64,000 bases of DNA from an uncultured Pseudomonadales bacterium. Its GTDB lineage: Bacteria > Patescibacteriota > Microgenomatia > UBA1400 > PJMF01. The notes beneath the pieces are model-generated. The model was not told the origin of the DNA. It ran no database searches and was given only the letters and a program-made list of their open reading frames with translations. This document shows, piece after piece, positions 1 through 64,000 of the stretch (within the stretch, counting starts at the first letter, position 1; the number at the start of each line of letters is the position of its first letter). The position numbers and the translations under genes were made by a program. The stretch lies in the NCBI GenBank assembly GCA_964412775.1, contig CAYPPX010000002.1, forward strand, positions 4,935-68,934, written 5' to 3'.

Positions 1-981
1 TTAGGCTCTGATGCTGTACGAGTGTGGGAAAAAGGAGCTGGTTTGGTAGGGGAGTATCCTAGTTATTTAGCGATTGATTCTAGGTCAAAAAGAATTCTAG
101 CTAGTGGCCAAGATGCTTATGAAATGAGAGGCAGAGTAGCTGCCAATGTTTCGTTGCTCAGACCTTTTCAGAAAGGGCAAATTTGGGATGAGAAAACTGC
201 TTTAGCTTTTTTAAAAGTAGTCCTTAAAGACACTTTAAAAAAGAGTTTTTTTAGTCCAACGATTTTGTTTAGTATCCCCGCTAGTCTCAATACTGCTGTT
301 GAAGAAGAAACAATTAAATTGGGTTACTCACTGGGTGCCAAGGAGGTTTTGACTGTCGCTCAACCATTAGCCGCTGCGATTGGTGCAGGGATGCCGGTGG
401 CAGATTCATCTGGTGGTTTTATTTTTCAATTGGGGGCAGGAATTAATGAAGTAGCTGTAGTTTCATTAGGAACTTTAGTTGATTTTGAAAAATCATATGA
501 AGCTGGTGATGATTTTGAACAAGCTCTTCAGGTTTATTTGCAAAAAGAAAAGCAAGTTTTACTTAGTCGTGAGACGGCCAGGAAGTTAATTCACGATTTA
601 GTTAGTGTCGATGAAGTTCATCCTGGGACAATTTTGGTTACCGGTAAAGATGAGAAAACGACTGCTCCCAAAGAGCTTCAGTTGAGTGCCAAGCAGTTAT
701 TACCTTTTGCTGAAGAGCGAATGCAAAGTTTAGTCAAACAAGTGAAAAAACTGCTTAGCAAAATCCCAGCAGAACTAACAGTGGATATTGTTGATAAAGG
801 TTTGTTGCTTGCTGGTGGTGGAGCTTTATTAACTGGTTTGGATTCATATTTAGTTCCAAAATTAGGGATTCCTGTTTCGGTAGTGGATGAACCCAAAAAA
901 GCAGTCATCAGGGGAATGGGCACAATTTTAGATCATTTGAGTGATTTTAGGCGAAGTCTTGGGTATCGAGGTGAAGCTTAA
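1..981 (+). CDS. mreB: rod shape-determining actin homolog MreB (5' end truncated by window edge)
   Basis: Reading frame is open from nt 1 (ORF track 22..981 starts at an internal GTG). Translation aligns to MreB along its length, including an LLAGGGALLTGLD adenosine-binding-like motif and the C-terminal IPVSVVDEP...RG segment. Confidence 0.85.
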   Translation, partial: LGSDAVRVWEKGAGLVGEYPSYLAIDSRSKRILASGQDAYEMRGRVAANVSLLRPFQKGQIWDEKTALAFLKVVLKDTLKKSFFSPTILFSIPASLNTAVEEETIKLGYSLGAKEVLTVAQPLAAAIGAGMPVADSSGGFIFQLGAGINEVAVVSLGTLVDFEKSYEAGDDFEQALQVYLQKEKQVLLSRETARKLIHDLVSVDEVHPGTILVTGKDEKTTAPKELQLSAKQLLPFAEERMQSLVKQVKKLLSKIPAELTVDIVDKGLLLAGGGALLTGLDSYLVPKLGIPVSVVDEPKKAVIRGMGTILDHLSDFRRSLGYRGEA

Positions 982-1056
982 GCTTTACAACCGGGTAGAT
1001 TTTTGAGAAGCTGAAGGTGTCTTTTAATTAAAATTAATTAGTGTAAAGGAGAAAAT

Positions 1057-1380
1057 ATGGCTGACGAAATGAAAAAACCAGGATTGGAGGCTTTTAGTAA
1101 GGCTGTTGATTTGGCCAAGCAGTATGAAAAAGTGGAAATAGGACAAATTGATGAGTCAATGTTGAGAGAAGAGGTTGAAATTACTCCAGAAGATGAATCA
1201 TGGGTTAGTGTTCTAGTTGATCGAGTCAATCATTTGGCAGCTGAAAAAAATATTCCAGCAACTGAATTACTAAGAAGTTTGGTGGCTTCAGCAGGCGGAT
1301 TTGAACAACAAGCTGCCAAACCACCAATTCCTAGCGCTGACGATATTAGATTAGAAGGCTTACCATTAACCAATAAATAG
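1057..1380 (+). CDS. hypothetical acidic protein (107 aa)
   Basis: ORF with SD-like aaaggag 8 nt upstream of ATG; acidic composition; no family recognised. Confidence 0.4.
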   Translation: MADEMKKPGLEAFSKAVDLAKQYEKVEIGQIDESMLREEVEITPEDESWVSVLVDRVNHLAAEKNIPATELLRSLVASAGGFEQQAAKPPIPSADDIRLEGLPLTNK

Positions 1381-1391
1381 AAAGGTTTTTT

Positions 1392-1712
1392 ATGGCAGAA
1401 GCTCCCAAGCATTTACTCACTGAGTTAACTGATGAAATTGTGGCCAATCCTCAGCTTGTTGGCATAGAAGGTGAGATCAATGTGAATGAAGAAAGAGAGC
1501 CTAAAGAAGGTGATATTGATGGCGATGCTTTAGATACAATTGAAGTAAGTGATGGTTTGGCTCCAGCTGACAAAGACAGAATCGTGAAGATTATTAATTT
1601 GCTTGCAGATAAGAAAGCAAAGACTGGCCGAAACATGTTTTTTGACATCATGGCGATAATAATAGAAATGCAAGCAGAAAAAAGAACAGCTGCTGACCAA
1701 GTCGAAACCTAA
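1392..1712 (+). CDS. hypothetical acidic protein (106 aa)
   Basis: ORF 12 nt downstream of previous gene; very acidic; no family recognised. Confidence 0.4.
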   Translation: MAEAPKHLLTELTDEIVANPQLVGIEGEINVNEEREPKEGDIDGDALDTIEVSDGLAPADKDRIVKIINLLADKKAKTGRNMFFDIMAIIIEMQAEKRTAADQVET

Positions 1713-3145
1713 TCAGTTTGGACTGCCTTTTTGAACTGTTCACCACGATCTTGATAGTCTTTGAACAGGCCAAAACTAGCGCTAGCTGGACTGAGTAGAA
1801 TCACTCCTTGGCTTTCACCACTAAGCATAAAATATTGAGCCATGATGTGTTGAGCCTTACCAACGGCTTCTGGCATTGTTTTGGCAAATTCAATGACAAG
1901 GCTGTTATCAGTATCTAGATTATTTATTTCCACAGCTAACCTTTTGCCAGTCGGTTCAAATAAAACTAATCCAGCCACTTTTTTTTCTAGTATTTTTTTG
2001 GCTAATTCAGAGAAATCTTGGTGGCGTTCATAACCACCAGCTATTAAAACAACTGGTTCGGAGAAACTATCTAAAGCTCTCATGGCCGCATCAGGCATAG
2101 TAGAGAGAGAATCATCATAATAACGAATGCCTTTTTTTTGATAAAAAAACTCCAATCGATGGGGTAGAGCTTTAAAGTTTTGTAAGGCATTGCCAATCTG
2201 TTCTGCTGATAGATTAAACAGCGTTCCTACCACTACAGCAGGCATGACGTTTAATAGATTATGCTCGCCTTTGAGCGGCAGTTTCTCTATTTCTAAAATC
2301 AGTTCAGTTCTTTGTTGATTATCCTTGCGTAAAATCTGCTTATTTCTGACGAAAACAACGGCATCTGGTCCTTCTTGCAGTGAAAAACGTAGGTGTTGAC
2401 CAGCACTAAATTGGGTAATCTTGGTAGCACCAGTCATTTGCGGATTAAAAATAACAAAATCATTTTCAGTTTGATACTTACAAATAGGGATTTTGGCTTG
2501 TTGGTAACTGGCAGTATCTGGATAGTAATCGAGATGTTCGCTAGTGACATCTTGAACCACTGCAAGATGAGGACTGATGGTCATGGTTTCTAGCTGGTGG
2601 CTAGATAGTTCACAAACCACCAAAGAATCAGCATTAATTCTTTCTAAAATTGTCAAAGATGGTTGGCCAATATTACCCACTAAATGACTATCTAAGCCAT
2701 TCGTTTGCAAAACATGATGAATTATTGCTGAGGTGGTGCTTTTACCTTTGGTGCCAGTTACACCAATCGTTATTCCTGGACAGAGGCCAAAAAACAGCTG
2801 AGTGTTAGAAGTGAGTTGAGAACCGTTTTTTTTGGCTTGATCGATTGCTGGGATAGTTTGAGGAATGCCAGGGCTTTTAAAGATTAGCTGATAATTTTTT
2901 AGGTTAGTTAAATGATTGTTACCAAAGTAGTACTCAAGATGAGGATCATTTTTTAGTAGTTGTTGTTGATCTTCAGCAAATTTTTCTAGTGGTTGTTTGT
3001 CTGCCACGGCTAGTTTTTTATTGGGAAACTTGGTTCTCAAAAAATGGTAAGTTGACCAACCTTCTCGTCCCATTCCTAGAATCAGGATAGAGTTTTTTTC
3101 TAAGTTAGCCAAAACTTGTTGTTGATCGATCATAGTTTCTTTCAA
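1709..3145 (-). CDS. murD: UDP-N-acetylmuramoyl-L-alanine--D-glutamate ligase
   Basis: N-terminal Rossmann-like ILILGMGREG; Mur ligase P-loop GVTGTKGKSTT; overall Mur ligase architecture, 478 aa. Confidence 0.8.
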   Translation of the reverse strand: MKETMIDQQQVLANLEKNSILILGMGREGWSTYHFLRTKFPNKKLAVADKQPLEKFAEDQQQLLKNDPHLEYYFGNNHLTNLKNYQLIFKSPGIPQTIPAIDQAKKNGSQLTSNTQLFFGLCPGITIGVTGTKGKSTTSAIIHHVLQTNGLDSHLVGNIGQPSLTILERINADSLVVCELSSHQLETMTISPHLAVVQDVTSEHLDYYPDTASYQQAKIPICKYQTENDFVIFNPQMTGATKITQFSAGQHLRFSLQEGPDAVVFVRNKQILRKDNQQRTELILEIEKLPLKGEHNLLNVMPAVVVGTLFNLSAEQIGNALQNFKALPHRLEFFYQKKGIRYYDDSLSTMPDAAMRALDSFSEPVVLIAGGYERHQDFSELAKKILEKKVAGLVLFEPTGKRLAVEINNLDTDNSLVIEFAKTMPEAVGKAQHIMAQYFMLSGESQGVILLSPASASFGLFKDYQDRGEQFKKAVQTD

Positions 3146-4569
3146 AAATAGCTATTTTTAGCTTGACAAATTTGTTGAGCTTCTTGTTGTAGCAACTCGA
3201 CCAAGCTGTGATCCAAGTGATGCTGCTTATTCCAAAAACATAGTAGCATCTTAGTAGTTTGTTCTAGGTTGGGGACTTGAGAAAGAATTTCTTGATTAAT
3301 TTTTTCTAAAACCACTGGTAGTGGTTTATTTGGATGGTTTTTTTGCCATTTTTTAATGCTTAAGTAAAAAGCTGCTTGAGTTTCTTCATGAGTGCCAACA
3401 CACTCAAATGGTTTATTAGCATCAAGGCCCATTAATTCTTGAGCTGTTTGGTTGAGATTAGGTTTGGTAAAAAGGTTTTCAGAAAAAATTTCTGTAATTA
3501 GTTTTTGTTCGTCAATAAATGGGTAGAGGACAGCAAAAACAAATAAACATTTAGGACATTCTCCACACCACTGGTTTAGTTGTTGTCCTCTGTTACAGCT
3601 GCGAAAAATCGACTGAAATTGTTCATTTTTGCTAAATAGAGCTGCTATTTGTAGTTCGGTAAGAGGTCTGAGAAACGACAAATATTCAGGGGCTGATCCG
3701 AGATATTTTTTTACATAAGTTCTGAATTTATTTTCGAAGGCAAATGATTTAGAGTATTGGTGATTAACCATTATTCCCAGGTAAGGCACGTTACCTTCAT
3801 TAGCCGAGAATTCATTAGCTAATAAAATATTTTTATGACCACTCAGTAAAGCAACTAAGCTACTCTCAAAAGCCAATCTAGCGCTAAAAGGGGTATGGCC
3901 ATTTAAGTATCCTTGTTTGTTGAGTTCCAAGAGTTCTGGAGCAAAAGTTCTTTTTATTTCAATAATTTTAACTTGAGTTTCACTGGCTATTTTATGGGCA
4001 GCCGGTGATTGAGGATAGCTGAGTAGTATTTCGTAGGGAAGCTTATATTTGCTAAGTAAATTTATGACTAAAGCAGAATCTTTTCCGCCACCTACTGGGA
4101 CAAGAGCTTTATTTTTTGCTTGAAAAGAAAAGCTGGGTAGTTTTTGGGGAGTAAGAGTGTTTTGATTAGTAAATTTAACGAAGTTTGGTTGAGTGAAATC
4201 AATGTTATTGGTGTAAAAGTATTCACCCATGCCATCAAGCAGTAATCCTTGCCACCAAGAGAGTTGCTCTGGAGAAAGTGGCAGTGGCTGAATAACTATT
4301 TCTGGTGAGGCTGCTACTTTCCAATAGCTGAAGAGCTCAATCATCCCCAGATTAAAAACCCAGTGGCTAATGATTTCTTGAGGTATATTGGCAAAGGTTT
4401 GTTTATCTAGGTTGGTGATGGTGATTTGGGGTTGAAAATTAATGGCTGGTTCCAACAAAAAATCAAAAGAAATAGTCAATGTCTGGTTACTAAATTGCCA
4501 GTCAAAGCTTTGGTAGATGAAGCGGGGGTGTTGTTTTCTTAATGATTCGAGAGTTTTCTCGGTTGGCAT
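3142..4569 (-). CDS. PP-loop (N-type ATP pyrophosphatase) superfamily protein with C-terminal Cys cluster; function unknown
   Basis: Internal VPVGGGKDSAL resembles the SGGxDS PP-loop. C-terminal C...CGECPKC resembles QueC/amidotransferase-like zinc-binding motifs. Start overlaps murD stop (ATGA), suggesting translational coupling. Confidence 0.6.
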   Translation of the reverse strand: MPTEKTLESLRKQHPRFIYQSFDWQFSNQTLTISFDFLLEPAINFQPQITITNLDKQTFANIPQEIISHWVFNLGMIELFSYWKVAASPEIVIQPLPLSPEQLSWWQGLLLDGMGEYFYTNNIDFTQPNFVKFTNQNTLTPQKLPSFSFQAKNKALVPVGGGKDSALVINLLSKYKLPYEILLSYPQSPAAHKIASETQVKIIEIKRTFAPELLELNKQGYLNGHTPFSARLAFESSLVALLSGHKNILLANEFSANEGNVPYLGIMVNHQYSKSFAFENKFRTYVKKYLGSAPEYLSFLRPLTELQIAALFSKNEQFQSIFRSCNRGQQLNQWCGECPKCLFVFAVLYPFIDEQKLITEIFSENLFTKPNLNQTAQELMGLDANKPFECVGTHEETQAAFYLSIKKWQKNHPNKPLPVVLEKINQEILSQVPNLEQTTKMLLCFWNKQHHLDHSLVELLQQEAQQICQAKNSYF

Positions 4570-4975
4570 GCTTTTATTATACCTAGTCAGAGGAGATAAG
4601 GCTATTAACTGAAAGTTGGTTGAATAGGAGTGGTTAGCACCAACGAAAATAATTCGGGTGAGTTGATTCTGGATACTTTTTATTTATTTATGGTATTAAT
4701 TGGTTTTTTAAATAAATTTTCTCAAAAAAAAAGCTACTCAAAAACAATAAAAAATTAGTTAAGTTAACAGTCAGCCAATAGTGGTTTCGTGTTTTTTTCA
4801 ATAAAAAAATTCGGGTTTATTGAATTTCAAAAAATGAAGATACGAATAAAAGACGAAGTATGAAAAAGTATGACACTTTTCTTAAAACTTAGATTGGGAA
4901 AACCATAGACTATTGATACAATAGTTAATGGAAGCTGATCTTTTTCGTACTCTTTTCAGTTTTAAAAAGTAAAAA

Positions 4976-5779
4976 ATGAAGCAAAAAAACACAAAAAAGA
5001 CTTATGAAACAGTCCTTTTTCTAGGTAAATCTCTTTTTAGCAAAGATGAGAGTCAACTGCTAGAAAGCATTAGTGAAAAAATTATAAGGACTAAAAAAGT
5101 CATTAAGGTTTTCACTCCAAATCCAGAACAGTTTGTTTTAGCTGCTGAAAATAAAGACTTCTCTCGACTTTTGGATCAAGCAGATATTTTGTTGCCAGAT
5201 GGGGTAGGGGTGGTGATTTTTAGTCAGTTAGCCGAGAAATTAGTTGGTAAAAAAGGAGTTGAACAAAGGATCGCTGGAGTTGATATAGTAGAAAAATTAC
5301 TAAAATTAGCCAGTGATTATTCCTGGAAAGTTTTGTTGGTGGGGGGTAGGGGTTACCAACATAAGTTGCACCAGATTTCAGTATCAGGTTTGGCCACCGC
5401 CAAAAAACTCACCTTACTTTGGCAATCAGCTTACCAAAAGGTAGCTCAGCCGACGAAAGAGGAAGAACTTGCTTTAGTCAAACTAATCAAAAGGGAACAG
5501 CCAGACCTAGTGTTTGTGGCTTTTGGTGCGCCTTGGCAAGAAAAATGGATTGTAGACCATGAAGAACTATTAACAAGCAGTAAGGTTAAATTAGTAATGG
5601 CTGTTGGTGGATCATTTGATTTCCTGTTGGGGAAATTAAAGCGGGCACCACTAGGGTTGAGAGTGATAGGCTTGGAATGGTTGTTTAGATTATGGCAAGA
5701 ACCAAGTCGGTGGCGAAGACAGTTGAAATTAGCTAAGTTTATAAAATTGGCTATTATAGATTTGTTAAAGAAAAAATGA
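4976..5779 (+). CDS. WecB/TagA/CpsF-family glycosyltransferase
   Basis: Translation has ILLPDGVGVV, VLLVGGRG, LVFVAFGAPWQEKWI and EWLFRLWQEP blocks typical of the WecG/TagA family. Confidence 0.75.
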   Translation: MKQKNTKKTYETVLFLGKSLFSKDESQLLESISEKIIRTKKVIKVFTPNPEQFVLAAENKDFSRLLDQADILLPDGVGVVIFSQLAEKLVGKKGVEQRIAGVDIVEKLLKLASDYSWKVLLVGGRGYQHKLHQISVSGLATAKKLTLLWQSAYQKVAQPTKEEELALVKLIKREQPDLVFVAFGAPWQEKWIVDHEELLTSSKVKLVMAVGGSFDFLLGKLKRAPLGLRVIGLEWLFRLWQEPSRWRRQLKLAKFIKLAIIDLLKKK

Positions 5780-5822
5780 TCTATTACTTTATATTAAAGT
5801 AGATTAGTTAATAATAAAGTAG

Positions 5823-5878
5823 ACTAATAAAACAAATACTCCCGTTGGTAACGGGAGTATAAACGTCTATTTTTTTAG
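5823..5878. terminator. bidirectional intrinsic terminator between convergent genes
   Basis: Hairpin ACTCCCGTT-GGT-AACGGGAGT at 5838-5858. The minus-strand side is followed by AUUUGUUUUAUU. The plus side has a T7 run 12 nt downstream. Confidence 0.5.
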
Positions 5879-5881
5879 GGA

Positions 5882-6160
5882 CTAATCTTCGTCAGGAGTT
5901 TCTGCTGGGTTAACACCTAGTAACCATAATACTGCTTCTTTTTTATAGCGACGGTCACCACGGGAGTTAATTCTGATTGCTGGAAGTTTGCCACGCTTAC
6001 CCCAACGTTTGATGGTAAGAGGGGAAACTCTAAGTAGGTCTGCCACTTCACGAACTGTAAGTAAGTCTGGCAGGTTATTAATATCTAGCTTGGCGGCATC
6101 GTTGGCTCGGCCGGTTTTTTTGTCGTCCATCTCAGAGACGGTGGCAGATGCATCAGTCAT
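5882..6160 (-). CDS. excisionase-family helix-turn-helix DNA-binding protein
   Basis: LTVREVADLLRVSPLTIKRW...GKLPAIRI..GDRRYKKEAV matches the Xis/MerR-like HTH_17 pattern. Local GC (~47%) is higher than neighbours. Confidence 0.65.
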   Translation of the reverse strand: MTDASATVSEMDDKKTGRANDAAKLDINNLPDLLTVREVADLLRVSPLTIKRWGKRGKLPAIRINSRGDRRYKKEAVLWLLGVNPAETPDED

Positions 6161-6350
6161 GCAGATCCTTTCCTAAGTGTTAATACTGCATCCGCGGTGA
6201 ATGGTGCAATATAGATCAGAATTTTTCAAATCTATATACCAAGGTAACAGAATAAACTGAACTGGGTCAATAGTGAATTTCAAACTAGGTCAAATATGGG
6301 CAGTTTTGCTTTTTAAAAAATATAAATAATGTTATGATCACCTTTGAATT

Positions 6351-7805
6351 ATGACTTTAAAGAATAAAAAAGTTTTAATCGTTAATTCTGGAGGGACAAA
6401 TAAAACTCATACTTTTGCTAAGGCAAATGAGTTGGGGCTTGATCTATATCTTTTATTAACGGAAAAAGACTTATTAGAAAAAAAATGGGTTTTAAACTAT
6501 ATTCCCAAAAAGAAAATAATTCTGTCTAAGGATACTAATTTTGAGACTTTTATTGAGGATGTATTAGTTTTTCAAGAAAAAAATGGGATAAAGTTTGATG
6601 GAGTGACTACTTTTGTGGAAGAATACACTTTTCAAGCAAGTTGTGTTGCTTCAGCTCTAGGTAAAACTTTTATTTCTCCATCAGCAGTGATTAATAGCTC
6701 TTTTTACAAATATGTAATGAGAGAGAGATGCCGAGAAAAAGGAATTAAAACTCCTTACTACCATTTTTTTAAGACTCTCAAAGAACTCAAGTTGCTTTGC
6801 AAAAAGCTCAAATTTCCTGTGGTGATAAAGCCTCATGATGGCAATCATAGTTTGGCTGTTATAAAGATTAGTAATCCTCAAAATTCCAGAGAAGTAACCA
6901 AAGCATTTAATTTGGCAAAAAATGAAATGAACCAGTATTTTTCTTATAGATTTGATGGTGATAATCTATTTATTTTAGAAGAATTTATTGAAGGTTCTTT
7001 AATTTCTGTTGATGGGGTGATTCAAAATCAAAAGCCCAAAATAGTTGGTCTTGCTGAGTATTTTTTATCTCCAGATCCATTATTAGTTCCTGAGTTTAAC
7101 TTTATTCCCCCTGTAAGCGAAAATATTTTAAAGAATAAACAATCAATTTACTCAGAAACAAAAAAAATTTTGAAAGCACTAGGATTTGATAATTGTGGTT
7201 TTCATTGCGAGATGAAAGTTAACGGAAATCAAGTTATTTTAATAGAGATTGGGGCAAGAATTGCTGGAGGGCCCATTGCTCAAGGTTATTATCGAGCTTA
7301 CGGGCTGGATTTGGCCAAAGCCTCATATCAACTAAGCTTAGGTGATCAGGTTGAGTTTAAAAAAACAAAAAATAACTGTGTAATGCAAAAAGCTGTTTTT
7401 ACTTATGAAACCAGTCTTTTTAAAAAAGATTTTATCGATAAATTAAAAAAATATGATTACATCAAAGACTTGGTTAAGTTCTATAAAGAAGGAGACCTAA
7501 TTCGTATCTATGGCAATCAAGCTGAGGCTGTTTTTTACTATTGTGTTGAGGCTTCTAACCCAAAAAAACTGAATGAATATCTTAGTGAAATTGCAGACCT
7601 CAAGCTTTATGATTTTGAACCGGTTAAAATTGAGCAAAAGAAAAGTAAAGTACTTGAAGACCTAAAGAAAAAGAAAAATAAGCTAAAAAAAACTAAAATC
7701 GGTAAAGTGTTAAAGTTTGTTTCTGATGTTTGTAAAATTCCGTTTAATTACGAGTTAAGAGCTAATAAAGTAAAGAATATTTCTTGGTTTGATTTCTTTG
7801 AGTAA
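6351..7805 (+). CDS. ATP-grasp enzyme, L-amino-acid ligase (BacD/YwfE)-like
   Basis: N-terminal KKVLIVNSGG, central FPVVIKPHDGNHSLAV, FILEEFIEGS and GFDNCGFHCEMK...IEIGARIAGG align block-by-block with YwfE-type L-amino acid ligases. The gene is strikingly AT-rich (~30% GC). Confidence 0.6.
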   Translation: MTLKNKKVLIVNSGGTNKTHTFAKANELGLDLYLLLTEKDLLEKKWVLNYIPKKKIILSKDTNFETFIEDVLVFQEKNGIKFDGVTTFVEEYTFQASCVASALGKTFISPSAVINSSFYKYVMRERCREKGIKTPYYHFFKTLKELKLLCKKLKFPVVIKPHDGNHSLAVIKISNPQNSREVTKAFNLAKNEMNQYFSYRFDGDNLFILEEFIEGSLISVDGVIQNQKPKIVGLAEYFLSPDPLLVPEFNFIPPVSENILKNKQSIYSETKKILKALGFDNCGFHCEMKVNGNQVILIEIGARIAGGPIAQGYYRAYGLDLAKASYQLSLGDQVEFKKTKNNCVMQKAVFTYETSLFKKDFIDKLKKYDYIKDLVKFYKEGDLIRIYGNQAEAVFYYCVEASNPKKLNEYLSEIADLKLYDFEPVKIEQKKSKVLEDLKKKKNKLKKTKIGKVLKFVSDVCKIPFNYELRANKVKNISWFDFFE

Positions 7806-7832
7806 TTTTATTAAATAAACATTATTTTAATT

Positions 7833-8156
7833 ATGGAAAAATATAGACGACTAATTAGTGAACTAAAAGTTACCAGAGAAGTTGGTAGATTTAAGCAATC
7901 TAATAAGCGGATTGATTTAAATAGGTTTATTTTTTCTCGCAATGCTCCAGCAAATAGTTTAGAGGCTCAATTGCTAGATCAATTGGTAGCCAAGCAAAAA
8001 AAATTAGAGGAAGTTTCAGCTAGTGAAGACCTCAAAGTTGTTGAAGAGATTAGCGCTGTGGTAGATGATTTAGCCAGGCAAGTTTATCAAGCTCACCGAG
8101 ATTTTGTAGCGAGAGGTAAAAAATATATCACTCCTGAGGGTGAAATAATTGATTAA
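7833..8156 (+). CDS. hypothetical protein (107 aa)
   Basis: ORF immediately downstream of the ATP-grasp gene, same low GC; no family recognised. Confidence 0.4.
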   Translation: MEKYRRLISELKVTREVGRFKQSNKRIDLNRFIFSRNAPANSLEAQLLDQLVAKQKKLEEVSASEDLKVVEEISAVVDDLARQVYQAHRDFVARGKKYITPEGEIID

Positions 8157-8170
8157 GTTTTCGTTGTACC

Positions 8171-8201
8171 AAAAACCCCGCCTTGCAGCGGGGTTTTTTT
8201 T
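8171..8201. terminator. bidirectional intrinsic terminator
   Basis: AAAAA-CCCCGC-cttgca-GCGGGG-TTTTTTTT, a perfect hairpin flanked by an A-run and a T-run, between the convergent hypothetical gene and rplL. Confidence 0.65.
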
Positions 8202-8225
8202 GTTTCTATTGTTAATTGAAACAAA

Positions 8226-8630
8226 TTATTTCATTTCAACGACACAACCAGCTTCTTCTAAGGTTTTCTTAGCAGCTTCGGCGTCTTCTTTCTTAGCACC
8301 TTCCAAAACGGTTTTTGGAGCAGATTCGACGAAGGTCTTAGCTTCACCCAAACCTAATTCTGGTTTCAAGGTACGAACGGCTTTAATAGCCCCGATTTTG
8401 TTAGATCCGGCGTCTTTCAAAATAACGTCGAATTCATCTTTAACTTCGGCAGCGGCGGCTTCACCACCAGCGGCTGGCATAGCACCCATCATGACTGGGG
8501 CGGCAGCACTAACGCCGAATTTATCTTCTAAAGCTTTAACGAGTTCAGAAACTTCCATGAGGGAAAGTTCTGAAACAGCGCTAACGATTTTCTCCACTTT
8601 AGCGGAGAGTTGTTTTGTGTCTTCTGACAT
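8226..8630 (-). CDS. rplL: 50S ribosomal protein L7/L12
   Basis: Full-length match to L7/L12: N-terminal dimerisation helix, Ala/Gly/Glu-rich hinge, and C-terminal [21 protein letters not shown]...VEMK. Confidence 0.95.
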
Positions 8631-8663
8631 GTTTTTCCTTTTTATTTTTTAATTACTTTTTAA

Positions 8664-9179
8664 TTAAGCTGTGGTCTCCAGTTTTTCTTGGAGAGCACGC
8701 AGAGCATATACAAGATCTCTTTGTCCGGCTTTAAGGACATTGACCAAGCCATAGGCTGGGCCTTGAAGTCTGACCACCAAAGTGGTGAGCAGTTCTTGCT
8801 TGCCAGGTAGTTTGCTAAGAGCTTCAACTTCTTCAAAAGTTAAAACCTTATCTTCCATGAAGCCCTGTTTGATCACTAATTTCTCAGTGTCTTTGTGGAA
8901 CTTGAAAAGAGCTTTCAAGGCAGCCACAGGATCTTCAAAAGAGAAGACGATAGCATTCATACCAGTCAAAGAATCGGCAAGTTTGCCTTTTCCGACAGCA
9001 ATATCGATGAGGGTGTTTTTGGTAACAAACATTTCGCCACCGGCAGCGGTTAAAGCAGCGCGGAGTTCGACCTGATCGTTAACGGTAGTACCCTGATATT
9101 CGACGATTACTGCTGACTGTGCCTGATCAAGTTTCTTTTTCAAGATCTCGATTTGCTCCAAGTTGTGTTGGTTTGGCAT
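8664..9179 (-). CDS. rplJ: 50S ribosomal protein L10
   Basis: 171 aa with L10-like sequence, immediately upstream of rplL in the same orientation. Confidence 0.9.
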
Positions 9180-9378
9180 ACAGCGAATACCTTCTACTAC
9201 TTAATACCTTAAGGTGCGGTTTCGAAAGCAGTGAAAGAAATGTAGAATGAGAAAAGAGGTAAAAAAGTCCAATAAGACGGACTGAATTTTAAGCATCTCT
9301 CCTCGGTGTGACATTTCACCAACTAGTAGTTGGACACACTGTCTTAGGAAACAGAAGCAACATTATATCATAAAATTT
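9180..9378 (-). promoter_or_regulatory. rplJ 5' leader with nested hairpin; candidate L10(L12)4 autoregulatory leader and promoter
   Basis: 199-nt untranslated region upstream of rplJ containing the perfect palindrome CCAACTAGTAGTTGG enclosed by GTGTG/CACAC arms. Minus-strand TGATATAAT extended -10 near 9352-9362. Confidence 0.35.
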
Positions 9379-11340
9379 ATGAAAAAGTGCAACTCCAATA
9401 ACCTTTTGAAGAAAATCACTTTAAAAGTGGTTATTTTTTTGGGTTTGTTAGTTCCTAGTTTATTTATTAACTTAGTTAAAGTTCAAGCAGAGGAGAAAGA
9501 GTACCAGATTTCTTCAGTCAATATTCAAGCTGAGTTAAAAACCGATGGCTCGATGGAGGTCACCGAAACCAGAACCTACAACTTTACTGGTGACTTTCGG
9601 TTTGCTTACCAACGAATTAATTTAAAACCAGATCAAAAAACTGATCCTGGTCGTAGCGAATCATATAGGGTAAGAATTAAAAGTTTATGTGATGAAAAAA
9701 CTTGTTATAAATTTGTTGAACCAAATAAAATTGATTTGACTGAACGCCGTAACAATCAGCCTGGTACTTATACAGTAATTTATAACAACGATGAAGTTTA
9801 TATCCAGTGGCACTATGCAACCGTTAATGGTAGTAAAGTTTTTAAGCTCAACTATTTAGTCGATAATGCCGTGACTTTACATGAAGATGTGGCCGAGCTT
9901 TATTGGCAGTTTGTGGGGAGTGAGTGGGAAGTTGCCCAAAAAAATATTACCGTTGACTTAAATTTGCCAGACGGGATTAGTGGTGATGACATTGAAGCTT
10001 GGGGACATGGAGAGCTAAGTGGGGTGATTGCAATTCCTAATAACAAGCTAGTTAAAATTACGGTCCGAAATATTAGTTCAGGTAAAATAGCTGAAGCGAG
10101 AGTGATCTTACCCAAAACAGTGTTTTTAACGGGCGCTAAAGGGCTTTTTTCTAAGACAAAGATTAAAGAACAAGAACAAACTTTTATTATTGAAACTCAA
10201 AAATGGTTGGGGAGAAATCAAATTTTTGTCAAAATTCAGTTGCTATTGGTTGGAGCTTCTTGGTTGACGGCGATGGTGATTTTTTTCAAATGGTTATTGG
10301 TCGATCGACAAAAAATTCCTAAAGCCAACCAAGCCGATCGTTTCTGGGAACCACCGAGTGAGCTTAACCCGGCTTCAGTGGAGCAGTTACTCAATCACCG
10401 TCAACCTCTGACAGTCAAGTCATTTACTGCTGTGGCCTTATCTTTGGTGCAACAAAAGTTTATGAAGATTATTCGGAGTGATGAGAAACAAGGCTTCTTG
10501 CTTAAAAAATATGAGTATGGTTTTGTTAGGATAAAAAACCAGAAAAAAATAGGCGAAGTTGAACAGCTGGTTTTTGATTATTTATTTGAAAAAGTAGCTC
10601 GTCATCAAGACACTATTTGGTTTAAAGATTTAATTGGTTACAACAAAAAACACCCAAGTGGGGCAAGAAGTCTGCTTAAAGATTTGGAAAAAAAAGCTTT
10701 TGCCGTAAATAAAGACAAAGAATTCATTGACGAAAAAACTAAAAGCAGTTTTTTCAAAACAGTTAAGCCTTTGTTATTAATTTTTGCAGTCTCAATCGTG
10801 GTGATTATTATTCAAGCTATTTGGTTAGGTGAATATTTAGATCCAACGGCGATTTTTATCAGTCTGTTTGGGCAAATGTATTTAGCCTTTGGTTTGCTTA
10901 TTGCTGGCTCAATAGCAGCTTTGAGTTTCCGTTACTCTGAGAGTGGACTCAAAGAAGCTTCTTTATGGCGAGCCTTTGCCAAACACATGAAAGATTATCG
11001 TCAGACTAGAGATTATCCTATCGATTCGGTAATTTTATGGGAAAAGTATCTAGTTTATGGCACACTTTTTGGGGTATCTGCTAAAGCGTTGGCCCAATTA
11101 CCAGTTAGGTTTGATTTGAATGACCCAGTGGTAACTGGCTATTGGGTGGGTCATAGTTACGCAACTGGTAATGATTTTTCATCATCATTTAGTGGTTTAT
11201 CTGATTCTCTAAATTCGGTTTTGCACTCTTTTAGTAGCTCTACCACTCAAAGTTTTGGAGCAAGTGGGGCTGGATCTTCTGGTGGTTTTTCTGGTGGTGG
11301 GGGAGGTGGAGGAGGTGGCGGTGGCGGTAGCGCTGGTTAA
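9379..11340 (+). CDS. DUF2207-family membrane protein
   Basis: Signal peptide, extracytoplasmic domain, internal TM segments and a C-terminal GGFSGGGGGGGGGGGGSAG poly-Gly tail characteristic of DUF2207 proteins. Confidence 0.6.
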   Translation: MKKCNSNNLLKKITLKVVIFLGLLVPSLFINLVKVQAEEKEYQISSVNIQAELKTDGSMEVTETRTYNFTGDFRFAYQRINLKPDQKTDPGRSESYRVRIKSLCDEKTCYKFVEPNKIDLTERRNNQPGTYTVIYNNDEVYIQWHYATVNGSKVFKLNYLVDNAVTLHEDVAELYWQFVGSEWEVAQKNITVDLNLPDGISGDDIEAWGHGELSGVIAIPNNKLVKITVRNISSGKIAEARVILPKTVFLTGAKGLFSKTKIKEQEQTFIIETQKWLGRNQIFVKIQLLLVGASWLTAMVIFFKWLLVDRQKIPKANQADRFWEPPSELNPASVEQLLNHRQPLTVKSFTAVALSLVQQKFMKIIRSDEKQGFLLKKYEYGFVRIKNQKKIGEVEQLVFDYLFEKVARHQDTIWFKDLIGYNKKHPSGARSLLKDLEKKAFAVNKDKEFIDEKTKSSFFKTVKPLLLIFAVSIVVIIIQAIWLGEYLDPTAIFISLFGQMYLAFGLLIAGSIAALSFRYSESGLKEASLWRAFAKHMKDYRQTRDYPIDSVILWEKYLVYGTLFGVSAKALAQLPVRFDLNDPVVTGYWVGHSYATGNDFSSSFSGLSDSLNSVLHSFSSSTTQSFGASGAGSSGGFSGGGGGGGGGGGGSAG

Positions 11341-11414
11341 GTTTTGGTTATGAGTAATATTTATATAGATAGCACTTATTAATATAATTTTGTTAAAATA
11401 CTTTTTTAAAAATT

Positions 11415-12719
11415 ATGCGAGAAATCTTTAGAAAAATTACTGACAGCTCAGCTAATTGGTTACAACAGCGAATTGAAAATAGCATCCAAGGTCAAGGTAA
11501 AGATAACAAAAATTTGTTATCTAGAATTGCTTTGGACAAACTCAAGCGTCGTAGCCAGTCAGAACAAGTTGTCCCTCAGGAATTTGAGGCCAAGTTTAAC
11601 CAATGGCGAACCGTAATTGAGCAAGATCGCTATGAACTTTCAAATCCTGACGAAACAGGTGAAATTAGAAGATTCTACTCCATGGCCAATGGTATTTATG
11701 GTGAGCCGTTAATTACTGCAGAACCTGATTTAGCTTTTGCTTTGCCACCAGCAGTTAGTTTTGTTAACGCCAAAGGTAAAGCAATCGATCAACCTTCAAT
11801 GAAAATTTCTGGCATTATTTGTCAAAGTAAAGCTGAAGTAGGTGATGGGGAAGAAGCCCAAGTAGTGGTGGATCACCGGGTAAGTTTAAGTAACAAAGGC
11901 ACTAGAACAATTGAACAGACTGAAGATGGCCTAATAATTAATGGTGAGCGTTGGTATTTAAAAACCCTTTTTTCCAAAGATGGTAATAGAATCAAAAACT
12001 ATGATGCTTACTACGTCAAAACCAAACCAGAAAGTGTGCAATTTTTAGAGCTACAAGATATTAATTTTGTGGGTGTTAACCAGTCAGCCGAGCATTCAGA
12101 ACAAACCGAGACAGAGCAGTGGCGAGAGCTTTTAACTGATAAAACTGACCTCAAAAGACTAGCCAAACTTACTTACAAAAAACTTAAAAGAAAACTTGAG
12201 TCTCTTGATCCAGAAAATAAACCAGTAGCAGAATACCAGTTCAAACAATGGACTTTTAGGTTTTGGGCAGATAAGTATGAAATTGTAAATTTAGAGCCAG
12301 ATGGTACTGAGCGTTTTTACAAAGTGATCAAAGGTAAATATGGTGAGCCAATTATTGTGGCAGAACCTGATCGGGCTTATGCTTCTCCAGAAAATGCTGA
12401 GTATGCTAATGCTAAAGGTGAGACTATTCCAAGACCTGAGGGTGATATTTCTGGGATTATTTGTCAGAATGAAAATGGTTCTGTAGCTCATCGGTTTAGT
12501 TTATCTAATCCCAAAACTCCCAAGTTTAGAGTCACTAAAGATGGTTTGATCCTATTTTTAAAAGATGAAGCTGGCAAAGTGACTAAAGAGCGTTGGTATC
12601 TTAATACCATGTTTGCCAAAGACAAAAATCGGGTCAAAAACCATGATGGTTACTACAGTCGTCAAAAACCAGCCAAGATCAAGATGGTTGAGCTCCAAGA
12701 CTTAGAGTTTGTTGATTAA
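11415..12719 (+). CDS. hypothetical protein built from two tandem copies of an uncharacterised ~170-aa domain
   Basis: Residues ~55-260 and ~270-434 are clearly homologous (YGEPLITAEPD.../YGEPIIVAEPD..., ISGIICQ, ERWYL.T.F.KD.NR.KN.D.YY, ELQD..FV). Confidence 0.55.
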   Translation: MREIFRKITDSSANWLQQRIENSIQGQGKDNKNLLSRIALDKLKRRSQSEQVVPQEFEAKFNQWRTVIEQDRYELSNPDETGEIRRFYSMANGIYGEPLITAEPDLAFALPPAVSFVNAKGKAIDQPSMKISGIICQSKAEVGDGEEAQVVVDHRVSLSNKGTRTIEQTEDGLIINGERWYLKTLFSKDGNRIKNYDAYYVKTKPESVQFLELQDINFVGVNQSAEHSEQTETEQWRELLTDKTDLKRLAKLTYKKLKRKLESLDPENKPVAEYQFKQWTFRFWADKYEIVNLEPDGTERFYKVIKGKYGEPIIVAEPDRAYASPENAEYANAKGETIPRPEGDISGIICQNENGSVAHRFSLSNPKTPKFRVTKDGLILFLKDEAGKVTKERWYLNTMFAKDKNRVKNHDGYYSRQKPAKIKMVELQDLEFVD

Positions 12720-12743
12720 CTTTTTACTGGTAGTTCTAGTTTT

Positions 12744-12771
12744 TTGCTTTTTTGCTGATCAGGTTTATAAT
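12744..12771 (+). promoter_or_regulatory. candidate sigma70-type promoter of the thrS leader transcript
   Basis: TTGCTT (12744-12749), 16-nt spacer, TATAAT (12766-12771). Predicted TSS within ~2 nt of the leader ATG, so possibly leaderless. Confidence 0.35.
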
Positions 12772-12779
12772 AACTGCTA

Positions 12780-12830
12780 ATGATAATTGATTCTTTTATT
12801 ACCATCACCACTACTACAACCCTTAGTTAG
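12780..12830 (+). CDS. Thr-rich leader peptide (MIIDSFITITTTTTLS) of a thrS attenuator
   Basis: ATG...TAG read codon by codon: ACC ATC ACC ACT ACT ACA ACC gives 6 Thr in 7 codons. The stop overlaps an antiterminator arm. Confidence 0.45.
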   Translation: MIIDSFITITTTTTLS

Positions 12831-12865
12831 GGTGTGTTGTGTGTGGTAATTAAAAGACATGACAC

Positions 12866-12887
12866 CCCTTGCAAGAGGGGTTTTTTA
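12866..12887 (+). terminator. intrinsic terminator/attenuator upstream of thrS
   Basis: CCCCTT-GCAA-GAGGGG hairpin with a GNRA loop followed by TTTTTT. The 5' arm (ACACCCC at 12863-12869) can alternatively pair with AGGGTGT at 12829-12835. Confidence 0.55.
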
Positions 12888-12954
12888 GTATCAAAAAACA
12901 GTTAAAAGCAAGTACAATAACATAGTTGCACCAACAACTTGAAGAAAAGGAAAT

Positions 12955-14769
12955 ATGGACAAAAAATCAGCTGATCAATTATGGAAACTTAGACATACGG
13001 CCGAGCATGTGCTGACTTTGGCGATGCATCAACTTTATGGCAAAGATAAAGTGATTATGGCGATGGGTCCGGCAACTGATGAGGGTTTTTATTTTGATTT
13101 TGATGTGACTGATGATTTTAAAGTGAGTGAAGCAGATTTTCCCAAAATTGAAAAACAAATGAAGAAGATTATTCAACTTAATTTTTTGATGAAAAGAGTT
13201 GAAGTGTCCGTAGAAGTTGCTCGTAAACTTTTTGCTGACAACCCATACAAACAAGAGTGGTTAGATGAAATTGAGGGTGAAAAACAGCCAGTAACTGTTT
13301 ATCTCACTGGCACCAAAGATCAAGTGGAAGCTGATGAGGCAAGTCTTAAAGCAGGCCAAACTGAAGTGAAATCTGCATTTGTTGATTTATGTAGTGGCCC
13401 TCATGCTGACAAAGTTGGCGAAATTAAAGCCTTCAAGTTACTCAGTGTAGCTGGGGCTTATTGGCGAGGCGATGAGAAAAATAAAATGTTAACTCGTATC
13501 TATGGTACGGCTTTTGAGTCACCAGTTGAACTAGATGAATACATTAACAAACTAGAAGAAGCCAAGAAAAGAGACCATCGCAAACTTGGTAAGACTTTAG
13601 ATTTATTTACTTTTTCAGACTTGGTGGGTCCTGGTTTACCATTATGGACGCCAAAAGGTACCCAAATGAGAGTGTTATTAGATGACTTTGTTTGGTCACT
13701 AAGAAAAGCTCGTGGTTATTCAAAGGTAGAAATTCCTCATATTACTAAAAAAGATCTTTATCAAACCAGTGGTCACTGGGATAAATTTGGTGATGAGCTA
13801 TTCAGAATGGTGACTCGTGAAGGTCATGAGTTTGTGATGAAACCAATGAACTGTCCTCACCACACCCAAATCTTTGCTCGTAAGCAAATGAGTTACCGTG
13901 AAATGCCTCAGCGTTACGCTAATACCACGATGGTGTATCGTGATGAACAAACTGGCGAATTGAACGGCTTATCTCGTGTCAGAGCTATTACTCAAGATGA
14001 TTCTCACGTTTTTTGTCGACCCAACCAAGTGAAAGATGAAGCCAATGCCGTTTGGGATATTGTTGAGAAGTTTTATGGTGCTTTTGGTTTTAAACTTCAG
14101 GTGAGATTATCGCTCCATGATCCAGCTGCTCCAGAAAAATATTTGGGTGGTAAAGATCGTTGGGCCACTGCAGAACAAACTTTAAGAGAGCTAGCTCGTT
14201 TTAGAGGAGCAGAGGCAGTCGAAGCTGCTGGTGAGGCTGCTTTTTATGGTCCAAAGATTGATTTTATGGCCTTGGATTCTTTGGGTCGTGAGTGGCAAGT
14301 GGCGACGATTCAGTTAGACTTTAATATGCCAGAAAGATTTGATCTTGCTTGTATCAATGAAACTGGTGAAAAAGAGCGAGTGGTGATGCTCCATGTGGCG
14401 ATCATGGGTTCAATCGAAAGATTTTTATCAATTTTGATTGAACACTATGGTGGGGCATTTCCATTTTGGTTGTCTCCAGTCCAGGTGAAAATTTTACCAA
14501 TTGCCGATCGTCACTTAGATTTTGTGTCAGAAATAAAAACCCATCTAGAAAAGTTAGATGTTCGAGTTGAAGTAGATGATCGTAGTGATCGCTTACCAGC
14601 TAAAATTAGAACTGCTCAGCTAGAAAAAGTACCACACATGTTAGTGATTGGTGACCAAGAGCTAGAAGAGAAAAAAGTTAATGTTAGAACTAGAGATGGT
14701 CAGCAACAAAGTTATTCTATTGAAGAATATTTACTTTTAATCAAGGAGTTGGTTGGTAAAAAGTCTTAG
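12955..14769 (+). CDS. thrS: threonyl-tRNA synthetase (short form lacking N-terminal TGS/editing extension)
   Basis: 604 aa; class II aaRS motifs and ThrRS-specific blocks (HRDLGK-like RDHRKLGK, FxMxxMNCPHH, anticodon-binding C-terminus). Confidence 0.9.
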   Translation: MDKKSADQLWKLRHTAEHVLTLAMHQLYGKDKVIMAMGPATDEGFYFDFDVTDDFKVSEADFPKIEKQMKKIIQLNFLMKRVEVSVEVARKLFADNPYKQEWLDEIEGEKQPVTVYLTGTKDQVEADEASLKAGQTEVKSAFVDLCSGPHADKVGEIKAFKLLSVAGAYWRGDEKNKMLTRIYGTAFESPVELDEYINKLEEAKKRDHRKLGKTLDLFTFSDLVGPGLPLWTPKGTQMRVLLDDFVWSLRKARGYSKVEIPHITKKDLYQTSGHWDKFGDELFRMVTREGHEFVMKPMNCPHHTQIFARKQMSYREMPQRYANTTMVYRDEQTGELNGLSRVRAITQDDSHVFCRPNQVKDEANAVWDIVEKFYGAFGFKLQVRLSLHDPAAPEKYLGGKDRWATAEQTLRELARFRGAEAVEAAGEAAFYGPKIDFMALDSLGREWQVATIQLDFNMPERFDLACINETGEKERVVMLHVAIMGSIERFLSILIEHYGGAFPFWLSPVQVKILPIADRHLDFVSEIKTHLEKLDVRVEVDDRSDRLPAKIRTAQLEKVPHMLVIGDQELEEKKVNVRTRDGQQQSYSIEEYLLLIKELVGKKS

Positions 14770-14833
14770 TTAGTTTTAATTAGCAATTAAATATTTAGTC
14801 TGGTTACAGTTTAAAAACTGTAGCCAGATTTTT

Positions 14834-16024
14834 TTATCTAAACTCTTTTTTGACTTCTTCTTCATTAACTTCTTCTTTTTTGACAGCCAAACTACCTAAA
14901 ACTAATTTATCCAAAGTGAAAGGCGAGAGCAGCGAAATGACCTCTAAGGTGAAAATTGATAATTCAAAGGCACTTGGAATTTGGTTAGTAATAAAGAATG
15001 CTCCAAGACCAACTAAAGTAGCAGTAAATAATGATTCTTTAAACATATCTTTTTGCGTTCTTTCGATAATTGAAGTTTTGATGCCGAGTTTTTCTGCCAG
15101 GTGACCTTTTCTGACAATCTTCGGAATACTGTGCCACAACATAGTAATAAAAGTGGCGATTGCTGTTACGGTATTAAAAGTTCTATTAGGAATGGTCACA
15201 TCACCACTAAAAATATTAATCTGCCAGCCAACCGGGAAGTTTCTAACCAGCAACCAAGCAATCAACATGAAAAATAACAAGTAACCAGTAGTATATTTAT
15301 TAATTTTTTCAGTAACTTCAGTGACTTTTTTATCTTCTTCAGTTAGCTCAGTTTCTTCAACCACTGGTTTATTTTTACTAGCTCTTTTGAAAATAAGAAT
15401 AATCAACTGAATGATGACCAAAGCAATCCAAGTGGGAAGGAGTACTTTCCAACCCAGATCAATACTTTTGGTAATGTAAGGGTAGGGGATTTTGAACCAA
15501 ACGTCTTGAATGGGGTAACTAGGGTATTCGACCCAAGAGTAAAGATGTTTTGGATCAAGAGGAATATTATAAAAGTCTGTTAAAAATAACCGACCTAGTG
15601 AAACATAAGAAACGATCTGCATGACAAAATCAACAGCATAGAATAAAAAAGTGGGATTACCCTGACGGAACTTCTTTTTTAAAACAAAGTTTTGTTCCGA
15701 TTCTTTTTGAATTTTTTCGACTGTGTGTTGAAACTCTTGAATGTTATTTGATTTGGCAATTCTAATTACTCTAAAGGGAATCATTAGTAGTGTTTGGAAA
15801 ACACCCAATAACATCACTGAGATCCACATGTGATTAACGTAAGAGTAGAAAAAGAACAAGAAACTGGCATAAAAAGTATGAAGTATTCCAGAGAAAAAAG
15901 CGTAAATTAAAAAAATAATTGCTAAAGCAGAGGCAATGGTGCCCAGTGATGGAATTTTAATAAAGTTACTGACCTTATTGTCTTGAGAAATTTGAAAATT
16001 ATTATTAGTTGCTAAATTATTCAT
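14834..16024 (-). CDS. polytopic membrane protein, possibly YidC/Oxa1-family insertase
   Basis: Multiple TM helices. Region HMWISVMLLGVFQTLLMIPFRV...QEFQHTVEKIQKESE...QIVSYVSLGRLF loosely follows the YidC core (TM2 + amphipathic helix + QMP-like segment). Long C-terminal tail. Confidence 0.4.
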   Translation of the reverse strand: MNNLATNNNFQISQDNKVSNFIKIPSLGTIASALAIIFLIYAFFSGILHTFYASFLFFFYSYVNHMWISVMLLGVFQTLLMIPFRVIRIAKSNNIQEFQHTVEKIQKESEQNFVLKKKFRQGNPTFLFYAVDFVMQIVSYVSLGRLFLTDFYNIPLDPKHLYSWVEYPSYPIQDVWFKIPYPYITKSIDLGWKVLLPTWIALVIIQLIILIFKRASKNKPVVEETELTEEDKKVTEVTEKINKYTTGYLLFFMLIAWLLVRNFPVGWQINIFSGDVTIPNRTFNTVTAIATFITMLWHSIPKIVRKGHLAEKLGIKTSIIERTQKDMFKESLFTATLVGLGAFFITNQIPSAFELSIFTLEVISLLSPFTLDKLVLGSLAVKKEEVNEEEVKKEFR

Positions 16025-16067
16025 ATGAAATTAATACCAGTCATTGTAACTTGAATTACCTGGTCTG

Positions 16068-16955
16068 TCACTTTGTAAGCGTCAAGAAAATCATGCCCAA
16101 AACAACTATAACTACACCAAATAGTTTTCTGGATTGAAGTTGGTCTTTGAAAATTATTCCAGATAAAAGTGTTAGAGCTGCAATTGAAGCAGCATTCATG
16201 GCGTTAACATAACCAACATTTGGAGTTAGTTGGTAGGCTAGTTGCATAAAGTAATTGAAACTAGCTCCAGTTAGACCAATCATTAACAGAGTCAAAAGTT
16301 GGGGTTGGCTTACTTTTAAAGAGATTCTTTTTTGCCAAATTTCTAAAAAAATAATAACTGAGACAATTAACATTGAGTAAATTAATCTAGCCAAAATTGA
16401 GACACCTAAATCAAGTAGGTATTTTGAGGTTAAAGCCAACATTCCCCAACAGAAAAAAGCTCCCAAACTAAACCAAAACCAACTATTTTTAGTTTCTTGG
16501 TTTGGAGCTTGAGTTTTTTCAACCATGATCAGGGCTGACCCAGTGACAATCAAAACAATAGCTAGGCTAGCCTGCCAAGATAGGGTAGAGTCAAACAAAA
16601 AAATAGCAGCTATAGTAGTAAAAACGACATAGCTTTTTGAGATTACCAAGCTAAAACCTGGATTTGAAGCTAATTCAAGACTTTTTAGTGAAAATTTGTT
16701 ACCCAAATAAGAAAAAAAGATTGACATGATTGTGATAACTAATAGCTGATATGGAGTAACACTTAAGGTGGAAAGTTGACTAGTTGAAAGACCTAAGTAA
16801 ATTATCACTGGAATAAAAAACATGGCTAGATTTTTAAGGGGGTTATTAATTTTTTGATTACCAGCCAATCTTACAAACAGGTAAGTAACTACTGATGAAA
16901 CAAACATTAAACTACTAGCAATTAACCAATTCATAATTAGTAACAATTCTAACAA
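16068..16955 (-). CDS. EamA/DMT-superfamily transporter
   Basis: 295 aa, ~10 predicted TM helices in two repeated halves. Confidence 0.5.
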   Translation of the reverse strand: MLELLLIMNWLIASSLMFVSSVVTYLFVRLAGNQKINNPLKNLAMFFIPVIIYLGLSTSQLSTLSVTPYQLLVITIMSIFFSYLGNKFSLKSLELASNPGFSLVISKSYVVFTTIAAIFLFDSTLSWQASLAIVLIVTGSALIMVEKTQAPNQETKNSWFWFSLGAFFCWGMLALTSKYLLDLGVSILARLIYSMLIVSVIIFLEIWQKRISLKVSQPQLLTLLMIGLTGASFNYFMQLAYQLTPNVGYVNAMNAASIAALTLLSGIIFKDQLQSRKLFGVVIVVLGMIFLTLTK

Positions 16956-16963
16956 ACAAATAT

Positions 16964-17491
16964 TTAAGTTTTATTTTGAAATATAAAGTAAGCTTTATTG
17001 TTTGTTTCACCAATTTTTTTAAAACCAAACTTTTGATACAGTCCGGCTGCCACTTGGTTTGAAAGGTGGGTGCTTAGCCAAATTTGCTTATTAGGTAAAA
17101 TCTCTGTCAAATTTTGGAAAGCTATTTTCATAAAAGGTAACGCCAAACCATGACTACGATATGGTTGGTAAATTCTAATACCAAAAGTCCAATCGCTGTT
17201 TGGATACTTATTTTTTAGGGTTGGTGGTAAATCTAGGTTTTCAAACCAAATGATGCCAGCCAAATTGGCTTGGTTTTTAATTGGGGCCAGGACAAAAAAA
17301 TATTTTTTAGCTTTTTTTAGCCACGCTAAGGCGCTTGCCAGAGAGGAAAAACGCTTTGAGTCAGATGTTTGATCAATAATCTGCTGGTCAGTATGAGCTG
17401 CCGCTATCATTTGCTTCAGAAATTCATCGGTTAGTTCAGTTGTTAGCTTGTATTCTTTATTGTTTTTATCAAAAATTATTTTTGCTGACAC
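16964..17491 (-). CDS. GNAT-family N-acetyltransferase
   Basis: YRSHGLALPFMKIAF...GFKKIG block resembles the acetyl-CoA binding motif of GNAT enzymes. Confidence 0.55.
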   Translation of the reverse strand: MSAKIIFDKNNKEYKLTTELTDEFLKQMIAAAHTDQQIIDQTSDSKRFSSLASALAWLKKAKKYFFVLAPIKNQANLAGIIWFENLDLPPTLKNKYPNSDWTFGIRIYQPYRSHGLALPFMKIAFQNLTEILPNKQIWLSTHLSNQVAAGLYQKFGFKKIGETNNKAYFIFQNKT

Positions 17492-17550
17492 GGTTTTTAT
17501 TGTACTTTAGTTTAGTTTTTTTGCTGAGAGAAGTTTATCTGGCAAACCAA

Positions 17551-17591
17551 GATTAAATAACAAAAAGCCACCAACTTTCGTTAGTGGCTTT
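17551..17591 (-). terminator. intrinsic terminator downstream of rplA
   Basis: AAAGCCAC-(12 nt loop)-GTGGCTTT hairpin followed on the minus strand by UUGUUAUUU. Confidence 0.45.
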
Positions 17592-17613
17592 CTAAATTAC
17601 TGTTTAGTTAAAG

Positions 17614-18309
17614 TTAAATAGTTTCTAAGTCAACTTTAATACCTGGACTCATTGAAGCAGATAAAGCTAATCTCAAGGCTTTACCTTGAAGAGGTTTCAT
17701 TAAAGCTTGAATGTTTTCGGCGATAGCCTTGCTATCCATCGAAACTTTACCAATGGTAACATGCATTAATGGAGCTTTTCTTTCGGTTTTAATTAACATC
17801 TTACCAGCAGAAAGTTCTTTAACAGCTCTTTCTGGGTTTGGCGTTAAAGTACCGTTTTTGGGATTTGGCATTAAGCCTTTTGGACCCAAAACACGAGCAA
17901 ATTTAGCTAATTTAGGCATGAAATCTGGTGAACTAACCAAGATATCGAAATCTAAGTTTCCAGCTTCAATTTCCTTTAGGACTGCTTCACTAGCAATTAC
18001 CACTTTTTTGGATTGACCAGTTTGGTGAGGGAGAGTAACTTCGGCAGAAATGCCTTCTTCTCTAACTACCAATTCAGCTGAAATGGTGCCGTCAAAAGTG
18101 GTGTAAGAAAGTTTTTTGACTAACTCAATTGCAGCCATTAAGTCATATTTTTTAGTTTTATCAACTTTTGACTTTACAGAAACATATTTTTTACTGTGAG
18201 TTCTAACCTTAATTTGTTTGGTTGCTTTTTCAGCCTGATCTTCTGGAGATTCGACAACCTTAACTTCGGTTTCTTGGCTAGACATATCTACATTTTTAGT
18301 GGTACCCAT
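17614..18309 (-). CDS. rplA: 50S ribosomal protein L1 (with ~35-aa N-terminal extension)
   Basis: L1 sequence from KKYDLMAAIELVKKL onward; follows rplK as in the conserved rplKA operon. Confidence 0.9.
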   Translation of the reverse strand: MGTTKNVDMSSQETEVKVVESPEDQAEKATKQIKVRTHSKKYVSVKSKVDKTKKYDLMAAIELVKKLSYTTFDGTISAELVVREEGISAEVTLPHQTGQSKKVVIASEAVLKEIEAGNLDFDILVSSPDFMPKLAKFARVLGPKGLMPNPKNGTLTPNPERAVKELSAGKMLIKTERKAPLMHVTIGKVSMDSKAIAENIQALMKPLQGKALRLALSASMSPGIKVDLETI

Positions 18310-18313
18310 ATGC

Positions 18314-18739
18314 TTATTCCTTTACCTGTACACCCATACTGCGAGCAGTTCCCTTAACACTGTTAACAGCACTCTCGAGGTTGTTAGTGTTGAGATCTGG
18401 AAGTTTTTCCTGAGCAATCTCTTTCACTTGATCCATAGTCAAAGTGCCGACAGAGCCTTTACTTGGGGTACTACTGCCTTGTTTAATATTTAAAGCTTTT
18501 TTAATCATGTCTGAAACTGGAGGAAGCTTCAAGACAAAAGTAAATGATTTATCTTGATAAACAGTGATCTCTGCTGGAATAACTTGACCTCTTTTATCCT
18601 TGGTAGCGTCATTATATTGCTTCAAGAAATCCATCATATTAATACCAGTTTGACCAAGAGCTGGACCAACTGGAGGAGCAGGAGTAGCAGCACCACCCTG
18701 CAAATTGAGTTTTAAGACTTGTTGTACTTTTTTTGCCAT
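18314..18739 (-). CDS. rplK: 50S ribosomal protein L11
   Basis: MAKKVQQVLKLNLQGGAATPAPPVGPALGQTGINMMDF is near-canonical L11. Confidence 0.95.
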   Translation of the reverse strand: MAKKVQQVLKLNLQGGAATPAPPVGPALGQTGINMMDFLKQYNDATKDKRGQVIPAEITVYQDKSFTFVLKLPPVSDMIKKALNIKQGSSTPSKGSVGTLTMDQVKEIAQEKLPDLNTNNLESAVNSVKGTARSMGVQVKE

Positions 18740-18784
18740 ATTTTATTTATTCCTTAAACAGACTCGCTATTTTAACACACCGGT

Positions 18785-19417
18785 CTAGACTTTCTGAACT
18801 TGTAAGAAATCCATTTCCACTGGGGTTTCACGACCAAAAATGTTGATTAAGACCTTAACTTGGCCTTTTTCTTCATCGATGGAATCGACTGTACCCAAGA
18901 ATTCAGCGAATGGACCATCAGTAATCTTGACGGCTTCACCTTCAACAAAGTCAGCTTTAAATTGAGGTTCGGCTTGATCCATGTATTTTTGAATAGCTTC
19001 TACTTCATGTCTTGGTAATGGAGTTGGTTTACTACTCATCCCTACAAAGCCTGTGACACCTTGAGTAGTTCTAACTGCTAACCAAGCATCGTCTGTCATT
19101 TCCATTTGGACCAACATATAGCCAGGGAAGATTTTTTCTCTGACAGTTTTGCGTTGGCCACGCTTAATTTGAATTTTTTCTTGACTTGGAATTAACACAG
19201 TTAAGATTTTGTCGGTCAAATGTAAAGTTTGAGCACGTTGTTTAAGTGCCTCAGCAACTTTTTTTTCATGACCTGAGTAAGCATGTACAACATACCAGCG
19301 AGCTTTCTTGTTTTCAGTATCAGAGATACGAACCAAGTTTGGAGATTCTACTTGAACCTCTTGTTCTTCTGGAGGGGTCATGTTTTTCTCATCGATTTGT
19401 TGTGTGTTATCTGTCAT
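18785..19417 (-). CDS. nusG: transcription termination/antitermination factor NusG
   Basis: NGN domain (ARWYVVHAYSGHEKKV) and C-terminal KOW (GEAVKITDGPFAEFLGTV); conserved position after secE. Confidence 0.9.
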   Translation of the reverse strand: MTDNTQQIDEKNMTPPEEQEVQVESPNLVRISDTENKKARWYVVHAYSGHEKKVAEALKQRAQTLHLTDKILTVLIPSQEKIQIKRGQRKTVREKIFPGYMLVQMEMTDDAWLAVRTTQGVTGFVGMSSKPTPLPRHEVEAIQKYMDQAEPQFKADFVEGEAVKITDGPFAEFLGTVDSIDEEKGQVKVLINIFGRETPVEMDFLQVQKV

Positions 19418-19423
19418 ATTTTT

Positions 19424-19606
19424 TTACCTTAATACAATGCCCATTAGCCGAGCAAAAATATAATCTAAACCACCTATATACAAGGCTGCAACCACTGTTA
19501 CCACCACGACTAACAAAGTTTTATTGTAAGTTTGCTCCTTGGTTGGCCAGGAAACCTTCTTGAGTTCTTGGGCAACTTCACGAAAATATTGGAGAAGTCG
19601 TTGCAT
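19424..19606 (-). CDS. secE: preprotein translocase subunit SecE
   Basis: 60 aa; FREVAQELKKVSWPTKEQTYNKTLLVVVVT matches the SecE C-terminal TM region; immediately upstream of nusG. Confidence 0.85.
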   Translation of the reverse strand: MQRLLQYFREVAQELKKVSWPTKEQTYNKTLLVVVVTVVAALYIGGLDYIFARLMGIVLR

Positions 19607-19629
19607 AGACAGAGTATTCTATCAGAAAA

Positions 19630-20046
19630 TTAGTTTTTTTTCAGAGGGAGTTTTGGAAGTGTCAATCTGAATTTTTTCTTTTCTTCTTTTTCCTCTTTTT
19701 CTTTCCACTTTAGATCCATTGATTGACCACCTTCTATTTTCCATCCATTCAAAGAAGTGTAACCAAAGTTAAAAATAGCTTGTGAGACTACGGTTGACAT
19801 TTTTCTTCCCAAAAAACCATGGAAAATAGGATTACTAGTTTGGCTTAAAACAATCGAAATAAAATCACCATCCTGTGGTTTTTCAATTTTGAGTATTATT
19901 TTTTTATTTGATCGTTCTATATTTATTTCAACCTCATTTCTAGCACTGATTATGGAAAAAGTAGTCAACTCAGGTTGAAATGGTTCTGGCAACTCTATTT
20001 CAATATTCTCTTTAAAGGTTTCTTGTTCATGGTTTGGTTCTTGCAC
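19630..20046 (-). CDS. hypothetical protein (138 aa)
   Basis: ORF upstream of secE on the same strand; lysine/glutamate-rich C-terminus; no family recognised. Confidence 0.4.
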   Translation of the reverse strand: MQEPNHEQETFKENIEIELPEPFQPELTTFSIISARNEVEINIERSNKKIILKIEKPQDGDFISIVLSQTSNPIFHGFLGRKMSTVVSQAIFNFGYTSLNGWKIEGGQSMDLKWKEKEEKEEKKKFRLTLPKLPLKKN

Positions 20047-20189
20047 AGTTATATATTTTAATTGTTTTTTTGAAGAATAGGCGAAAGATTTTTAGCTATG
20101 TAGTATACTGTCATTATCTCTTTCGTCTATGAAAGAGTTTTTCTTCTGGTACAGAAGAACAGTAAAAAGCTAATAAAAGGATTTTAATA

Positions 20190-21107
20190 ATGCTTTCAGC
20201 CAACAAAAGAGTGCGTAAGGCAATCATTACTGATGCTGGTTTTGCCAGTAGATATTTGCCAATTACCAAGACTGTTCCCAAAGCAATGTTGCCTCTAGGC
20301 AATCGTCCAATTATGCAAATTGTGATTGAAGAATGTGTCGAGGCTGGTATCGAAGAAATCATTATTGTGGCTACCCCAGAGGGTAAGCCAATTTATGAAG
20401 ATTACTTCAATAACAATGTAAACAGAATCAGAAAACAACTTGCCGCTCAAGGTAAAGAAGATCGTTATGCTTCTGTTCAGGAGGTCTTAGATTTTCCCAA
20501 AATTACGGTAATTACTCAGGATCCAAGTTTGCCTTATGGTAATGGCTCACCAATTGCATCTGCTCGAGCTTTTGTTGAAGGTGAAGAAGCTTTCTTGGCA
20601 ATGTACAGTGATGATGTGGTGTTTGGTAAGCCAGGTTCTGCCAAGACTTTGGTTGATACCTATGAACAACACGAAAAGGTTGATGCAGTCATTATGGTCG
20701 AGGATTTACCAAGAGATCAGATCAGCAAGTATGCTGCTGTTTCTCTAAAAGATGGCGAATATCAGGATAACCAGGAAAATATTTTAGTAGGAATTGTTGA
20801 AAAACCCAAGTCAGAAGAAGCACCAACGACTTTAGCTTCCTATGGTCGCTACCTACTGACACCAAAGATTTTTAAATATTTGGATGCTAGTAACACGGGC
20901 AAAGATGGTGAGTTGTGGACAGCTGATGCTATTGGCAATCTAAATAAAGATGGTGGCAAGGTTTTGGTGGCCAAAAACTCAACTAAATGGATGACTACCG
21001 GTGATCCAGAAAATTATTTCAAAGCTCATTTGCAATACGTACTAAGTTTTGAAGATTATGGTGCCAAGGTTGCTGACTGGTTGAAAGAGTTGACTACTAG
21101 TAGGTAA
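20190..21107 (+). CDS. galU: UTP--glucose-1-phosphate uridylyltransferase
   Basis: KAIITDAGFASRYLPITKTVPKAMLPLGNRPIMQIVIEE matches the GalU N-terminal nucleotide-binding signature. Confidence 0.8.
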   Translation: MLSANKRVRKAIITDAGFASRYLPITKTVPKAMLPLGNRPIMQIVIEECVEAGIEEIIIVATPEGKPIYEDYFNNNVNRIRKQLAAQGKEDRYASVQEVLDFPKITVITQDPSLPYGNGSPIASARAFVEGEEAFLAMYSDDVVFGKPGSAKTLVDTYEQHEKVDAVIMVEDLPRDQISKYAAVSLKDGEYQDNQENILVGIVEKPKSEEAPTTLASYGRYLLTPKIFKYLDASNTGKDGELWTADAIGNLNKDGGKVLVAKNSTKWMTTGDPENYFKAHLQYVLSFEDYGAKVADWLKELTTSR

Positions 21108-21125
21108 AATAGAGTAGAGAATTTG

Positions 21126-21164
21126 AACCACCCCGAAGATTTAGTCGGATGGGGTGGTTTTTTT
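21126..21164 (+). terminator. intrinsic terminator after galU
   Basis: AACCACCCC-(16 nt)-GGGGTGGTT 9-bp stem followed by TTTTTTT. Confidence 0.6.
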
Positions 21165-21235
21165 GTATTTACCTCTGGAATTGCGGTTGTTGTCAGTTAG
21201 TTTTTGTAGTATCTTAATTAATAGAACTTTAACAG

Positions 21236-21372
21236 TTTTGCGGGAGGGGCGAGAACCAAAAATTTCTCAACAGCTTGATTAAGGGCTTATGAGGCGTACT
21301 AATGCTCCGTGGAGTATTAGTCACTCTGCCCACCTGGAATTTTCCGGGGAAAATCGTTCTCCCCCTCGCGCT
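21236..21372. ncRNA. candidate structured RNA of unknown class
   Basis: GGGAGGGGCGAGAAC (5') pairs with GTTCTCCCCCTCGC (3') as a ~15-bp closing helix. It encloses a hairpin (GTACTAAT-GCTCCGTGGAG-TATTAGT) and a hairpin ATTTTC-CGGG-GAAAAT. It sits upstream of the tRNA promoter, no ORF. Could not be matched to SRP/tmRNA/RNase P/6S motifs by eye. Confidence 0.25.
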
Positions 21373-21459
21373 AAGCTGTTAAGTTTAGAAAACTTTCCCT
21401 ATTACTAAAAGATTTTTTGCTTATAAAGACCAATTTAATGCTAGTTTTTAAGTTCTTAC

Positions 21460-21487
21460 TTGTCCCTTTTACGTTTATTCATATAAT
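21460..21487 (+). promoter_or_regulatory. candidate promoter of the tRNA-Thr/Tyr/Thr-rpmG transcription unit
   Basis: TTGTCC, 16-nt spacer, TATAAT; ~50 nt upstream of the first tRNA. Confidence 0.4.
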
Positions 21488-21540
21488 ATACAAATCTATT
21501 CGAGTGTTTTTTGAGGTACAATATATCTCTCTAAACAGAT

Positions 21541-21616
21541 GCCTTTGTAGCTCAGGTGGCAGAGCGCAGTCTTGGTAAGACTGAGGTCTCGGGTTCGAAC
21601 CCCGACAAAGGCTCCT
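21541..21616 (+). tRNA. tRNA-Thr (anticodon GGT)
   Basis: Cloverleaf with acceptor GCCTTTG/CAAAGGC, anticodon loop TTGGTAA, T-arm GGGTTCGAACCCC. Confidence 0.9.
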
Positions 21617-21624
21617 AAAATTAT

Positions 21625-21707
21625 GCCAAGGTACTGAAGTGGTCAAACAGGGCAGTCTGTAAAACTGCTGGCTTTCGCCTTCGTAGGTTCGAATCCTTCC
21701 CTTGGCA
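21625..21707 (+). tRNA. tRNA-Tyr (anticodon GTA), type II with long variable arm
   Basis: Acceptor GCCAAGG/CCTTGGC, anticodon loop CTGTAAA, variable stem-loop GGC-TTTC-GCC, T-loop TTCGAAT. Confidence 0.85.
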
Positions 21708-21758
21708 CATTATGCTTAGAAATCGCTTTTAGCGATTTTTTAGTGTAATAGATCTACC

Positions 21759-21831
21759 GCCAACTTAGCTCAGTTGGTAGAGCAACGGTTTTGTAAACCG
21801 TAGGTCGTGGGTTCAAGTCCCACAGTTGGCT
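21759..21831 (+). tRNA. tRNA-Thr (anticodon TGT)
   Basis: Acceptor GCCAACT/AGTTGGC, anticodon loop TTTGTAA, T-arm GTGGGTTCAAGTCCCAC. Confidence 0.9.
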
Positions 21832-21881
21832 CAGCAGTAAGGTGTGATATAATACCTGCCTAGCAAATTCAGAGGAGAGAT

Positions 21882-22085
21882 ATGGCAAAAAAGAAAAAAG
21901 GACCAAGACAAATCGCAGGCTTGCAATGTACAGTCTGTAAACATTTTGGTTACGTAACCGAATATAACAAAAATAATGACATCTTGAAAAAACAAGCCGA
22001 GGGAGAGGGGACTTTCCCAATCAGTAAGTATTGTAATGTTTGTAAAAAACACACTGATCACAAGATGATGAAGAAACTTAAATAA
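21882..22085 (+). CDS. rpmG: 50S ribosomal protein L33
   Basis: 67 aa, two CxxC pairs (CTVC...CNVCKKHTDHK), strong SD agaggag upstream. Confidence 0.85.
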   Translation: MAKKKKGPRQIAGLQCTVCKHFGYVTEYNKNNDILKKQAEGEGTFPISKYCNVCKKHTDHKMMKKLK

Positions 22086-22106
22086 AAGTTTTTAGTTGTA
22101 ACTAAG

Positions 22107-22132
22107 AAACCCCGCTGTTCAGCGGGGTTTTT
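22107..22132. terminator. bidirectional intrinsic terminator
   Basis: AAA-CCCCGCT-gttc-AGCGGGG-TTTTT between convergent rpmG and the glycosyltransferase gene. Confidence 0.6.
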
Positions 22133-22211
22133 GGTTCTAGTGACTAATTTTTAATGGAGAAGCCCAAATCTTGTTTAACTCCTCAGTTTCCAAGTCAAAA
22201 GCAACACACTA

Positions 22212-23603
22212 TTATTTAGTTAGTTTTTCAACGGCTTTAATAATGTTTTTGGCGCCAACTCTAAAATATTTATCTTGTTTCTCGATAGTACGAGCGACAT
22301 GTTGAGCTTGCTGTAACCAGGCTGTTTTTTGTGGAGTTGAGTGAGTAAGCTTGGTCAGTTGCTCAAGGATATGTTCCACATCAGCTTCCATAGAAACTCC
22401 ATGTTCTTCAAACTTGATTCTAATGTTGTGTTCCCACTCACCCCATTCAGCCAAGGTCAACAAAGCAGCCCCACTAGCAATGGCATCATAAGCCATATCA
22501 CCAGAAGGCTTAGAGATAAACAAGTCTGCCCAAGGGAAACCATAAGCAATTAGTAACTCATTGGCATCGATGATTTGGGGGTGATAAATAACTTTGAGTG
22601 CTTGGTGGTGGTGTTTATGAAATCCTGGTTTCAACATCACTTTTTTACCAATCTCGAACTGGGCGGGGTCAACTGGGTTGATTTCTACGTAGTCTAGTTG
22701 TTCGTTTCTAGCTAAATCAATTACCATATCCTTAATATCGACTTGGGTGCCAGCATAAACTAGGACTTCAAACTTAGGCTGAGATTTTTTAAGTTCAGGT
22801 AAAAGTTGCTGAAGGATTTGTTTAATTTCTGGTTTATTTGTGCCTAAACCACCAGTGGTCAGACAGATCCTCACTGGGCGGTTAGTTCGCCAAGGAGATT
22901 TATGATCTCTAGCCTCCAAAACCCGTGGATCAATCGGTGGTCCGGTGACCACCACTCGGTTTGAATCAACAGTTTTACCTAGTTTGGTGGCTTTATCAAA
23001 AAATTCTTGTTTAGTTTTTTCATCAAAGACACCATAGTAAGCCTGATCTTTTTCACTATTAGCCAAGTAATCTTCTCTAACGTGAGGGTCAGTAATCATC
23101 TGAAAAACAGTATGGTTTTTTTCTAACAAAATATTACCGGCTGCAATGTGAAAAGAGAGAATTGGCTTTTTAATGTCTTTGGTTAAGGTTAAGAGTGGTT
23201 GAGTAATACTCTCAAGAATTGGTAGTTTTTGGCGCCCAAATTTATCAACAATATCTTTAAGTTGCTTCAACATTGGGTACCTGGCCAGGATTTTACCAAT
23301 AGTCTCGGTAATAATAATCGTTTTCCAGTTTTTGTTGCTGACATAATTGGTTGGATCCACTAACCAAAGTTTTTGGGGATCTAGTTTGTTTTTCCAGGCT
23401 TCAACGGCAATTCCAATCGCCATCGAGTAGTGGGCTCTAGACAAAACTACATCTCTAGTTAAGTCATTTTCAGTTAAGTGATGCAGGCCTTTGAGGTCTT
23501 CTCGGTAGGTTCCAGAGACCGTGACCAATGGAATCATTGTTTTATTGAGGTATTTTTGGTCTAGTTTTTTAGTTTGACGAAGGGTTTTGTGGAGAATGGG
23601 CAT
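22212..23603 (-). CDS. GT28-like (MurG/MGDG-synthase-like) glycosyltransferase
   Basis: C-terminal DLFISKPSGDMAYDAIASGAALLTLAEWGEWEHNIRIKFEEHG resembles the Glyco_tran_28 C-terminal donor-binding block; 463 aa. Confidence 0.5.
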   Translation of the reverse strand: MPILHKTLRQTKKLDQKYLNKTMIPLVTVSGTYREDLKGLHHLTENDLTRDVVLSRAHYSMAIGIAVEAWKNKLDPQKLWLVDPTNYVSNKNWKTIIITETIGKILARYPMLKQLKDIVDKFGRQKLPILESITQPLLTLTKDIKKPILSFHIAAGNILLEKNHTVFQMITDPHVREDYLANSEKDQAYYGVFDEKTKQEFFDKATKLGKTVDSNRVVVTGPPIDPRVLEARDHKSPWRTNRPVRICLTTGGLGTNKPEIKQILQQLLPELKKSQPKFEVLVYAGTQVDIKDMVIDLARNEQLDYVEINPVDPAQFEIGKKVMLKPGFHKHHHQALKVIYHPQIIDANELLIAYGFPWADLFISKPSGDMAYDAIASGAALLTLAEWGEWEHNIRIKFEEHGVSMEADVEHILEQLTKLTHSTPQKTAWLQQAQHVARTIEKQDKYFRVGAKNIIKAVEKLTK

Positions 23604-23709
23604 ATTAATAGACTAGAGGGTTTTTGCTAATCAGACAAGAGTTAGCTATAGTCTTGAGATAAGTTTCTGCTGAATACTGATAATTTTCGGTTATAATAGT
23701 GATCTACTT

Positions 23710-23783
23710 AGGGCTATGATGTAGCTGGTAGCATGAAGGTCTCCAAAACCTTTCGCCGGGGTTCAAATCCTCGTGGCCCTGCA
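23710..23783 (+). tRNA. tRNA-Trp (anticodon CCA)
   Basis: Acceptor AGGGCTA/TGGCCCT (one G:U), anticodon stem AAGGT/ACCTT with loop CTCCAAA, T-loop TTCAAAT. Confidence 0.85.
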
Positions 23784-23790
23784 ATAAACA

Positions 23791-23814
23791 AATCCAGCTT
23801 TGCTGGATTTTTTT
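23791..23814 (+). terminator. intrinsic terminator after tRNA-Trp
   Basis: AATCCAGC-ttt-GCTGGATT followed by TTTTT. Confidence 0.55.
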
Positions 23815-23941
23815 ATTGCTAGAGTCGAACTAGGTGAGAAGCGACACGAAGTGAAGTCGGTTCTGCCTGCAAGCAAGCTAAATGCTTTTATTCATGAAAA
23901 ATTAGACATTTTGTTGTTGTAGAATAGATTTAGAATATTTT

Positions 23942-24304
23942 TTGGACATCAGGCTGATTATGGGTGAAATAAATTTACATGACATTGGCATAGCAGTAGG
24001 AGCTAAGAAAAAGTTTGATAAAATTGTTGAAAGAGCCGAACAAGGAGTCGGGGTAAATGAACTCTTTCCTGGTGAAGGCAAAAAAATTGAGGCTCCTTCA
24101 ACCAATCAGCTGATTAATGCTCTAGTTCAGAGAATAGAACAATATGAAAAAGATAAAACTTGGAATCAGGTTGAGTTTGACGGGACGAAGACAATAATTG
24201 AAAAAAAACTCGCTGTTCCCACTGGTTTAACCACGACAGACATTGAAGTATTACACCAACTTCAACAACGAATTAATTTGCTTTCAGCCTCACCAGCCCC
24301 ATAA
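23942..24304 (+). CDS. hypothetical protein (120 aa)
   Basis: ORF; no family recognised. Confidence 0.4.
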   Translation: MDIRLIMGEINLHDIGIAVGAKKKFDKIVERAEQGVGVNELFPGEGKKIEAPSTNQLINALVQRIEQYEKDKTWNQVEFDGTKTIIEKKLAVPTGLTTTDIEVLHQLQQRINLLSASPAP

Positions 24305-24318
24305 TGTTTTAAATTTTT

Positions 24319-24678
24319 TTGTATTTTTATTACACTTTACCCATGAAGATAACTCATCTTTCAGATAAACCACTAACAACTACAGCCCATAAACAAGAAA
24401 TTTGGAAAAAAGTCTTGATTGGTGGTGGAGAAGTACCTCACCTTACTCAATATGCAGTTGCTAAACTTAAACCTGGACAAGTGGTTGAAGAGCACTCCCA
24501 CAGTGACATGTATGAAGTGTTTTTTGTGGTTAGTGGCAGTGGAAAAATAGTTGTAAATGGGGAAGAGCAGTCGATATCAACGGGAACAGTTTTTACTATG
24601 GAGCCAAATGACGTTCACTGTGTTGAAAATATTGGTAGGGAAGACTTGGTTTTACAGTATTTTGGAGTTTTAAAGTAA
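24319..24678 (+). CDS. cupin-domain protein
   Basis: HSHSDMYEVFFVVSGSGKIVVNGEE...PNDVHCVEN fits the two-motif cupin signature. Confidence 0.55.
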   Translation: MYFYYTLPMKITHLSDKPLTTTAHKQEIWKKVLIGGGEVPHLTQYAVAKLKPGQVVEEHSHSDMYEVFFVVSGSGKIVVNGEEQSISTGTVFTMEPNDVHCVENIGREDLVLQYFGVLK

Positions 24679-24685
24679 GTTGAAA

Positions 24686-25279
24686 CTAATCTAGTTTGCC
24701 TTCTTGAACTATTTCTGCCAACTCTTTTCTTTGGTTTGGTATCTCTTGTTTGTGCATTCTTTCTGGAATTTGATTGAGGTCACCAGGTTTACCAATAGCA
24801 ATCATGGCAATGGTTTTATAACTATCAGGTAAGTTAAGCTCTTCAGCAGCCTTTTCTCGATCAAAGCCACCAATACCGTGAGCAATTAGTCCTTGATTTG
24901 TTGCCTCTAAAGCTAGGTTTTGCCAGGCTGCTCCAGCATCAAATTCCGCAGTTTTGGATACACCCTTTTCATTAACTATTTGAGTAGTTACGACGACCAA
25001 AACTGCCGCATTTTTTGTCCAGATTTGGTTAAACTCACTTAGAAAACTAAAGTAAGTTGCCCAGTATTTAGTTTCTTTGTGGGCATAAAAAAACTTCCAC
25101 GGCTGGAGGTTACTGGCAGACGGAGCCCAGCGAGCAGCTTCAAATAAGGATAGTAATTGCTCGTGACTAATCAATTCGCCACTCATTGCTCTAGGTGAAA
25201 AGCGACTATAAATGAGTGGATTAATAGAGTAATTAGGTTGGCGATATTTTTTAATGTTGATTGGAGGATTAAATAACAC
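24686..25279 (-). CDS. nitroreductase-family protein
   Basis: LLSLFEAARWAPSASNLQPWKFFY is the classic nitroreductase N-terminal signature. Confidence 0.7.
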   Translation of the reverse strand: MLFNPPINIKKYRQPNYSINPLIYSRFSPRAMSGELISHEQLLSLFEAARWAPSASNLQPWKFFYAHKETKYWATYFSFLSEFNQIWTKNAAVLVVVTTQIVNEKGVSKTAEFDAGAAWQNLALEATNQGLIAHGIGGFDREKAAEELNLPDSYKTIAMIAIGKPGDLNQIPERMHKQEIPNQRKELAEIVQEGKLD

Positions 25280-25326
25280 AAACTTATTTTAACATTTTGT
25301 TCTAGCTTGAGTTTTTTAGTATTTTT

Positions 25327-25941
25327 TTACAAAGTAGTTACTAAAACAGGTCCACTGGGTGTATTAATTTCTTCACTTGAGTCTGCATAAGTTTTACCTT
25401 CACTAAATAAAACTGGAGCATTAGTTCTGGATTTCTCTGCTGGGTTTCCACCAGTTATATAAGCCTCAACTTTTCTAATACCATTTTCCCTAAAAGCTTC
25501 AGCTAATAGACTAAAAGCTATTTTCATTAAACCCAGACCACCATAGATTTCTTTGCCATTAGTGGCAATATAGCCCTTGTCAGTAATAAAAGCAGTTGGT
25601 TCGTTTGAGGTTTTACCTTTAGTTAAGGTGTAACTAATGCCAGCAATTTCTTCTTTTTTATTTCTGTCTGATTCAGGTAAAGAAATAACTAGATAACCAC
25701 CTCTTAAATCAGGATTTTTGTTAGCAAAGTTTTCCTCTAAGTTAAAAACAAATCTATGTGTTTCTTGGTTGCCATCTCGGTCAATTGAAAATGGTAAAGT
25801 TATTCCTGTTTCTGAACTTAGCATTGCTACCAGTTTTTTTCTTTTTTGTTCAATATCCTCTTCAGTGGAGTCTTTAACTTCAAGGTTTTGTTTGATAGTT
25901 CTACCTTCTGCTGATTTTATTTGGGAATAGTTTAATTCCAT
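25327..25941 (-). CDS. hypothetical protein (204 aa), possible acetyltransferase-like fold
   Basis: ORF; weak GLGLMKIAFSLLAEAF motif; otherwise unrecognised. Confidence 0.35.
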   Translation of the reverse strand: MELNYSQIKSAEGRTIKQNLEVKDSTEEDIEQKRKKLVAMLSSETGITLPFSIDRDGNQETHRFVFNLEENFANKNPDLRGGYLVISLPESDRNKKEEIAGISYTLTKGKTSNEPTAFITDKGYIATNGKEIYGGLGLMKIAFSLLAEAFRENGIRKVEAYITGGNPAEKSRTNAPVLFSEGKTYADSSEEINTPSGPVLVTTL

Positions 25942-26011
25942 AAGTAAAAATTAATGACTAATAATTAGTATTAGCCTAGATCGATTTAGTTAATATAACA
26001 AGTTATAGCTT

Positions 26012-26779
26012 TTAATTAAAAAAGCTTTGGTAAAGTTGGGTGGTTGAGGGTTTATCAAAGTCCGGTACTATTACCACTTTACTTCTTTTGTTTTTTTCTT
26101 CTCGATAAGGGTCTCTTTCACTGACAACAATAAAGGCTTCACTTCGAGTAATTTGTCGGTATAAGTTTTGATAAAAAGTTTCTTTTGCTTGCTTACTATC
26201 TGAAATGGGTCTGGGGATTTCAAAAATAAAGCCATTATCACTCAACTTTTTGGACCATAAAGAAATTGGTACAATTGTATCCGTTAATGATCCCCGACCT
26301 TTAGAGTTTTCTTCAGGGTAAGTAGCTGGTTCAATCCCTAAAATAATCTTCATTTTTTGCTTATTTATTAGAAAACTAGCAACTTCAAAATGAGCCTCAG
26401 TTAATTCAAGTCCTCCTGTCCAATAGGCTACTTTTTCACCTTCATTAAGCCATTGCTCACATTTTTCTTGCGCTTGTTCCAAAGAACCGACATTTTCAAC
26501 CTCTGTTACCAGATCTGCCCAGACCCAGGGTAGGGGGATTTTATCTGCTGTTTTTAACTCTGAAAATTGCTCTAGCAGCCAGTTAGCATGCTGGTTAATT
26601 AAACTTCCTGGTGGGCTGAACCTAATTAGTTTTATTAAATAATCTTTAAGTACTTTGTCAGCTAAAATTTTACCAAGTGATAGATCATAGATATTAGCCT
26701 CTTGAACCATTGGTGTACTGAGCATATTTAGCTCAAATTGTTTTATACCCATACATACTGATTTTATTTTACTTGTCAA
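26012..26779 (-). CDS. hypothetical protein (255 aa)
   Basis: ORF; no family recognised. Confidence 0.4.
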   Translation of the reverse strand: MTSKIKSVCMGIKQFELNMLSTPMVQEANIYDLSLGKILADKVLKDYLIKLIRFSPPGSLINQHANWLLEQFSELKTADKIPLPWVWADLVTEVENVGSLEQAQEKCEQWLNEGEKVAYWTGGLELTEAHFEVASFLINKQKMKIILGIEPATYPEENSKGRGSLTDTIVPISLWSKKLSDNGFIFEIPRPISDSKQAKETFYQNLYRQITRSEAFIVVSERDPYREEKNKRSKVVIVPDFDKPSTTQLYQSFFN

Positions 26780-26832
26780 ATATTGTTTAACTTTGCTAGG
26801 CTATAACTATTAAATTTACTTAAAAGTAATCA

Positions 26833-27297
26833 ATGCACCTGACTTTTTCTTTTGCCAAAAAAACTGATCAAGACCAACTAATTGAGTTGTTAAATTCAAG
26901 AAACGAAGAATCAAGACTAGTTCACCCAGAGAAACCAGCCTTGGATTTAGTTGCCTCTAGAGATATTTTTTTGAAAATTCTAGTGGAACCTAATGTCAAA
27001 ATTATTTTGGGTAAAATTAGCGAGCAAATTGTTGCCACTGTGACTTTACTTTACTTACCCAGAGTTCGGGCTGGTGGTTATGTAGTAATTTTAGAAGATG
27101 TTTTAGTCAAAAAAGAACTTCGTGGCCAAGGATTTGGCAGTGAATTAATGAAGTTTGCCATCGACCACTGTAAAAGTGATAACCGAGTTAAAAAAATTAA
27201 GCTTGGGACCAGAAAAGATGCTACGCAAGTTCACCAATTTTATGAGAAACTAGGTTTTAGTTACCAAGAAAACCTAATGCAATTAAGTCTCGGATAA
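26833..27297 (+). CDS. GNAT-family N-acetyltransferase
   Basis: RGQGFGSELMKFAIDHC...VHQFYEKLGF is the canonical GNAT motif A/B region. Confidence 0.65.
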   Translation: MHLTFSFAKKTDQDQLIELLNSRNEESRLVHPEKPALDLVASRDIFLKILVEPNVKIILGKISEQIVATVTLLYLPRVRAGGYVVILEDVLVKKELRGQGFGSELMKFAIDHCKSDNRVKKIKLGTRKDATQVHQFYEKLGFSYQENLMQLSLG

Positions 27298-27370
27298 TAA
27301 AAATTTATATAAAAAACCTAAAATTGCTTTAATGTAGAAATTTAGTTTTTTACATATATAATTTCTGTCA

Positions 27371-28069
27371 ATGTCTATTGAGTTTGATGGTCAAAAAGTT
27401 TCTGCGATCGTTTTGGATTTCAATGGTACTTTTTACCTTACAGATAAAGAGTTTCAAAAAACAGTTTGGAAAGATGCTAGATTGAGACTAGTACAAAAAA
27501 CTTTTGAGTTAGAAGGCAAAACTAGTGTTAATGGCATGGTTTTTGGGTCTAGGTTAGAAGATTTTGTTCAAGAAGCAATTAAAGAAGGTTGGCGAGTTAC
27601 TTTTAAAAAGTATGGTGGCACTGATGCGGAATTTGATGAAATTATTAATGATGTTAATTTGGCCGAATACTTACAATTTGATCAGGAACTGGCTGAGTTT
27701 ATTGCTGAACTAATGAAGCATATCCCAGTTTATTTATTTTCTTCTTCAGAAATGGAAAGAGTTTTTGGTGCTTTGGAAGCAGTGATTGGTGAATTAGCTA
27801 AACAGCTAGAAAACCAGATTTTATCTGGTGACAAAATGGAACGGGCCAGAAAACCTCAGCCTGAAGCTTTCCAAGAAATGATTGAAAAATTAGGTGTTAA
27901 CCCACAAGAAACTATTTATGTAGACAATAGTTGGAAAGAGGCTGATGTAGCAGCAGAGCTTGGTTTTATAACTTTTTTAGTCGCGCCTAAGGTGGGTAGT
28001 AGCACTATGAATAGTCATGTAGTTCTAAATCGATTGGCTCAGTTGAAAGACCACATAGTTTTTAAATGA
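27371..28069 (+). CDS. HAD-like hydrolase with variant motif I (DFNGT)
   Basis: N-terminal VLDFNGT (second Asp replaced by Asn) and C-terminal IYVDNSWKEADVAAELGF resemble HAD motifs I and IV. Confidence 0.35.
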   Translation: MSIEFDGQKVSAIVLDFNGTFYLTDKEFQKTVWKDARLRLVQKTFELEGKTSVNGMVFGSRLEDFVQEAIKEGWRVTFKKYGGTDAEFDEIINDVNLAEYLQFDQELAEFIAELMKHIPVYLFSSSEMERVFGALEAVIGELAKQLENQILSGDKMERARKPQPEAFQEMIEKLGVNPQETIYVDNSWKEADVAAELGFITFLVAPKVGSSTMNSHVVLNRLAQLKDHIVFK

Positions 28070-28077
28070 AAACTTAG

Positions 28078-28746
28078 GTGGGGGTGTTGTTAAGGGAAAT
28101 TAGTAAAATTTATAATAAAAGATTAACTATGATTAGCAATTTACAAAAAACCATTAATTGGTACGACAGTCATGCTGAAGAATACTCTAAAAAAATTAAA
28201 GCTAAGTCACCGATTAGTGAGATAGAAAAATTTGTTGAATATTTGCCTAAGGGGGCTTTAGTTTTGGATGCTGGTTGTGCGGCTGGTAGGGATAGTGAAC
28301 ATCTACATGATTTTGGCTTGTCTACAATTGGGATAGATCTATCTTCAAAGCTAATCAAGATAGCCAAAGCAAACTATCCACAGTTAGAGTTTATTGAAGG
28401 TGATTTGTTGTCATTGCCATTTACAGATAACAAATTTACTGGTGTTTGGGCCAGTGCATCTTTGGTACATCTGGAGAATGAGAAACAATTAAAAAAAGCC
28501 TTACTTGAATTAAAGAGGGTGCTAAAAGATGAGGGGGTTTTGTATCTAAGCATGCAGAATAGAGGTGATCAACCATCTGGTTGGGTAGATGATTATCACT
28601 CTAGAGAAGGTCGGTTTTTTCAATTTATTAGTTTTGAAGATTTAACCAAACTAGTAAAAGCTGAAGGCTTTGAGATTTTGAGTTCTTTTAAACGGGAGTC
28701 ATCACGCCCAGAGATAGAGTGGTCAGTTTTTTATTTAAAGAAGTAA
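28078..28746 (+). CDS. class I SAM-dependent methyltransferase
   Basis: VLDAGCAAGRD (motif I) and subsequent acidic/hydrophobic motifs typical of Methyltransf_11/25. Confidence 0.7.
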   Translation: MGVLLREISKIYNKRLTMISNLQKTINWYDSHAEEYSKKIKAKSPISEIEKFVEYLPKGALVLDAGCAAGRDSEHLHDFGLSTIGIDLSSKLIKIAKANYPQLEFIEGDLLSLPFTDNKFTGVWASASLVHLENEKQLKKALLELKRVLKDEGVLYLSMQNRGDQPSGWVDDYHSREGRFFQFISFEDLTKLVKAEGFEILSSFKRESSRPEIEWSVFYLKK

Positions 28747-28874
28747 ACATTTATAGAAAGTTTACTAGGTAAGTCATGTGGGTTACCTATGATTTGCTTA
28801 CTAACCAACTAGATAATCCAAGTATTTTGATATAATAAATTAGTTTTTGATATGTATAGATAAGGGCAGAATCT

Positions 28875-29417
28875 ATGACAGAATTATTTTCCAGTGCAAG
28901 GCGAAGAGCTTTGGCAGTTTTACATGAAGAAGTAGCAATGAGTGCTGCTGATGAGTTAGCTAGTATTTTTCCTGAGGGTGGTGCCAATCTTAATCCAGAG
29001 CAAAAACAAGAAGTTGTTGCTAAGGTTTTTGAAAAAATTAAGGAAGAACTTGAACCACTAATTGCAGAATTTAGAGCTAATGACTGGGAAGTGGAGTTTG
29101 ATTTCAATGAGGAAGATAGTACCTTGACTGCTATATTTTCTGATACAGCTGATGAAGTTTTTTACATTAATTACTATGTTGGTCCTCATAATGGGAATAA
29201 AAAAGATGGCATTGTTGTTGAAGATTTGTCTTTTGCTGTTGGTGACCAAAAATTTAGTGTTTCCATTGATAGTGAAGAGAGTTCTGATTTCAGAGGGATT
29301 GGTAGTTATAAGGGGGTAGCAGAGGTAACCAAGCGCATTTGTGGTGAATATTTAGAAAGATTTTTTATTAAGACTTTAGCACCAGGTTTAATTGAGCAAG
29401 ACGAAGAGGTAGTCTAA
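28875..29417 (+). CDS. hypothetical acidic protein (180 aa)
   Basis: ORF; no family recognised. Confidence 0.4.
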   Translation: MTELFSSARRRALAVLHEEVAMSAADELASIFPEGGANLNPEQKQEVVAKVFEKIKEELEPLIAEFRANDWEVEFDFNEEDSTLTAIFSDTADEVFYINYYVGPHNGNKKDGIVVEDLSFAVGDQKFSVSIDSEESSDFRGIGSYKGVAEVTKRICGEYLERFFIKTLAPGLIEQDEEVV

Positions 29418-29579
29418 ATGGTTGAGCGATATCCATCATTTTATTATCGCTTAGAGTTTAGTAATCAAGGGAATAAGAAAAAACCCAGAGAAAAAATTAG
29501 GGGTACTCAAAATAGGCAGAAAAAAGAAAAAACTCAGCCGAAAAAAATTATTAGAAATCCTTTTATTAGAAAAAGGTAG
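29418..29579 (+). CDS. possible small highly basic protein (53 aa), not in ORF track
   Basis: ATG overlaps the upstream stop (TAAATG). Translates to MVERYPSFYYRLEFSNQGNKKKPREKIRGTQNRQKKEKTQPKKIIRNPFIRKR; below the 60-aa ORF cutoff. Confidence 0.25.
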   Translation: MVERYPSFYYRLEFSNQGNKKKPREKIRGTQNRQKKEKTQPKKIIRNPFIRKR

Positions 29580-29647
29580 GATTGTTCTCCTGATTAGTTA
29601 TTTGTTATCATGGAGCTAGTAGTTCTTTTATTCAGGGATAACTTTTA

Positions 29648-30973
29648 ATGTCTGAAAATACTTCTCCAGATTTAATAATGCAACAGCCATCTTCATCTGT
29701 TCAGCCGACTGTAACAACAACCACGCCTATTGCTCAACAAAATGATAATTCAAGCCCAACCTATTCTGGTAATCCACTTTTTAGTAAAGCCAAAAACCTA
29801 AAGGTAATTTTGGGTGGTTTAGTCGGGTTGATTTTAGTGGTAACTGGTGGCTACTGGATTTATGCCAATTACTTTATGTCTCCATTAGGTTTATTAAAAG
29901 AAGCAGTTGAAAAAATGGAGGTTGACTCAATTAAACTTGGTTTTGATGCTCAAGCTGAAGACGTGACTGTTGCTGGAACGATTATTGCTCACGAGAAAGG
30001 TTTTTCTCAGGCAGATTTTACGATTGGTTTAGTGGAAGAGGGGGTACAACATGACTTTGATCTAAGTTTTATTGCCGATACCAAAGATGTTTATTTCCAG
30101 ATGAACTATAACTACATGCAACTACTGTTATCTCAGGCAGATCTCATGGTTCCTGGAATTGGTGCCACTCAGACTTTTGCATTGCTTCAACCAGTTGTTA
30201 CTGGTCAATCTTGGTTGCACATGATGATTCCAGAAGAAGAACAACTAGCTACTGATTCAGATGAATATTTAGCAGAGTATGAACAGTTTGGTGAAAAATT
30301 AGCCGAGGCTTTGGTAGTTAAAGATTTTTCTAGAAATACTGAATATCAAGGTAAGAAATATGACATTATTTCTCTTGGTGTAGATAAAGAAAAACTATTG
30401 GTAGCAATTGATGCTCTTAAAGATTTGGACCTTAGTACTGAAGTATCTGAGATTAACAACTTTAAGAAAGCAATTGAAGACATGGGTGAACTAAAAGAGA
30501 CCTTAGTGGTTGTTTACCTTGATGCTGATGGTTATATCAGAATGGTTGATCTATATGCCCCTCAAGGAGCTAGTGAGTCAATCCAAGATGCTATTGAACA
30601 ACAGGCAGAAACAAAGTCACCATTGATGGCTCAGTTTTCACAAGTTACTGCCGTTTTTCAGCCTGACAAAGGTGTTAAAGAAGGTGAGTCAGTTAAGTTT
30701 ATGACTATGACCTTTGATGACTACGGTTCTGCGGAAACAGTTATAGAGCCTACCAAGACTGTAGAATGGGAGGAAGTGATGTTGCATGCCCAATCAGAGT
30801 TTGCGCCAATTTTTTATCAATACATGATGATGCAACAAGCCCAACCAGGAATGAACCAAGGTGGTTATCCTGTTCAAGAGTCGGTTTATCCAGGACAAAC
30901 CTATCCTGCTGGAGTGTTACCAAACAGTAGTGACGGTATGCCAATTAATTTTATGCAAATGCTAAACCAATAA
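29648..30973 (+). CDS. single-pass membrane-anchored protein with Q/P/Y-rich C-terminus, function unknown
   Basis: Thr/Ser-rich N-terminus, one TM (ILGGLVGLILVVTGGYWIY), large extracytoplasmic domain, low-complexity C-terminus. Confidence 0.45.
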   Translation: MSENTSPDLIMQQPSSSVQPTVTTTTPIAQQNDNSSPTYSGNPLFSKAKNLKVILGGLVGLILVVTGGYWIYANYFMSPLGLLKEAVEKMEVDSIKLGFDAQAEDVTVAGTIIAHEKGFSQADFTIGLVEEGVQHDFDLSFIADTKDVYFQMNYNYMQLLLSQADLMVPGIGATQTFALLQPVVTGQSWLHMMIPEEEQLATDSDEYLAEYEQFGEKLAEALVVKDFSRNTEYQGKKYDIISLGVDKEKLLVAIDALKDLDLSTEVSEINNFKKAIEDMGELKETLVVVYLDADGYIRMVDLYAPQGASESIQDAIEQQAETKSPLMAQFSQVTAVFQPDKGVKEGESVKFMTMTFDDYGSAETVIEPTKTVEWEEVMLHAQSEFAPIFYQYMMMQQAQPGMNQGGYPVQESVYPGQTYPAGVLPNSSDGMPINFMQMLNQ

Positions 30974-30983
30974 AAGTATTTAC

Positions 30984-31706
30984 CTAAGTAAATAAATTAA
31001 AGCCCTCATTAACTTGAGGGCTTTTTGGGTTGGTTCGTAGTTTGTAGCCTACACCACAAATAGTTTTGATCGGGTTAAAACCACAAGTTTTAGCCAGTTT
31101 TTTTCTTAGTTTGCAAATGTAAGCTTCCAAAGAGTTAGAGTTGGGAATTAAGTCAGTTGACCACGCAACTGTGTAAATTTGTTCTCTAGTAACAGTATGA
31201 TTTTTACTTTGAATCAGGCAACCTAAAATTTGCATCTCTTTTTTATTCAATTTTAGTTCTTTTCCTTGATAAAAAGCTATTTTTGATTTAAAGCAAAAAT
31301 GAAAATCTTGCTTAAAGTGATGGTTTTTTGTCCAAGTTTCATTCGTTGTTTTTTCGGAAAAACTAATAAGTTTAAGGACTAACTCATCACCACAAATTTT
31401 ACCCGAAAAACATTCTTTAATACCCATTTTTAATAGCCGAACCCTTTCTGTTGATGAAGTTTTATTAATAAACAAAATAATTGGGTTATCTAGTTGGTTG
31501 GTAAGCAAAAAATAGAGATATTTTTTCAGTTTAAGCGATGTTTTTTGCAGTCTAATCAAAATTAGTTTTTCCGATCTACCTAAACAATTAATATTTTCGC
31601 TGGAAAAAGATAAAAAATCACAGTCAAAGTGTTGATTGAGTTTATTTGCTAAGCTTGGAGCAAGTTGCTGGTCACTAAGCACACAGATTTTCACACAGAA
31701 AATCAA
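30984..31706 (-). CDS. OmpR/PhoB-family winged-helix regulator with degenerate receiver domain
   Basis: C-terminal trans_reg_C pattern (TREQIYTVAWS...LRKKLAK...ICGVGYKL). N-terminal receiver-like region lacks the conserved phospho-acceptor Asp context. Confidence 0.55.
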   Translation of the reverse strand: MIFCVKICVLSDQQLAPSLANKLNQHFDCDFLSFSSENINCLGRSEKLILIRLQKTSLKLKKYLYFLLTNQLDNPIILFINKTSSTERVRLLKMGIKECFSGKICGDELVLKLISFSEKTTNETWTKNHHFKQDFHFCFKSKIAFYQGKELKLNKKEMQILGCLIQSKNHTVTREQIYTVAWSTDLIPNSNSLEAYICKLRKKLAKTCGFNPIKTICGVGYKLRTNPKSPQVNEGFNLFT

Positions 31707-31765
31707 AAACTTTTTAACTAGTTCTCACGATGAAGTTTGTTTACTCATTGAGAGTTGAAAGTCAT

Positions 31766-32383
31766 TTAGATTAGCCAGTTTAAAACAATGTTAATAATGG
31801 GTGAGAGTAGTTGAGAAGCAGGTGAAACTCCACCAAAAGGTAAGATCATAAATAACAAGATGAAGGTACCATATTTGGTCATTACACTTTCATATTCTAA
31901 AGCTGTAGATTTTGGCAACAGAGCCAATAAGATCTTGCCACCATCTAGAGGATGAATGGGTAACAAGTTAAAAATAGCCAACATCACATTGATTGCCAAA
32001 ATTTGGAATAAAGCTAGTTGCAACCAAAGAAATGGCACTAGACCTAGTTTTAAAAGCAAAGAAAGAATTACTGCAATAATCAAGTTTATCAATGGACCTG
32101 CCGCCGCAATCAAGGCAGCGTCACGCACTGGTTCTTTGAGATTATATGGATCATAAGGAGCTGGTTTACCCCAGCCAAATTTAGTAAACAGGATGGCAAT
32201 TACTCCTAGTGGATCTAAGTGAGCTCGTGGATCTAGAGTGAGTCTTCCTCTAGCTCTTGGGGTTGGATCGCCAAGTTTGTCAGTTACCCAGCAATGGGCA
32301 AACTCATGAATGGTAATGGACATTAACAGACCACCAAAAATAATAATAAAGGCTAGGGGAGAACTAAATAAGATTTCTATCAT
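31766..32383 (-). CDS. site-2 protease (peptidase M50) family membrane metalloprotease
   Basis: HEFAHCW (HExxH within a TM) and downstream LPIHPLDGGKIL (LDG motif). Confidence 0.65.
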   Translation of the reverse strand: MIEILFSSPLAFIIIFGGLLMSITIHEFAHCWVTDKLGDPTPRARGRLTLDPRAHLDPLGVIAILFTKFGWGKPAPYDPYNLKEPVRDAALIAAAGPLINLIIAVILSLLLKLGLVPFLWLQLALFQILAINVMLAIFNLLPIHPLDGGKILLALLPKSTALEYESVMTKYGTFILLFMILPFGGVSPASQLLSPIINIVLNWLI

Positions 32384-32520
32384 AGTAGCTAACTATTTTA
32401 CCAAACAATTTTGAGAATGCTTTTAAAATTGGTCTTATTAGTCATAAAACTCAACTGTTGATAGCACTAAAACCCGTATTTGTTCATTTGCTTAATAAGT
32501 GTTATAATCCTCCTCTGGCT

Positions 32521-32742
32521 ATGAAAAGATTTTCGTTCAAATTCCCAAGAGTGTCTCACATCGGTCACTCTGTATCACACGCTAAAAATAGAAAGAAGCG
32601 TGGATTTAAGTATAACTTACACACTGTAACTATCGAAGTTGGTGGCGAGAAGAAACGTTTTCGCGTCCCTACCAAAATGTTGCGGATGCTCAAAAAGTCT
32701 GGAGTAACTACTCACTTCAAAAAAGCAGTTGCTACAGAATAA
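32521..32742 (+). CDS. rpmB: 50S ribosomal protein L28
   Basis: RVSHIGHSVSHAKNRKKRGFKYNLH...GEKKRFRVPTKMLRMLKK follows the L28 pattern. ORF track starts at 32458, but the internal ATG at 32521 gives the expected length. Start uncertain. Confidence 0.6.
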   Translation: MKRFSFKFPRVSHIGHSVSHAKNRKKRGFKYNLHTVTIEVGGEKKRFRVPTKMLRMLKKSGVTTHFKKAVATE

Positions 32743-32821
32743 TTGAGTTAATTCATTGACTTTAGAAGCCACCTTTATTAGGTGGCTTTTTTGTCCCATA
32801 ATTAAAATTTTTATAGTTATT

Positions 32822-32889
32822 TGTTATAATACCACTTCTGCCATCAAGAACAGCGCGTTCTTAATCTATGGCAGGAAAAGGAGGTAACT
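32822..32889 (+). promoter_or_regulatory. extended -10 promoter plus nested-palindrome 5'-UTR hairpin upstream of a small zinc-ribbon gene
   Basis: TGTTATAAT at 32822-32830, then CTGCCAT-C-AAGAAC-AGCGC-GTTCTT-AATCT-ATGGCAG (32838-32874), then SD AAAGGAGG. Confidence 0.35.
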
Positions 32890-33072
32890 ATGACTGAGGT
32901 CTTAGAGTTACCAGCCACTGCAAAGGTTGGCGATAAGTGCCCTCATTGTAATGGACAGCTACGGTTGAGAAAAATATCACCCAGAGTATATCTGGAGTGT
33001 GACCAAAGCCCACTTCATTACCGACTTGCAAATGCCGAAGAAAAGGCTAGTTTGCAAAAAGGGCAAAGTTAA
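32890..33072 (+). CDS. small zinc-ribbon protein (60 aa)
   Basis: CPHC...C..H cysteine/histidine pattern; strong SD; no family recognised. Confidence 0.45.
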   Translation: MTEVLELPATAKVGDKCPHCNGQLRLRKISPRVYLECDQSPLHYRLANAEEKASLQKGQS

Positions 33073-33091
33073 CCTGCAACAGTACGATCAA

Positions 33092-33127
33092 ACAGGCTCT
33101 TTCATGGGCCTGTTTTTCTTTTTTTAG
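33092..33127. terminator. bidirectional intrinsic terminator
   Basis: ACAGGCT-(8 nt)-GGCCTGT hairpin followed by TTTTTCTTTTTTT; between the convergent small gene and fmt. Confidence 0.5.
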
Positions 33128-33142
33128 TTAAAGACAGTGAAA

Positions 33143-34027
33143 TTAAATTAGTTGGTTTTTAACTTCTTGCCAGTTAGTAGGATTTTTACCTTCCAACTGA
33201 ACTTGGTTTAGCATGAGTTTGTTGTTGATCAAAGAGCACTTATGAATAATCATTCGCTTTTCGCCTTTAGCAGTTAATACTTTAGTCCAAAGCTTGGGCC
33301 AGGGGTTGTAAGCGCGACAAGCTCTCTCTAGCTCAACGGCTTGTTGTCCAGCTTGCAGGGCCAATTCTAGATCTTTCCAGGATACAAAAGCTTGGTCTTT
33401 ACTAATTTTATTAGCTAGTGGGGTCGGAGACTCAGCTGGTTGTGGTTGAGGAGTAATTTTGCCAATCATAAAGTCAGCCAAATAGTCAGTCAGTTTTTCA
33501 CAAATTAAGTCAAAGCTAAATTGGTAGTAATCAGCCTGATTCCAAGTAGGCTCGACCTTGAATGGTAATTGAGTAAGAATTGGTCCAGCATCCATCTGTT
33601 CAATAATTTGCATCAAAGTTACTGCTGATTCTGGTTCACCTTGCAATAAGACACTTTGTCCTGGTGAGCTGCCTCGCCACCGAGGAAGTAATGATGGGTG
33701 AATATTGAGCGGTGCTTTTTTAGGCCAAGTAAGTAGCCAGGTAGGTACCCAAAAACCAAAGTCTACGACCATGATTAGATCTGGTTTCTCTAAATTAGTT
33801 AACTTGGTTTTTACCTGTTGATCGATTTTTTGGTCCACCAAAGTAGTCGCAATCTTATTCTTCTCAGCAAAGTTAGCCAGTGGATTAGTAACCAGTTCTT
33901 GTTTTCGACCTACCTTTCTTGGTTGAGGGGTGATGATATGAGTAATTAAGAATCTTTTATCGGCCAAAATTGTTTCAGCCACCTGAGTGGTACGATGTGT
34001 TGAGCCAGCGACCCAAATTGTGTACAT
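33143..34027 (-). CDS. fmt: methionyl-tRNA formyltransferase
   Basis: Formyltransferase N-domain (HPSLLPRWRGSSP-like SLLPRWRGSSPGQ) and C-terminal domain; directly downstream of def. Confidence 0.85.
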   Translation of the reverse strand: MYTIWVAGSTHRTTQVAETILADKRFLITHIITPQPRKVGRKQELVTNPLANFAEKNKIATTLVDQKIDQQVKTKLTNLEKPDLIMVVDFGFWVPTWLLTWPKKAPLNIHPSLLPRWRGSSPGQSVLLQGEPESAVTLMQIIEQMDAGPILTQLPFKVEPTWNQADYYQFSFDLICEKLTDYLADFMIGKITPQPQPAESPTPLANKISKDQAFVSWKDLELALQAGQQAVELERACRAYNPWPKLWTKVLTAKGEKRMIIHKCSLINNKLMLNQVQLEGKNPTNWQEVKNQLI

Positions 34028-34029
34028 GA

Positions 34030-34587
34030 TTAGTAGAGCTCCAGTGCTCGTCTATCTTCAATCTCAACTAACTGCCTTTTCTTTTCAAGGTAAACAGGTA
34101 AATCATATTCAAGTGAGTAGTCAGTAAACAAAATTCCATCTAAGTGATCGATTTCATGTTGGATAACTCTGGCATGAAAACCTTGAAATTTCTTTTTATC
34201 AGCGACAAAAAGACCATTTTCTAGTTTTTCATACTCTAGTTCTACCCATTCCCAACGAGGGACAGGTCCATAAATTCCAGGCATCGACAAACAACCCTCC
34301 AATCTAGGATTTTCTGGATCTGGTCCAAAGGTGTGTTTATCACTATGTTTAACGATTATTGGATTAATGAATTCTTGTGGGTTTTGTTGGTTATCTTCAA
34401 TTAAAGTTAAAAAAACTCGATAAAGTTTGTCTACTTGGGGGGCAGCTAAGCCCACACCCCGAGGGTTAGAAGCATTCAACAAAGTCATTTTGAGATTGTC
34501 TAAAAACTGAGTAAATTCGCTAGTATTTTTTTCTACCCGATTTGCTTGTTCACGCAAAGTTGGGTGAGGAATAGTAATTATTTTCAT
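34030..34587 (-). CDS. def: peptide deformylase
   Basis: GVGLAAPQV, EGCLSMPG and QHEIDHLDG are the three canonical PDF motifs. Confidence 0.9.
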   Translation of the reverse strand: MKIITIPHPTLREQANRVEKNTSEFTQFLDNLKMTLLNASNPRGVGLAAPQVDKLYRVFLTLIEDNQQNPQEFINPIIVKHSDKHTFGPDPENPRLEGCLSMPGIYGPVPRWEWVELEYEKLENGLFVADKKKFQGFHARVIQHEIDHLDGILFTDYSLEYDLPVYLEKKRQLVEIEDRRALELY

Positions 34588-35235
34588 TTAAATTTGATAA
34601 CCAGCTAATTCTACCAGATAAGTGGCTATTTTTTTTGTTGGGATAGTCAAAATATCTTGGCTGGTGCGCTGTTGGAGCTGGTTCTCAATTTCTTTACCAG
34701 CTTGTTTGTTAGTTGTCAGCAATTTTTCATCAGCCCAAGCCCCACGATGTTGTTTATAGCGTTGGTGGATATCATCCAGTCTGTCGTTTAAAGAAGTGAT
34801 CCCAATTGGAGTAACCCTCAGATCAGCATATTCACAGATTTTTTCTTCCCAAGATTTATTGAGCGTGGCAGTAAGATTAGTAGCATCCATACTATTAATA
34901 AGCTCAAGTATTAATTGATTAGCTGTTACTTCTTGAGCCATTTTATAGGTGGCAAGATGAGCGTCTGGACCATATTTTTCAACCATTTTTCTTTGAATAA
35001 AATGCCATTCTTCACTATTCAAAACTGGGTCATAAATGGTGGCTCCTGGAGAAAGGTCAAATTTGATCAAGTTGCCTAAATCATGTATTAATAATGCAGC
35101 GACAGTCTCGTGAGTTTTGATTGGTTCACCGACCCAGTGGTCACAAATATATTTACCGACTCCAGCAACTGTGTACATGTGTTGTTGTAAGCCTGGTGGA
35201 ATCTGGAAATAATCGAAGATTTGTTGAGTGGTCAT
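34588..35235 (-). CDS. possible HD-domain phosphohydrolase
   Basis: H...HD pattern (TVAALLIHDLGN); weak. Confidence 0.35.
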   Translation of the reverse strand: MTTQQIFDYFQIPPGLQQHMYTVAGVGKYICDHWVGEPIKTHETVAALLIHDLGNLIKFDLSPGATIYDPVLNSEEWHFIQRKMVEKYGPDAHLATYKMAQEVTANQLILELINSMDATNLTATLNKSWEEKICEYADLRVTPIGITSLNDRLDDIHQRYKQHRGAWADEKLLTTNKQAGKEIENQLQQRTSQDILTIPTKKIATYLVELAGYQI

Positions 35236-37319
35236 GGTTTAGTCGCTCCAGCAGTTGCTTCTACTTGGTGATATTTTTGCCAGAAACTCGGGTCATCAAC
35301 TGCTAAGTGTCTCAGAATAAAGCTAAATTGGTCAAGTGATTGTGTGGGTTGATGAGTTTCTGCATAGAGCATGGCTAATTCATCTCGAGCTTTAAGATAG
35401 TTGGGTTTGAGGAAAACAGCTTTTTCCAGTGATTGTTGAGCCTCCTCAAACTGTTGCATTTCTTTTTGGACTAAACCCAAGTTATAGTAAAGTTTAGCGT
35501 CATTAGGTGACAAAGCGATAGCTGATTTTAGGGTGTGTTCGGCATCTAGATAATATTTAGCATCAAGCTGAGCTAAGATCAGATAAACTCTAGCTCTAGT
35601 CTTATAAAAATTAAGATGTCTGGGGTTAAGTGATAAGGCATAGTTGGAGTTATCAATGGCAGCCTTAGTCAGTTTATCGGTCATTTCCGAGTTATTTAAA
35701 GTGTCATATTGGAAAGCCAGAATACTGTAAACGTCAGCAAATTCATCATAAAAAACTGCTTCTTTGGGTGATAAAGTAATCGCTTTTTCTAAAAGTTTGG
35801 CAGCCTCATAGTAGAGTGATTTTTCTTGTTTTTCTTTACTTTGTTTGTAGTAGCGATCAGCTAACCAAAAATTGCCGATTGAACTAAGTGTTTTTAGGCC
35901 AAAACCAGCTACGACTAAGATTAATAAATATTGCCACCATAACAGGGGTTGGTTGGTTGGTGAAGAAAGTTTCGTCACTGATGTTGATTTGGTTTTATTC
36001 TTGTTGTTTGGTTTGTTGAGTTGGTTGTTGTCTAAAGTGATTATTGGTAAGGTGAAGATGAGGAGGTTGGTAACAGCAATCGAGAAACCAAAAAAGTGAA
36101 CAGCTGATAAACCGATTAAACTAGCCAATACCACCCAACTAGAGTTGGCCCATGATTTATATTTTTTGCCGTTTTGCCACAAGTAGGCGATAGTGCCACC
36201 CAAAAAAACTAGGTAAGTTACTAGGCCAACAATGCCTGTTTCAGCCAAGTAATTTAGAAATTCATTGTGAGCTTTGTTGTAAAGAAAGTCCCACTCAGAG
36301 ACTAAGTTATGTTCAATCGGTCGGTCTAAGTAAAAACTATAAGCAAAAGTAGCTGGCCCAGAGCCAAAAATTGGGTAACGTTGCCAGACTTTAATTGCAC
36401 CGTCCCAAACAATCGATCTAATAGAAAAAGAATCAGTACCTTGAGAAAGATCAAGGGAGTTCAAATCGTTGACAGTTCTCTGGTGAAGAAGAAAACTCCC
36501 TCCGATACTACTCAGTATAACCAAAGTTACTATCAAAGGCAAAACTAGTCGATGTTGCAAGGTTATTTGGATTGTTGGTGATTTTTTATAAATGAATAAC
36601 AAAAATAGAGTCGCCAAAACTAGAATTAAGCCACCCAAGCCAGACTTTGATTTGGTAAACAAGATGGCAAGTGTAGCCAATACTAAGATGATTTCCCAAA
36701 TAAATTTTAAATTTTTTTGGTACTGATCTCGTAGAAAGAAAATGATTGGGATGGAGCCAATGATGTAACTGGCGAGCCAGTTGGGTTGACCAAAAGTGCC
36801 AAAAATTCTGGCTTGAACATCTTGTTTCCAACAAGCAGTGTTAAACTCTTGTTTCATAATGATACAACTGGGAGAGATGCCAAAGTGTTCTGGCAAGGCA
36901 TATAAGATGGTCAAAACCAGGCCCAAACCATGACTAATAAAGAATGTTAGAAGTTTCTTTCTAGGTACATTGTTCCATAGGCCAAGAGCTAAAACCGAGA
37001 AAGCCAAAGATGATAACAAACCACCATTGAGTCGACTATAGTAACCCCAGATGGAGGTTGGTAAATGAATGGAAAAAATTGTTGAGAGCATTTGGCCAGC
37101 TAGAAAGATTAAATTAAGAGTAACTAGGGGATGTTGTTGCCAGTAAAGTTTTTTTTCAGTAATTGATCTGATTAGCCATAATGAACCAATTAAGGTTGCC
37201 ATTACATAAATAAATAGCATTTTGTTTAGTTCAAACAATTCGCTGTGACCCCAGAAAAATAATAGAGGAGAAGTTAGGAACAATGCATGGTAAAGGAAAC
37301 TAATCAGTTGGACGAACAT
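35232..37319 (-). CDS. O-antigen ligase/polymerase-like polytopic membrane protein fused to C-terminal TPR repeats
   Basis: ~12 TM N-terminal half with a Wzy_C-like loop, then a TM-rich linker and repeated TPR-like helical pairs in the C-terminal ~200 aa. Confidence 0.6.
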   Translation of the reverse strand: MFVQLISFLYHALFLTSPLLFFWGHSELFELNKMLFIYVMATLIGSLWLIRSITEKKLYWQQHPLVTLNLIFLAGQMLSTIFSIHLPTSIWGYYSRLNGGLLSSLAFSVLALGLWNNVPRKKLLTFFISHGLGLVLTILYALPEHFGISPSCIIMKQEFNTACWKQDVQARIFGTFGQPNWLASYIIGSIPIIFFLRDQYQKNLKFIWEIILVLATLAILFTKSKSGLGGLILVLATLFLLFIYKKSPTIQITLQHRLVLPLIVTLVILSSIGGSFLLHQRTVNDLNSLDLSQGTDSFSIRSIVWDGAIKVWQRYPIFGSGPATFAYSFYLDRPIEHNLVSEWDFLYNKAHNEFLNYLAETGIVGLVTYLVFLGGTIAYLWQNGKKYKSWANSSWVVLASLIGLSAVHFFGFSIAVTNLLIFTLPIITLDNNQLNKPNNKNKTKSTSVTKLSSPTNQPLLWWQYLLILVVAGFGLKTLSSIGNFWLADRYYKQSKEKQEKSLYYEAAKLLEKAITLSPKEAVFYDEFADVYSILAFQYDTLNNSEMTDKLTKAAIDNSNYALSLNPRHLNFYKTRARVYLILAQLDAKYYLDAEHTLKSAIALSPNDAKLYYNLGLVQKEMQQFEEAQQSLEKAVFLKPNYLKARDELAMLYAETHQPTQSLDQFSFILRHLAVDDPSFWQKYHQVEATAGATKP

Positions 37320-37413
37320 TGTTGTATTGTAACCTTATAATTGCGTCTTTAGTTAATAGGCAGTTTTCTGGTATATTAAGCAGACTGTTAGTAGCTAATT
37401 TACTTGAGAAAAT

Positions 37414-38439
37414 ATGTCAGATCCTGCCTTAAATAATCAAAACCAATCATATGTTGATTCTTATGTACCACCAACGAGTGGTCAAATGAGTGCTAATTCA
37501 GCTTCAGTTACTTCAATGCCGGTTGCCTCAACCAATGATCCGTTAAAGAAACTAGAAGAGTTAGTGGCTGAGTTTGAAAATAAAAAAGATGAAAAAAAAG
37601 CTGACCAGCTTAAAGATCTTAAATCACTAGAAGCTGCTGCTTCTAAGCCAACGGGTGGTTCCGACTCAATGTCTAAACCAGATACTACTCAAGCCACAGA
37701 TCCTTTAGCTGAATTAGAAAAAGCTTTAGATGAATATGAGAAGAAGTATAAAGATCGAGTGGCTGCAGCAAACCCAACAGTCAGTCATAGTGGAGATAAA
37801 GCGATTGGACTTGGTCAAGCATTAGACCAGGTTAAAGCTAAAGCACCGGTTCTACCAGTTGGTCCAACTTCTGATTCTACAGATAAAGTTTCTTTGAAGG
37901 ATTTAGAAAAAGCAGTAACTGAGTTTGAACAACAAACAACTGATCAAGATAAACTTGTTACTCCGGTTCTAGAGCAAACTCCAAGCAAAGTGAGTGCTAA
38001 TGATACCGATGAATCAATTGATGAGCAAAACATTTTTGATTTGCTGGGGGTTAGTGATGCTTCAGATCAAGAAAAAGAGGCTTTCTTGGACGAACTCCAA
38101 CAAGCTCTTTGGGAGGACTTTTTAGAAAAAGACTTAATTCTTTTGGTTAGTGAGCAAGAAATGTTGGAGTTGGATAAAATTAAAACCAGTACCGGATTAA
38201 GTGAAGAACAAAGACAAGCTCAATTAATTGCTAAAATTGAGCAGTTAGTGCCAGATATTGAAGAAATCATGCTTGAAAAAGCTCTAGAACTAAAAGAAGA
38301 TATGGTTTTAGAGAGACTTCAAGGAATTAGAGAAAGTTTCCAACAAGCCAACCAAAATGAAGCTCAACTAGATATCGTTGCTGATCACTTCAAAAATGGT
38401 CGCTGGAAAACTGGCACTCAACTTTTGAACTCACTCTAA
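37414..38439 (+). CDS. hypothetical acidic coiled-coil protein (341 aa)
   Basis: ORF; Glu/Asp/Lys-rich, predicted helical; no family recognised. Confidence 0.45.
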   Translation: MSDPALNNQNQSYVDSYVPPTSGQMSANSASVTSMPVASTNDPLKKLEELVAEFENKKDEKKADQLKDLKSLEAAASKPTGGSDSMSKPDTTQATDPLAELEKALDEYEKKYKDRVAAANPTVSHSGDKAIGLGQALDQVKAKAPVLPVGPTSDSTDKVSLKDLEKAVTEFEQQTTDQDKLVTPVLEQTPSKVSANDTDESIDEQNIFDLLGVSDASDQEKEAFLDELQQALWEDFLEKDLILLVSEQEMLELDKIKTSTGLSEEQRQAQLIAKIEQLVPDIEEIMLEKALELKEDMVLERLQGIRESFQQANQNEAQLDIVADHFKNGRWKTGTQLLNSL

Positions 38440-38483
38440 TTTTGTTTGTTATTTTTGGTTAACTCTGCTAATCTCAAATAGAG

Positions 38484-39356
38484 ATGAAAAGGTTTAGTGT
38501 TACTAATTTATTTACCCCAAAAGCTACGACTCATAATCAATCACTATTTTGGTTGAGTGGCCAACAACTTAAATTGGTGACTGGTAATAAACGTAGTGTT
38601 CACCAGCTAGCTGACAACAGTGGATTTTTGGCTAATAAAGTTGCTGATTTTTCCTTAGCTTTAGAGACTTTGAGAAATGTTTGTCAGACAAGTGGCTTAA
38701 AATTTATTAACTTGTGGTTTAGAAACAAGGCGATTGTTTTTATACCGACAGATAGCTCACCTTTGGAAAAAAAGCTTTTTCAGCAATTATTTAATCAGTT
38801 GGGGTTTAACCAACTAGAACTGAGAAAATATGAGACTGCTTTTAGAGCCTTTTTAGCCAAACAAGACTATGAAAAAGGTTGTTTTGTTTATGTTGGTCAG
38901 GAAGTAAGTGAAATTGGAGTTTTTGCCAGTAACGATCAACAGAGTTTTAATATCTACTACTCTCTTCAAGAAGCAATTGAAGAAACAATTTATTTTTTTA
39001 GAGAAAAACATCTTTTAGAGTTGTCAAACAAAGTTGCTTACAAACTTTACCAAGAGTTGGGTTTACAGGGAGAAAAGTTTTCTTTAGTAGTCCGAGGGCG
39101 CAATAGTCGTAACAAAGAGTTGCAAACAGCTAGTTTCATGTTTAAAGATGTTGAACCACTTTATTCTTTTTTACAGAAAAAAATCAGTCAAGAAATCGAT
39201 TCAGTTAGACAAAATAATTTATTTAAGCAGTTTGTTCCAGATAAGTGGGTAGTGTTGGGTGATGATTTTTTTCAAGCTACCCTCGAAAAAATGGGTGAAA
39301 AAACTCTTCAGCTAAAGTCTGAGTTCGATCTAATGCAAGGTATTGAATGGTTATGA
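38484..39356 (+). CDS. divergent MreB/actin-like protein with degenerate nucleotide-binding motifs
   Basis: Aligns with MreB blocks. IVFIPTDSSPLEKKLFQQLFNQLGF matches VIAVPSGITEVEKRAVREAAEQAG. CFVYVGQEVSEIGVF matches MVVDIGGGTTEVAVI. KWVVLGDDFFQATLEKMGE matches MVLTGGGALLRNLDRLLME. The phosphate-1/2 and adenosine motifs are not conserved. Confidence 0.45.
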   Translation: MKRFSVTNLFTPKATTHNQSLFWLSGQQLKLVTGNKRSVHQLADNSGFLANKVADFSLALETLRNVCQTSGLKFINLWFRNKAIVFIPTDSSPLEKKLFQQLFNQLGFNQLELRKYETAFRAFLAKQDYEKGCFVYVGQEVSEIGVFASNDQQSFNIYYSLQEAIEETIYFFREKHLLELSNKVAYKLYQELGLQGEKFSLVVRGRNSRNKELQTASFMFKDVEPLYSFLQKKISQEIDSVRQNNLFKQFVPDKWVVLGDDFFQATLEKMGEKTLQLKSEFDLMQGIEWL

Positions 39357-40126
39357 AAAAACGCTTGTTTTTACTAGCTAGCTGGGAGCAGATTACCATC
39401 ATTGGGGTAGTATTATTGATTATGGAGTTGTTGGGCTTAGTTAGGCCGGTTCAAGGTTTTTTATTTAATAAGATATTTGTTCCTGGTCAAAATTTGGTAG
39501 TAGGTATTACTAATCAGTCATTAACTAACCTGTATGCTGTTAGAAAAGTTTTTAATTCTGCTGTTCACATTCGTGATTTAGAAGCAAGACTAGCTGAATC
39601 GACAGCAGCTTTAACAGAGCTACAAACACTCAAAAAAGAAAACCAAGAACTAAGGTTTTTATTGGAAAATACTGATCGACCCCAGACTAGAACTTATCTG
39701 ACTAGACCAGTGGTTTCATTAACCAAACCAGCAATTGCTGGTGGTCAAGATTTACAATTGGCAGTTGGTTCATTAGTGCTGAGTAGAGAAACCTTGTTAG
39801 GTCAATTGAGCAAGATTAACCAATATGAATCTCAGGTGACTTTACTTCACGAAAAGGAGGCTACACCTATTTTAGCCAAGACTGAATCTGGAGTAATGGG
39901 CATTATTAGAGGTGATGGTAAAAAAATATTATTAACTGAAGTGGCCAAAACTGATCAACTAGTTGTGGGTGAAAAAGTTTATAGTTTGGGTCAGAATCAG
40001 GTTGAGCAGGGGGTATTGATTGGTCAAATTTCTTTTATCAATCAAGATTTGACTAGTTCAGTACAAACAGCGGTGGTTGATCAGTACGTATCTTTTTTTG
40101 AAACTGCAGTTGTGGAGGTGAGATGA
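39347..40126 (+). CDS. mreC: rod shape-determining protein MreC
   Basis: N-terminal TM, coiled-coil (LQTLKKENQELRFLLEN), beta-rich C-terminal domain; followed by mreD and PBP2. Confidence 0.7.
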   Translation: MVMKKRLFLLASWEQITIIGVVLLIMELLGLVRPVQGFLFNKIFVPGQNLVVGITNQSLTNLYAVRKVFNSAVHIRDLEARLAESTAALTELQTLKKENQELRFLLENTDRPQTRTYLTRPVVSLTKPAIAGGQDLQLAVGSLVLSRETLLGQLSKINQYESQVTLLHEKEATPILAKTESGVMGIIRGDGKKILLTEVAKTDQLVVGEKVYSLGQNQVEQGVLIGQISFINQDLTSSVQTAVVDQYVSFFETAVVEVR

Positions 40127-40557
40127 TGAAATGGCGCAGTATTGGTCGATTGAGTTTACACTTACTATTATTATTAGGCTTATTGATCATTGAGTCGACC
40201 ATGGGTCTGCCTTGGTTAAGTATTTTTTTTATTCAACAAATTATTATTCGATCTTCAACTCTTTCTGCTTGGGTTATCACCATTAGTCTAAGTTTCTTGC
40301 TCAGTACAGCTTTTGCCAATTCTTTGTTGCTGGTCTTTGGTTTGTTAGTTTTTCTTTGGTTATACCAAAACATCCGTAGTGTGAGCTGGTGGCTAGTTTA
40401 TTTGCTAACGGTATTAGTTATTGGTTACCCCAGTTTGGTTCATTTTTCATGGCTGGTTGTTGGCCAAAGTTTCTTGAGTTTAGGTTTATTATTGATTTAT
40501 ACCAAGGGGATTATTTGGTGGCCAAAAATATGGAAAAACAACGAAAAAATAGTTTAG
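40123..40557 (+). CDS. mreD: rod shape-determining protein MreD
   Basis: 144 aa, 4-5 TM helices, ATGATG overlap with mreC stop, immediately upstream of PBP2. Confidence 0.55.
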   Translation: MMKWRSIGRLSLHLLLLLGLLIIESTMGLPWLSIFFIQQIIIRSSTLSAWVITISLSFLLSTAFANSLLLVFGLLVFLWLYQNIRSVSWWLVYLLTVLVIGYPSLVHFSWLVVGQSFLSLGLLLIYTKGIIWWPKIWKNNEKIV

Positions 40558-42392
40558 TCAGCATAATTTTTTTGAGTTTGTTGTTAGCTTTAAGTTTACT
40601 AGCTTTTAGAGTGATTGATTTGCAAGCTTTTCAAGGTCAGTGGTTTGCTGATATTTCTTACCAGAATCGGCTTTTTAGAACTGAGATTCCAGCAGAACGG
40701 GGAGTTTTTTTAGATCGTTATGGAGATTTATTAGTAGTTAATCAACGGGCTTATCACCAAATTTCCGAACCCACTGCTCTTTATCCTCAGACTCAACCAA
40801 TTACCAGAGATCAAGCTTTGGAGTTAACTATTACTCAACCTTTTTCAGTTAATTATTCTTTACAACGTCAGTATTTGAGGCCATTTTCAATGGCTCACGT
40901 TTTGGGTTATGTGACTGGGGTGACAGCCGAGGATTTGCAACAAGATAACCAATATAAATTGACTGATTCAGTGGGGAGAGCTGGACTAGAATCTTACTTT
41001 AATGATTTAGTTAAAGGTAGAAAAGGTTTCCGAGAGTATGAAATCAATGCTTTGGGCAAAAAACTAACCGAAGCTAAATTTGAACCACCAGTTCAAGGCA
41101 GAAACCTTCAGACATCTTTGGACCCATATTTATCAACAGTTGCCTGGCGGGCAATGGGTGATAAAACTGGTTCAGTAGTTATTCTCGATCCAGAAACAGG
41201 CAAGGTTTTAGCTTTAGTTAGTACACCAGCTTTTGATAGCAACCTTTTTAGTCCTTCAAACATAGCTACTGAACAAGAAACCAAACTCAGTGAGTTGAGG
41301 TTTGCTTTAGCAGATGAGAAAAGATTATTTTTTAATCGGTCAGTGCATGGGACTTATCCTCCAGGCTCGATTTTTAAACTAGTCACAGCGCTAGCTGGTT
41401 TGGAATCAGGGGCTTTTGATACTACCACCGAGGTTGATGACCAAGGTATTTTGGAAGTAGGCGAATATCGTTATGCTAACTGGTATTACACTCAGTATGG
41501 TCGCACTGAAGGTCTAATTTCTTTGGTGAAGGCAATTGCCAGAAGTAATGATACTTATTTTTACAAAGCTGCCGAGTTGTTGGGTGTTGATAATTTAGTT
41601 AAACAAGCTGAGTTAATGGGGTTTGGTCAGCCAACTGGCATTGAGCTAGCTGGTGAAAGAGCTGGTTTAGTCCCCAATCCAAGTTGGAAAGAAAAAACTT
41701 TGGGTGAAAAGTGGTTTTTGGGAAATACTTTTCATTTAGGCATTGGTCAAGGTGATTTGTTGGTTACGCCTTTGCAGCAGGCTCAAATGTTGCAGGTTTT
41801 TGCTAATCATGGACATTTGTGTAAACCAAGTTTACTGGCTGATTCACAAGCTGTTAATTGTAGTTCGATTGGGGTTAGTGAGGCTCATTTACTAGCGGTT
41901 GAACAGGGTATGATTGAGGCTTGTTCAACTGGTGGCACAGCTTATCCATTTTTCTCTTGGAATCAACAGCAAACTAGCCGGTTGGAGCAAAACTTGCCAG
42001 CTAATAAGCTAATTGATAATGGAGTAGTAGCTTGTAAAACTGGGACTGCTGAGTTTGGGGGTGAAGATGAACGTGGTTATCGTAAAACTCATGCTTGGTT
42101 TGGGATGACAGTTGGTGGTTTAGATCAATTATTGGCTCCAGAACTCCAAGTTTTGGGGGTTAACACTGAGAGTAAGTCAGTAGCAGTGGATGTCACTGCT
42201 GAGGCTGATCGAGATTTACAACTAGAGAGACAAACTTGGTTGAAAAAAGTTCAGGCTCATGGCTTTCCTGATAGCTTAGTTATAGTGGTGTTGGTGGAAA
42301 GTGATGAAGAACAACCTTATCGAGAAGGTTCTAGAGACGCTGCTCCAGTGGCCCAGACGATTTGGCAGTGGTTACTAGGGGAAAATAATTAA
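40530..42392 (+). CDS. mrdA: penicillin-binding protein 2 (elongasome transpeptidase)
   Basis: Start moved to internal ATG (MEKQRKN) since ORF-track start 40389 lies inside mreD. TM anchor, dimerisation domain and transpeptidase SxxK (GSIFKLVTA). Confidence 0.8.
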   Translation: MEKQRKNSLVSIIFLSLLLALSLLAFRVIDLQAFQGQWFADISYQNRLFRTEIPAERGVFLDRYGDLLVVNQRAYHQISEPTALYPQTQPITRDQALELTITQPFSVNYSLQRQYLRPFSMAHVLGYVTGVTAEDLQQDNQYKLTDSVGRAGLESYFNDLVKGRKGFREYEINALGKKLTEAKFEPPVQGRNLQTSLDPYLSTVAWRAMGDKTGSVVILDPETGKVLALVSTPAFDSNLFSPSNIATEQETKLSELRFALADEKRLFFNRSVHGTYPPGSIFKLVTALAGLESGAFDTTTEVDDQGILEVGEYRYANWYYTQYGRTEGLISLVKAIARSNDTYFYKAAELLGVDNLVKQAELMGFGQPTGIELAGERAGLVPNPSWKEKTLGEKWFLGNTFHLGIGQGDLLVTPLQQAQMLQVFANHGHLCKPSLLADSQAVNCSSIGVSEAHLLAVEQGMIEACSTGGTAYPFFSWNQQQTSRLEQNLPANKLIDNGVVACKTGTAEFGGEDERGYRKTHAWFGMTVGGLDQLLAPELQVLGVNTESKSVAVDVTAEADRDLQLERQTWLKKVQAHGFPDSLVIVVLVESDEEQPYREGSRDAAPVAQTIWQWLLGENN

Positions 42393-42422
42393 ATAGTCAG
42401 TTTTACTTGTTAAAGTTGTTTT

Positions 42423-43541
42423 ATGGTTTATTCAAAAGAGTTTTTGGTAGCTCTTTATTGCTTAGATGGAGTGGGGGTAAAGCATTTTTGGCAGATTATT
42501 AATAGCCTAACTAAAGCCGAAGTTTCAGAAAATGATTTTTGGGTCAATAAGGGCCAGATTTGGCAAAAAATATCGCTGAATAAAAAAATTGAAGAATCAA
42601 TTTATAAATTTAATAAAGAACATAATAGCTATTCTTTTTTCGAGCAAATTATTAGTAAATATATTCGGGTGGTCTTGGCCACAGAGTCGGAATATCCCAG
42701 CCTACTCAAACAGCTAGATTTTCATCCACCTTTAATTTTTATTAAAGGGGCAACTTTGAAGTTGGCTCCAGCTTTAGCGGTCATTGGCAGTAGAAAAATT
42801 ACACCTTATGGTAAACAAGTAATTGATTATTTAGTTCCAGGATTAGCTGAAAGGTGGACAATCGTCTCTGGTTTTATGTATGGAGTTGATGTTTATGCCC
42901 AACAGGTGGCTCTTAAGACTAGTGGTTATACGGTTGGAATACTGGGATTTGGTTTTGACTATATGTACCCAGCTCACCAGAAAAAGTTAATGGCAGAGTT
43001 TCTAGCTAGTGGAGCAAGTTTTATCTCTCCATTTGCCCCTCATGTGGCACCAAAGCCAGGAAATTTTCCGGCTAGAAATAGAGTTGTTGCTGGTATTACT
43101 GCTGGTTTATGTGTGATTGAAGCAGCCAAGGAGAGTGGTAGCTTATTGACTGCTAGTTACGCTGCTGATTTAGGTCGAGATGTTTGGGCGGTACCAGGGT
43201 CGATTTTTAGTCCTTTTTCAGCTGGTGTTCAAGCTTTATTAAACCAAGGCGCTAGTTTAGTAAGAGAGGCTAGCGATATTAACTCAGTGTTGGGAGAGGT
43301 TTTGGGTAGTCGACCAACTACTTCTTCTCCTGATTTAGCCAGTAAGTTGTCACTACAAAATTTTATCCTAAATTCTCAAGAACAATTGATTTTAGACTTA
43401 CTTCAAGCTCAAGCTGCTAGCACTGATGAACTGTTGAGCAAAACTCAGCTGACTTTAACTGAGTTACAATTAAGTTTATTTAACTTACAACTAAAAAATC
43501 TAGTCGAAGAGCAAGGAATTTATTGGTTTTCTCGAGTTTGA
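42423..43541 (+). CDS. dprA: DNA processing protein DprA/Smf
   Basis: LAVIGSRKITPYG...IVSGFMYGVD...NRVVAGIT...GSLLTA Rossmann-like DprA core. Confidence 0.8.
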   Translation: MVYSKEFLVALYCLDGVGVKHFWQIINSLTKAEVSENDFWVNKGQIWQKISLNKKIEESIYKFNKEHNSYSFFEQIISKYIRVVLATESEYPSLLKQLDFHPPLIFIKGATLKLAPALAVIGSRKITPYGKQVIDYLVPGLAERWTIVSGFMYGVDVYAQQVALKTSGYTVGILGFGFDYMYPAHQKKLMAEFLASGASFISPFAPHVAPKPGNFPARNRVVAGITAGLCVIEAAKESGSLLTASYAADLGRDVWAVPGSIFSPFSAGVQALLNQGASLVREASDINSVLGEVLGSRPTTSSPDLASKLSLQNFILNSQEQLILDLLQAQAASTDELLSKTQLTLTELQLSLFNLQLKNLVEEQGIYWFSRV

Positions 43542-43593
43542 ACCGATTAGTTGTTAGGCAAAATTTGCCAGATAGTGTATAGTCGTTGTTTGT

Positions 43594-45762
43594 ATGTCCA
43601 GTCAAAAATCTAAGCTAGTTATTGTTGAGTCTCCGACCAAAGCCAGAAAATTACGGGGTTATTTAGATAAAAACTATATTATTGAGGCTTCAGTTGGTCA
43701 CATCAGAGATCTGCCATCAAAAAAATTGGGAGTTGATTTAGCCAATAATTTTGAACCAGAATACGAAGTGAATCCAGATAAGAAAAAAGTTTTAACTGCT
43801 CTAAAAAAAGCCGCCCAACAATCTGATACTGTTTATTTGGCAATGGATCCTGACCGTGAGGGGGAGGCGATTGCTTGGCATGTTAAGCATTTATTGGCTG
43901 ATAAAAATCAATCGCTCAAGTTTGTTCGATCTACTTTTCATGAAATTACTAAAGACGCTGTTTTAAAGGCAATTGCCAACCCAGGAGAGATTATTTCTGA
44001 CTTGGTGGATGCTCAACAAGCTCGGAGAGTGGTCGATCGCTTGGTGGGTTATAAAGTTTCTCCAGTTTTATGGAAGAAAGTTCGCCGAGGTTTGTCTGCT
44101 GGCAGAGTCCAATCAGTGGCTTTACGATTAATTGCTGAACGAGAAAAAGAGATTGCTGCTTTTATACCAGAAGAATATTGGGAGGTAATGGTTGGTTTGA
44201 ATACTGAAGATAAAACTTTGAAAACCTTTGACCAAGAGGGTAAAGAGTTAAAGGAATTACCCGCTAGTGTTTTTATTGCCCAAGTGACTGATTGGCAAAA
44301 AAAGAAATATGAACCTAAAAAAGAAGCTGATGTCACTGACGTAACCAAGTTTTTGGCTCAGGCTAAATATGTAGTTAAAGATATCGAACAAAAACAACGT
44401 AAACGTCAAAGTTTACCACCATTTACTACATCAACACTGCAACAGGCCGCTGCTAATAAGTTTGGTTATTCATCCAAACAAACGATGGCTTTGGCCCAAC
44501 AACTTTATGAAGAAGGTTTAATTACTTATCATCGTACTGATTCGGTTAACTTAGCTGGAGAAGCGATCGCTTCGGCAAGAGAATTAATTGCTAGTAAATT
44601 TGGTAACAAATTTTTACCAACCCAACCAAGAATTTTTGCTACCAAATCAAAAAATGCCCAAGAAGCTCACGAAGCGATTAGACCAACTCATGCTGAGCAA
44701 TTGCCAGAGCAAGTGACTGGGTTAACTCCACAACAAGCCAAACTTTATGACCTAATTTGGCGCAGGTTTATTGCTTCACAGATGGAGTCGGCTGTTTATC
44801 AACAAACTAAAGTAGTAGTTGAAGCTAAAGATGCTCAACATCAAGCTTTGCTCCAAGCTAACGGCTCGATCAAAGAGTTTGCTGGTTGGACTGAGTTGTT
44901 TGCTGGTAATGGTGACACTTTGCTTCCAAATTTAACTAAAAACCAAGATCTATATAAAGCTGATTTAGCGGCTAACCAAAAATTTACCCAACCACCAGCA
45001 AGATATAATGATGCCTCTTTGGTTAAAGAGTTGGAAAAGCGTGGGATTGGTCGCCCAAGTACTTATGCCAGTATTATTTCCGTGATTGTTGATCGTGGTT
45101 ATGTGGAGAGACAAGATAAAAGATTTTTTGCGACCAAGATTGGCATTGTGGTGAGTGATTTCTTATTGAAGAATTTCCCAGAAATCATGAACTATGATTT
45201 TACTGCTGAGATGGAAGAAGACTTAGATCGAATTGCTCGTGGTGAGAAGGAATGGAAAAAAGTAGTTAAAACCTTCTTTAATCCTTTGGCTGAAAAAATT
45301 AAAGAAGTAGAAAAAGATGCTGATCGAGCAGAGATTCCAGTCGAAAAAACTGGTTTACCCTGTCCAGACTGTGGTCAGACCGAAAAAGGTGAAATCGTGA
45401 TTCGAGATGGTCGGTTTGGTCGTTTTAAGAGCTGCAGTCGTTATCCAGAATGTAAGTTTACTGAGAATATTGTTGAAAAACTTGAAGGTCAGCTCTGCCC
45501 CCTGTGTCAAAAAGGTGATATTGTGATTAAGCCGAGTCGTTGGGGTAAATCATTCTTTGGTTGTGGTAACTACCCAGAATGTGATTGGGCTAGTTGGGGT
45601 AAGCCTGAGCCTGATTTTAGAATCTCGAAAATGGAGTGGGAAGCTCAAAAAAAGGCTAGAGAAGAACGAAAAAAGAAACGTTTCGGTGATAAAAATAATA
45701 CTGACAAGAAAAAATCGACTAAAACTAAGGCTAAAAAGACTAGTAAGAAAAAGAAGGTTTAA
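43594..45762 (+). CDS. topA: DNA topoisomerase I
   Basis: TOPRIM (LVIVESPTKA...GHIRDL, DPDREGE), catalytic Tyr region, C-terminal Cys4 zinc ribbons and a Lys-rich tail; conserved dprA-topA synteny. Confidence 0.9.
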   Translation: MSSQKSKLVIVESPTKARKLRGYLDKNYIIEASVGHIRDLPSKKLGVDLANNFEPEYEVNPDKKKVLTALKKAAQQSDTVYLAMDPDREGEAIAWHVKHLLADKNQSLKFVRSTFHEITKDAVLKAIANPGEIISDLVDAQQARRVVDRLVGYKVSPVLWKKVRRGLSAGRVQSVALRLIAEREKEIAAFIPEEYWEVMVGLNTEDKTLKTFDQEGKELKELPASVFIAQVTDWQKKKYEPKKEADVTDVTKFLAQAKYVVKDIEQKQRKRQSLPPFTTSTLQQAAANKFGYSSKQTMALAQQLYEEGLITYHRTDSVNLAGEAIASARELIASKFGNKFLPTQPRIFATKSKNAQEAHEAIRPTHAEQLPEQVTGLTPQQAKLYDLIWRRFIASQMESAVYQQTKVVVEAKDAQHQALLQANGSIKEFAGWTELFAGNGDTLLPNLTKNQDLYKADLAANQKFTQPPARYNDASLVKELEKRGIGRPSTYASIISVIVDRGYVERQDKRFFATKIGIVVSDFLLKNFPEIMNYDFTAEMEEDLDRIARGEKEWKKVVKTFFNPLAEKIKEVEKDADRAEIPVEKTGLPCPDCGQTEKGEIVIRDGRFGRFKSCSRYPECKFTENIVEKLEGQLCPLCQKGDIVIKPSRWGKSFFGCGNYPECDWASWGKPEPDFRISKMEWEAQKKAREERKKKRFGDKNNTDKKKSTKTKAKKTSKKKKV

Positions 45763-45767
45763 ATTTT

Positions 45768-46358
45768 TTGGTCATGAAAATCATTCTTTTTGGTGGAGCA
45801 TTTGATCCGCCACACTTGGGTCATCGGTTCATTGTTAAAAATATTCTTGATTTAAAATTAGCTGATGAAGTCTGGTATGTGCCGGCTAAAACTCATCCCT
45901 TTGCCAAAAAACTAACTGTTGATGAACATCGTTTGGCGATGTTGGAGTTTTTAGTTGTTGATGACCAGCGAACCAAAATCGAGACTTATGAGCTTGATAA
46001 AGATGGAATTAGTTATTCTCATGAAACTTTGGACGCCCTGGCTCAAAAATACCCAGAGCATGAGTTTGCTTGGTTGATTGGTTCTGATAACTTACCCAAG
46101 TTTCACTTGTGGGGAGATAGCAGGGGTCGTGATTTTAAAGCAATGTTAGCCAAATACCCTTTTTATGTTTATCCTAGAAAAGGTCACCCATTTTCACCTT
46201 TATATGGCAATATGGTGCCACTAGAAAATATGAAAGAAATTGAAGTTTCTTCGACTTTGGTTCGAGAGATGATCAAGCATCATCAGGATATTAGTAAGCT
46301 AGTCAAAGACGAAGTGGTTCAGTATATTAAGAAAAATAATTTGTATCCTGAAAGTTAG
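45768..46358 (+). CDS. nadD: nicotinate-nucleotide adenylyltransferase
   Basis: ILFGGAFDPPHLGH (HxGH nucleotidyltransferase motif) and NadD-like remainder. Confidence 0.8.
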   Translation: MVMKIILFGGAFDPPHLGHRFIVKNILDLKLADEVWYVPAKTHPFAKKLTVDEHRLAMLEFLVVDDQRTKIETYELDKDGISYSHETLDALAQKYPEHEFAWLIGSDNLPKFHLWGDSRGRDFKAMLAKYPFYVYPRKGHPFSPLYGNMVPLENMKEIEVSSTLVREMIKHHQDISKLVKDEVVQYIKKNNLYPES

Positions 46359-46360
46359 TT

Positions 46361-46669
46361 ATGGCTAATGCTAAATACAAACAATATTTTACTTTGATGG
46401 AAGACCAAAACAAGCAAATCTTTGCTGATTTTTTCCGAGTTCACCAACTTTTTGAGCTTGAAGGTACTAAATACGAGGAAGAATTCCATCAAACTGGTCA
46501 AAAAGTAGTCGATATAATACGTGATTGGGATCGTCGCCTTTGTTCAGCGATGGGTAAGGGTGCTTTTAGCCAATATTCTCAGAAATTATCAGAAAAATTT
46601 TGGGATGAAGCCAGAAAAAACTTTCCATTGATAGATAGAGTAGGGGTGAGAGTGAAAAAAACGAGGTAA
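46361..46669 (+). CDS. hypothetical protein (102 aa)
   Basis: ORF between nadD and nadE; does not resemble RsfS, which often follows nadD; unrecognised. Confidence 0.4.
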   Translation: MANAKYKQYFTLMEDQNKQIFADFFRVHQLFELEGTKYEEEFHQTGQKVVDIIRDWDRRLCSAMGKGAFSQYSQKLSEKFWDEARKNFPLIDRVGVRVKKTR

Positions 46670-46690
46670 AAAGTTGGTAAAAACAGAATC

Positions 46691-47470
46691 TTGTTTATAA
46701 TACCTCTTATGATGTCAGAATTTAATGCTTCCCAAACGATTGACAAATTAGTTAATGCTTTACAAGCAGTTTTCACTAAAGCAAATAAAACTAAAGCGGT
46801 GATTGCCGTGTCTGGTGGAATTGATAGTGCTGTGTCTTTATCTTTATTGGTCAAAGCCATTGGTGCAAAAAATGTTTATCCAATTTTTTTACCCTACAAA
46901 ACCCAGGATATGGCTGATGCTCAAACGGTGGTTGAGTGGAATAAAATTCCTCAAGAAAATTGGAATTTAGTGCAAATAGAGCCAATTGTAGAACAACTCG
47001 CAATCTCATTGAAAATTGTGGCTGAAGATCAGGTTCGCTTGGGCAATGTAATGGCTAGAACGAGAATGATTGCTGTTTTTGATTTAGCCAAAAAGCTTGA
47101 TGCCTTGGTGTGTGGTACGGAAAATAAATCAGAAAAATATTTGGGATACTTTACTCGCTTTGGTGATGGAGCCTCTGATATTGAACCGATTACTAACTTA
47201 TATAAAACTCAAGTCAGAGCCGTAGCTGAAGCGTTGAGTTTACCAGCAGTTTTTTTAATCAAAGCTCCCAGTGCTGGCTTGTGGTCTGAACAAACAGATG
47301 AAGTTGAACTTGGTTTTTCTTATCAGGAAGCTGACGTAGTGATGGAACAATATTTAGATCAACATAAGTCTATCGAAGAAATTAGTGGCATCGATCCTGA
47401 AAAAGTTCAACGGATTATTGGTCGAATTAAAGCCATGAAATTCAAACAAGAAGTGCCTTATTGTTTGTAA
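46691..47470 (+). CDS. nadE: NH3-dependent NAD+ synthetase
   Basis: PP-loop VIAVSGGIDSAV and NadE-like remainder, 259 aa. Confidence 0.8.
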   Translation: MFIIPLMMSEFNASQTIDKLVNALQAVFTKANKTKAVIAVSGGIDSAVSLSLLVKAIGAKNVYPIFLPYKTQDMADAQTVVEWNKIPQENWNLVQIEPIVEQLAISLKIVAEDQVRLGNVMARTRMIAVFDLAKKLDALVCGTENKSEKYLGYFTRFGDGASDIEPITNLYKTQVRAVAEALSLPAVFLIKAPSAGLWSEQTDEVELGFSYQEADVVMEQYLDQHKSIEEISGIDPEKVQRIIGRIKAMKFKQEVPYCL

Positions 47471-47561
47471 AAAAACTTTCACACAAAAAATTTATCATTA
47501 ACTAACCTAGATTAATTAAATTAGGTTAGTAGGCTAGACTTTTTTTGTTTTTTTCGTTACA

Positions 47562-48464
47562 TTGTGTCTTATGTTTCAATACTTGCCACTAGATAAAAGA
47601 ACTCCAGATCATCAATACAAAGATTTGCTCAAACAGATCATGAAAGAGGGGATTAGAACCAAATCTCAGCAAGGAGTGGATGCTTTGACTTTGATTGCTC
47701 CTCATTCGTTACACTTCAAATTAGAGAATGGTTTTCCGATTATTACTGAGAGAAAAATTAGTGAAAAAATTTGGGGTCAAGCAATTGGCGAGATTATTGG
47801 TTTTGCCAATGGGGCTAGAACCCAAGAAGAATTGTCAAATTATGGTTGTCACTGGTGGAAAGATTGGGTGACTGAAGCAAAATGTAAGAAGAGAGGTCTA
47901 GAAACTGGCGATATGGGTCCAGGTAGTTATGGGGCAGCTTTTCATGATTTCCCCACAGCTGAAGGTCCAACTTACAATCAATTTAAGAACATTATTGAGC
48001 AAATTAAAGAAAAACCACATCTCAGAACTCATTTTATTAGTCCTTGGGTTCCCCAATACACAATTAGAGGCAAGGGCAAACAACAAAAAGTAGTGGTATG
48101 TCCATGTCATGGTTGGATTCATATTAGAATCATTAATGATAAGTTAACTTTACATATGTTCCAACGCAGTAGCGACACACCAATTGGTTTACCAGCCAAT
48201 TTGGCTCAATATGCAGCTTTAACCATGATGATTGCAGAAGCTACTGGGTACGAGGCTTATGAGTATGTTCATAGTTTCTCAGATGCTCATATTTATGTGG
48301 ATCAATTACCTTATGTAGAAGAAATGTTGGCTAGAGAAGATAAGGTTCTGCCTACGATGACAATGAAAAAGAAAAAAGATTTTTTTGATTATAGAGTGGA
48401 AGACTTTACCTTAACCGATTACGAGCCACACCCAGGGATTTGGAATATTCCAGTGGCGATCTAG
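47562..48464 (+). CDS. thyA: thymidylate synthase (ThyA-type)
   Basis: CPCHGW...QRSSD...PANLAQYA...HIYVDQ and C-terminal DFFDYRVEDFTLTDYEPHPGIWNIPVAI match ThyA, including the catalytic Cys. Confidence 0.8.
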   Translation: MCLMFQYLPLDKRTPDHQYKDLLKQIMKEGIRTKSQQGVDALTLIAPHSLHFKLENGFPIITERKISEKIWGQAIGEIIGFANGARTQEELSNYGCHWWKDWVTEAKCKKRGLETGDMGPGSYGAAFHDFPTAEGPTYNQFKNIIEQIKEKPHLRTHFISPWVPQYTIRGKGKQQKVVVCPCHGWIHIRIINDKLTLHMFQRSSDTPIGLPANLAQYAALTMMIAEATGYEAYEYVHSFSDAHIYVDQLPYVEEMLAREDKVLPTMTMKKKKDFFDYRVEDFTLTDYEPHPGIWNIPVAI

Positions 48465-48476
48465 AAAGTTTTTACT

Positions 48477-48947
48477 ATGGCAAAATCAACTAAATACACT
48501 GGGCCCACCACTTTTGTTGACATTGATAACTCCAGAAAACCAGAACAAGTAGCAGTGATGGAACAAATTATTGAGGATGGTGGTTGCCCGTTTTGCATGG
48601 AAAACTTTCAGAAATATCACGAACAAGAAGTTCTGAAAGAGGGTCAATTCTGGTTGATTACTCCGAATCGCTGGCCTTATGAAAATACCAAGCTTCATTT
48701 ATTGGCAATTTTGAAAACTCATGCAGAAAATCTCCAAGAAATTCCGGTTGGAGCTGGAGAAGAATTAATTGAGCTTTTTAAATGGGTAGAACAAAATTAC
48801 AGTTTACCAGGAGGAGGTTGGGCAATGAGATTTGGGGATACTAACTATTCAGCTGGCACAGTTAAACATCTTCATGCTCAGTTTATTGTGCCTGATATCG
48901 GTAAAGAAAACTTTAAACCAGTTAGATTTAAAATTGGTAAAGGTTAG
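48477..48947 (+). CDS. HIT-superfamily protein, GalT-branch-like (HxHxQ)
   Basis: CPFC near N-terminus and KHLHAQFIV (H-x-H-x-Q) near C-terminus. Confidence 0.4.
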   Translation: MAKSTKYTGPTTFVDIDNSRKPEQVAVMEQIIEDGGCPFCMENFQKYHEQEVLKEGQFWLITPNRWPYENTKLHLLAILKTHAENLQEIPVGAGEELIELFKWVEQNYSLPGGGWAMRFGDTNYSAGTVKHLHAQFIVPDIGKENFKPVRFKIGKG

Positions 48948-48985
48948 TTTGTTTTTGTTAAATATTTAGTTATAATCCTCAAGCT

Positions 48986-49267
48986 GTGGAAAAATTACCA
49001 CTTTATGTTTTGGCCAACCAAGAAAAAAAGCCATTAACAGATTTGTTATTTTGGTCTGAGTTTAAGTTGGGAAAGTTTTTACTAATTGTTTTAGCTGATG
49101 AAGCCGTAAACCTTGTTTATCCAATGGTTTTGCTTGAGCCAACCACTGGCCAAGTAGTATCTTTTTTAAAAATGCCACGAACAATCCTGGCTGAATTGGC
49201 CAATATTGAAGAATTAAGTGAGTCAGCTGTAGAAATGATCACACTTTTAAAAAGTGCTAAAGCGTAA
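48986..49267 (+). CDS. hypothetical protein (93 aa)
   Basis: ORF; unrecognised. Confidence 0.35.
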   Translation: MEKLPLYVLANQEKKPLTDLLFWSEFKLGKFLLIVLADEAVNLVYPMVLLEPTTGQVVSFLKMPRTILAELANIEELSESAVEMITLLKSAKA

Positions 49268-50123
49268 TTTTTTCAATCTTTACCTGGTTGTCTAGTAGGA
49301 TTCTTTCACCATCTAGTACACTGTAGCCCTCGATAAAGTAAACTTTTTTGATGCCACTATAGGCAATTTGTTTAGCACAAACTGGACAGGGGAAAGTAGT
49401 TACTATTAATTCTGTTCCAGATAGAGAAAGACCTTGTTTAGCTGCTTCTGCAATCAGGAGTGCTTCTGCGTGAATGGCAGTTGAGACTTTAAGATATTCT
49501 CCTTTGTGGAAATTAGCTCTAGGATCACCTTCATAAGCAGTTTGGTACTCATTAGGTACATGTTGATTGTGGTGAGCTAAAAGAATTTTTGAACCTTTGA
49601 AAGCCACTGCACCAACGTGTCTCCACCAATCTTCACTTCGGTTTTTTTCCGTATTGGCTTTAGCAATAACCTTGAGGATACTTTTTTTATTCTTTTTAGC
49701 TTTATATTTTGATAAGTCAACCTCTTTTATTGATGATTTCTCATCCCACATTAGAAAAGTAGAGTCAAAACTTACTTTATTTTTGGCAAAATATTTAGTT
49801 ACTAAATGGTGGCTAATTGTTTCATTAGAAAAAATTAAACTAGCTTTTTTAGTTTGTAATTCTGTTAAGGTTTGTTGATTTAAAATCTTAATGTCACTAA
49901 ATAATCTAAGAGATTCAATTAGATCTTTGGTCAAATTAACATCAATTGCCCTGATATCTTTTTGCAAAGCTCTTAACTCATGAGCTAGTTCATGACTGAT
50001 TAACCATAGGTCAGTAATGCCATTTTTTTTGATATTTTTAATAAAAAAATCTAGATAGCCCTGATGTAAAACTGGTACATAGCTGACCAAGATAAAATTA
50101 CTTTTTTTCGCCTTTGAGTTCAC
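49257..50123 (-). CDS. dCMP/cytidine deaminase-family protein with ~150-aa uncharacterised N-terminal extension
   Basis: C-terminal HAEALLI...PCPVCAKQI zinc-binding deaminase signature. N-terminal half has no P-loop or other recognisable motif. Confidence 0.65.
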   Translation of the reverse strand: MNSKAKKSNFILVSYVPVLHQGYLDFFIKNIKKNGITDLWLISHELAHELRALQKDIRAIDVNLTKDLIESLRLFSDIKILNQQTLTELQTKKASLIFSNETISHHLVTKYFAKNKVSFDSTFLMWDEKSSIKEVDLSKYKAKKNKKSILKVIAKANTEKNRSEDWWRHVGAVAFKGSKILLAHHNQHVPNEYQTAYEGDPRANFHKGEYLKVSTAIHAEALLIAEAAKQGLSLSGTELIVTTFPCPVCAKQIAYSGIKKVYFIEGYSVLDGERILLDNQVKIEKITL

Positions 50124-50673
50124 TCAAAACCTCCTCAATTGTTCTGATTAACTTATTGGTTAAGACAGATTCGATTTTTTTGGCTGCTCCCATCTGCAGT
50201 AACCTGATTTTAGCACTAGTCGAAGTAACAGCCATTGGATCTAGGATTACCACTTGGCCACAGATTTTTTCCAGTTCTTTGATTTGTTCTGGTTGGTAAG
50301 TTTCTTTGGTAGCAATTAACACATCAGGTTTAATGATCTTGATTAATTCCCACTTAGGGGCGGAGAGTTTTTTGAGGACAGCTAAATCAACTGAGGTTAA
50401 GTAAGTGAGCATCTCCAGTCTTTCTTCTTCTGGAACAATCGGTCTATCTTCACCTTTTCTTTTTTTGATTTTTTTATCGCTATCTATGCCGACAATCAAG
50501 ATATCACCATAAGATTTAGCTTCCTTACAGTACCTAGCATGACCGATATGGAGCATATCAAAGGAACCCTGAGTTAGGACAATTTTCTTTTTTCTTTGAC
50601 GTTGTTGCTTGACGTAATCAGCAACCAATTTGTAGTCTGTGGCGATCTTGTAGCCGTTATTTTTCTTTGTCAT
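50098..50673 (-). CDS. cytidylyltransferase-like nucleotidyltransferase (HldE domain II / TagD / RibL-like)
   Basis: VLTQGSFDMLHIGHARY...ILIVGIDSD...KGEDRPIVPEEER follows the HxGH cytidylyltransferase-fold pattern. Confidence 0.55.
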   Translation of the reverse strand: MTKKNNGYKIATDYKLVADYVKQQRQRKKKIVLTQGSFDMLHIGHARYCKEAKSYGDILIVGIDSDKKIKKRKGEDRPIVPEEERLEMLTYLTSVDLAVLKKLSAPKWELIKIIKPDVLIATKETYQPEQIKELEKICGQVVILDPMAVTSTSAKIRLLQMGAAKKIESVLTNKLIRTIEEVLSELKGEKK

Positions 50674-50743
50674 AGCTTGAATGAGCAGATTGTAACTGAT
50701 AACCGCTTAAAAATATACTTTTTTACGGTACAATCGGTACAAG

Positions 50744-51499
50744 ATGAAAGTCACCGCCATTAAAACTCCTATTTTTCACCCACAGGCAGATTTATTTGTT
50801 TTTCTTAAAGAGAATATTCAGGCTTTAGAAGAAGAATCAGTAGTAGTGATTACTTCTAAAATTATTAGTTATGCTCAAAATAGATTTGTAGTAGTAGGCG
50901 ATGGTTCCAGAAAAGAAAAGCATGAGCTTGCCAAACAAGAGTCTGATTTTTATTTAGATCCTAGTTTGTCAAAATACGGAGTGATTTTAACAATTAAGAA
51001 TTCAATTTTGGCGGTAAATGCAGGTATTGATGAGTCAAATTCTAATAAACACTATGTCTTGTGGCCAGAGAACCTTCAACTGGTTACAAATGAAATTTGG
51101 CAATTTTTAAAAGAACAGTTTAAAGTCAAAAAACTTGGCGTGATTATTACTGATAGTAAAACAATCCCACTTCGCTGGGGTGTAACAGGCACAGCTATTG
51201 CGCACTGTGGGTTTAAGGCTTTGTTTGATAAACGTGGCCAAAAAGATATTTTTGGTAAAGAATTGGAAATGACTCAGATCAATATAGCTGAAGCGGTTGG
51301 TATCGCTGCAGTTTTTGAGATGGGTGAGGGCAATGAGCAACAACCTCTGGCAGTGGTTAATGAAATTAAACAACCAATTATTTGGCAAGATCGGCCTCCC
51401 ACAGCACAAGAGTTAAAGGATTTAGTTATTGAGCCGGTGGATGATGTTTATGCACCAGTTTTGATGAGTGTTAAATGGAACAAGGGGGGAAAGAAATGA
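50744..51499 (+). CDS. CofE-like (F420-0:gamma-glutamyl ligase family) protein, possibly folate-related
   Basis: N-terminal pattern IKTPIFHPQADL...EESVVVITSKIISYAQNRFVV resembles the CofE-family start; 251 aa; immediately upstream of folA. Confidence 0.45.
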   Translation: MKVTAIKTPIFHPQADLFVFLKENIQALEEESVVVITSKIISYAQNRFVVVGDGSRKEKHELAKQESDFYLDPSLSKYGVILTIKNSILAVNAGIDESNSNKHYVLWPENLQLVTNEIWQFLKEQFKVKKLGVIITDSKTIPLRWGVTGTAIAHCGFKALFDKRGQKDIFGKELEMTQINIAEAVGIAAVFEMGEGNEQQPLAVVNEIKQPIIWQDRPPTAQELKDLVIEPVDDVYAPVLMSVKWNKGGKK

Positions 51500-52071
51500 A
51501 CGTTTTTTTAATTGCGGCCTTGAGTGGAGATGGTTTTTTGGGTCGTGATGAAGCCCACAACTCCATGGAGTGGACCAGCAAAGAAGATAGTGAGTGGTTT
51601 TGGACCAGAACTGAACAAGCTGGTGCAATTGTGATGGGTAGAAAAACTTTTGGGGCAACTAGACGGCCTTACACCCCATTACCTAATAGAAAAAACTATG
51701 TTTTAACGAGTGATCCAGTTAAATGGCAACAAGAAAGTAAGTATCCACTAGCTAGACTTGAATATAGTAACTTAAAACCAAAAGATTTAATTGCAAAAGC
51801 TGAAGTCGATGCTAAACAATTAGGATTTTCTGAGTTAGCTATTTGTGGTGGAACCAGTGTTTATACTCAGTATTTACTTGCTGGTGTCTTGAATACTTTG
51901 TATTTAACCAGAGAAACTAAAGTTGAACTGGGTGGCGGGATTCCATTATTTGCTGAACAGGATTTAGAACAAATCTTGGCTAGTAATTTTGATTTAATTT
52001 CAGAAAGACCTCTCAATGATCGAGGTACTTTACTTCAAGAATGGAAAAGTCGGGGAAAGGAAACCAGATGA
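51475..52071 (+). CDS. folA: dihydrofolate reductase
   Basis: LIAALSGDGFLG, AIVMGRKTF, LPNRKNYVLTS and ICGGTSVYTQYL align with DHFR motifs. Confidence 0.7.
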   Translation: MEQGGKEMNVFLIAALSGDGFLGRDEAHNSMEWTSKEDSEWFWTRTEQAGAIVMGRKTFGATRRPYTPLPNRKNYVLTSDPVKWQQESKYPLARLEYSNLKPKDLIAKAEVDAKQLGFSELAICGGTSVYTQYLLAGVLNTLYLTRETKVELGGGIPLFAEQDLEQILASNFDLISERPLNDRGTLLQEWKSRGKETR

Positions 52072-52496
52072 AAGTTTTAATTAAGCGATTTGATAAAAGT
52101 TTGCCATTGCCAGAGTATAAAACTAGTGGGGCGGCTGCTTTTGATCTTTGTGCTAGACAAGATACTTTAATTCCTGCTCATAAAGTGGTTTTAGTGCCAC
52201 TAAATATTGCTATTCAGTTACCTGCAGATCATTGGGCTTTGTTGTCTGCCAGAAGTTCACTTCATAAAATGGGTTTAATGGTGGCCAATGGAATTGGGGT
52301 TGGTGATTATGATTATCGAGGTGATAACGACGAATATATGGCCGCTTTGCTTAACTTTACCGATCAAGAAGTGATGGTTAAAAAAGGTGAACGAGTAGTG
52401 CAGATGATTATTATGTCTAGAGAAAGAGTTGATTTTGAAGAGCTAGATAAGTTTGAGACTGAAGACCGTGGTGGTTTTGGCAGTACTGGTAAATAG
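52041..52496 (+). CDS. dut: dUTP diphosphatase
   Basis: AAFDL, GLMVANGIGVGDYDYRGD, and C-terminal RGGFGSTG motif 5. Confidence 0.85.
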   Translation: MEKSGKGNQMKVLIKRFDKSLPLPEYKTSGAAAFDLCARQDTLIPAHKVVLVPLNIAIQLPADHWALLSARSSLHKMGLMVANGIGVGDYDYRGDNDEYMAALLNFTDQEVMVKKGERVVQMIIMSRERVDFEELDKFETEDRGGFGSTGK

Positions 52497-52822
52497 CTTT
52501 TAGTTTATTTTCGTCTTTTTTTGGTGTACCTAAATTTGGTGTAGTTTTTTCAGTTTTAGTTCATAGTGTTGTGAGACACTTACCCACGGGGTAGAAGGGA
52601 CGGTGAGTTGCAGTTAGTTATTAAAAACACCTTTTTTGTTCTTTTAAGCAAAAAGGACTGATCTTTTGGGCTTAGTACTTATAGTCTAATTTTTTATTTT
52701 TCGCTTTGGGATTTCTTGGTATTGTGTGCTGATTTTATTTCATGTATGAATATTGCTCATATACAAATTGTAGTAGATCAATTCTAGATATAAACACAAC
52801 AGGTTGTGTTTCAGATGTAAAA

Positions 52823-53917
52823 ATGAGTAAAACTAATATTAAAGAAACCAAATCAACTTATCCAGCTAATTGGAAAGAAATTGATCATCCTTTTTATAAC
52901 CTAGTTAAGGATCTACTAGCTGGTAAAGGAGCAACTGAGCTAGTTGACCAAGAAAAACTAGTTCCTAATCAAGATTTTTGGGGAGTTAAGCCTCCAGAGG
53001 AAATTATTATTGCCACTGGTAGTACTAGAAAAGCTTACATGTTGAGTGTTGTCCTTAATGGTTTGGAGATTCCTCTCAATCATCCAATGGATTTCCAAGA
53101 TTTTATGGTGCATGCAATTTTTAATGGTGATGGTTCTTTGAAAGCTAAAACTTTTCTAGGTGAGTTCCATGGTGTGCCAGTTTATGCAGAGTCAGCCGCG
53201 GCTGGTGAAACTGTTGGCAATAACCCCAAAGCAGAAGCAGTTAATAAAGCTTTTTGGTTATCAGAACAGCCTCAGTATGTGGGGCGACATGTTTTAATTA
53301 TTTCTACTGATACAGTTGATTTTGTAGATAGGGATGGTAATGGTTTTGTTTCTCCTGGAGAAGAAGGTCTTGGTAAACCAATGAACCAAGCTCACTATCC
53401 TAAAAAAAACTCACTAATGAAATCAAAAAATGGGTTGATAAAAACTATTGGTGACAAGATTTTTGCTTGGCAGGAGAATAATTTTTTTGCAGAGTATACA
53501 AGAGAAAACTTTGCTTTAGGTTTAGATATTGTTCATACCAATGCGATTGCAATTATTGACTTACTCAGTAGTGGCGAAGAAGATTTGGTTAGAATTTGGG
53601 AAGTGATTCTAAAATCAGAGATTGATGCAGAGTTTTTTGAAAAATACAGACCAGTAATAGATCAGGGAGGTGGTGGTGCTTCACAACAGAATCAGCATTG
53701 GTCATCAACTGAGAATATTTTTTCTTCTTTAGACCAAGAAACCCAAGGAATTTTAGCTATAATTAAAGACACCGATCCTCAATTTTTTAAGTTTTTAATT
53801 ATTTTCCAGATTTCTGGCATGCCAGTGATGAATATTTTACAAACAATTGAAAACTGGGCTAAGCAAAATAAAGAACAGTTGGCCAAAAAAGAAGTTGTTG
53901 TATTTAAGGCTCAATAA
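52823..53917 (+). CDS. hypothetical protein, possible Maf/Ham1-like NTP pyrophosphatase-fold domain
   Basis: Start chosen at internal ATG (MSKTN); the ORF track starts at 52742. IIIATGSTRKAYMLSVVLNGL resembles the ITPase/Maf N-terminal strand-loop (xIVxATxNxxK); remainder unrecognised. Confidence 0.3.
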   Translation: MSKTNIKETKSTYPANWKEIDHPFYNLVKDLLAGKGATELVDQEKLVPNQDFWGVKPPEEIIIATGSTRKAYMLSVVLNGLEIPLNHPMDFQDFMVHAIFNGDGSLKAKTFLGEFHGVPVYAESAAAGETVGNNPKAEAVNKAFWLSEQPQYVGRHVLIISTDTVDFVDRDGNGFVSPGEEGLGKPMNQAHYPKKNSLMKSKNGLIKTIGDKIFAWQENNFFAEYTRENFALGLDIVHTNAIAIIDLLSSGEEDLVRIWEVILKSEIDAEFFEKYRPVIDQGGGGASQQNQHWSSTENIFSSLDQETQGILAIIKDTDPQFFKFLIIFQISGMPVMNILQTIENWAKQNKEQLAKKEVVVFKAQ

Positions 53918-53935
53918 AGTTAGAGTGAGTTACTT

Positions 53936-54577
53936 ATGAAAAAATTTCCAGGTATTCTTATTTCTCTTGAAGGTGGTGAGGGTGGTGGTAAAACCACTCA
54001 AGCTGTTTTATTGAGAAAAAGGCTTGAGCAAGCTGGTCGTGAAGTGATTGCGGTGCGTGAACCGGGTGGGACTGTTATTAGTGAACAAATCAGAAATGTT
54101 GTTTTATCTAGTAAAAATCAGGGGATTACTGATTTAACTGAAGTATTACTTTTTCAAGCTGCTCGAGCCCAAATTTATCAGGAGGTAGTTATTCCAGCTT
54201 TGAAAGTTGGCAAGGTGGTCATCATGGACCGAACTCGTGACAGTAGTGTGGTTTATCAGGGCATGGTCCGAGGAGTTGGTAGAAGTAAAATCGAAAAACT
54301 CAATGATATCTCCACTCAGAAAACCGTGCCTCACTTAACTTTGTTATTAGATGTGTCAGTTGAAACTGGTTTAGCTCGTCGAGCTGATTCGGGCAAGATG
54401 GATCGTTTAGACATGGAAGCAGTAGATTTCCATCAGAAAGTAAGAGCTGCTTATTTGACTTTAGCCAAAGAAGACCAGGACCAGCGTTGGCGAGTGATTG
54501 ATGCTGAAAAAGATGTTAACCAAGTGGCCGAAGCTTTATGGCAAGAGGTCAAAGCTAAAATTGATGAGTTAGCTTAA
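53936..54577 (+). CDS. tmk: thymidylate kinase
   Basis: ILISLEGGEGGGKTTQ P-loop, DRTRDSS (DR[YF] motif region), lid region; 213 aa. Confidence 0.85.
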   Translation: MKKFPGILISLEGGEGGGKTTQAVLLRKRLEQAGREVIAVREPGGTVISEQIRNVVLSSKNQGITDLTEVLLFQAARAQIYQEVVIPALKVGKVVIMDRTRDSSVVYQGMVRGVGRSKIEKLNDISTQKTVPHLTLLLDVSVETGLARRADSGKMDRLDMEAVDFHQKVRAAYLTLAKEDQDQRWRVIDAEKDVNQVAEALWQEVKAKIDELA

Positions 54578-54583
54578 AGAATC

Positions 54584-55201
54584 ATGCAAAAACTCCCCAA
54601 AGCAGTCACTAGATTGATCGAAAAATTTGAGCGTTTGCCTGGAATTGGCCCAAAATCTGCCCAAAGGTTAGTTTTTTACTTGTTACATAATCCTGATCAT
54701 GAGTTGATCGACTTTGCTGATAAACTCACCGCTCTGAAAAAAAATACAGTGATGTGTGAGATTTGTCACAATGTTGCTGAAGTTTCTCCATGTCCGATTT
54801 GTATTGATGAAACCAGAGAAAAAACTGTAATGTGTGTGGTAGAACAGCCTTTGGATTTATTGGCACTAGAGAGATCGAATATTTTTGCTGGACAATACCA
54901 CGTCCTTCATGGAGCAATTTCACCATTAAATAATATTGGTCCTGATCAACTTTATTTACGAGATATCTTGAAGAGATTGGTTGGGGTTGAAGAGCTAATT
55001 TTGGCTACTAATCCAACTATGGAGGGAGAAGCTACCGCGTTATATATTACTGAGTTGGTTAAAAAAAACACTAATTCAGCAATTAATAAGATCAAGATTA
55101 CTCGAATTGGTCATGGTTTGCCGATTGGAGCAGATATTGAGTATGCTGATGGAGTAACTTTAGCCAGGGCACTAGAGGGGAGAAGAGAAGTTAAAGCATG
55201 A
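54584..55201 (+). CDS. recR: recombination protein RecR
   Basis: LPGIGPKSAQRL HhH, C4 zinc finger (CEICHN...CPIC), Toprim, Walker-B-like C-terminus. Confidence 0.9.
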   Translation: MQKLPKAVTRLIEKFERLPGIGPKSAQRLVFYLLHNPDHELIDFADKLTALKKNTVMCEICHNVAEVSPCPICIDETREKTVMCVVEQPLDLLALERSNIFAGQYHVLHGAISPLNNIGPDQLYLRDILKRLVGVEELILATNPTMEGEATALYITELVKKNTNSAINKIKITRIGHGLPIGADIEYADGVTLARALEGRREVKA

Positions 55202-55249
55202 TATACTGAGTAGTGAAACATGGTGAACAACCGAGTAGTTAAAGTTAGG

Positions 55250-55288
55250 ACCGACTTATTTCTCAATTGAGAAATTGTCGGTTTTTTT
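55250..55288 (+). terminator. intrinsic terminator after recR
   Basis: ACCGAC-TT-ATTTCTCA-AT-TGAGAAAT-T-GTCGGT long hairpin followed by TTTTTTT. Confidence 0.6.
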
Positions 55289-55330
55289 GTTCTCAAGTAA
55301 CGGTTGGCTTGGGAAACAGAAAGGAATGTA

Positions 55331-55681
55331 ATGGACATCCTTGTTCAAGCTAAAAATGGAGAAGCCACTCAAGCTTTACGTTCTTTTATCAAAACTCAAC
55401 TTTTAAAGGTTGAAAAGTTGGGGGTGCCAATTCGTCAAATTAGAGTTTTCTTGGAAAACATTGCCAGAAAAGATAGTGATCCACACAGAGCATCAGTTGT
55501 GGTAGATGTTGAGGTTAAAGGCAAAAAAACTATTTCAGTCAAAAGCCATGCCCATGATTTATATCAAGCAGTTGTCAAAGTTTCTAAAGACGCTTTGAGA
55601 CATGTAAGAAAACAAAAAGAAAAGAAGCTCACTAAGCTTAGAAAACATCAGCGAGAGTTGTTTAGGGATATTGAAGAATAG
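55331..55681 (+). CDS. hpf: ribosome hibernation promoting factor (short HPF/RaiA form)
   Basis: Start at internal ATG with SD aaaggaa; the ORF track starts at 55304. MDILVQAKNGEATQALRSFIKTQLLKVEK and ...HAHDLYQAVVKVSKDALRHVRK align with YfiA/HPF. Confidence 0.6.
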   Translation: MDILVQAKNGEATQALRSFIKTQLLKVEKLGVPIRQIRVFLENIARKDSDPHRASVVVDVEVKGKKTISVKSHAHDLYQAVVKVSKDALRHVRKQKEKKLTKLRKHQRELFRDIEE

Positions 55682-55768
55682 TTTGGGTCTAAGTTTCTTG
55701 AGTTAAGACCAAGCTTTAATTACTCAGCTTATTGATCTGGTGGAGACAGTCTAGTATTGTAGATATAT

Positions 55769-56119
55769 ATGACAGATCCCCAACAACAAGATCCATTAGC
55801 CGCTCTTGAGGAGCTATTAAAAGATTCTAAAAGTGGTGGTGTAGACCCACAACAAGAGCCGACACCAGCTGGTGAAACAGCAGTTGACCAAGTTGCTGAA
55901 GAACAAAAGCAAAAAGAAATTGAGGCTTTAGAAGCTCAACAGCAACAGAAAGATGCTGAAGATTTGCGTAAGCAAATTGCTGGTTTGCAAGAAATTACTA
56001 ATACTCCACAAGAACAAGCAAGGCTTGCTCAAAAAGACCAACAAGCTCAGCAACAGACAGAGCAATCAGCTCATCAAGAAGAGTACAAAATTAGGCAATT
56101 GGGTCACACAAAAGTATAA
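55769..56119 (+). CDS. hypothetical Gln/Glu-rich protein (116 aa)
   Basis: ORF with low-complexity Q/E/A composition. Confidence 0.35.
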   Translation: MTDPQQQDPLAALEELLKDSKSGGVDPQQEPTPAGETAVDQVAEEQKQKEIEALEAQQQQKDAEDLRKQIAGLQEITNTPQEQARLAQKDQQAQQQTEQSAHQEEYKIRQLGHTKV

Positions 56120-56123
56120 AAAT

Positions 56124-56768
56124 ATGTCAGGACCAGGTGGTAAACCAGGAGGTGGGGTTGCAGCCATGCAGGGTGGTGGCTTTCGTGGTGGTTTTGGTCA
56201 CTTTAATGAAGAACATATGGAGCAGCAAGCGATGGCTGCCTCTGCAAAGCAACACCAGTTGACCCAACAAGCTAGTAACTCAGCTCAAAGTACTACTGGT
56301 GGTTCAGCTCTTCAAACCAATGGAATTTCTCAAGAATCACCTCAAAGTCTCAAAGATCCTCGTGAGGTTGGGACGGTCAAAGAAGAAGCTAAACGTGCAG
56401 TGACTGACGTTATTGATGAGTTAAAAGGTTTCTTTAGTTTGAATAAACTTTTGGGGGTAAATAGTGAAGATACCCCAGAAGAGAAACAGAAAAAACAAGC
56501 AATTTTACAACGTTACAATCGTTTAAGTGATGAACAAAAACAAGTTGCTCAAAAAAAATACCAAGAAAAAATGCATCAGCAACGAGCCGAAGAAGAAGAA
56601 AAGCAACGTAAAAAGCAACAAGAAGCTCAGACCAGACAAGCCAGTATTGCACCACCAACTAGTCCTAAAAAAGGTGCCGTTGGGCCTAGTGGTTCCAAGA
56701 AGCAAAAAGCTACTGCTCAGCTACAACATGATCGTCAAACAATTAGCAAAGTTCAAGGTGCTAATTAA
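56124..56768 (+). CDS. hypothetical Gly/Gln/Lys-rich protein
   Basis: Start at ATG after TAA of the previous gene (MSGPGGKPGGG...); the ORF track starts at 55953. Low complexity. Confidence 0.4.
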   Translation: MSGPGGKPGGGVAAMQGGGFRGGFGHFNEEHMEQQAMAASAKQHQLTQQASNSAQSTTGGSALQTNGISQESPQSLKDPREVGTVKEEAKRAVTDVIDELKGFFSLNKLLGVNSEDTPEEKQKKQAILQRYNRLSDEQKQVAQKKYQEKMHQQRAEEEEKQRKKQQEAQTRQASIAPPTSPKKGAVGPSGSKKQKATAQLQHDRQTISKVQGAN

Positions 56769-56836
56769 ATATTTCTGCTCAGCGTTGAAGTTTTTACGGT
56801 ATGATATAGCCACCAATAATAAGAAGTTTCTAATTT

Positions 56837-58252
56837 ATGCAACTTTATAATACGCTAACTAGAAAAGTCGAAGAATTTATCCCTAGAACTCCAGATTTAG
56901 TCACTTTATATGCCTGTGGTCCGACTGTTTATGACTACACACATATTGGTCATGTCAGAAAATATACAATGGATGATATTTTGGTTAGAACCTTACGTCA
57001 TGCTGGTTTTGAGGTTAAGTTTGTGCGTAACGTTACTGATGTTGGTCACTTGGCTTCAGATGCTGATACTGGCGAAGATAAACTAGAAAAAGGAGCTAAA
57101 AAATATGGTATGTCTGCTTGGGATATTGCCAGAAAATTTGAGGATTACTTTCATGACAGCATGGACAGAGTGGGGAATGTTAGACCAAATATTACCAGTC
57201 GAGTGACAGAACATATTCAAAACCAAATTGAACTAGTCAAAAAACTAGAAACCAAAGGTTTTACTTATGTTATTCCAGCTGATGGGGTTTACTTTGATAC
57301 TAGTAAACTAGCAGATTATGGTAAGTTAGCTCACTTAGATCGGGATCATCTTCAAGAGGGTGCTAGAGTAGAAATAGTAGCGGGCAAGCGCAATCCGACT
57401 GATTTTGCCTTATGGAAATTTGAGCGTGAAGGTGAAAATCGAGCGATGGTTTGGGCTAGTCCTTGGCACCCCAGGAGTTTTCCTGGCTGGCACATTGAGT
57501 GTTCAGCTATTAGTATGGAGCATCTAGGTGAGCAGATTGATATTCATACTGGTGGTATAGATCATATTCCGGTTCACCACACCAACGAAATTGCTCAAAG
57601 TGAATCGGCTACTGGTAAACAACCGTTTGTGAAGTATTGGGTTCACCACAACTTTTTGTCAGTTGAAGGTCAAAAAATGAGTAAGTCGCTCAATAACTTC
57701 TATACGCTTGATGATTTAGAAAAAAAAGGTTATGAGCCAATGGCTTTTAGACTGTTATTACTGTCTGCTCATTACAGGTCTGAAATGAATTTTACTTGGG
57801 ATAACATGGAAGGTGCACAAGTTTCTTGGGAAAAATTGACCGATAAAATTAGAAAACTGATTCAAGATAAAGAAACTGAACTAGAGCCAACTCCTGAGCA
57901 GCTAGCCTTAGCTGAAAAGCTAAGTAAAAAGTTTTTTGCTGCTTTGGAAAATGACTTACATACTCCTGAGGCATTAGCTGTAATGTGGGAGATGTTAGGC
58001 AGTAATTTATTGGCCAAACAAAAATATCAACTCTTACTTAGTTTCGATGAGGTCTTTGGTTTGGGTTTGGCTAGAATTGATCTGGAACAAGAGCTGGTTT
58101 TACCAGCAGATGTTCAGGCTTTAATTGATCAAAGAACTACTGCCAGAACAACTAAAAACTGGGAGTTAGCTGATGAATTAAGAACCAGAATCGAAGAGCT
58201 TGGTTATCAAGTAAAGGATGAAGTAACAGGTCAAAAAGTGACTAAAAAATAA
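56837..58252 (+). CDS. cysS: cysteinyl-tRNA synthetase
   Basis: HIGH (YDYTHIGH) and KMSKS motifs; CysRS-specific CGPTVY. Confidence 0.9.
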   Translation: MQLYNTLTRKVEEFIPRTPDLVTLYACGPTVYDYTHIGHVRKYTMDDILVRTLRHAGFEVKFVRNVTDVGHLASDADTGEDKLEKGAKKYGMSAWDIARKFEDYFHDSMDRVGNVRPNITSRVTEHIQNQIELVKKLETKGFTYVIPADGVYFDTSKLADYGKLAHLDRDHLQEGARVEIVAGKRNPTDFALWKFEREGENRAMVWASPWHPRSFPGWHIECSAISMEHLGEQIDIHTGGIDHIPVHHTNEIAQSESATGKQPFVKYWVHHNFLSVEGQKMSKSLNNFYTLDDLEKKGYEPMAFRLLLLSAHYRSEMNFTWDNMEGAQVSWEKLTDKIRKLIQDKETELEPTPEQLALAEKLSKKFFAALENDLHTPEALAVMWEMLGSNLLAKQKYQLLLSFDEVFGLGLARIDLEQELVLPADVQALIDQRTTARTTKNWELADELRTRIEELGYQVKDEVTGQKVTKK

Positions 58253-58270
58253 TTTAGTCAGAAAGGCACT

Positions 58271-59017
58271 ATGTCAGGTATTATTACTTTTTTAATTGTT
58301 TTGGTGTTAATTTCTTTAAAACAAATTAATCAATATGAGCGTGGGGTAGTTTATACCATGGGTAAGTTTTCAGGGATTGTTGGTCCAGGTTGGGTGTTGA
58401 TTTTACCAATTTTTCAAAGTTTTAGAAAAGTCGATATTCGTACTAAGGCGGTTGATGTACCTAAACAAGAAACTATTACTAAGGATAATGTGTCTTGCAA
58501 AATGAATGCAGTGATCTACTACAAGGTGGCTGATGCAGGCAAGGCTGTAAATGAAGTTGAAAATGTTTTTTGGGCTGTCTCACAGTTAGCTCAAACAACC
58601 ATGCGTAGAATTGCTGGTGAGGCAACTTTGGATGAGTTACTTTCTAATCGAGAAAAAATCGCTAAAGAAATTTTGCAAACCATTGACCCAATGACTGATA
58701 AATGGGGCATTGCTGTTGAAACAGTGGAGTTAAAAGATATTGAATTACCAGAAACAATGGTGCGAACTATGGCCAAGCAAGCTGAAGCTGAAAGAGAAAA
58801 GCGCGCTACAATTATTAATTCTGAAGGAGAAGTTGTTGCTGCTGAAAACTTGAAAAAGGCTGCTCAATTAATGGCTAGCACACCAGGGGCCTTGCATCTT
58901 AGAACTCTCAACTCAATCAATGACATTTCATCTGATCAATCTAATACGGTGGTATTTGCTTTACCAGTCGAAGTACTTAAAGCTTTTGATTCGATTAGTA
59001 AAAAACTTAGTAAATAA
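58271..59017 (+). CDS. SPFH/band-7 (stomatin/prohibitin-like) membrane protein
   Basis: N-terminal TM then YERGVVYTMGKFSGIVGPGWVLILP and downstream band-7 core; Ala/Glu-rich coiled coil. Confidence 0.75.
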   Translation: MSGIITFLIVLVLISLKQINQYERGVVYTMGKFSGIVGPGWVLILPIFQSFRKVDIRTKAVDVPKQETITKDNVSCKMNAVIYYKVADAGKAVNEVENVFWAVSQLAQTTMRRIAGEATLDELLSNREKIAKEILQTIDPMTDKWGIAVETVELKDIELPETMVRTMAKQAEAEREKRATIINSEGEVVAAENLKKAAQLMASTPGALHLRTLNSINDISSDQSNTVVFALPVEVLKAFDSISKKLSK

Positions 59018-59027
59018 CTTATAAGTT

Positions 59028-59684
59028 TTAGGTTTTGAGTAGGCCTGCTTCTTTGAAAGAGAAGTAGGCCTGTTTGGTTACAATCAGGTGATCAAGCAGT
59101 TCTATTCCCAGTAAATTTCCAGCTTCAACTAATTTTTGAGTGGTTTTTTTATCAGCTAGGCTTGGTTCTGGGCTATTTGAAGGGTGATTGTGAGCTAAAA
59201 TAAAACTGGTAGCAGGGAGGTGAACTGCCGGGAAAAGAATATCCCTGGGTTCGAGCAAAATATAATTGAGTCCACCTAGGGCAATAATCTCACTATGAAT
59301 AATTTCTGACAAAGCATTTAGATATAAACAAAGAGCAAATTCTTTTTTTTTGTGTCTAATGGTTCTTAAATATGGCAAAACTGATTGGGGTGAAGTAATT
59401 TTATCAGTGGTAGGAAGGGTATTTCGTCTACCCAATTCTAAGGCAGTGATGATTTTACTGGCTTTGGCCAGGCCGATGCCTTTAAGCTTACTTAACTCGT
59501 TCAAGTTTTGCAGATGAAGTTTTTTAAGTGGATATTGTTGGAGTAAGTGGTGAGCTGTTTTTTGAACAGAGAATTTACTTGTTCCCGTACTTAACAAAAT
59601 AGCTAGTAATTCAGCATCAGTTAGGTTTTTACTACCGAATCTCTTGAGTTTTTCTCTGAGCTGAGGTTTATTCTTATTTTGCAC
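59028..59684 (-). CDS. radC: RadC-family JAMM/MPN-domain protein
   Basis: N-terminal HhH region and C-terminal HNHPSNSPEPSLADKKTTQ JAMM motif. Confidence 0.8.
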   Translation of the reverse strand: MQNKNKPQLREKLKRFGSKNLTDAELLAILLSTGTSKFSVQKTAHHLLQQYPLKKLHLQNLNELSKLKGIGLAKASKIITALELGRRNTLPTTDKITSPQSVLPYLRTIRHKKKEFALCLYLNALSEIIHSEIIALGGLNYILLEPRDILFPAVHLPATSFILAHNHPSNSPEPSLADKKTTQKLVEAGNLLGIELLDHLIVTKQAYFSFKEAGLLKT

Positions 59685-59708
59685 TAAGCACAGTTTAGCA
59701 ACTCAAAC

Positions 59709-60833
59709 TTACACTTCTTTTAAGTGATCAATTAGTTGGGCATAAAAGTGTAGGTTGTGTGTAGTGGCTAACTGGAAAGCTAAATTATCTTTAACTTTAA
59801 ATAAATGATGAAGATAAGCTCTAGAGTAATTTTGGCAAGTATGACAGCGACAGTTAGAATCAAGAGGTTGATCGTCAGTTTTAAAAATACCACGGTTGAT
59901 ATAAAGGTATTCGTACCAATTTTCGTCCTGATTAAAATCAATGTCTGCAATTTTTTTAGTGAAAGTATAGAGTCGTTGGTGTCTGGCATCTCTAGTAGGT
60001 AAGACACAGTCGAAAATGTCATAACCCATTTTTCGCAGTTGTACAATATTTGCAGGCGAACCAATACCCAAGGCAAACTTGAGTTTTTCATCAGGAGTGA
60101 CGTCAGCGGTAACTTGGCACATCTCATAATCAAACGATCCATCTTCCTTGAAAGGCCAGCCTCCAAGGCCATAACCATCAAAGCCAATCGCTTCTAATCT
60201 TTGAGCACATTCTTTTCTCAGTTTATAGTTATTATGTCCTTGTACCACTCCTAATAATAGTGGTCTATTTTGTTCTGTATAGCCTCGTTGCTGGCATTGT
60301 TTAATAAATTCGAGTTTGCATCTTTCAGCCCAGTTAATGGTTCTTTCAATGCTTTCACGCAGTCTTTTGGCTGAAGCATCGATTGGTGAAAAATCATCTA
60401 AACAAATCATGATGTCACTTTGGATCGAGAACTGAATACGAATTGAATCTTCTGGTGTAAACAAAGTTTTGCGTTGTTGTTTTTCACCAGTGTAGAGCAC
60501 AACTCCTTCATCAGTAATTTTGCCAAGTTTAGGATTTTTATGAATCAAAGAAAATAGTTGAAAACCACCTGAGTCAGAAGCGGTTAAACCTTGCCAGTTC
60601 ATGAATTTTTTTATCCCACCCACTTGATCTAGGACAGCTGTCCCAGGAGAAGTCATCAGGTGGTAAGTATTGATAACGACACCTCTAATTCCAGTGTTAG
60701 CCACAGCTTTGCTATCTAGGCCACGAACTACTCCCAAGGTGGCATCTGGTAGATAAATCGGTAAAGCATAATCTTGACCTAAAATTTTAATGTGAGTTTT
60801 TGAATTCATGAGGTGAATTATAACCTGATACAA
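59709..60833 (-). CDS. tgt: queuine tRNA-ribosyltransferase
   Basis: SDSGGFQLFSL, DCVLPTRDARHQRLYTF, zinc site CRCHTCQNYSRAYLHHL. Confidence 0.85.
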   Translation of the reverse strand: MYQVIIHLMNSKTHIKILGQDYALPIYLPDATLGVVRGLDSKAVANTGIRGVVINTYHLMTSPGTAVLDQVGGIKKFMNWQGLTASDSGGFQLFSLIHKNPKLGKITDEGVVLYTGEKQQRKTLFTPEDSIRIQFSIQSDIMICLDDFSPIDASAKRLRESIERTINWAERCKLEFIKQCQQRGYTEQNRPLLLGVVQGHNNYKLRKECAQRLEAIGFDGYGLGGWPFKEDGSFDYEMCQVTADVTPDEKLKFALGIGSPANIVQLRKMGYDIFDCVLPTRDARHQRLYTFTKKIADIDFNQDENWYEYLYINRGIFKTDDQPLDSNCRCHTCQNYSRAYLHHLFKVKDNLAFQLATTHNLHFYAQLIDHLKEV

Positions 60834-60844
60834 TAAAGTTTGTT

Positions 60845-62395
60845 ATGTCAGAGGTGTTGAGACCAGAGGTTATTCAACCCAAGAAAGCGACTTTGTCAGA
60901 CAAAGTAATCTCTTGGATGTGTGACCATTGGCAAAAAATAAAACCAGGCAATTTTCGTGATCGAAAAAATACCGTGATTGATGAAAATGGGGCGGAGCCA
61001 CAACTAAAAGAAGTTGAAGAACAAGATCTTGAAGTAGTGACAGATGTAGTCAGTTTATACGAAAATTCTAGAGAAATAGGCAAGATTGTTAACAAAGAAA
61101 AAAATCCTTTAGGTGAAAACCTCAGAGATTTAATGATGGTGTTTATTGGTGATACCCATTTTCCTGGTGGTAATTTAGAAGAAGAGGTCTATGAAAAAAA
61201 CGAGCCCTACATTTTTCTCAAAAAAGTTAGAGCAGTTCTTTTGGGTATTAAGCGTGAAGTTAAAAGAGAAATTGCGGTAGCAAGAGAAATTCAACCAAGC
61301 GAGTTTTTAGCTATAAAAACAGCCATTAAAAACCTAAAAGATAGGTTGGTAGTATCATATAAAACTTTAGTTTCAGGTGACAACCAAGCTATTAATCAGT
61401 TAAAGATAAAACTTGCTGGTGAGATAGATATTTTAAGAGCTGAAATTAGAGAAGCAGATGGGATTGATGCTTACAATTCTTTTAATGCTTTAAAAAATGC
61501 CATAGTTAGAACGGTTAAAACAGCAACTGATAGTAGTGATCCAGCTAATAGTCCTCAATTATTGTTAGCCCATGTTGGTGACAATATTAGTAATGAGCAA
61601 AAAATGGGTGATGTGGCTTTTTCGGCGGCCCAGCTGGAAGCTGAAAGAAATGAATTAGAACAAGAAACTGGTCTGAAGACAGTCTTGACCAAAGCTCAAG
61701 GAAATCATGATACTGATTTAATCAACTACGGTTTGGAACATGATGCTTTTGATCGGTTGCTGTTTGGTAGTCAGGTTTTTTCTCAGGAAATAGGGGATGA
61801 TTTAGTAGTGCTGTCACTGAATACTAATTTTTACAGTACTTTTTGGCACCAGCATTTGGAAAGGCGAAAAGTGGCTTTACAACGTAGGCTTGATCAGGTT
61901 GCGGCGCTGGTGGGTGAGAGTGAAGATAAGGCTAAGTTGCAGGCAATTAATGAGCGAGAGTTAGCTTCTTTAGCTGAAATTAGAGCCGAGATGTTGAAAC
62001 AGATCAAAATAGTTGAAGCAGCTAAAAATTCTGGTAAAAGAATTATCTTAGTTGGTCATGAACAGGGCTATTTAATCCAAGCCTTAGGCCAAAAAATCAA
62101 GAAAAGCACTGTTGTTGGAGTAGTTAGTGGCCATGACCACAGGCATAAATATACTCAACAAAAGAATAAGCATGGTGAAACGATTCACTACCTAAATGTT
62201 GGCTCAGATCAAAAACCGGTTGCTATAGAAAAAACAGATCAAGCTGGGAACACAATTAAACCAGAAAAAATCAAGAAGGCTGTTTTAAGTGGTTTTGCTT
62301 TAAGAGTAAAAGACATTGATAACAAACTAGAGCTTACTGTTCAAGAGATTATCCCAACAGCTAAAGATTATCAAAATGCGCTTGAGGTGATGTAA
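60845..62395 (+). CDS. calcineurin-like metallophosphoesterase with a long helical insertion
   Basis: FIGDTHF (motif I), QGNHDTD (GNHD), VGHEQG, GHDHRH (GHxH). ~140-aa helical segment inserted between motif I and the GNHD motif. Confidence 0.55.
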   Translation: MSEVLRPEVIQPKKATLSDKVISWMCDHWQKIKPGNFRDRKNTVIDENGAEPQLKEVEEQDLEVVTDVVSLYENSREIGKIVNKEKNPLGENLRDLMMVFIGDTHFPGGNLEEEVYEKNEPYIFLKKVRAVLLGIKREVKREIAVAREIQPSEFLAIKTAIKNLKDRLVVSYKTLVSGDNQAINQLKIKLAGEIDILRAEIREADGIDAYNSFNALKNAIVRTVKTATDSSDPANSPQLLLAHVGDNISNEQKMGDVAFSAAQLEAERNELEQETGLKTVLTKAQGNHDTDLINYGLEHDAFDRLLFGSQVFSQEIGDDLVVLSLNTNFYSTFWHQHLERRKVALQRRLDQVAALVGESEDKAKLQAINERELASLAEIRAEMLKQIKIVEAAKNSGKRIILVGHEQGYLIQALGQKIKKSTVVGVVSGHDHRHKYTQQKNKHGETIHYLNVGSDQKPVAIEKTDQAGNTIKPEKIKKAVLSGFALRVKDIDNKLELTVQEIIPTAKDYQNALEVM

Positions 62396-62398
62396 GTT

Positions 62399-63505
62399 AT
62401 GAAAAGTAAAACCGATATTTTAATTATTACTACTGGCCAAGGTCACGAGTCATTAGCTCAGGTAATGGCAGAAGAAATTGTCCAGAAAACTCAGTTTTCG
62501 GTGGCTACTTTTAAATATTTTCCTAAGGTGGGGATTCATTTATTGTTACATCGTTATGCACCATGGCTGATGAGGTTATTAGCCAAGCCTCTTAACAATC
62601 AGCATTTTGTCAGACTGTCGCGGTTGGTACTAAAGTATCGTTTTTTATCATTGGTGGAGGCGCAACTAAGCCAGCATCAACCACAAGTAGTGATCTCAAC
62701 TTTTTACTTATTAAATCCAGCGATTGAAGCTTTAAAAGCAAAGTACAACTTTTATTTTATCAATTTGATTACTGACCCAAAAACGATGATTTTATTAAAT
62801 CCAACGCCTGAAGCTGATGTTAATTTAACTTTTGATGAAGCCCAAGCAACCAAGGTTAAAGAGTTGTATCCAACCGCCAAAACCAAAGTAACTGGTTGGT
62901 TTGTAAAAGGAGTTTTTGAGACAGCTTATAGTCAAAAACAAGCCAAAATCAGCTTAAAAATGGATCCTAAAGTACCAGTGTTGTTATTAACTTCTGGGTC
63001 GTTAGGTAATGCTAGCCCGGCTCAACTGTTGCCTAAACTTTTGAGTTTAAAAACTCCTGTTCAAGTTGTGCTAATCTGTGGCAGTAACAAGTTGTTAAAA
63101 AATTTGGCGGACAACTTTAACAAGTCACTCAAAAAAACTAACCAACTAGTTAATTTAAGAGTACTGGGTTTTACCAAAGAAATGGATAAATATATTAAGG
63201 CTGCTGATTTGGTTATTGGTAAAGCTGGGCCAAATACTTTATTCGAAGCAGTAGCCACTAAAACACCTTTTATGGCAATTGAATATGGTGGGCAACAAGA
63301 GTTTGGTAACCAAGAACTAATTAGAGGTTATAACTTGGGTGTTGTTGAAAATAGGTTGGATAAGATTTGGACTAAACTAGTGGAGTTTATCGAGCAACCA
63401 ACTATTCTGGATGCCTTTAAACCAGATTTAGAAAAGATGAAGATCCACAATCTCAAAGCCAAAAAAGTCTTGGTTGAAGAGTTAAAAAAAGTTATGGTTA
63501 GTTAA
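62399..63505 (+). CDS. GT28-family glycosyltransferase (MGDG-synthase/UgtP/MurG-like)
   Basis: N-terminal ILIITTGQGHES and C-terminal VIGKAGPNTLFEAVATKTPFMAIE donor-binding block. Confidence 0.6.
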   Translation: MKSKTDILIITTGQGHESLAQVMAEEIVQKTQFSVATFKYFPKVGIHLLLHRYAPWLMRLLAKPLNNQHFVRLSRLVLKYRFLSLVEAQLSQHQPQVVISTFYLLNPAIEALKAKYNFYFINLITDPKTMILLNPTPEADVNLTFDEAQATKVKELYPTAKTKVTGWFVKGVFETAYSQKQAKISLKMDPKVPVLLLTSGSLGNASPAQLLPKLLSLKTPVQVVLICGSNKLLKNLADNFNKSLKKTNQLVNLRVLGFTKEMDKYIKAADLVIGKAGPNTLFEAVATKTPFMAIEYGGQQEFGNQELIRGYNLGVVENRLDKIWTKLVEFIEQPTILDAFKPDLEKMKIHNLKAKKVLVEELKKVMVS

Positions 63506-63513
63506 TTTTTTTT

Positions 63514-63549
63514 AATAAAAAAACCTCGTTTTGAACGAGGCTTTTTTTA
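63514..63549. terminator. bidirectional intrinsic terminator
   Basis: AAAAAAA-CCTCG-ttttgaa-CGAGG-CTTTTTTT between convergent genes. Confidence 0.55.
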
Positions 63550-63567
63550 TTAAAAATATTTTTTTCT

Positions 63568-63954
63568 TCAACCCTGGTAATGTTCATCATCTGCCATGGC
63601 ATCAGCTTTGGTAGCATGAACAGTCCCATCAGCGTGTTCTGGTGGGGCATAGATGGTATAAAGTTTCAAGGTTTCAGTGCTAGAAAGATTGATAATATTA
63701 TGTTCAGCCCCAGCTGGGACAACTACGGCATCTCCATCTTTTACTTCATATTCTGTGCCATCGATAATAACTTTACCAATACCTGCTTCAAAGCGAAAAA
63801 ACTGGTCATGTTCCTCATGAACCTCTAAACCAATATCTTCGGCTGGTTGCAAAGTCATCACCACCAATTGCATATTTTTGCCAGTGAATAGTACCTTGCG
63901 GAAATATTCATTTACCAAAGTTTGTTGCTCAATCGGAGCATGAAAGCCAGTCAT
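63568..63954 (-). CDS. cupin-domain protein
   Basis: G(x)5HxH-like HEEHDQFF and GDAVVVPAGAEH motifs of the cupin fold. Confidence 0.5.
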   Translation of the reverse strand: MTGFHAPIEQQTLVNEYFRKVLFTGKNMQLVVMTLQPAEDIGLEVHEEHDQFFRFEAGIGKVIIDGTEYEVKDGDAVVVPAGAEHNIINLSSTETLKLYTIYAPPEHADGTVHATKADAMADDEHYQG

Positions 63955-64000
63955 AGTTTCCCTTTCTACTAACTTACTTTATTTAGCCAAAGCAATTATG

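Follow-up and report, generated by a model that had tools for sequence, protein, structure and literature searches.

The closest described relatives of the locus examined here belong to a route in which L-Glu is placed by a MurD2-type ligase and converted to D-Glu by the ATP-dependent epimerases of the MurL family (PMC8788868). It was reported that MurL uses one ATP, yields AMP, and works in the L to D direction only (PMC8788868, PMC5808125). In the X. oryzae MurD2, which had itself been annotated as MurD, residues E197 and R358 set the specificity for L-Glu, and the E197D/R358K double mutant uses D-Glu; the P433A and F435L changes left specificity unchanged, and a K319T change allows the E. 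coli MurD to accept L-Glu (PMC8788868). The pathway was argued to be confined to few genera and hence to offer a narrow-spectrum drug target (PMC8788868). Reviews from 2018 and 2021 left the adenylation mechanism open and described MurL as a protein that "lacks known conserved domains".

We analyzed a 64-kb stretch of DNA, referred to here as the window, which derives from a low-GC (37%), Patescibacteria-like host genome. A murL and a murD gene were found in this order on the minus strand, with murL upstream of murD, and the features of the locus are listed below in the direction of reading.

4576 to 4581, minus strand: TATAAT hexamer, read from the sequence, located upstream of murL and separated from its ATG by 6 nt.
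3142 to 4569, minus strand: MurL-family protein, with an N-terminal alpha/beta region (residues ~1-140), a QueC-like PP-loop region (~150-350), and a C-terminal helical region (~351-475).
4075 to 4092, minus strand: GGGKDS (residues 160-165), a PP-loop motif predicted to bind the pyrophosphate of ATP, with a PP-loop ATPase fold around the motif.
3547 to 3597, minus strand: Cys4 cluster C325-x9-C335-x2-C338-x2-C341 (CGEC-PKC), predicted to be a QueC-type structural Zn site.
3394 to 3414, minus strand: loop K386-P387-F-E-C390-V-G392 in the C-terminal domain of MurL, which may act as a catalytic acid/base loop or as a lid.
3142 to 3145, minus strand: TTGA junction, in which the murL stop TGA (3144-3142) overlaps a candidate murD TTG start (3145-3143).
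1709 to 3145, minus strand: murD, putatively of the MurD2 type, matching the TIGR01087 murD model at 332 bits.

The initial annotation had placed an ORF of 475 aa at 3142-4569, and this was confirmed on the minus strand, where it runs from an ATG at 4569 to the TGA stop. The same annotation had the start of this gene overlapping the murD stop in an ATGA, which reverses the true arrangement, since it is the murL stop that overlaps the candidate murD start. An alternative murD start is an ATG at 3133-3131, and the murL-murD junctions were likewise overlapping or tightly spaced in four other loci (L002, L008, L010, and L013). The murL ATG is preceded by a 406-bp intergenic region that is common to a divergent WecG-family gene. 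The TATAAT hexamer in this region could, with low confidence, be a -10 box giving a leaderless or very short-leader transcript; it was missed in the consensus promoter scan because it has no matching -35 hexamer. A consensus scan for promoters and terminators over positions 1000-5200 recorded fewer promoter-like sites than were seen in shuffled sequence and no convincing signal for the operon, and an Rfam scan of the window returned only four tRNAs, none of them near the murL-murD locus.

We assessed the family membership of the upstream ORF, which had been described as uncharacterized. Its sole NCBIfam match was the MurL model NF041275 (E 3.2e-75), which aligned end to end, with ORF residues 16-462 covering profile positions 11-445 of 447, and the Pfam domains recorded for the exact protein sequence were MurL_N and MurL_epimerase_C (PF26299, PF26298). 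Judged from these sequence matches, the ORF is a member of the known MurL family, by which the finding is mostly explained. The score of 253 bits lies far under the equivalog cut-off of 700, a lineage-specific value in the only curated MurL model, which was built for Xanthomonadales. Because the other homologues scored on this model (L003 and L004) also reached only 200-222 bits, the cut-off separates lineages and not function. Given this distance and the origin of the model, the putative orthology of the window MurL to the assayed enzyme is drawn from remote homology and context, and while the activity of the characterized MurL and MurD2 is taken from the literature, the epimerase activity of the window protein is predicted. 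At 50% identity the family divides into at least 2,542 clusters. When the MurL sequence was searched against the PDB, nothing meaningful came back, the only match being an antibody Fv at E 0.1.

The motifs that had drawn attention to this protein were examined in two alignments, one of 46 homologues and one of 62, at 32-93% identity. The GGGKDS motif was found at residues 160-165, as had been proposed, and is near-fully invariant, with G161, G162, K163, and D164 invariant and S165 conserved in at least 90%. The cysteines C325, C335, C338, and C341 were also invariant, and this conservation across homologues indicates that neither the motif nor the cluster arose by chance. The cluster had been described as lying near the C-terminus; its presence at residues 325-341 was borne out and its position was not, since 134 residues come after it. 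Zn binding at this cluster is predicted. In the C-terminal domain, K386, P387, C390, and G392 were invariant in the same alignments, which makes the 386-392 loop a candidate for a catalytic role; in the predicted structure, pLDDT was lowest (80) in the 381-390 block and 95 or above elsewhere. The ORF has the feature by which the PP-loop ATP pyrophosphatase superfamily is recognized, an SGGxDS-type loop that follows the first beta-strand of a Rossmann-like domain.

The initial annotation had proposed a check on whether the murD-adjacent position is conserved in relatives, and the linkage was found to be consistent among them. The murD gene directly follows murL in nine of the nine loci in which the two are unfused (the window, L002, L003, L008, the P0026 locus, and L010-L013), and in L004 MurL is fused to MurD. 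Such fusions were recorded in approximately 31 of the best 150 representatives of the 50% clusters, mostly in the order MurL then MurD.

The best PDB fold matches of the ORF were QueC, Cap9, and QatC, and it could therefore be asked whether it is a QueC-like deazapurine, queuosine, or tRNA enzyme, or a QatC/Cap9-like defense enzyme, that merely lies beside murD. Its homologue P0091 was named 7-cyano-7-deazaguanine synthase by JGI, and a Pfam QueC (PF06508) match would point the same way, but this match is sub-threshold (14 bits against a gathering threshold of 22) and is limited to residues 298-342 at the Cys cluster. Membership in PF06508 was rejected on this basis, such that the QueC resemblance proposed in the initial annotation holds for the PP-loop fold and fails at the level of the Pfam family. 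A further sub-threshold match, to DUF6395, falls within residues 298-343, and in an hhalign comparison of the MurL profile with the single E. coli QueC sequence only the Cys cluster was aligned, to C-x8-C-x2-C-x2-C at 186-206. The ORF carries extra conserved N- and C-terminal domains, and only ~175 of its 475 residues align to QueC. No queD, queE, queF, or Qat/CBASS partner genes were found in the loci examined. The murD neighbor is kept across distant lineages, often within one polypeptide, and this synteny and frequent fusion contradict the proposal of a queuosine or tRNA function hitch-hiking in the operon. We consider an enzyme of this kind to be extremely improbable and retain the MurL assignment.

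We compared the positions of the L-Glu-type residues of MurD2 across MurD proteins. In an alignment to the E. coli MurD, the residues E203, L347, R374, and F458 of the window MurD occupy the positions of D182, K319, K348, and L416, so that the E/R pair found at E197 and R358 of the X. oryzae MurD2 is present as E203 and R374. Among 39 MurL-linked MurDs, Glu was found at the D182 position in 34 and Arg at the K348 position in 38; the K319 position held Leu or Ile in 37 and never Lys, and the L416 position held Phe or Tyr in all 39. The signature is not absolute, with Asp retained at the D182 position in four of the 39. At the position of E. coli A414 the window MurD has Ala, unlike the Pro of the X. 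oryzae MurD2 (P433), a Pro that was seen in six of the 39 MurL-linked proteins; its Phe at the L416 position corresponds to X. oryzae F435.

It might be proposed that the window MurD is a canonical D-Glu ligase and that MurL acts elsewhere, perhaps in the recycling or proofreading of muropeptides that contain L-Glu or in the epimerization of another residue. The window MurD passes the TIGR01087 equivalog model (cut-off 212 bits), yet this model is older than the discovery of MurD2, and the X. oryzae MurD2 carried the same MurD name (PMC8788868). Among the canonical MurDs in the PDB, those of four species have D/K/K at the D182, K319, and K348 positions, and the S. agalactiae MurD, a D-Glu enzyme, has T/K/R, so that Arg at K348 alone is not diagnostic. 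However, none of the five canonical structures combines a Glu at D182 with an Arg at K348 and a residue other than Lys at K319, as the window MurD does, and we regard a canonical window MurD as very unlikely.

Together, murL and murD2 very probably form an operon of two genes, through which the stem peptide of peptidoglycan receives its D-Glu without free D-glutamate. MreB, MreC, and a PBP2-type transpeptidase are also encoded in the window, which indicates that the organism makes peptidoglycan. No MurI homologue was detected within the 64-kb window by tblastn and phmmer with the E. coli MurI as query, and no second MurD was found within it.

In the proposed mechanism, the PP-loop of MurL would bind ATP-Mg and the enzyme would adenylate the alpha-carboxylate of the terminal L-Glu, as its structural relative QueC adenylates a carboxylate. 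The invariant PP-loop and the modeled PP-loop fold are compatible with such AMP-forming chemistry. The activated ester would acidify the C-alpha proton, possibly through an oxazolone, and an enzyme base would take this proton, which would come back from the opposite face. The candidates for the base are the invariant C390, H225, H270, K274, and E253. Since adenylation would be limited to the L-epimer, the reaction would run in one direction.

Adenylation chemistry on the Glu installed by MurD had been suggested in the initial annotation, and this idea survives in spirit; the predicted reaction is epimerization, given the MurL family membership, in place of the MurT/GatD-like amidation that had been put forward. 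In that amidation, the adenylated alpha-carboxylate of the stem-peptide Glu would pass to ammonia to give iso-glutamine. The closest structural relatives (QueC, nitrile synthetase ArtA, NAD synthetase, asparagine-synthetase-like enzymes, and N-acetyl sugar amidotransferase) do adenylate their substrates, which ammonia or an amine then attacks, and the clade of the window protein is remote in score from the assayed MurLs. However, the assayed members are epimerases that release AMP and form no amide product (PMC8788868), a glutaminase partner gene adjoins murL in none of the nine loci, and a partner MurD with L-Glu-specific residues makes epimerization necessary. Amidation thus appears highly doubtful, and epimerization by MurL remains our reading of the locus.

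Beyond this locus, we think there is a slightly better than even chance that MurD2/MurL is the standard route to stem-peptide D-Glu for much of the Patescibacteria (CPR) as well as for many other uncultured lineages, often as one fused enzyme, and that MurL is an adenylating PP-loop enzyme derived from QueC, in which the Cys4 cluster binds Zn and the invariant Cys390 loop serves as the base of the epimerization. If true, a CPR-wide route would contrast with the published view of "relatively few genera". The size of the family and its many natural MurL-MurD fusions weaken the few-genera and narrow-spectrum argument (PMC8788868). The data also suggest how this reduced genome could equip its peptidoglycan with D-Glu with no need of a glutamate racemase, and the modeled QueC-like PP-loop fold gives the proposed adenylation by MurL a structural footing. 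Within the library searched, we found no link of MurL to QueC, the PP-loop, or CPR, and nothing on CPR or Patescibacteria with a glutamate racemase or D-glutamate. It was noted that current Pfam and JGI annotation already call such proteins MurL, and their distribution is visible in the databases. Some names could be corrected: a near-identical protein (P0001) in a public Patescibacteria MAG carries the label "hypothetical protein", and the neighboring MurD would be called a D-glutamate ligase.

When compared with the known systems, the window MurL shares full-length homology and the two-domain Pfam architecture with the assayed MurL, which is also paired with a MurD2-type ligase bearing the E/R specificity residues. 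The window sequence is very divergent (253 bits against the cut-off of 700), and the published distribution of MurL covers Gamma- and Alphaproteobacteria and rare actinobacteria, with the Patescibacteria-like host group not among them (PMC8788868). QueC (PDB 3bl5), Cap9, and QatC are alike in fold over the aligned part, which in MurL is preceded by a further domain of ~140 aa and followed by a helical one of ~125 aa; the predicted substrate of MurL, unlike that of QueC, is UDP-muramyl dipeptide, with no nitrogen nucleophile. MurT/GatD, the amidotransferase that acts on the D-Glu of lipid II in Gram-positives, performs, similar to MurL, an ATP-using modification of the alpha-carboxylate of stem-peptide residue 2, but it is not homologous, its product is iso-Gln with chirality unchanged, and no such genes lie beside murL. 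MurT reportedly has a Mur-ligase fold, follows an acyl-phosphate route, and works with a glutaminase partner. The glutamate racemase MurI serves the same purpose as MurL, the supply of D-Glu for peptidoglycan, but it racemizes free Glu reversibly, using two Cys residues and no cofactor, whereas MurL acts on a nucleotide-linked dipeptide in an ATP-consuming, unidirectional reaction (PMC8788868).

The initial annotation treated the 475-aa product as an uncharacterised PP-loop ATPase, but its family is already known as the MurL epimerase. The sole NCBIfam match was NF041275 ('MurL_Xanthmoales', UDP-N-acetyl-alpha-D-muramoyl-L-alanyl-L-glutamate epimerase; E 3.2e-75), aligned in a single stretch from residues 16-462 to profile positions 11-445 of 447. 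Its score of 253 bits falls well short of the equivalog cut-off (700 bits) of this model, which was built for one order, and is similar to that of other MurL homologues from unrelated MAGs (200-222 bits). In our local Pfam copy, DUF6395 and QueC both matched sub-threshold over a cysteine cluster, while the newer precomputed Pfam annotation of the exact sequence records PF26299 (MurL_N) and PF26298 (MurL_epimerase_C). A word-indexed search (8,000 candidates scored) returned 7,994 90%-identity clusters at E <= 0.001; among the matches listed, 120/120 carried both domains, and the closest (93% identity) was a 'hypothetical protein' of a 'Patescibacteria group bacterium' MAG (P0001). At the 50%-identity level, an exhaustive search over the representatives gave 2,542 clusters with E <= 1e-3, of which 1,143 reached E <= 1e-30. 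Naming within the family is inconsistent between annotations, with homologue P0091 called '7-cyano-7-deazaguanine synthase' by JGI and P0020 called 'PT domain-containing protein' by NCBI.

Background on MurL was drawn from two reviews by the discovering laboratory. Xanthomonas oryzae lacks both glutamate racemase and D-amino-acid aminotransferase, and two of its adjacent genes jointly complemented an E. coli D-Glu auxotroph. MurL requires ATP and Mg, uses one ATP, forms AMP and acts only from L to D; activity was confirmed in vitro for the Micromonospora and Salinispora orthologues, and alpha-carboxylate adenylation is the mechanism proposed by the authors. The stated distribution covers rare actinobacteria and a few gamma- and alphaproteobacterial genera (PMC8788868, PMC5808125).

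The features of the locus, read from the ORF listing, translation and nucleotide sequence, were as follows.

3142-4569, minus strand: murL ORF, 475 aa, ATG at 4569, TGA stop at 3144-3142
4075-4092, minus strand: GGGKDS, residues 160-165
3547-3597, minus strand: Cys cluster C-NRGQQLNQW-CGEC-PKC (Cys 325, 335, 338, 341)
TTGA junction, minus strand: murL stop TGA overlapping a candidate murD TTG start
3133, minus strand: alternative murD ATG, 12 nt past the TTG

Both previously reported motifs were recovered on translating the ORF. Neither motif is a chance match: across alignments of 46 and 62 homologues (32-93% identity), G161, G162, K163, D164 and all four cysteines were invariant and S165 was at least 90% conserved. 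The gene order had been misread, since the start of the ORF was thought to overlap the murD stop; reading along the minus strand, murD (1709-3145) follows the ORF, whose own start is free of any overlap. The 406 bp upstream of the murL ATG are intergenic and are shared with a divergent gene for a WecG/TagA-family glycosyltransferase. It was noted that a perfect TATAAT hexamer (4576-4581, minus strand) ends 6 nt before this ATG, and no Shine-Dalgarno sequence was obvious before it. The operon may be transcribed with little or no leader.

We compared the Glu-site residues of the neighbouring MurD. The published positions are D182, K348, A414 and L416 in E. coli MurD versus E197, R358, P433 and F435 in X. 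oryzae MurD2; the E197D/R358K double mutation switched MurD2 fully to D-Glu, and K319T made E. coli MurD accept L-Glu (PMC8788868). These positions were taken from that description and compared through E. coli MurD numbering, with the alignment of the window MurD anchored on K115, H183 and K198. The window MurD has E203, R374, A456 and F458 at the D182, K348, A414 and L416 positions, and L347 at K319.

Residues at E. coli MurD positions in 39 MurL-linked MurDs, adjacent or fused
D182: Glu, 34/39
K348: Arg, 38/39
K319: Leu or Ile (never Lys), 37/39
L416: Phe or Tyr, 39/39

Among canonical MurDs of solved structure, those of E. coli, T. maritima, PDB 7sy9 and 7sir carry D/K/K at D182/K319/K348, and that of S. 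agalactiae carries T/K/R. The window MurD thus follows the modal pattern of the MurL-linked sample, and the two residues known from mutagenesis to determine L-Glu specificity are among those it shares.

Adjacency to murD proved to be conserved: a murD-matching Mur-ligase gene directly follows murL on the same strand in 9/9 unfused loci, namely the window, L002 (a Patescibacteria MAG), L003, L008 (on a 5.1-Mb contig), L010 (Blastocatellia), L011, L012, L013 and the Woesebacteria locus of P0026. Patescibacteria-type loci share a wider block, in which the murL-murD pair is flanked on one side by L10/L12, a MerR-type HTH gene and divergent WecG and on the other by a convergent MreB. MurL and MurD are joined into one 1,055-aa polypeptide in two Clostridiaceae MAGs; L004:5971-9138 is an example of a fused gene. 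Among the best 150 cluster representatives, approximately 31 were fusions with near-full MurD coverage, of about 800-1,070 aa (including P0121, P0122, P0123 and P0127). Nearly all keep the window's MurL-then-MurD order, with P0156 clearly reversed. That the fusion occurs in many lineages strongly supports a role of MurL and MurD in one pathway. P0185, with just a partial Mur-ligase match ahead of its MurL part, may also be reversed, and P0238 (1,247 aa) and P0227 (791 aa) contain additional regions. At L012:6971-9229, outside Patescibacteria, genes for an MR_MLE protein of the enolase superfamily and an M20 peptidase come after murL-murD. L-Ala-D/L-Glu epimerases belong to the MR_MLE family, and the arrangement hints that genes for metabolising or recycling stem-peptide Glu are clustered here.

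The AlphaFold2 model of MurL, built from the 62-sequence alignment, was confident, with a mean pLDDT of 95.6 and a pTM of 0.93. The top Foldseek matches were QatC, Cap9 and QueC, and no solved full-length MurL was found; hhalign aligned the cysteine cluster onto the C-x8-C-x2-C-x2-C of E. coli QueC, which is the zinc site of that enzyme. By these matches, MurL consists of a QueC-like PP-loop core (residues ~150-350) flanked by an alpha/beta domain specific to the family at the N-terminus and a helical domain at the C-terminus. The first step of the QueC reaction is carboxylate adenylation. MurL would likewise adenylate the Glu alpha-carboxylate, from which the reported AMP formation would follow, and the activated N-acyl amino acid could form an oxazolone, an intermediate prone to racemisation. 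Further invariant residues were H225, E253, S255, N269-H270-Q271, S273-K274 and E279, together with the loop K386-P387-x-x-C390-x-G392, located inside the sole reduced-confidence block (pLDDT 80). One of these may serve as acid/base, and Cys390 is the most attractive choice. The modelled fold would account for the adenylation chemistry left open in the reviews; our literature search found no paper tying MurL to QueC or a PP-loop.

Several other genes of the window were noted. A 484-aa ATP-grasp protein (Pfam ATP-grasp_4; 6351-7805, plus strand), which could be an amino-acid ligase, lies between the HTH and L7/L12 genes; its gene occupies the corresponding position in L002, the 93%-identical relative, and is absent from the otherwise syntenic P0026 locus, L011 and L013. 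The end of a DUF2207 membrane protein (9379-11340, plus strand) is a long run of glycines (…GGFSGGGGGGGGGGGGSAG). The 434-aa protein at 11415-12719 (plus strand) has no Pfam match and appears to be an internal duplication, both of its similar halves containing '...YGEP(L/I)I(T/V)AEPD(L/R)A(F/Y)A...ISGIICQ...ERWYL(K/N)T(L/M)F(S/A)KD(G/K)NR(I/V)KN(Y/H)D(A/G)YY...(V/F)(Q/K)(F/M)(L/V)ELQD(I/L)(N/E)FV'. Small acidic ORFs of 107 aa (1057-1380, plus strand) and 106 aa (1392-1712, plus strand) lie between mreB and the murD end, convergent with murD, and the P0026 locus has small unannotated ORFs at the same position, on the opposite strand relative to murD. Three tRNA genes cluster at 21541-21831 and a fourth lies ~2 kb away at 23710-23781 (all plus strand); no other Rfam match was found in the whole 64-kb window.

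Genes for MreB, MreC and a PBP2-type transpeptidase also lie in the window (37% GC), so the organism builds peptidoglycan. Neither a MurI homologue nor a second MurD was found within the 64-kb window, which covers only a little of the genome, and no paper tying MurL to Patescibacteria/CPR was found in our literature search. We consider it highly probable that the locus is a murL-murD2 operon; the initial annotation had the chemistry class and the link to MurD-installed Glu right. The system itself is already known, and this locus adds a new, divergent member to a family that reaches far beyond its published distribution and is fused more often than that distribution suggests.

Follow-up and report, generated by a model that had tools for sequence, protein, structure and literature searches.

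We report that the threonyl-tRNA synthetase gene (thrS) in a 64,000-nucleotide stretch of Patescibacteria DNA (hereafter the window) is preceded by an element that is likely to be a ribosome-mediated leader-peptide transcription attenuator. Going by its sequence and by folding models, the element would sense charged tRNA-Thr and control read-through into thrS, most likely raising thrS expression when charged tRNA-Thr runs short. It combines the sequence-level features expected of this class of attenuators: an open reading frame (ORF) with cognate codons, an intrinsic terminator, mutually exclusive helices and the placement of the stop codon. About 20 Patescibacteria loci share this design ahead of thrS.

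Anatomy of the thrS leader region

Read from the sequence, the region 12744-12886 contains promoter P1, a gap of 8 nt, the leader ORF and an intrinsic terminator, in that order, with thrS beginning after a further 68 nt (Table 1). The leader ORF comprises 16 codons between the ATG at 12780 and the stop codon at 12828-12830 (ATG ATA ATT GAT TCT TTT ATT ACC ATC ACC ACT ACT ACA ACC CTT AGT TAG). Six of these encode threonine, five of them consecutively, and the frame is closed upstream by an in-frame TAA at 12771-12773. The closest homologues of the ThrS protein carry the name Candidatus Pacebacteria. Genes for tRNA-Thr(GGU) and tRNA-Thr(UGU) are also present in the window, at 21541 and 21759.

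Table 1. Features of the thrS leader region, with positions in the window
Feature	Position	Strand	Basis or remark
P1 -35 box, TTGCTT	12744-12749	+	Read from sequence
P1 -10 box, TATAAT	12766-12771	+	16-nt spacer to -35 box; 8 nt before leader ATG
Leader ORF, MIIDSFITITTTTTLS and stop	12780-12830	+	Read from sequence; lacks a Shine-Dalgarno sequence and is probably leaderless
Region 1, 5' strand of 1:2 hairpin, inside leader ORF	12792-12823	+	Minimum-free-energy folds
Control codons Thr8, Ile9, Thr10-Thr14 (ACC AUC ACC ACU ACU ACA ACC)	12801-12821	+	Read from sequence
Region 2, GU-rich, begins at stop codon	12829-12857	+	Pairs with region 1 or, via 12829-12842, with region 3
Region 3, antiterminator 3' strand ACAUGACACCCCU, overlaps terminator 5' arm	12857-12869	+	Helix 2:3
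Intrinsic terminator, ACCCCUU-GCAA-GAGGGGU + U6 (regions 3:4)	12864-12886	+	Terminator scan
P2, probable second, thrS-proximal -10 box CAAGTACAAT	12909-12918	+	Conserved; downstream of terminator
thrS Shine-Dalgarno-like sequence, purine-rich AAGGA	12947-12951	+	Read from sequence
thrS, threonyl-tRNA synthetase, 604 aa, presumed regulated gene	12955-14769	+	Pfam tRNA_SAD, tRNA-synt_2b, HGTP_anticodon

An earlier sequence-only reading of this DNA had described a Thr-rich leader ORF and a terminator ahead of thrS. Both are confirmed from the sequence, and the terminator was also recovered by a terminator scan. In P1, which that reading called near-consensus, the -35 box agrees with TTGACA at only three of six positions, and P1 is therefore missing from a consensus promoter scan. 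Relatives nevertheless keep the box as TTGC(T/A)T, with 16-17 nt between it and the -10 box (L122 and L162-L166; L-numbers are labels of related loci). The suggestion that the leader ORF is leaderless gained support. In 17 of 19 loci the leader start codon follows a -10 box at a distance of 5-10 nt, as do 2.7% of background ATGs; transcription would therefore begin at or beside the start codon, and the ORF is probably translated as a leaderless mRNA. The same arrangement of -10 box and start codon is found in 11 of the 66 genes of the window.

Three mutually exclusive helices can be drawn in the leader RNA, designated 1:2, 2:3 (antiterminator) and 3:4 (terminator). Helix 1:2 spans 27 bp (12792-12823 with 12829-12857, -24.2 kcal/mol) and pairs the Thr codons with the GU-rich strand; it was absent from the sequence-only reading. 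For the antiterminator, that reading had proposed a 7-nt pairing of AGGGUGU (12829-12835) with 12863-12870. The complementarity stands, with corrections: the segment is ACACCCCU at 12862-12869, one position away, and the 7-nt match is imperfect because ACACCCCU has four C. The alternative pairing is also longer, comprising 13 bp between 12829-12842 and 12857-12869 with U12833 bulged. It scores -17.7 kcal/mol, and the terminator stem -10.3 kcal/mol. The alternative helices are present on folding in the window and in relatives. The terminator itself has a 7-bp GC-rich stem (ACCCCUU at 12864-12870 and GAGGGGU at 12875-12881, joined by a GCAA loop) and six U residues ending at 12886. When free, the leader RNA folds into a very stable hairpin followed by the terminator (-35.8 kcal/mol). 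The UAG stop codon extends into the beginning of region 2 (from 12829), and relatives have the same geometry.

Conservation, covariation and simulated switching

The sequence-only reading had taken conservation in relatives as a check on its claim, and the relatives bear it out. A Thr-run ORF, a terminator and alternative helices precede thrS in about 20 Patescibacteria loci, in which ThrS identity ranges from 50 to 92% and the upstream genes differ. ORFs of 14-18 codons with a Thr run, together with a terminator, were found before thrS in L162, L163, L164, L165, L166, L122, L167, L081/L169, L170, L087, L001, L002, L020, L061, L093 and L083. Each element has 4-6 clustered Thr codons. A Thr-containing ORF in L044 was dismissed as a leader, having neither a run nor a terminator.

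These ORFs are strongly enriched upstream of thrS. With the count restricted to ORFs no longer than 45 aa that contain five or more Thr in seven residues, seven lie in 34 kb upstream of thrS, compared with three in the 1.04-Mb background (Poisson P~2e-11). An unbiased scan covered about 1 Mb, both strands included, and asked for a -10 box and a terminator together with a run of whichever amino acid; of its 20 matches, 16 are Thr leaders upstream of thrS. Within the window, a scan for leaders with other amino acids gave nothing convincing. The only other synthetase gene there, cysS (56837), has an upstream gap of 68 nt without a leader.

Covariation was assessed in several ways. A covariance model built from seven close sequences recovers distant members of the group (L001 at 45 bits, L061 at 39, L087 at 38 and L170 at 37). 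A further match of the model, at 8169-8234 on the minus strand of the window, is a hairpin and terminator after rplL without an ORF. On the model alignment, which was itself fitted to this structure, 23 of 33 pairs in helices 1:2 and 3:4 are changed on both sides, compared with 13.0 +/- 2.2 in shuffles (0/500 reach this count). Five of seven terminator pairs are changed on both sides across loci on this alignment, and the pairing of region 2 is kept with compensatory changes. Plain MAFFT alignments (A1, A3) were uninformative, with seven pairs found by RNAalifold and pair counts no better than shuffles, because the close sequences are too similar and the distant ones are misaligned.

For the antiterminator, column-by-column covariation is weak: the MAFFT alignment gives no improvement over shuffles, and the result on the model alignment is marginal, with 79% of cells paired compared with 74.8% in shuffles (8/500) and a number of pairs changed on both sides that is not significant. 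We therefore relied on masked folding and on a test of cognate against non-cognate arms. In the latter, region 2 pairs better with the terminator 5' arm of its own locus than with the arms of other loci (P=3.5e-4), and the covariation anticipated for the segment after the stop codon is thereby seen.

Masked folding simulates a ribosome on the leader RNA, its footprint being assumed to extend from -15 to +12 nt relative to the A site. In the window, the terminator forms with a probability of 0.98 in the free RNA or when the stop codon occupies the A site, and of 0.00-0.05 with a ribosome stalled at Thr8-Thr12. Across relatives, the terminator is present in all 16 loci folded; a simulated stall on the Thr codons removes it in 15 of them, while a ribosome on the stop codon leaves it intact. 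L083 and L143, which also have the terminator, show the same switch in silico, and L087 switches poorly in this simple model. The outcomes that the sequence-only reading had assigned to the two ribosome positions, read-through for a stall and termination for a ribosome at the stop codon, are thus reproduced in silico.

When region 2 was shuffled (200 shuffles per locus), the terminator usually came back. The p values for individual loci were 0.055, 0.010, 0.175, 0.445, 0.005, 0.265 and 0.025. Two more loci gave 0/200 and were entered as 0.005; a Fisher combination by hand yields ~1e-6. The G-rich composition of region 2 alone yields antiterminator-like pairing in a share of shuffles that ranges from 0.5 to 48% across loci.

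Proposed mechanism and competing explanations

On the proposed model, transcription from P1 would start at or next to the AUG of the 16-codon leader, which would be translated leaderless. When Thr-tRNA is plentiful, the ribosome would reach the UAG at 12828 and mask region 2 at its 5' end (AGGGUGU...), or region 1 would re-pair with region 2 behind the ribosome. Regions 3 and 4 would then form the terminator, and transcription would end at the U-tract (12886). When Thr-tRNA is scarce, the ribosome would stall on Thr codons 8-12, occupying region 1 and freeing region 2. The freed region 2 would pair with region 3, the 5' arm of the terminator would be sequestered and RNA polymerase would proceed into thrS.

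Read-through is probably not the only route to thrS expression. The sequence-only reading had held that a separate thrS promoter in 12890-12950 would speak against attenuation, and the first half of this statement is probably correct in part: the CAAGTACAAT box lies between the terminator and thrS, and its positions 12913-12918 are probably the -10 box of a second promoter, P2. The box is kept in the window and in L122, L081, L082, L161-L163 and L170. More generally, in 16 of 22 loci the thrS ATG is preceded at a distance of 10-45 nt by TA[CT]AAT, compared with 2.3% in the background. The box is also present, but without a leader ORF, in L082 and L168 (as TGAGTACAAT in the latter), so expression of thrS probably does not require read-through. 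Folding of 12890-12960 gave only weak structure. The same box precedes a tRNA-Thr operon (21514-21522) and a GNAT acetyltransferase gene (17499-17507, minus strand); given the latter, a generic -10 box is favoured over a Thr-specific operator, which we judged less likely. With P2 in this position, the attenuator probably affects no more than a share of thrS transcription. It is likely an add-on control and not the sole control of the gene, with P2 probably giving basal transcription and the attenuator adding an inducible component.

P2 would also suit a different explanation, in which P1, the leader and the terminator form a stand-alone small gene for a trans-acting short RNA or a hydrophobic Thr-rich peptide and read-through into thrS is not the main output. 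Control in cis would then be dispensable for basal expression. The fold of the free RNA, a hairpin plus terminator, resembles a small RNA, and attenuator RNAs with functions in trans have been described, for example rnTrpL of Sinorhizobium (PMC6614838). We nevertheless consider this explanation improbable. The leader peptides keep only the Thr run, the frame and the position of the stop codon, while their other residues vary freely. A stand-alone small RNA would have no use for a conserved, co-varying pairing of the antiterminator with the terminator arm, as is seen here. In addition, the element always lies 5' of thrS on the same strand, and in L143 it stands directly before thrC-thrS, with no room for another promoter.

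Likewise, the constraints on the coding sequence make it very improbable that the element is an untranslated RNA switch, in which ACN triplets are bound by the anticodons of uncharged tRNA-Thr, as in a T-box, or by ThrRS, as at the E. coli thrS operator, to select terminator or antiterminator. Across loci, the Thr codons swap synonymously among ACC, ACU and ACA and remain Thr. In every case the run shares its frame with a start codon 5-10 nt downstream of the -10 box, and it is followed after 1-3 codons by a stop codon that is always in the apical hairpin loop, adjoining region 2; this arrangement is unexplained without translation. Direct sensing of tRNA on thrS does exist in the phylum, as divergent T-box-like leaders that score below the threshold of RF00230 (T-box, at least 93 bits) precede thrS in other Patescibacteria (L038 at 48.6 bits, L049 at 36 and L018/L005/L036 at 29-31). 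A regular expression for the T-box sequence matched nine other loci, of which none reach the gathering score and five give sub-threshold T-box matches. No T-box match was found in 12600-13100 of the window even at E<=10, and none at the gathering score in the 11 leader-bearing loci searched.

The remaining explanation, that the hairpin is simply the terminator of the upstream gene, that thrS is transcribed solely from P2 and that the Thr-rich small ORF is a functionless chance frame, is scarcely credible: it draws on the -10 box before thrS, which is shared with leader-less relatives, and on the terminator scan, which found no other terminator in the window after the upstream gene (ending at 12719), yet the ORF and terminator are kept beside thrS while upstream genes differ (on the opposite strand in L087, L002 and L061; a tRNA-Val gene in L020), Thr-run ORFs are enriched there, a conserved promoter of the element's own adjoins the ORF, and the alternative pairing co-varies. 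The sequence-only reading had named this explanation as one that would defeat its claim, and the relatives with opposite-strand or tRNA genes upstream answer it. The tRNA gene before the L020 leader had been considered as a tRNA-Thr gene and was rejected as such. The leader-peptide attenuator remains the preferred interpretation.

Comparison with known systems and wider significance

No known family was matched in Rfam searches of the region at E<=10, the whole window and 20 related loci. Thr_leader (RF00506) scored 13.7 bits (E=7.2) against a gathering score of 55, and no match at the gathering score was found in the 11 leader-bearing relatives searched or in the whole window. Phe_leader (RF01859) scored 22 bits (E=0.28), also against a gathering score of 55; this sub-threshold match is a likeness of architecture only. 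Sub-threshold matches to Thr_leader and Leu_leader at 3187-3296 of L097 correspond to the terminator of thrS.

The element resembles E. coli thrL in its short ORF of Thr (and Ile) codons, its 1:2/2:3/3:4 design, its intrinsic terminator and the proposed sensing of tRNA-Thr charging. In L143 the likeness extends to the thr operon, as the element precedes threonine synthase and then thrS. The two are not homologous, however, as reflected in the score of 13.7 bits, and their targets differ, a synthetase gene here and a biosynthetic operon for thrL. The present element also lacks a Shine-Dalgarno sequence, is apparently leaderless, belongs to a Patescibacteria host and is followed by a second promoter-like box after the terminator.

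Leader peptides are also found before synthetase genes. The pheM leader of the E. coli pheST operon has control codons cognate to the amino acid of the enzyme, as here; it differs in amino acid and phylum, has no sequence relation to the present element and is not known to be leaderless. Leader-peptide attenuation of pheST is cited as a precedent in PMC1262725, and Streptomyces trpS and leuS have leader-peptide attenuators (PMC1262725). In Streptomyces lividans, leaderless leaders precede synthetase genes in alaL-alaS, thrL-thrS, trpL2-trpS and leuL2-leuS (PMC8079986). These actinobacterial leaders share with the present element leaderless ORFs upstream of synthetase genes and cognate codons, and they include a proposed thrL before thrS; phylum and GC content differ. 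The S. lividans thrL (MKRVRPFLETTPGFVPAR) has two Thr codons only and no clear intrinsic terminator (PMC8079986), in contrast to the 4-6 clustered Thr codons, canonical terminator and explicit antiterminator described here in about 20 loci. The view of the sequence-only reading that thrS control is known as a T-box or a translational operator is incomplete in respect of this weak leader-peptide case (PMC8079986).

The T-box of Firmicutes thrS acts on the same gene, on the same signal of tRNA-Thr charging and through a terminator/antiterminator output, but binds tRNA directly without translation. Given the divergent T-box-like leaders before thrS in other Patescibacteria, the two sensors appear interchangeable on this gene. 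A comparable exchange is known from Bacillus hisS paralogues, where a His leader-peptide attenuator stands in place of a T-box (PMC2965389). That case likewise involves sensor switching and a leader-peptide attenuator on a gene of the synthetase family, and differs in amino acid, gene and phylum.

In Patescibacteria (CPR), cis-regulation has hardly been explored, as most members are uncultivated and known from metagenomes only. A search of a paper collection for Patescibacteria or CPR in combination with leader peptides, T-boxes or leaderless mRNAs yielded no report of such an element from the phylum. The thrS element offers a well-defined, conserved and testable regulatory RNA for this group, and the approximately 20 sequences provide a basis for an Rfam-style family. 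Judging from these sequences and the folding models, classical attenuation, which needs coupled transcription and translation, very likely operates in Patescibacteria, and leaderless translation is suggested for the sensor ORF. The element also adds a clear case of one gene, thrS, for which a single phylum has either a T-box or a leader peptide as interchangeable sensors. Most likely, the mechanism is a textbook one that had not been described in this bacterial group or on this gene, the weak S. lividans thrS precedent aside. With the mechanism textbook and leader peptides of synthetase genes known, the result extends existing knowledge and does not overturn it.

A broader interpretation is plausible in its entirety, though we hold it tentatively. 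Leaderless leader-peptide attenuators may be a general means of amino-acid sensing in Patescibacteria (CPR) and not a one-off. The Thr elements may make up an RNA family that is new, has no Rfam entry and controls thrS and thrC-thrS. Sister elements may exist before aroB (leader WFYFYF, L072) and an ilvE-like aminotransferase gene (leader LILNNLLL, L076), and the elements may alternate with divergent T-boxes on the same gene within the phylum. Patescibacteria are mostly unable to make amino acids; if the broader interpretation is true, the thrS element would report the supply of host- or environment-derived threonine through tRNA charging.

The leader region and its predicted switch

The 235-nt gap upstream of thrS, bounded by an unannotated 434-aa gene that ends at 12719, contains a promoter (P1), a Thr-codon leader ORF and a terminator whose end lies 68 nt before thrS. 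On re-reading the sequence, the anatomy proposed by the sequence-only reading is correct except for small points. The promoter, described as near-consensus, is present as reported, but its -35 box matches consensus at only three of six positions. The complementarity claimed between the post-stop segment and the terminator 5′ arm is also present, though the segment is actually ACACCCCU at 12862-12869. The window has a GC content of about 37%, and the nearest proteins to its ThrS in the protein database are named Candidatus Pacebacteria, which places the genome in the Patescibacteria (CPR).

Features of the window (plus strand) and of related thrS loci
Feature	Locus	Position	Sequence	Remark
P1 -35 box	window	12744-12749	TTGCTT	sequence reading
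P1 -10 box	window	12766-12771	TATAAT	16 nt after -35; 8 nt before leader ATG
Leader ORF	window	ATG 12780, UAG 12828-12830	MIIDSFITITTTTTLS	sequence reading
GU-rich stretch	window	between leader ORF and terminator		sequence reading
Terminator	window	12864-12886	ACCCCUU-GCAA-GAGGGGU + U6	sequence reading and terminator scan
P2	window	12909-12918	CAAGTACAAT	between terminator and thrS
thrS	window	ATG 12955; 12955-14769		Pfam tRNA_SAD, tRNA-synt_2b, HGTP_anticodon
Leader	L162		MIVSSFVTIITTTTLG	ThrS identity 90%
Leader	L163		MIVSFFVTIITTTTLG	ThrS identity 88%
Leader	L122		MKSLIVITTNTTTL	ThrS identity 85%
Leader	L164		MKLISFVTTTTTTIPL	ThrS identity 83%
Leader	L165		MKLRYFVTSTTTTVLC	ThrS identity 81%
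Leader	L166		MKLMCSITTTTTIPS	ThrS identity 79%
Leader	L167		M(M)SVYISVTTTTVTTR	ThrS identity 75%
Leader	L081 = L169		MLIRLSLAATTTTR	ThrS identity 73%
Leader	L170		MLFLFNSTTTTATTR	ThrS identity 70%
T-box-like leader	L038	1-177
T-box-like leader	L049	2771-2927
T-box-like leader	L018	2647-2822
T-box-like leader	L005	2608-2797
T-box-like leader	L036	2670-2919
Thr-rich tail	L003	about 2940-2970	...EATTTTTTQ, stop
Thr-rich tail	L084	about 1350-1382	...TGTTTVGE, stop
Thr-rich tail	L085	about 1370-1405	...PTTSTTVGE, stop

For the free leader RNA, the predicted fold (-35.8 kcal/mol) consists of a 27-bp hairpin with the terminator after it. The hairpin (-24.2 kcal/mol alone) pairs region 1 (12792-12823; codons UCU UUU AUU ACC AUC ACC ACU ACU ACA ACC CU) with region 2 (12829-12857; AGGGUGUGUUGUGUGUGGUAAUUAAAAGA). 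As the sequence-only reading proposed, an antiterminator can form with the terminator 5′ arm (region 3), but it spans 13 bp with one bulge rather than 7 nt (12829-12842 with 12857-12869; -17.7 kcal/mol alone); the terminator itself, regions 3 and 4, has -10.3 kcal/mol alone. To mimic a ribosome, the bases from -15 to +12 nt relative to the A-site codon were kept unpaired. Terminator probability was 0.98 for free RNA or with the A site on the stop codon, 0.00-0.05 with it on Thr8, 10, 11 or 12, 0.44 on Thr13 and 0.92 on Thr14. Such stall-dependent behavior in the model is how a classical attenuator would operate.

Pfam finds three parts in the encoded ThrRS (604 aa): tRNA_SAD, the catalytic core and the anticodon-binding domain. 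A TGS domain, which E. coli ThrRS has, is not among them. Across the window (1-64000), 15 of 16 bins of 4 kb have a positive GC skew (+0.06 to +0.21), the exception being 16001-20000 (-0.011). Strand composition disparity is reported for a Microgenomates genome (PMC7143001).

Conservation and covariation among thrS loci

Loci containing thrS were drawn from species-representative genomes, metagenomes and, via the protein database, closer relatives. The feature sought upstream of thrS combined an ORF of 14-18 codons carrying a Thr run with a terminator downstream of that ORF. Conservation in relatives, set as a test beforehand, was found in the tabulated leader loci and in the more distant L087, L001, L002, L020, L061, L093 and L083. 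Of the clade members, two, L082 and L168 (ThrS identity 72% in each), lack the leader. Peptide conservation is limited to the Thr run, to the reading frame and to a stop one to three codons past the run. Short ORFs (up to 45 aa) in which a stretch of 7 residues has 5 or more Thr number 7 in 34 kb upstream of thrS versus 3 in 1.04 Mb elsewhere (P~2e-11). An amino-acid-blind scan of both strands of the window and all 170 fetched loci, requiring a -10 box followed at 5-10 nt by the start of an ORF of 8-35 aa with any run, and a terminator within 110 nt, gave 20 matches, 16 of which are Thr leaders before thrS.

The hairpin might instead simply terminate the upstream gene. This explanation was rejected: upstream genes are unrelated from locus to locus, lie on the opposite strand in L087, L002 and L061, and are replaced by a tRNA-Val gene in L020, so the terminator belongs to an element linked to thrS. 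In L020, the tRNA-Val(GAC) gene (93-167) precedes the leader (174-218), which starts 6 nt after the tRNA with no -10 box there; its 5′ end may come from tRNA processing. Several TPA MAGs (including L001, L002, L003, L020 and L061) are titled uncultured Pseudomonadales or uncultured Gammaproteobacteria, while their ThrS are 50-64% identical to Pacebacteria proteins and their leaders are of Patescibacteria type; the taxonomy of these records looks unreliable.

The attenuator switch is predicted to be conserved with the element. In masked folding, 15 of 16 loci gave a terminator probability of at least 0.76 with the ribosome at the stop, and one or more Thr stalls lowered it to 0.2 or less; L087 was the sole exception. 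Dinucleotide shuffling of region 2 mostly brings the terminator back; p-values per locus range from 0/200 shuffles to 0.45 and, combined by hand using Fisher’s method, give about 1e-6. Terminator arms and their post-stop partners differ jointly by locus (GGGUGU-ACACCC, GGAGG-CCUCC, GCGGGG-CCCCGC, CUCGGG-CCCGAG), and post-stop segments pair better with their own arm than with those of the 12 other distinct loci (P=3.5e-4). Trained on just the seven closest sequences, a covariance model finds distant loci (L001 at 45 bits, L061 39, L087 38, L170 37, L081 36, L020 29). In the 16-row model alignment, which is fitted to the same structure it tests, pairing in the 1:2 and 3:4 helices reaches 84% (slid registers 40-57%) and 23 of 33 pairs are changed on both sides, versus 13.0 +/- 2.2 in shuffles (0/500). 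The antiterminator in the window’s register has only marginal column-wise support there, and covariation is undetectable on plain MAFFT alignments.

Putative promoters and probable leaderless translation

The suggestion that the leader ORF is itself leaderless is supported by sequence. In 17 of 19 loci the leader start follows a -10 box (at least 5/6 matches) at a distance of 5-10 nt (2.7% of background ATGs), and the leader ORF lacks a Shine-Dalgarno sequence. The same -10 spacing is seen in 11 of 66 window genes, which suggests many leaderless mRNAs. The leader -10 boxes are often TGn-extended. A parallel is found in Streptomyces lividans, where RNA-seq mapped leaderless leader peptides (PMC8079986).

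A second promoter-like box, P2, is kept across the whole clade, including L082 and L168 (variant TGAGTACAAT in the latter). In 16 of 22 loci, TA[CT]AAT is present 10-45 nt upstream of the thrS start codon, versus 2.3% in background (P~5e-22). As an (A/G)GTACAAT box also precedes a GNAT acetyltransferase gene (17499-17507, minus strand, 7 nt before GTG) and the tRNA-Thr(GGU)-Tyr-Thr(UGU) cluster (21514-21522, plus strand, 18 nt from the first tRNA), P2 looks like a generic -10 element, plausibly this lineage’s -10 box. Probably thrS has its own basal promoter, to which the attenuator would add a Thr-responsive component. It is this probable promoter that most restricts the claim of regulation.

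Known families and other leaders in Patescibacteria

Among synthetase genes, pheST is an established target of leader-peptide attenuation and Streptomyces trpS and leuS are predicted ones (PMC1262725), as are hisS paralogues in Bacillus (PMC2965389). The ‘thrL’ reported ahead of S. lividans thrS contains two Thr codons and lacks a clear terminator (PMC8079986). Literature searches on leader peptides, T-boxes or leaderless mRNAs in Patescibacteria/CPR turned up no paper describing such an element. In Rfam searches of the leader region, Phe_leader scored 22 bits and Thr_leader 13.7 (gathering score 55 for each), and the T-box model did not match even with E<=10 allowed; only tRNAs reached threshold in the whole window and in 11 leader-bearing relatives. 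The element belongs to no Rfam family yet would work like Thr_leader.

Other Patescibacteria carry divergent T-box-like leaders upstream of thrS (29-49 bits versus a gathering score of 93), so T-box and leader-peptide sensors seem to alternate on this gene within the phylum. Together with three covariance-model matches, these leaders indicate that classical attenuation may be widespread in Patescibacteria. In L143, a Patescibacteria metagenome contig, a Thr leader (MSKLLLVNCTTTTPT, stop) and terminator (97-194) directly precede threonine synthase (195-1487; Pfam Thr_synth_N, PALP) and then thrS (1495-3243), giving the order thrL-thrC-thrS. L072, a Levyibacteriota MAG, has an ORF (MSSSEQKNWFYFYFTSQSGRLSRGL, stop; WFYFYF), long hairpin and terminator (5978-6106) upstream of 3-dehydroquinate synthase (aroB, 6193-7275); this candidate aromatic-amino-acid leader shows only a partial switch in the simple stall model. 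In L076, a Leu-rich ORF (MKSLILNNLLLSR, stop) with hairpin and terminator (5-103) precedes a gene for an ilvE-like class IV aminotransferase of branched-chain type (455-1384); the simple model predicts no antiterminator.

Variant Thr leaders occur in L051 (897-960, ...TTSTTTTP, stop), L059 (2845-2910, ...TSTLTTTP, stop) and L125 (1325-1390, ...NQRTTTTP, stop). In each, a short hairpin (ACCCC-NUAA-GGGGU) is made up of the final codons and the stop, and no clear U-tract terminator separates it from thrS; these leaders may represent a different control mode or a degenerate element. At three loci (L003, L084, L085), a long membrane-protein gene right before thrS ends in a Thr-rich C-terminal tail; its stop codon lies within a hairpin in L084 and L085.

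Follow-up and report, generated by a model that had tools for sequence, protein, structure and literature searches.

Introduction

The ATPase cycle of the cell-shape protein MreB is generally regarded as integral to the organisation of the Rod complex. Within the ASKHA fold, the cytoplasmic domain of GspL/EpsL and TsaB/YeaZ no longer bind ATP and support an active machine as structural components, and these proteins supply the working analogy used here. Patescibacteria are ultra-small, and their cell biology is almost unknown, because most of them are uncultured.

In MreB of Caulobacter crescentus, E140 and T167 position the attacking water, and in MreB of Escherichia coli S284 forms an intra-protofilament contact, the S284D variant being non-functional (PMC4051119). 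Spiroplasma MreB5 carrying Glu134Ala is ATPase-deficient and retains assembly (PMC9195046). Unlike the protein described here, MreB5 E134A and Spiroplasma MreB3 (7e1c) keep their nucleotide-binding loops and bind nucleotide; MreB3 and MreB5 act, moreover, in wall-less cells that have neither MreC nor PBP2. Takahashi et al. 2020 (bioRxiv 10.1101/2020.05.13.095042) observed two clades of CPR MreB, and by description these fit the two lineages reported below, MreB1 and an operon-linked MreB. The sequence set of that study came from BLAST matches with E 2e-63 as the weakest, a limit that would have left out a protein diverged as far as the 290-aa form, and no motif loss, truncation or operon linkage is described there for the CPR proteins.

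Results

The features referred to below lie in the window, by which is meant the whole stretch of 64,000 nucleotides that was analysed.

1–981, forward: MreB1, with about 14 N-terminal residues beyond the window edge
35232–37319, reverse: membrane protein of the Wzy_C (O-antigen-ligase-like) type, with TPR repeats at its C-terminus
37414–38439, forward: acidic protein X, ending 44 nt upstream of the MreB-like gene
38484–39356, forward: 290-aa MreB-derived actin-fold protein, its nucleotide-binding and hydrolysis motifs all replaced
39347–40126, forward: mreC, starting at ATG 39347 or ATG 39353, each overlapping the stop of the MreB-like gene
40123–40557, forward: hydrophobic protein of 144 aa where mreD would be expected
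40530–42392, forward: PBP2-type class B penicillin-binding protein, 620 aa (longest ORF from GTG 40389)

The MreB-like ORF (ATG 38484, stop 39354–39356, 290 aa) occupies the mreB slot of an elongasome operon, as originally predicted. Its 3′ end overlaps the start of mreC by 10 nt (ATG 39347) or 4 nt (ATG 39353, ATGA), start and stop codons overlap likewise between mreC and the gene of the 144-aa protein and between the latter and PBP2, and no terminator-like site was found in any intergenic gap from X to PBP2. Gene order—Wzy_C/TPR on the opposite strand, then X, MreB-like, MreC, small membrane protein, PBP2, DprA and TopA—was kept in 9/9 non-redundant loci, down to 39% identity. The Wzy_C/TPR gene (Pfam Wzy_C 6.3e-20, plus TPR matches), divergent from the operon, was syntenic in all relatives, and X, which stood directly upstream of the operon-linked MreB at every locus examined, probably opens the operon.

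The trio mreC-mreD-PBP2 that had been proposed downstream proved correct for mreC and, in domain make-up, for PBP2. The mreC product scored above the Pfam cut-off (PF04085, E 3.2e-13, 50.1 bits, cut-off 28) and matched the NCBIfam MreC models at scores under their cut-offs; PBP2 matched Pfam Transpeptidase (1.4e-51) and PBP_dimer (2.4e-21), its best NCBIfam model being TIGR03423 pbp2_mrdA (E 9.5e-119, 397.6 bits, equivalog cut-off 455 bits). The PBP2 start is probably ATG 40530 rather than GTG 40389, and orthologues are called at 618–632 aa. The 144-aa protein, in contrast, resembles MreD in position, size and hydrophobicity only: with matches allowed up to E 10, 0/7 of its orthologues matched Pfam MreD (PF04093), a comparison with E. 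coli MreD by hhalign gave 0.1% probability, and the protein itself had no Pfam or NCBIfam match. It is nonetheless syntenic in the loci of the 290-aa family (tblastn; dN/dS 0.087), and a called gene of 146–158 aa fills its slot at loci L012, L015 and L016.

Single-sequence comparison of the 290-aa protein with MreB yielded low scores (Pfam MreB_Mbl, PF06723, E 4.6e-4, 19.6 bits, gathering cut-off 27 bits; NCBIfam MreBH, 17.8 bits, cut-off 515). A precomputed PF06723 match is present on several of its orthologues. A profile of 12 orthologues searched against the PDB matched MreB chains only, with C. crescentus 4cze at the top (E 8.8e-8) and every match at E < 0.1 an MreB, while hhalign against an MreB alignment gave 99.5% probability (E 3.8e-22), pairing residues 43–243 with residues 71–276 of E. 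coli MreB. The AF2 model (pLDDT 84, pTM 0.78) retrieved MreB/Mbl for all of the top 25 Foldseek matches (E 4e-18 to 1e-12), and 269 of its ~273 ordered residues superposed on MreB. The resemblance is therefore far above chance and the fold is that of actin/MreB, which upholds the predicted alignment of this ORF with MreB. That the protein belongs to another actin-fold family (FtsA, PilM, ParM, Hsp70 or a sugar kinase) and came to look like MreB by convergence is very improbable, given that profile and fold alike place it nearer MreB than any other actin-like family and that, among 1.84 billion representatives, its best matches outside the family are MreB-like proteins whose genes precede mreC.

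Compared with MreB/Mbl (4cze, E. coli MreB), the protein is shorter by ~50 residues: approximately 30 are absent from the stretch that links the N-terminal strands to the helix at 56–69, and the C-terminus is also shortened. The N-terminal deletion most likely removed the small IB subdomain, the identity of the deleted element being ambiguous because the N-terminal register is ambiguous.

An actin-type nucleotide site, as defined by phosphate-1 D-x-G-[ST], the catalytic Glu and Thr (E140 and T167 in C. crescentus), phosphate-2 D-x-G-G-G-T and adenosine G-G-G, is missing from the 290-aa protein. Tyr116 stands at the catalytic Glu (E143 in E. coli numbering); phosphate-2 DIGGGTTE has become YVGQEVSE (Asp to Tyr136, GGGTT to GQEVS); adenosine GGGALL has become GDDFFQ (GGG to GDD). 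These phosphate-2 and adenosine losses had been predicted, and are conserved in the family. A phosphate-1 loop, D-x-G-[ST], was not found anywhere in the N-terminus in any register; the proposed change of DLGTANT to WLSGQQL is borne out as to absence of the motif, its exact register being insecure, since MAFFT, global hhalign and the AF2 strand pattern placed residues 1–42 in three different registers, all without it. Sixteen family sequences, among them members as distant as 39% identity (tblastn), share the motif replacement.

Together with the sub-threshold Pfam score, the disappearance of all catalytic motifs is what might be expected of an mreB pseudogene undergoing decay, or of a misannotation. 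Such decay is, however, contradicted by dN/dS of 0.037, the same as in essential neighbours (PBP2 0.036, MreC 0.025, TopA 0.033), by a length of 289–291 aa (276 aa in one representative) from 92% down to 39% identity, by 72 residues that never vary in the 12 closest sequences, and by the confident AF2 fold and the conserved synteny and gene overlaps. The 290-aa protein is under purifying selection, its motif loss is conserved, and within its clade no relative had an intact MreB at the locus. The pseudogene reading was rejected on the conservation of the ORF in alignment and on dN/dS, and retains only a negligible probability.

Constraint extends to the site itself. Former motif positions were invariant more often than the remainder of the protein (14/30 versus 58/260, Fisher p = 0.005), and the former nucleotide cleft is now lined by residues, aromatic and acidic, that do not vary (W23, Y116, Y136, G259-D260, F262). 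This above-average constraint suggests, as far as can be read from alignments, that the cleft is packed shut, locking one conformation, or has been reused as an interaction surface. Motif loss does not strictly prove loss of binding of nucleotide or of another ligand. The same conservation, and the presence of polar or acidic residues (E143, D260, D261 and Q139 of the 290-aa protein) beside the aromatics, could also be accommodated by a remodelled cleft that binds a nucleotide in a non-canonical mode or another small molecule, for example a cell-wall precursor, making the protein a sensor or regulator of PBP2/MreC activity instead of an inert scaffold. We consider this quite unlikely: bulkier residues now stand in each of the three loops, phosphate and adenosine, that were Gly-rich, neither Pfam nor NCBIfam recognised a known ligand-binding motif, and a packed core or protein–protein interface predicts equal conservation.

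An exhaustive profile search of those representatives recovered only seven family clusters, followed by proteins of ~340 aa. The nearest of these (P0018, P0019 and P0020), from other Patescibacteria, lay in the same slot in 3/3 cases tested, in an arrangement of divergent Wzy_C/TPR, X, MreB-like, MreC, a protein of ~157 aa, PBP2 and DprA; the ~340-aa group as a whole comprises P0018–P0029, P0039 and P0040. Like the 290-aa form, the ~340-aa proteins are without the catalytic Glu (mostly Lys in its place); unlike it, they keep phosphate-1 as D-x-G-S-x-x-T-R (11/11), the phosphate-2 Asp (7/11) and a Gly-rich adenosine loop, possess the deleted region, and have a strongly amphipathic N-terminus. 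Retention of these loops and of the deleted region indicates that the ~340-aa proteins probably still bind nucleotide. By hhalign, the 290-aa family scored 135 (E 6e-19, extending to the C-terminus) against the operon-linked group and 49 (E 3e-6) against the MreB1 clade. In a neighbour-joining tree it was monophyletic in 60/60 bootstraps and formed a clade with the operon-linked group in 45/60, a moderate support (75%) with the 290-aa family on a long branch. Because its nearest non-family relatives sit in the same slot with some motifs retained, the 290-aa gene is no newcomer but represents, as a degenerate positional orthologue, the ~340-aa MreB lineage that is linked to this operon across Patescibacteria; the original picture of a paralogue at this locus, with the true mreB elsewhere, is not supported.

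Only two MreB-like ORFs were found in the window, a count that covers 64 kb of genome, so that a third, fully canonical MreB elsewhere is possible. The second, MreB1, is a strong family member (Pfam MreB_Mbl 3.3e-69, 233.7 bits), lies 37.5 kb from the MreB-like gene and is followed by small acidic ORFs, as had been described for a canonical mreB 38 kb away. Its active site, however, is not canonical: aligned to Geobacillus MreB 7zpt, MreB1 has Gln in place of both the catalytic Glu and the phosphate-2 Asp, and Ile in place of the catalytic Thr, and in a 46-member motif table its clade is without the catalytic Glu (replaced by Gln), the catalytic Thr (by Ile/Val) and the phosphate-2 Asp. A contrast of ‘dead copy’ and ‘live copy’ is therefore too simple. 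The two genes co-occur in the window and very probably also on the 609,747-bp contig Ga0233437_1000010. Divergence was faster in the 290-aa family than in MreB1 (62% versus 84% identity for the pair P0006/P0049, probably from one shared contig).

Discussion

The explanation we favour, and hold to be somewhat better than even, is that the 290-aa protein is a selection-maintained, MreB-derived pseudo-ATPase, the end point of the operon-linked lineage, which acts as a nucleotide-independent structural subunit of the elongasome. An ancient lineage would have encoded X, MreB, MreC, a small membrane protein and PBP2, and its nucleotide site would have decayed stepwise: first to the ~340-aa stage, with the catalytic Glu lost and phosphate-1, mostly the phosphate-2 Asp, and the Gly-rich adenosine loop kept, and then, in a single patescibacterial subclade of Paceibacterota/Pacebacteria type, to the 290-aa form, with loss of the remaining motifs, ~30 N-terminal residues and the C-terminal tail. 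The resulting protein would neither bind nor hydrolyse ATP, and would be produced together with MreC and PBP2 as a cytoplasmic subunit of the Rod complex. There it might dock the membrane complex of MreC and PBP2 onto polymers of MreB1, as an adaptor or heteropolymer partner, or itself form a static platform. Gene position and motif loss suggest such a scaffold or adaptor role, and the roles of filament cap, nucleator or scaffold offered in the original prediction are plausible candidates.

If the protein were still a filament-forming MreB, static and nucleotide-free filaments would guide the Rod complex while MreB1 did another job. This is unlikely. The ~30 missing N-terminal residues, most likely IB, would have supplied half the longitudinal contact; the residue equivalent to S284 is not conserved and often charged (Lys/Arg/Thr/Glu/Ala in the family); and the family has evolved faster than MreB1. 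The V121-equivalent, an inter-protofilament contact, stays hydrophobic, so that the two positions give mixed signals on polymerisation. The N-terminal amphipathic helix, clear in the ~340-aa forms, is weak in the 290-aa protein (muH 0.24), which makes its membrane binding uncertain.

An extension of the structural-subunit reading, which we regard as possible but doubtful, is that Patescibacteria build their cell-wall elongation machinery on two MreB lineages without canonical hydrolytic residues. In one subclade the operon-linked lineage would have ended as a nucleotide-free pseudo-actin, an obligatory, stoichiometric subunit of MreC/PBP2, and together with X this would constitute a Rod system independent of ATP hydrolysis; the pseudo-actin could then possibly pair with MreB1 as a heteropolymer, bind filament ends, or take the place of RodZ as a membrane adaptor.

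The locus matters in that a protein derived from MreB has been kept by selection at the head of an mreC/PBP2 operon despite loss of every nucleotide-site motif. Should the proposed role be correct, it would constitute a natural separation-of-function experiment, indicating which functions of MreB (elongasome binding, membrane positioning) survive without nucleotide, and the ~340-aa operon-linked forms provide graded intermediates between cytomotive ATPase and pseudoenzyme. X, DUF5663-like and widely conserved, is a probable new elongasome-associated factor in Patescibacteria. Its AF2 model is helical (pLDDT 91.6) and found no match in the PDB (best E 4). Across eight aligned syntenic orthologues, X comprises a conserved N-terminal SYVDSYxPP, a variable acidic linker and a conserved, all-helical C-terminal domain of 140 aa; its 323 homologues are all annotated ‘hypothetical’, and two are flagged PF18908/DUF5663.

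Homology and fold of the 290-aa protein

Resemblance of the 290-aa protein to MreB was unambiguous once relatives were included. As a single sequence it reached only 19.6 bits against Pfam MreB_Mbl (E = 4.6e-4; cut-off 27 bits), but a profile of alignment A1, built from eleven orthologue clusters (92–47% identical, each 289–291 aa), matched MreB chains and nothing else in the PDB (top match 4cze, E = 8.8e-8). Alignment by hhalign to an MreB alignment that included the E. coli sequence (from NC_000913.3) gave 99.5% probability and E = 3.8e-22, residues 43–243 corresponding to E. coli 71–276. The AF2 model (pLDDT 84.3, pTM 0.78, residues 1–17 disordered) has the actin-fold order of strands and helices, and all 25 top Foldseek matches in the PDB were MreB or Mbl (E = 4e-18 to 1e-12, TM about 0.7), bearing out the actin-like fold originally predicted. 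Profile matches, fold matches and synteny ruled out any other ASKHA family. The protein is thus MreB-like in homology, fold and operon, but not by the curated Pfam threshold or in its nucleotide site, and we file it as a pseudo-ATPase offshoot of MreB. A search of the open-access literature found no account of an MreB that is truncated, linked to the operon and free of the motifs. Takahashi et al. (bioRxiv 10.1101/2020.05.13.095042) described two CPR MreB clades, both present in some species; their BLAST cut-off of E = 2e-63 would leave this protein out.

Loss and conservation at the nucleotide site

Within the reliably aligned region, three elements of the nucleotide site are replaced:

Catalytic Glu: E. 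coli E143 (C. crescentus E140) to Tyr116
Phosphate-2: E. coli VVDIGGGTTE to FVYVGQEVSE (D165 to Tyr136; T170, equivalent to C. crescentus T167, to Val)
Adenosine motif: E. coli LTGGGALL to VLGDDFFQ

In C. crescentus MreB the attacking water is positioned by E140 and T167 (PMC4051119). The phosphate-1 loop, D-x-G-[ST], is absent from the N-terminal 45 residues. The original prediction had WLSGQQL in place of DLGTANT; the absence of the loop holds, and that register has two competitors. Each of three approaches (MAFFT, global hhalign, AF2 strand pattern) gives its own register here, and local hhalign leaves residues 1–42 unaligned, so only absence of the loop is claimed and not which strand or loop replaced it. 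Compared with MreB, the protein lacks about 30 residues after the N-terminal strands and before helix 56–69, most simply the small IB subdomain, and its C-terminus is about 20 residues shorter. From this pattern of substitutions the protein would be expected neither to bind nor to hydrolyse ATP.

The replacements are themselves conserved. W23, Y116, Y136, G138, E143, G259, D260 and F262 are invariant in A1, and former motif positions are more often invariant (14/30) than positions elsewhere (58/260; Fisher p = 0.005). In the distant members P0012–P0015 (276–292 aa), Tyr again occupies the catalytic-Glu position in 3/4 and the phosphate-2 Asp position in 4/4, and the Gly-Asp of the adenosine loop is found again. 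Predicted loss of the phosphate-2 and adenosine motifs is therefore upheld by the alignments.

The gene is also under purifying selection. Nei–Gojobori comparison of window genes with those of a 92%-identical relative (L011) gave dN/dS of 0.037 (dS 1.12) for the MreB-like gene, close to MreC (0.025), PBP2 (0.036) and TopA (0.033), with higher values for the 144-aa protein of the mreD slot (0.087) and for X, the acidic protein encoded upstream (0.14). Together with the fixed length of the 290-aa protein, this ratio rules out a decaying pseudogene. The MreB-fold protein encoded here is conserved and under constraint, and its nucleotide-site motifs are gone.

Operon layout

The genes around the MreB-like ORF are arranged as follows:

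35232–37319, minus strand: Wzy_C/TPR membrane protein, 695 aa, divergent from the operon
37414–38439, plus strand: X, 341-aa acidic protein, 44 nt upstream of the 290-aa gene on the same strand
38484–39356, plus strand: 290-aa MreB-like ORF, stop codon 39354–39356
39347 or 39353 (ATG) to 40126, plus strand: mreC (Pfam MreC, 3.2e-13)
40123–40557, plus strand: 144-aa hydrophobic ORF in the mreD slot, overlapping mreC by 4 nt
From 40530 (likely ATG), plus strand: PBP2-type class B PBP, 620 aa, with PBP_dimer and Transpeptidase domains

From the 290-aa gene to the class B PBP gene, via mreC and the 144-aa ORF, neighbouring genes overlap. The mreC start overlaps the 290-aa stop codon whichever ATG is used (39347, or 39353 as ATGA), and the 144-aa ORF runs into the class B PBP gene, for which ATG 40530 is the likely start since the resulting 620 aa resembles orthologue sizes. 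The best NCBIfam model of its product is pbp2_mrdA (E = 9.5e-119). A consensus scan of 37.2–46.5 kb recovered no terminator-like site in the X-to-PBP2 gaps, its promoter and terminator matches being rarer than in shuffles and hence uninformative. Neither the surroundings of the operon nor the 20 larger window ORFs scanned yielded a recognisable RodA/SEDS partner for PBP2.

The predicted position upstream of mreC, mreD and PBP2 stands for mreC and the PBP2-type gene, and fails for mreD, to which the intervening protein has no detectable homology: none of seven orthologues matched Pfam MreD, and hhalign against E. coli MreD gave 0.1% probability. Either MreD has diverged extremely here, or another protein has moved into its slot.

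Origin from an operon-linked lineage

An exhaustive search by profile, covering 1.84 billion representatives, returned only seven clusters of the family (E <= 3e-19), followed by MreB-like proteins of about 340 aa (E = 2.5e-10 and weaker) from other Patescibacteria. The three best of these (P0018, P0019 and P0020) are all encoded in the slot of the 290-aa gene, in the order divergent Wzy_C/TPR gene, X homologue, MreB-like gene, MreC, a ~157-aa protein, PBP2 and DprA; the distant 290-aa member P0012 is likewise encoded in this slot. A tblastn synteny table of all fetched loci showed identical order in 9/9 non-redundant loci, including four GTDB genomes labelled Paceibacterota, Pacebacteria or Patescibacteria, and DprA then TopA follow PBP2 in the window and in all relatives.

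The ~340-aa group has lost less of the nucleotide site. D-x-G-S-x-x-T-R is retained in 11/11, the phosphate-2 Asp in 7/11, and the Gly-rich adenosine loop is kept; the catalytic-Glu position holds Lys, Ser or Gly in 10/11. By hhalign the family scored 135 against this group (E = 6e-19, reaching the C-terminus), compared with 49 (E = 3e-6) against the clade of MreB1, the second MreB of the window. In NJ bootstraps the family was monophyletic in 60/60, grouped with the operon-linked proteins in 45/60, and MreB1 was recovered in 60/60. Judged by slot, hhalign and tree, the 290-aa protein belongs to an old operon-linked lineage, as an orthologue that is truncated and has degenerated fully, and is not a paralogue in the place of mreB, as had been proposed. 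The observation behind the original prediction is confirmed, and its interpretation supported in part.

Inferred role

Gene order and overlap suggest that the 290-aa protein would be produced together with MreC and PBP2. It may serve the Rod complex as a cytoplasmic part that needs no nucleotide, possibly by acting as partner or adaptor for MreB1 polymers, or as a static platform. That it instead forms nucleotide-free filaments is a live rival, since Spiroplasma MreB5 carrying E134A assembles despite its ATPase deficiency (PMC9195046). Evidence on polymerisation is mixed: in the family the V121 equivalent stays hydrophobic and the S284 equivalent is variable and often charged, and the 290-aa protein has only a weak amphipathic signal at its N-terminus. 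An N-terminal amphipathic helix is clear in the ~340-aa orthologues; for the 290-aa protein a membrane anchor is not claimed.

MreB1, the second MreB

The window holds two MreB-like ORFs only, the 290-aa gene and MreB1, which heads the following group:

1–981, plus strand: MreB1, cut by the window edge (Pfam, 233.7 bits)
1057–1380 and 1392–1712, plus strand: small acidic ORFs of 107 and 106 aa
1709–3145, minus strand: MurD-like ligase, adjoining the 475-aa ORF
3142–4569, minus strand: 475-aa ORF

The original prediction of a true mreB followed by two small acidic ORFs holds as to a strong MreB and the ORFs, neither of which has a family match, but this MreB is not canonical. Opposite EPFAAAIGA and VDIGGGTTE of Geobacillus MreB it has QPLAAAIGAG and FQLGAGINE. 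Its homologues are 339–357 aa long, and throughout its clade (46 members, 93–40% identical, Patescibacteria) all three catalytic or phosphate-2 residues are substituted: Glu by Gln, or in rare cases Ser or Ala; the catalytic Thr by Ile, Val or some other residue; and the phosphate-2 Asp by Gln, His, Asn or Val. Phosphate-1 is intact, as are the first two Gly of the adenosine loop. MreB1 is thus likely to bind nucleotide, though without canonical hydrolytic residues, which suggests a phylum-wide MreB that is hydrolysis-deficient yet nucleotide-binding.

A DNA pattern scan located a 38-nt exact stretch of the P0049 MreB1 gene (84% identical) on contig Ga0233437_1000010, of 609,747 bp. The longest contigs listed for P0049 and for P0006, a pseudo-MreB, have exactly that length. 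Given this agreement, the two proteins very probably co-occur in a second, divergent genome.

At L017, the locus of a relative, three small ORFs of 120, 104 and 103 aa occupy the equivalent position, and beyond them MurD and a MurL-like gene lie on the other strand. The L017 orthologue of the 475-aa ORF carries Pfam MurL_N and MurL_epimerase_C; the window copy has no Pfam match at 1e-5.

Accessory genes

Three parts can be told apart in X: a conserved SYVDSYxPP motif near the N-terminus, an acidic linker that is variable and of low complexity, and a C-terminal domain of 140 aa that is conserved and entirely helical (AF2, pLDDT 91.6). Its fold matched nothing in the PDB, and a weak DUF6317 match was the sole Pfam result at E <= 1. 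All 323 homologues are annotated ‘hypothetical’, two of them flagged DUF5663. X is always the gene immediately before the operon-linked MreB, and is a candidate new elongasome-associated factor. The Wzy_C protein is O-antigen-ligase-like and polytopic, and carries TPR repeats at its C-terminus; its synteny extends to all relatives, loci of the ~340-aa form included.

Four tRNA genes (21541–21831 and 23710–23781, plus strand) were the sole Rfam matches in the 64-kb window. Locus L005 (GTDB record CAYSQA010000001.1), labelled ‘uncultured Pseudomonadales bacterium’, carries the Patescibacteria operon with 62–89% amino-acid identity to window genes, and its taxonomic label is probably wrong; one X homologue is likewise labelled Vitreimonas sp.
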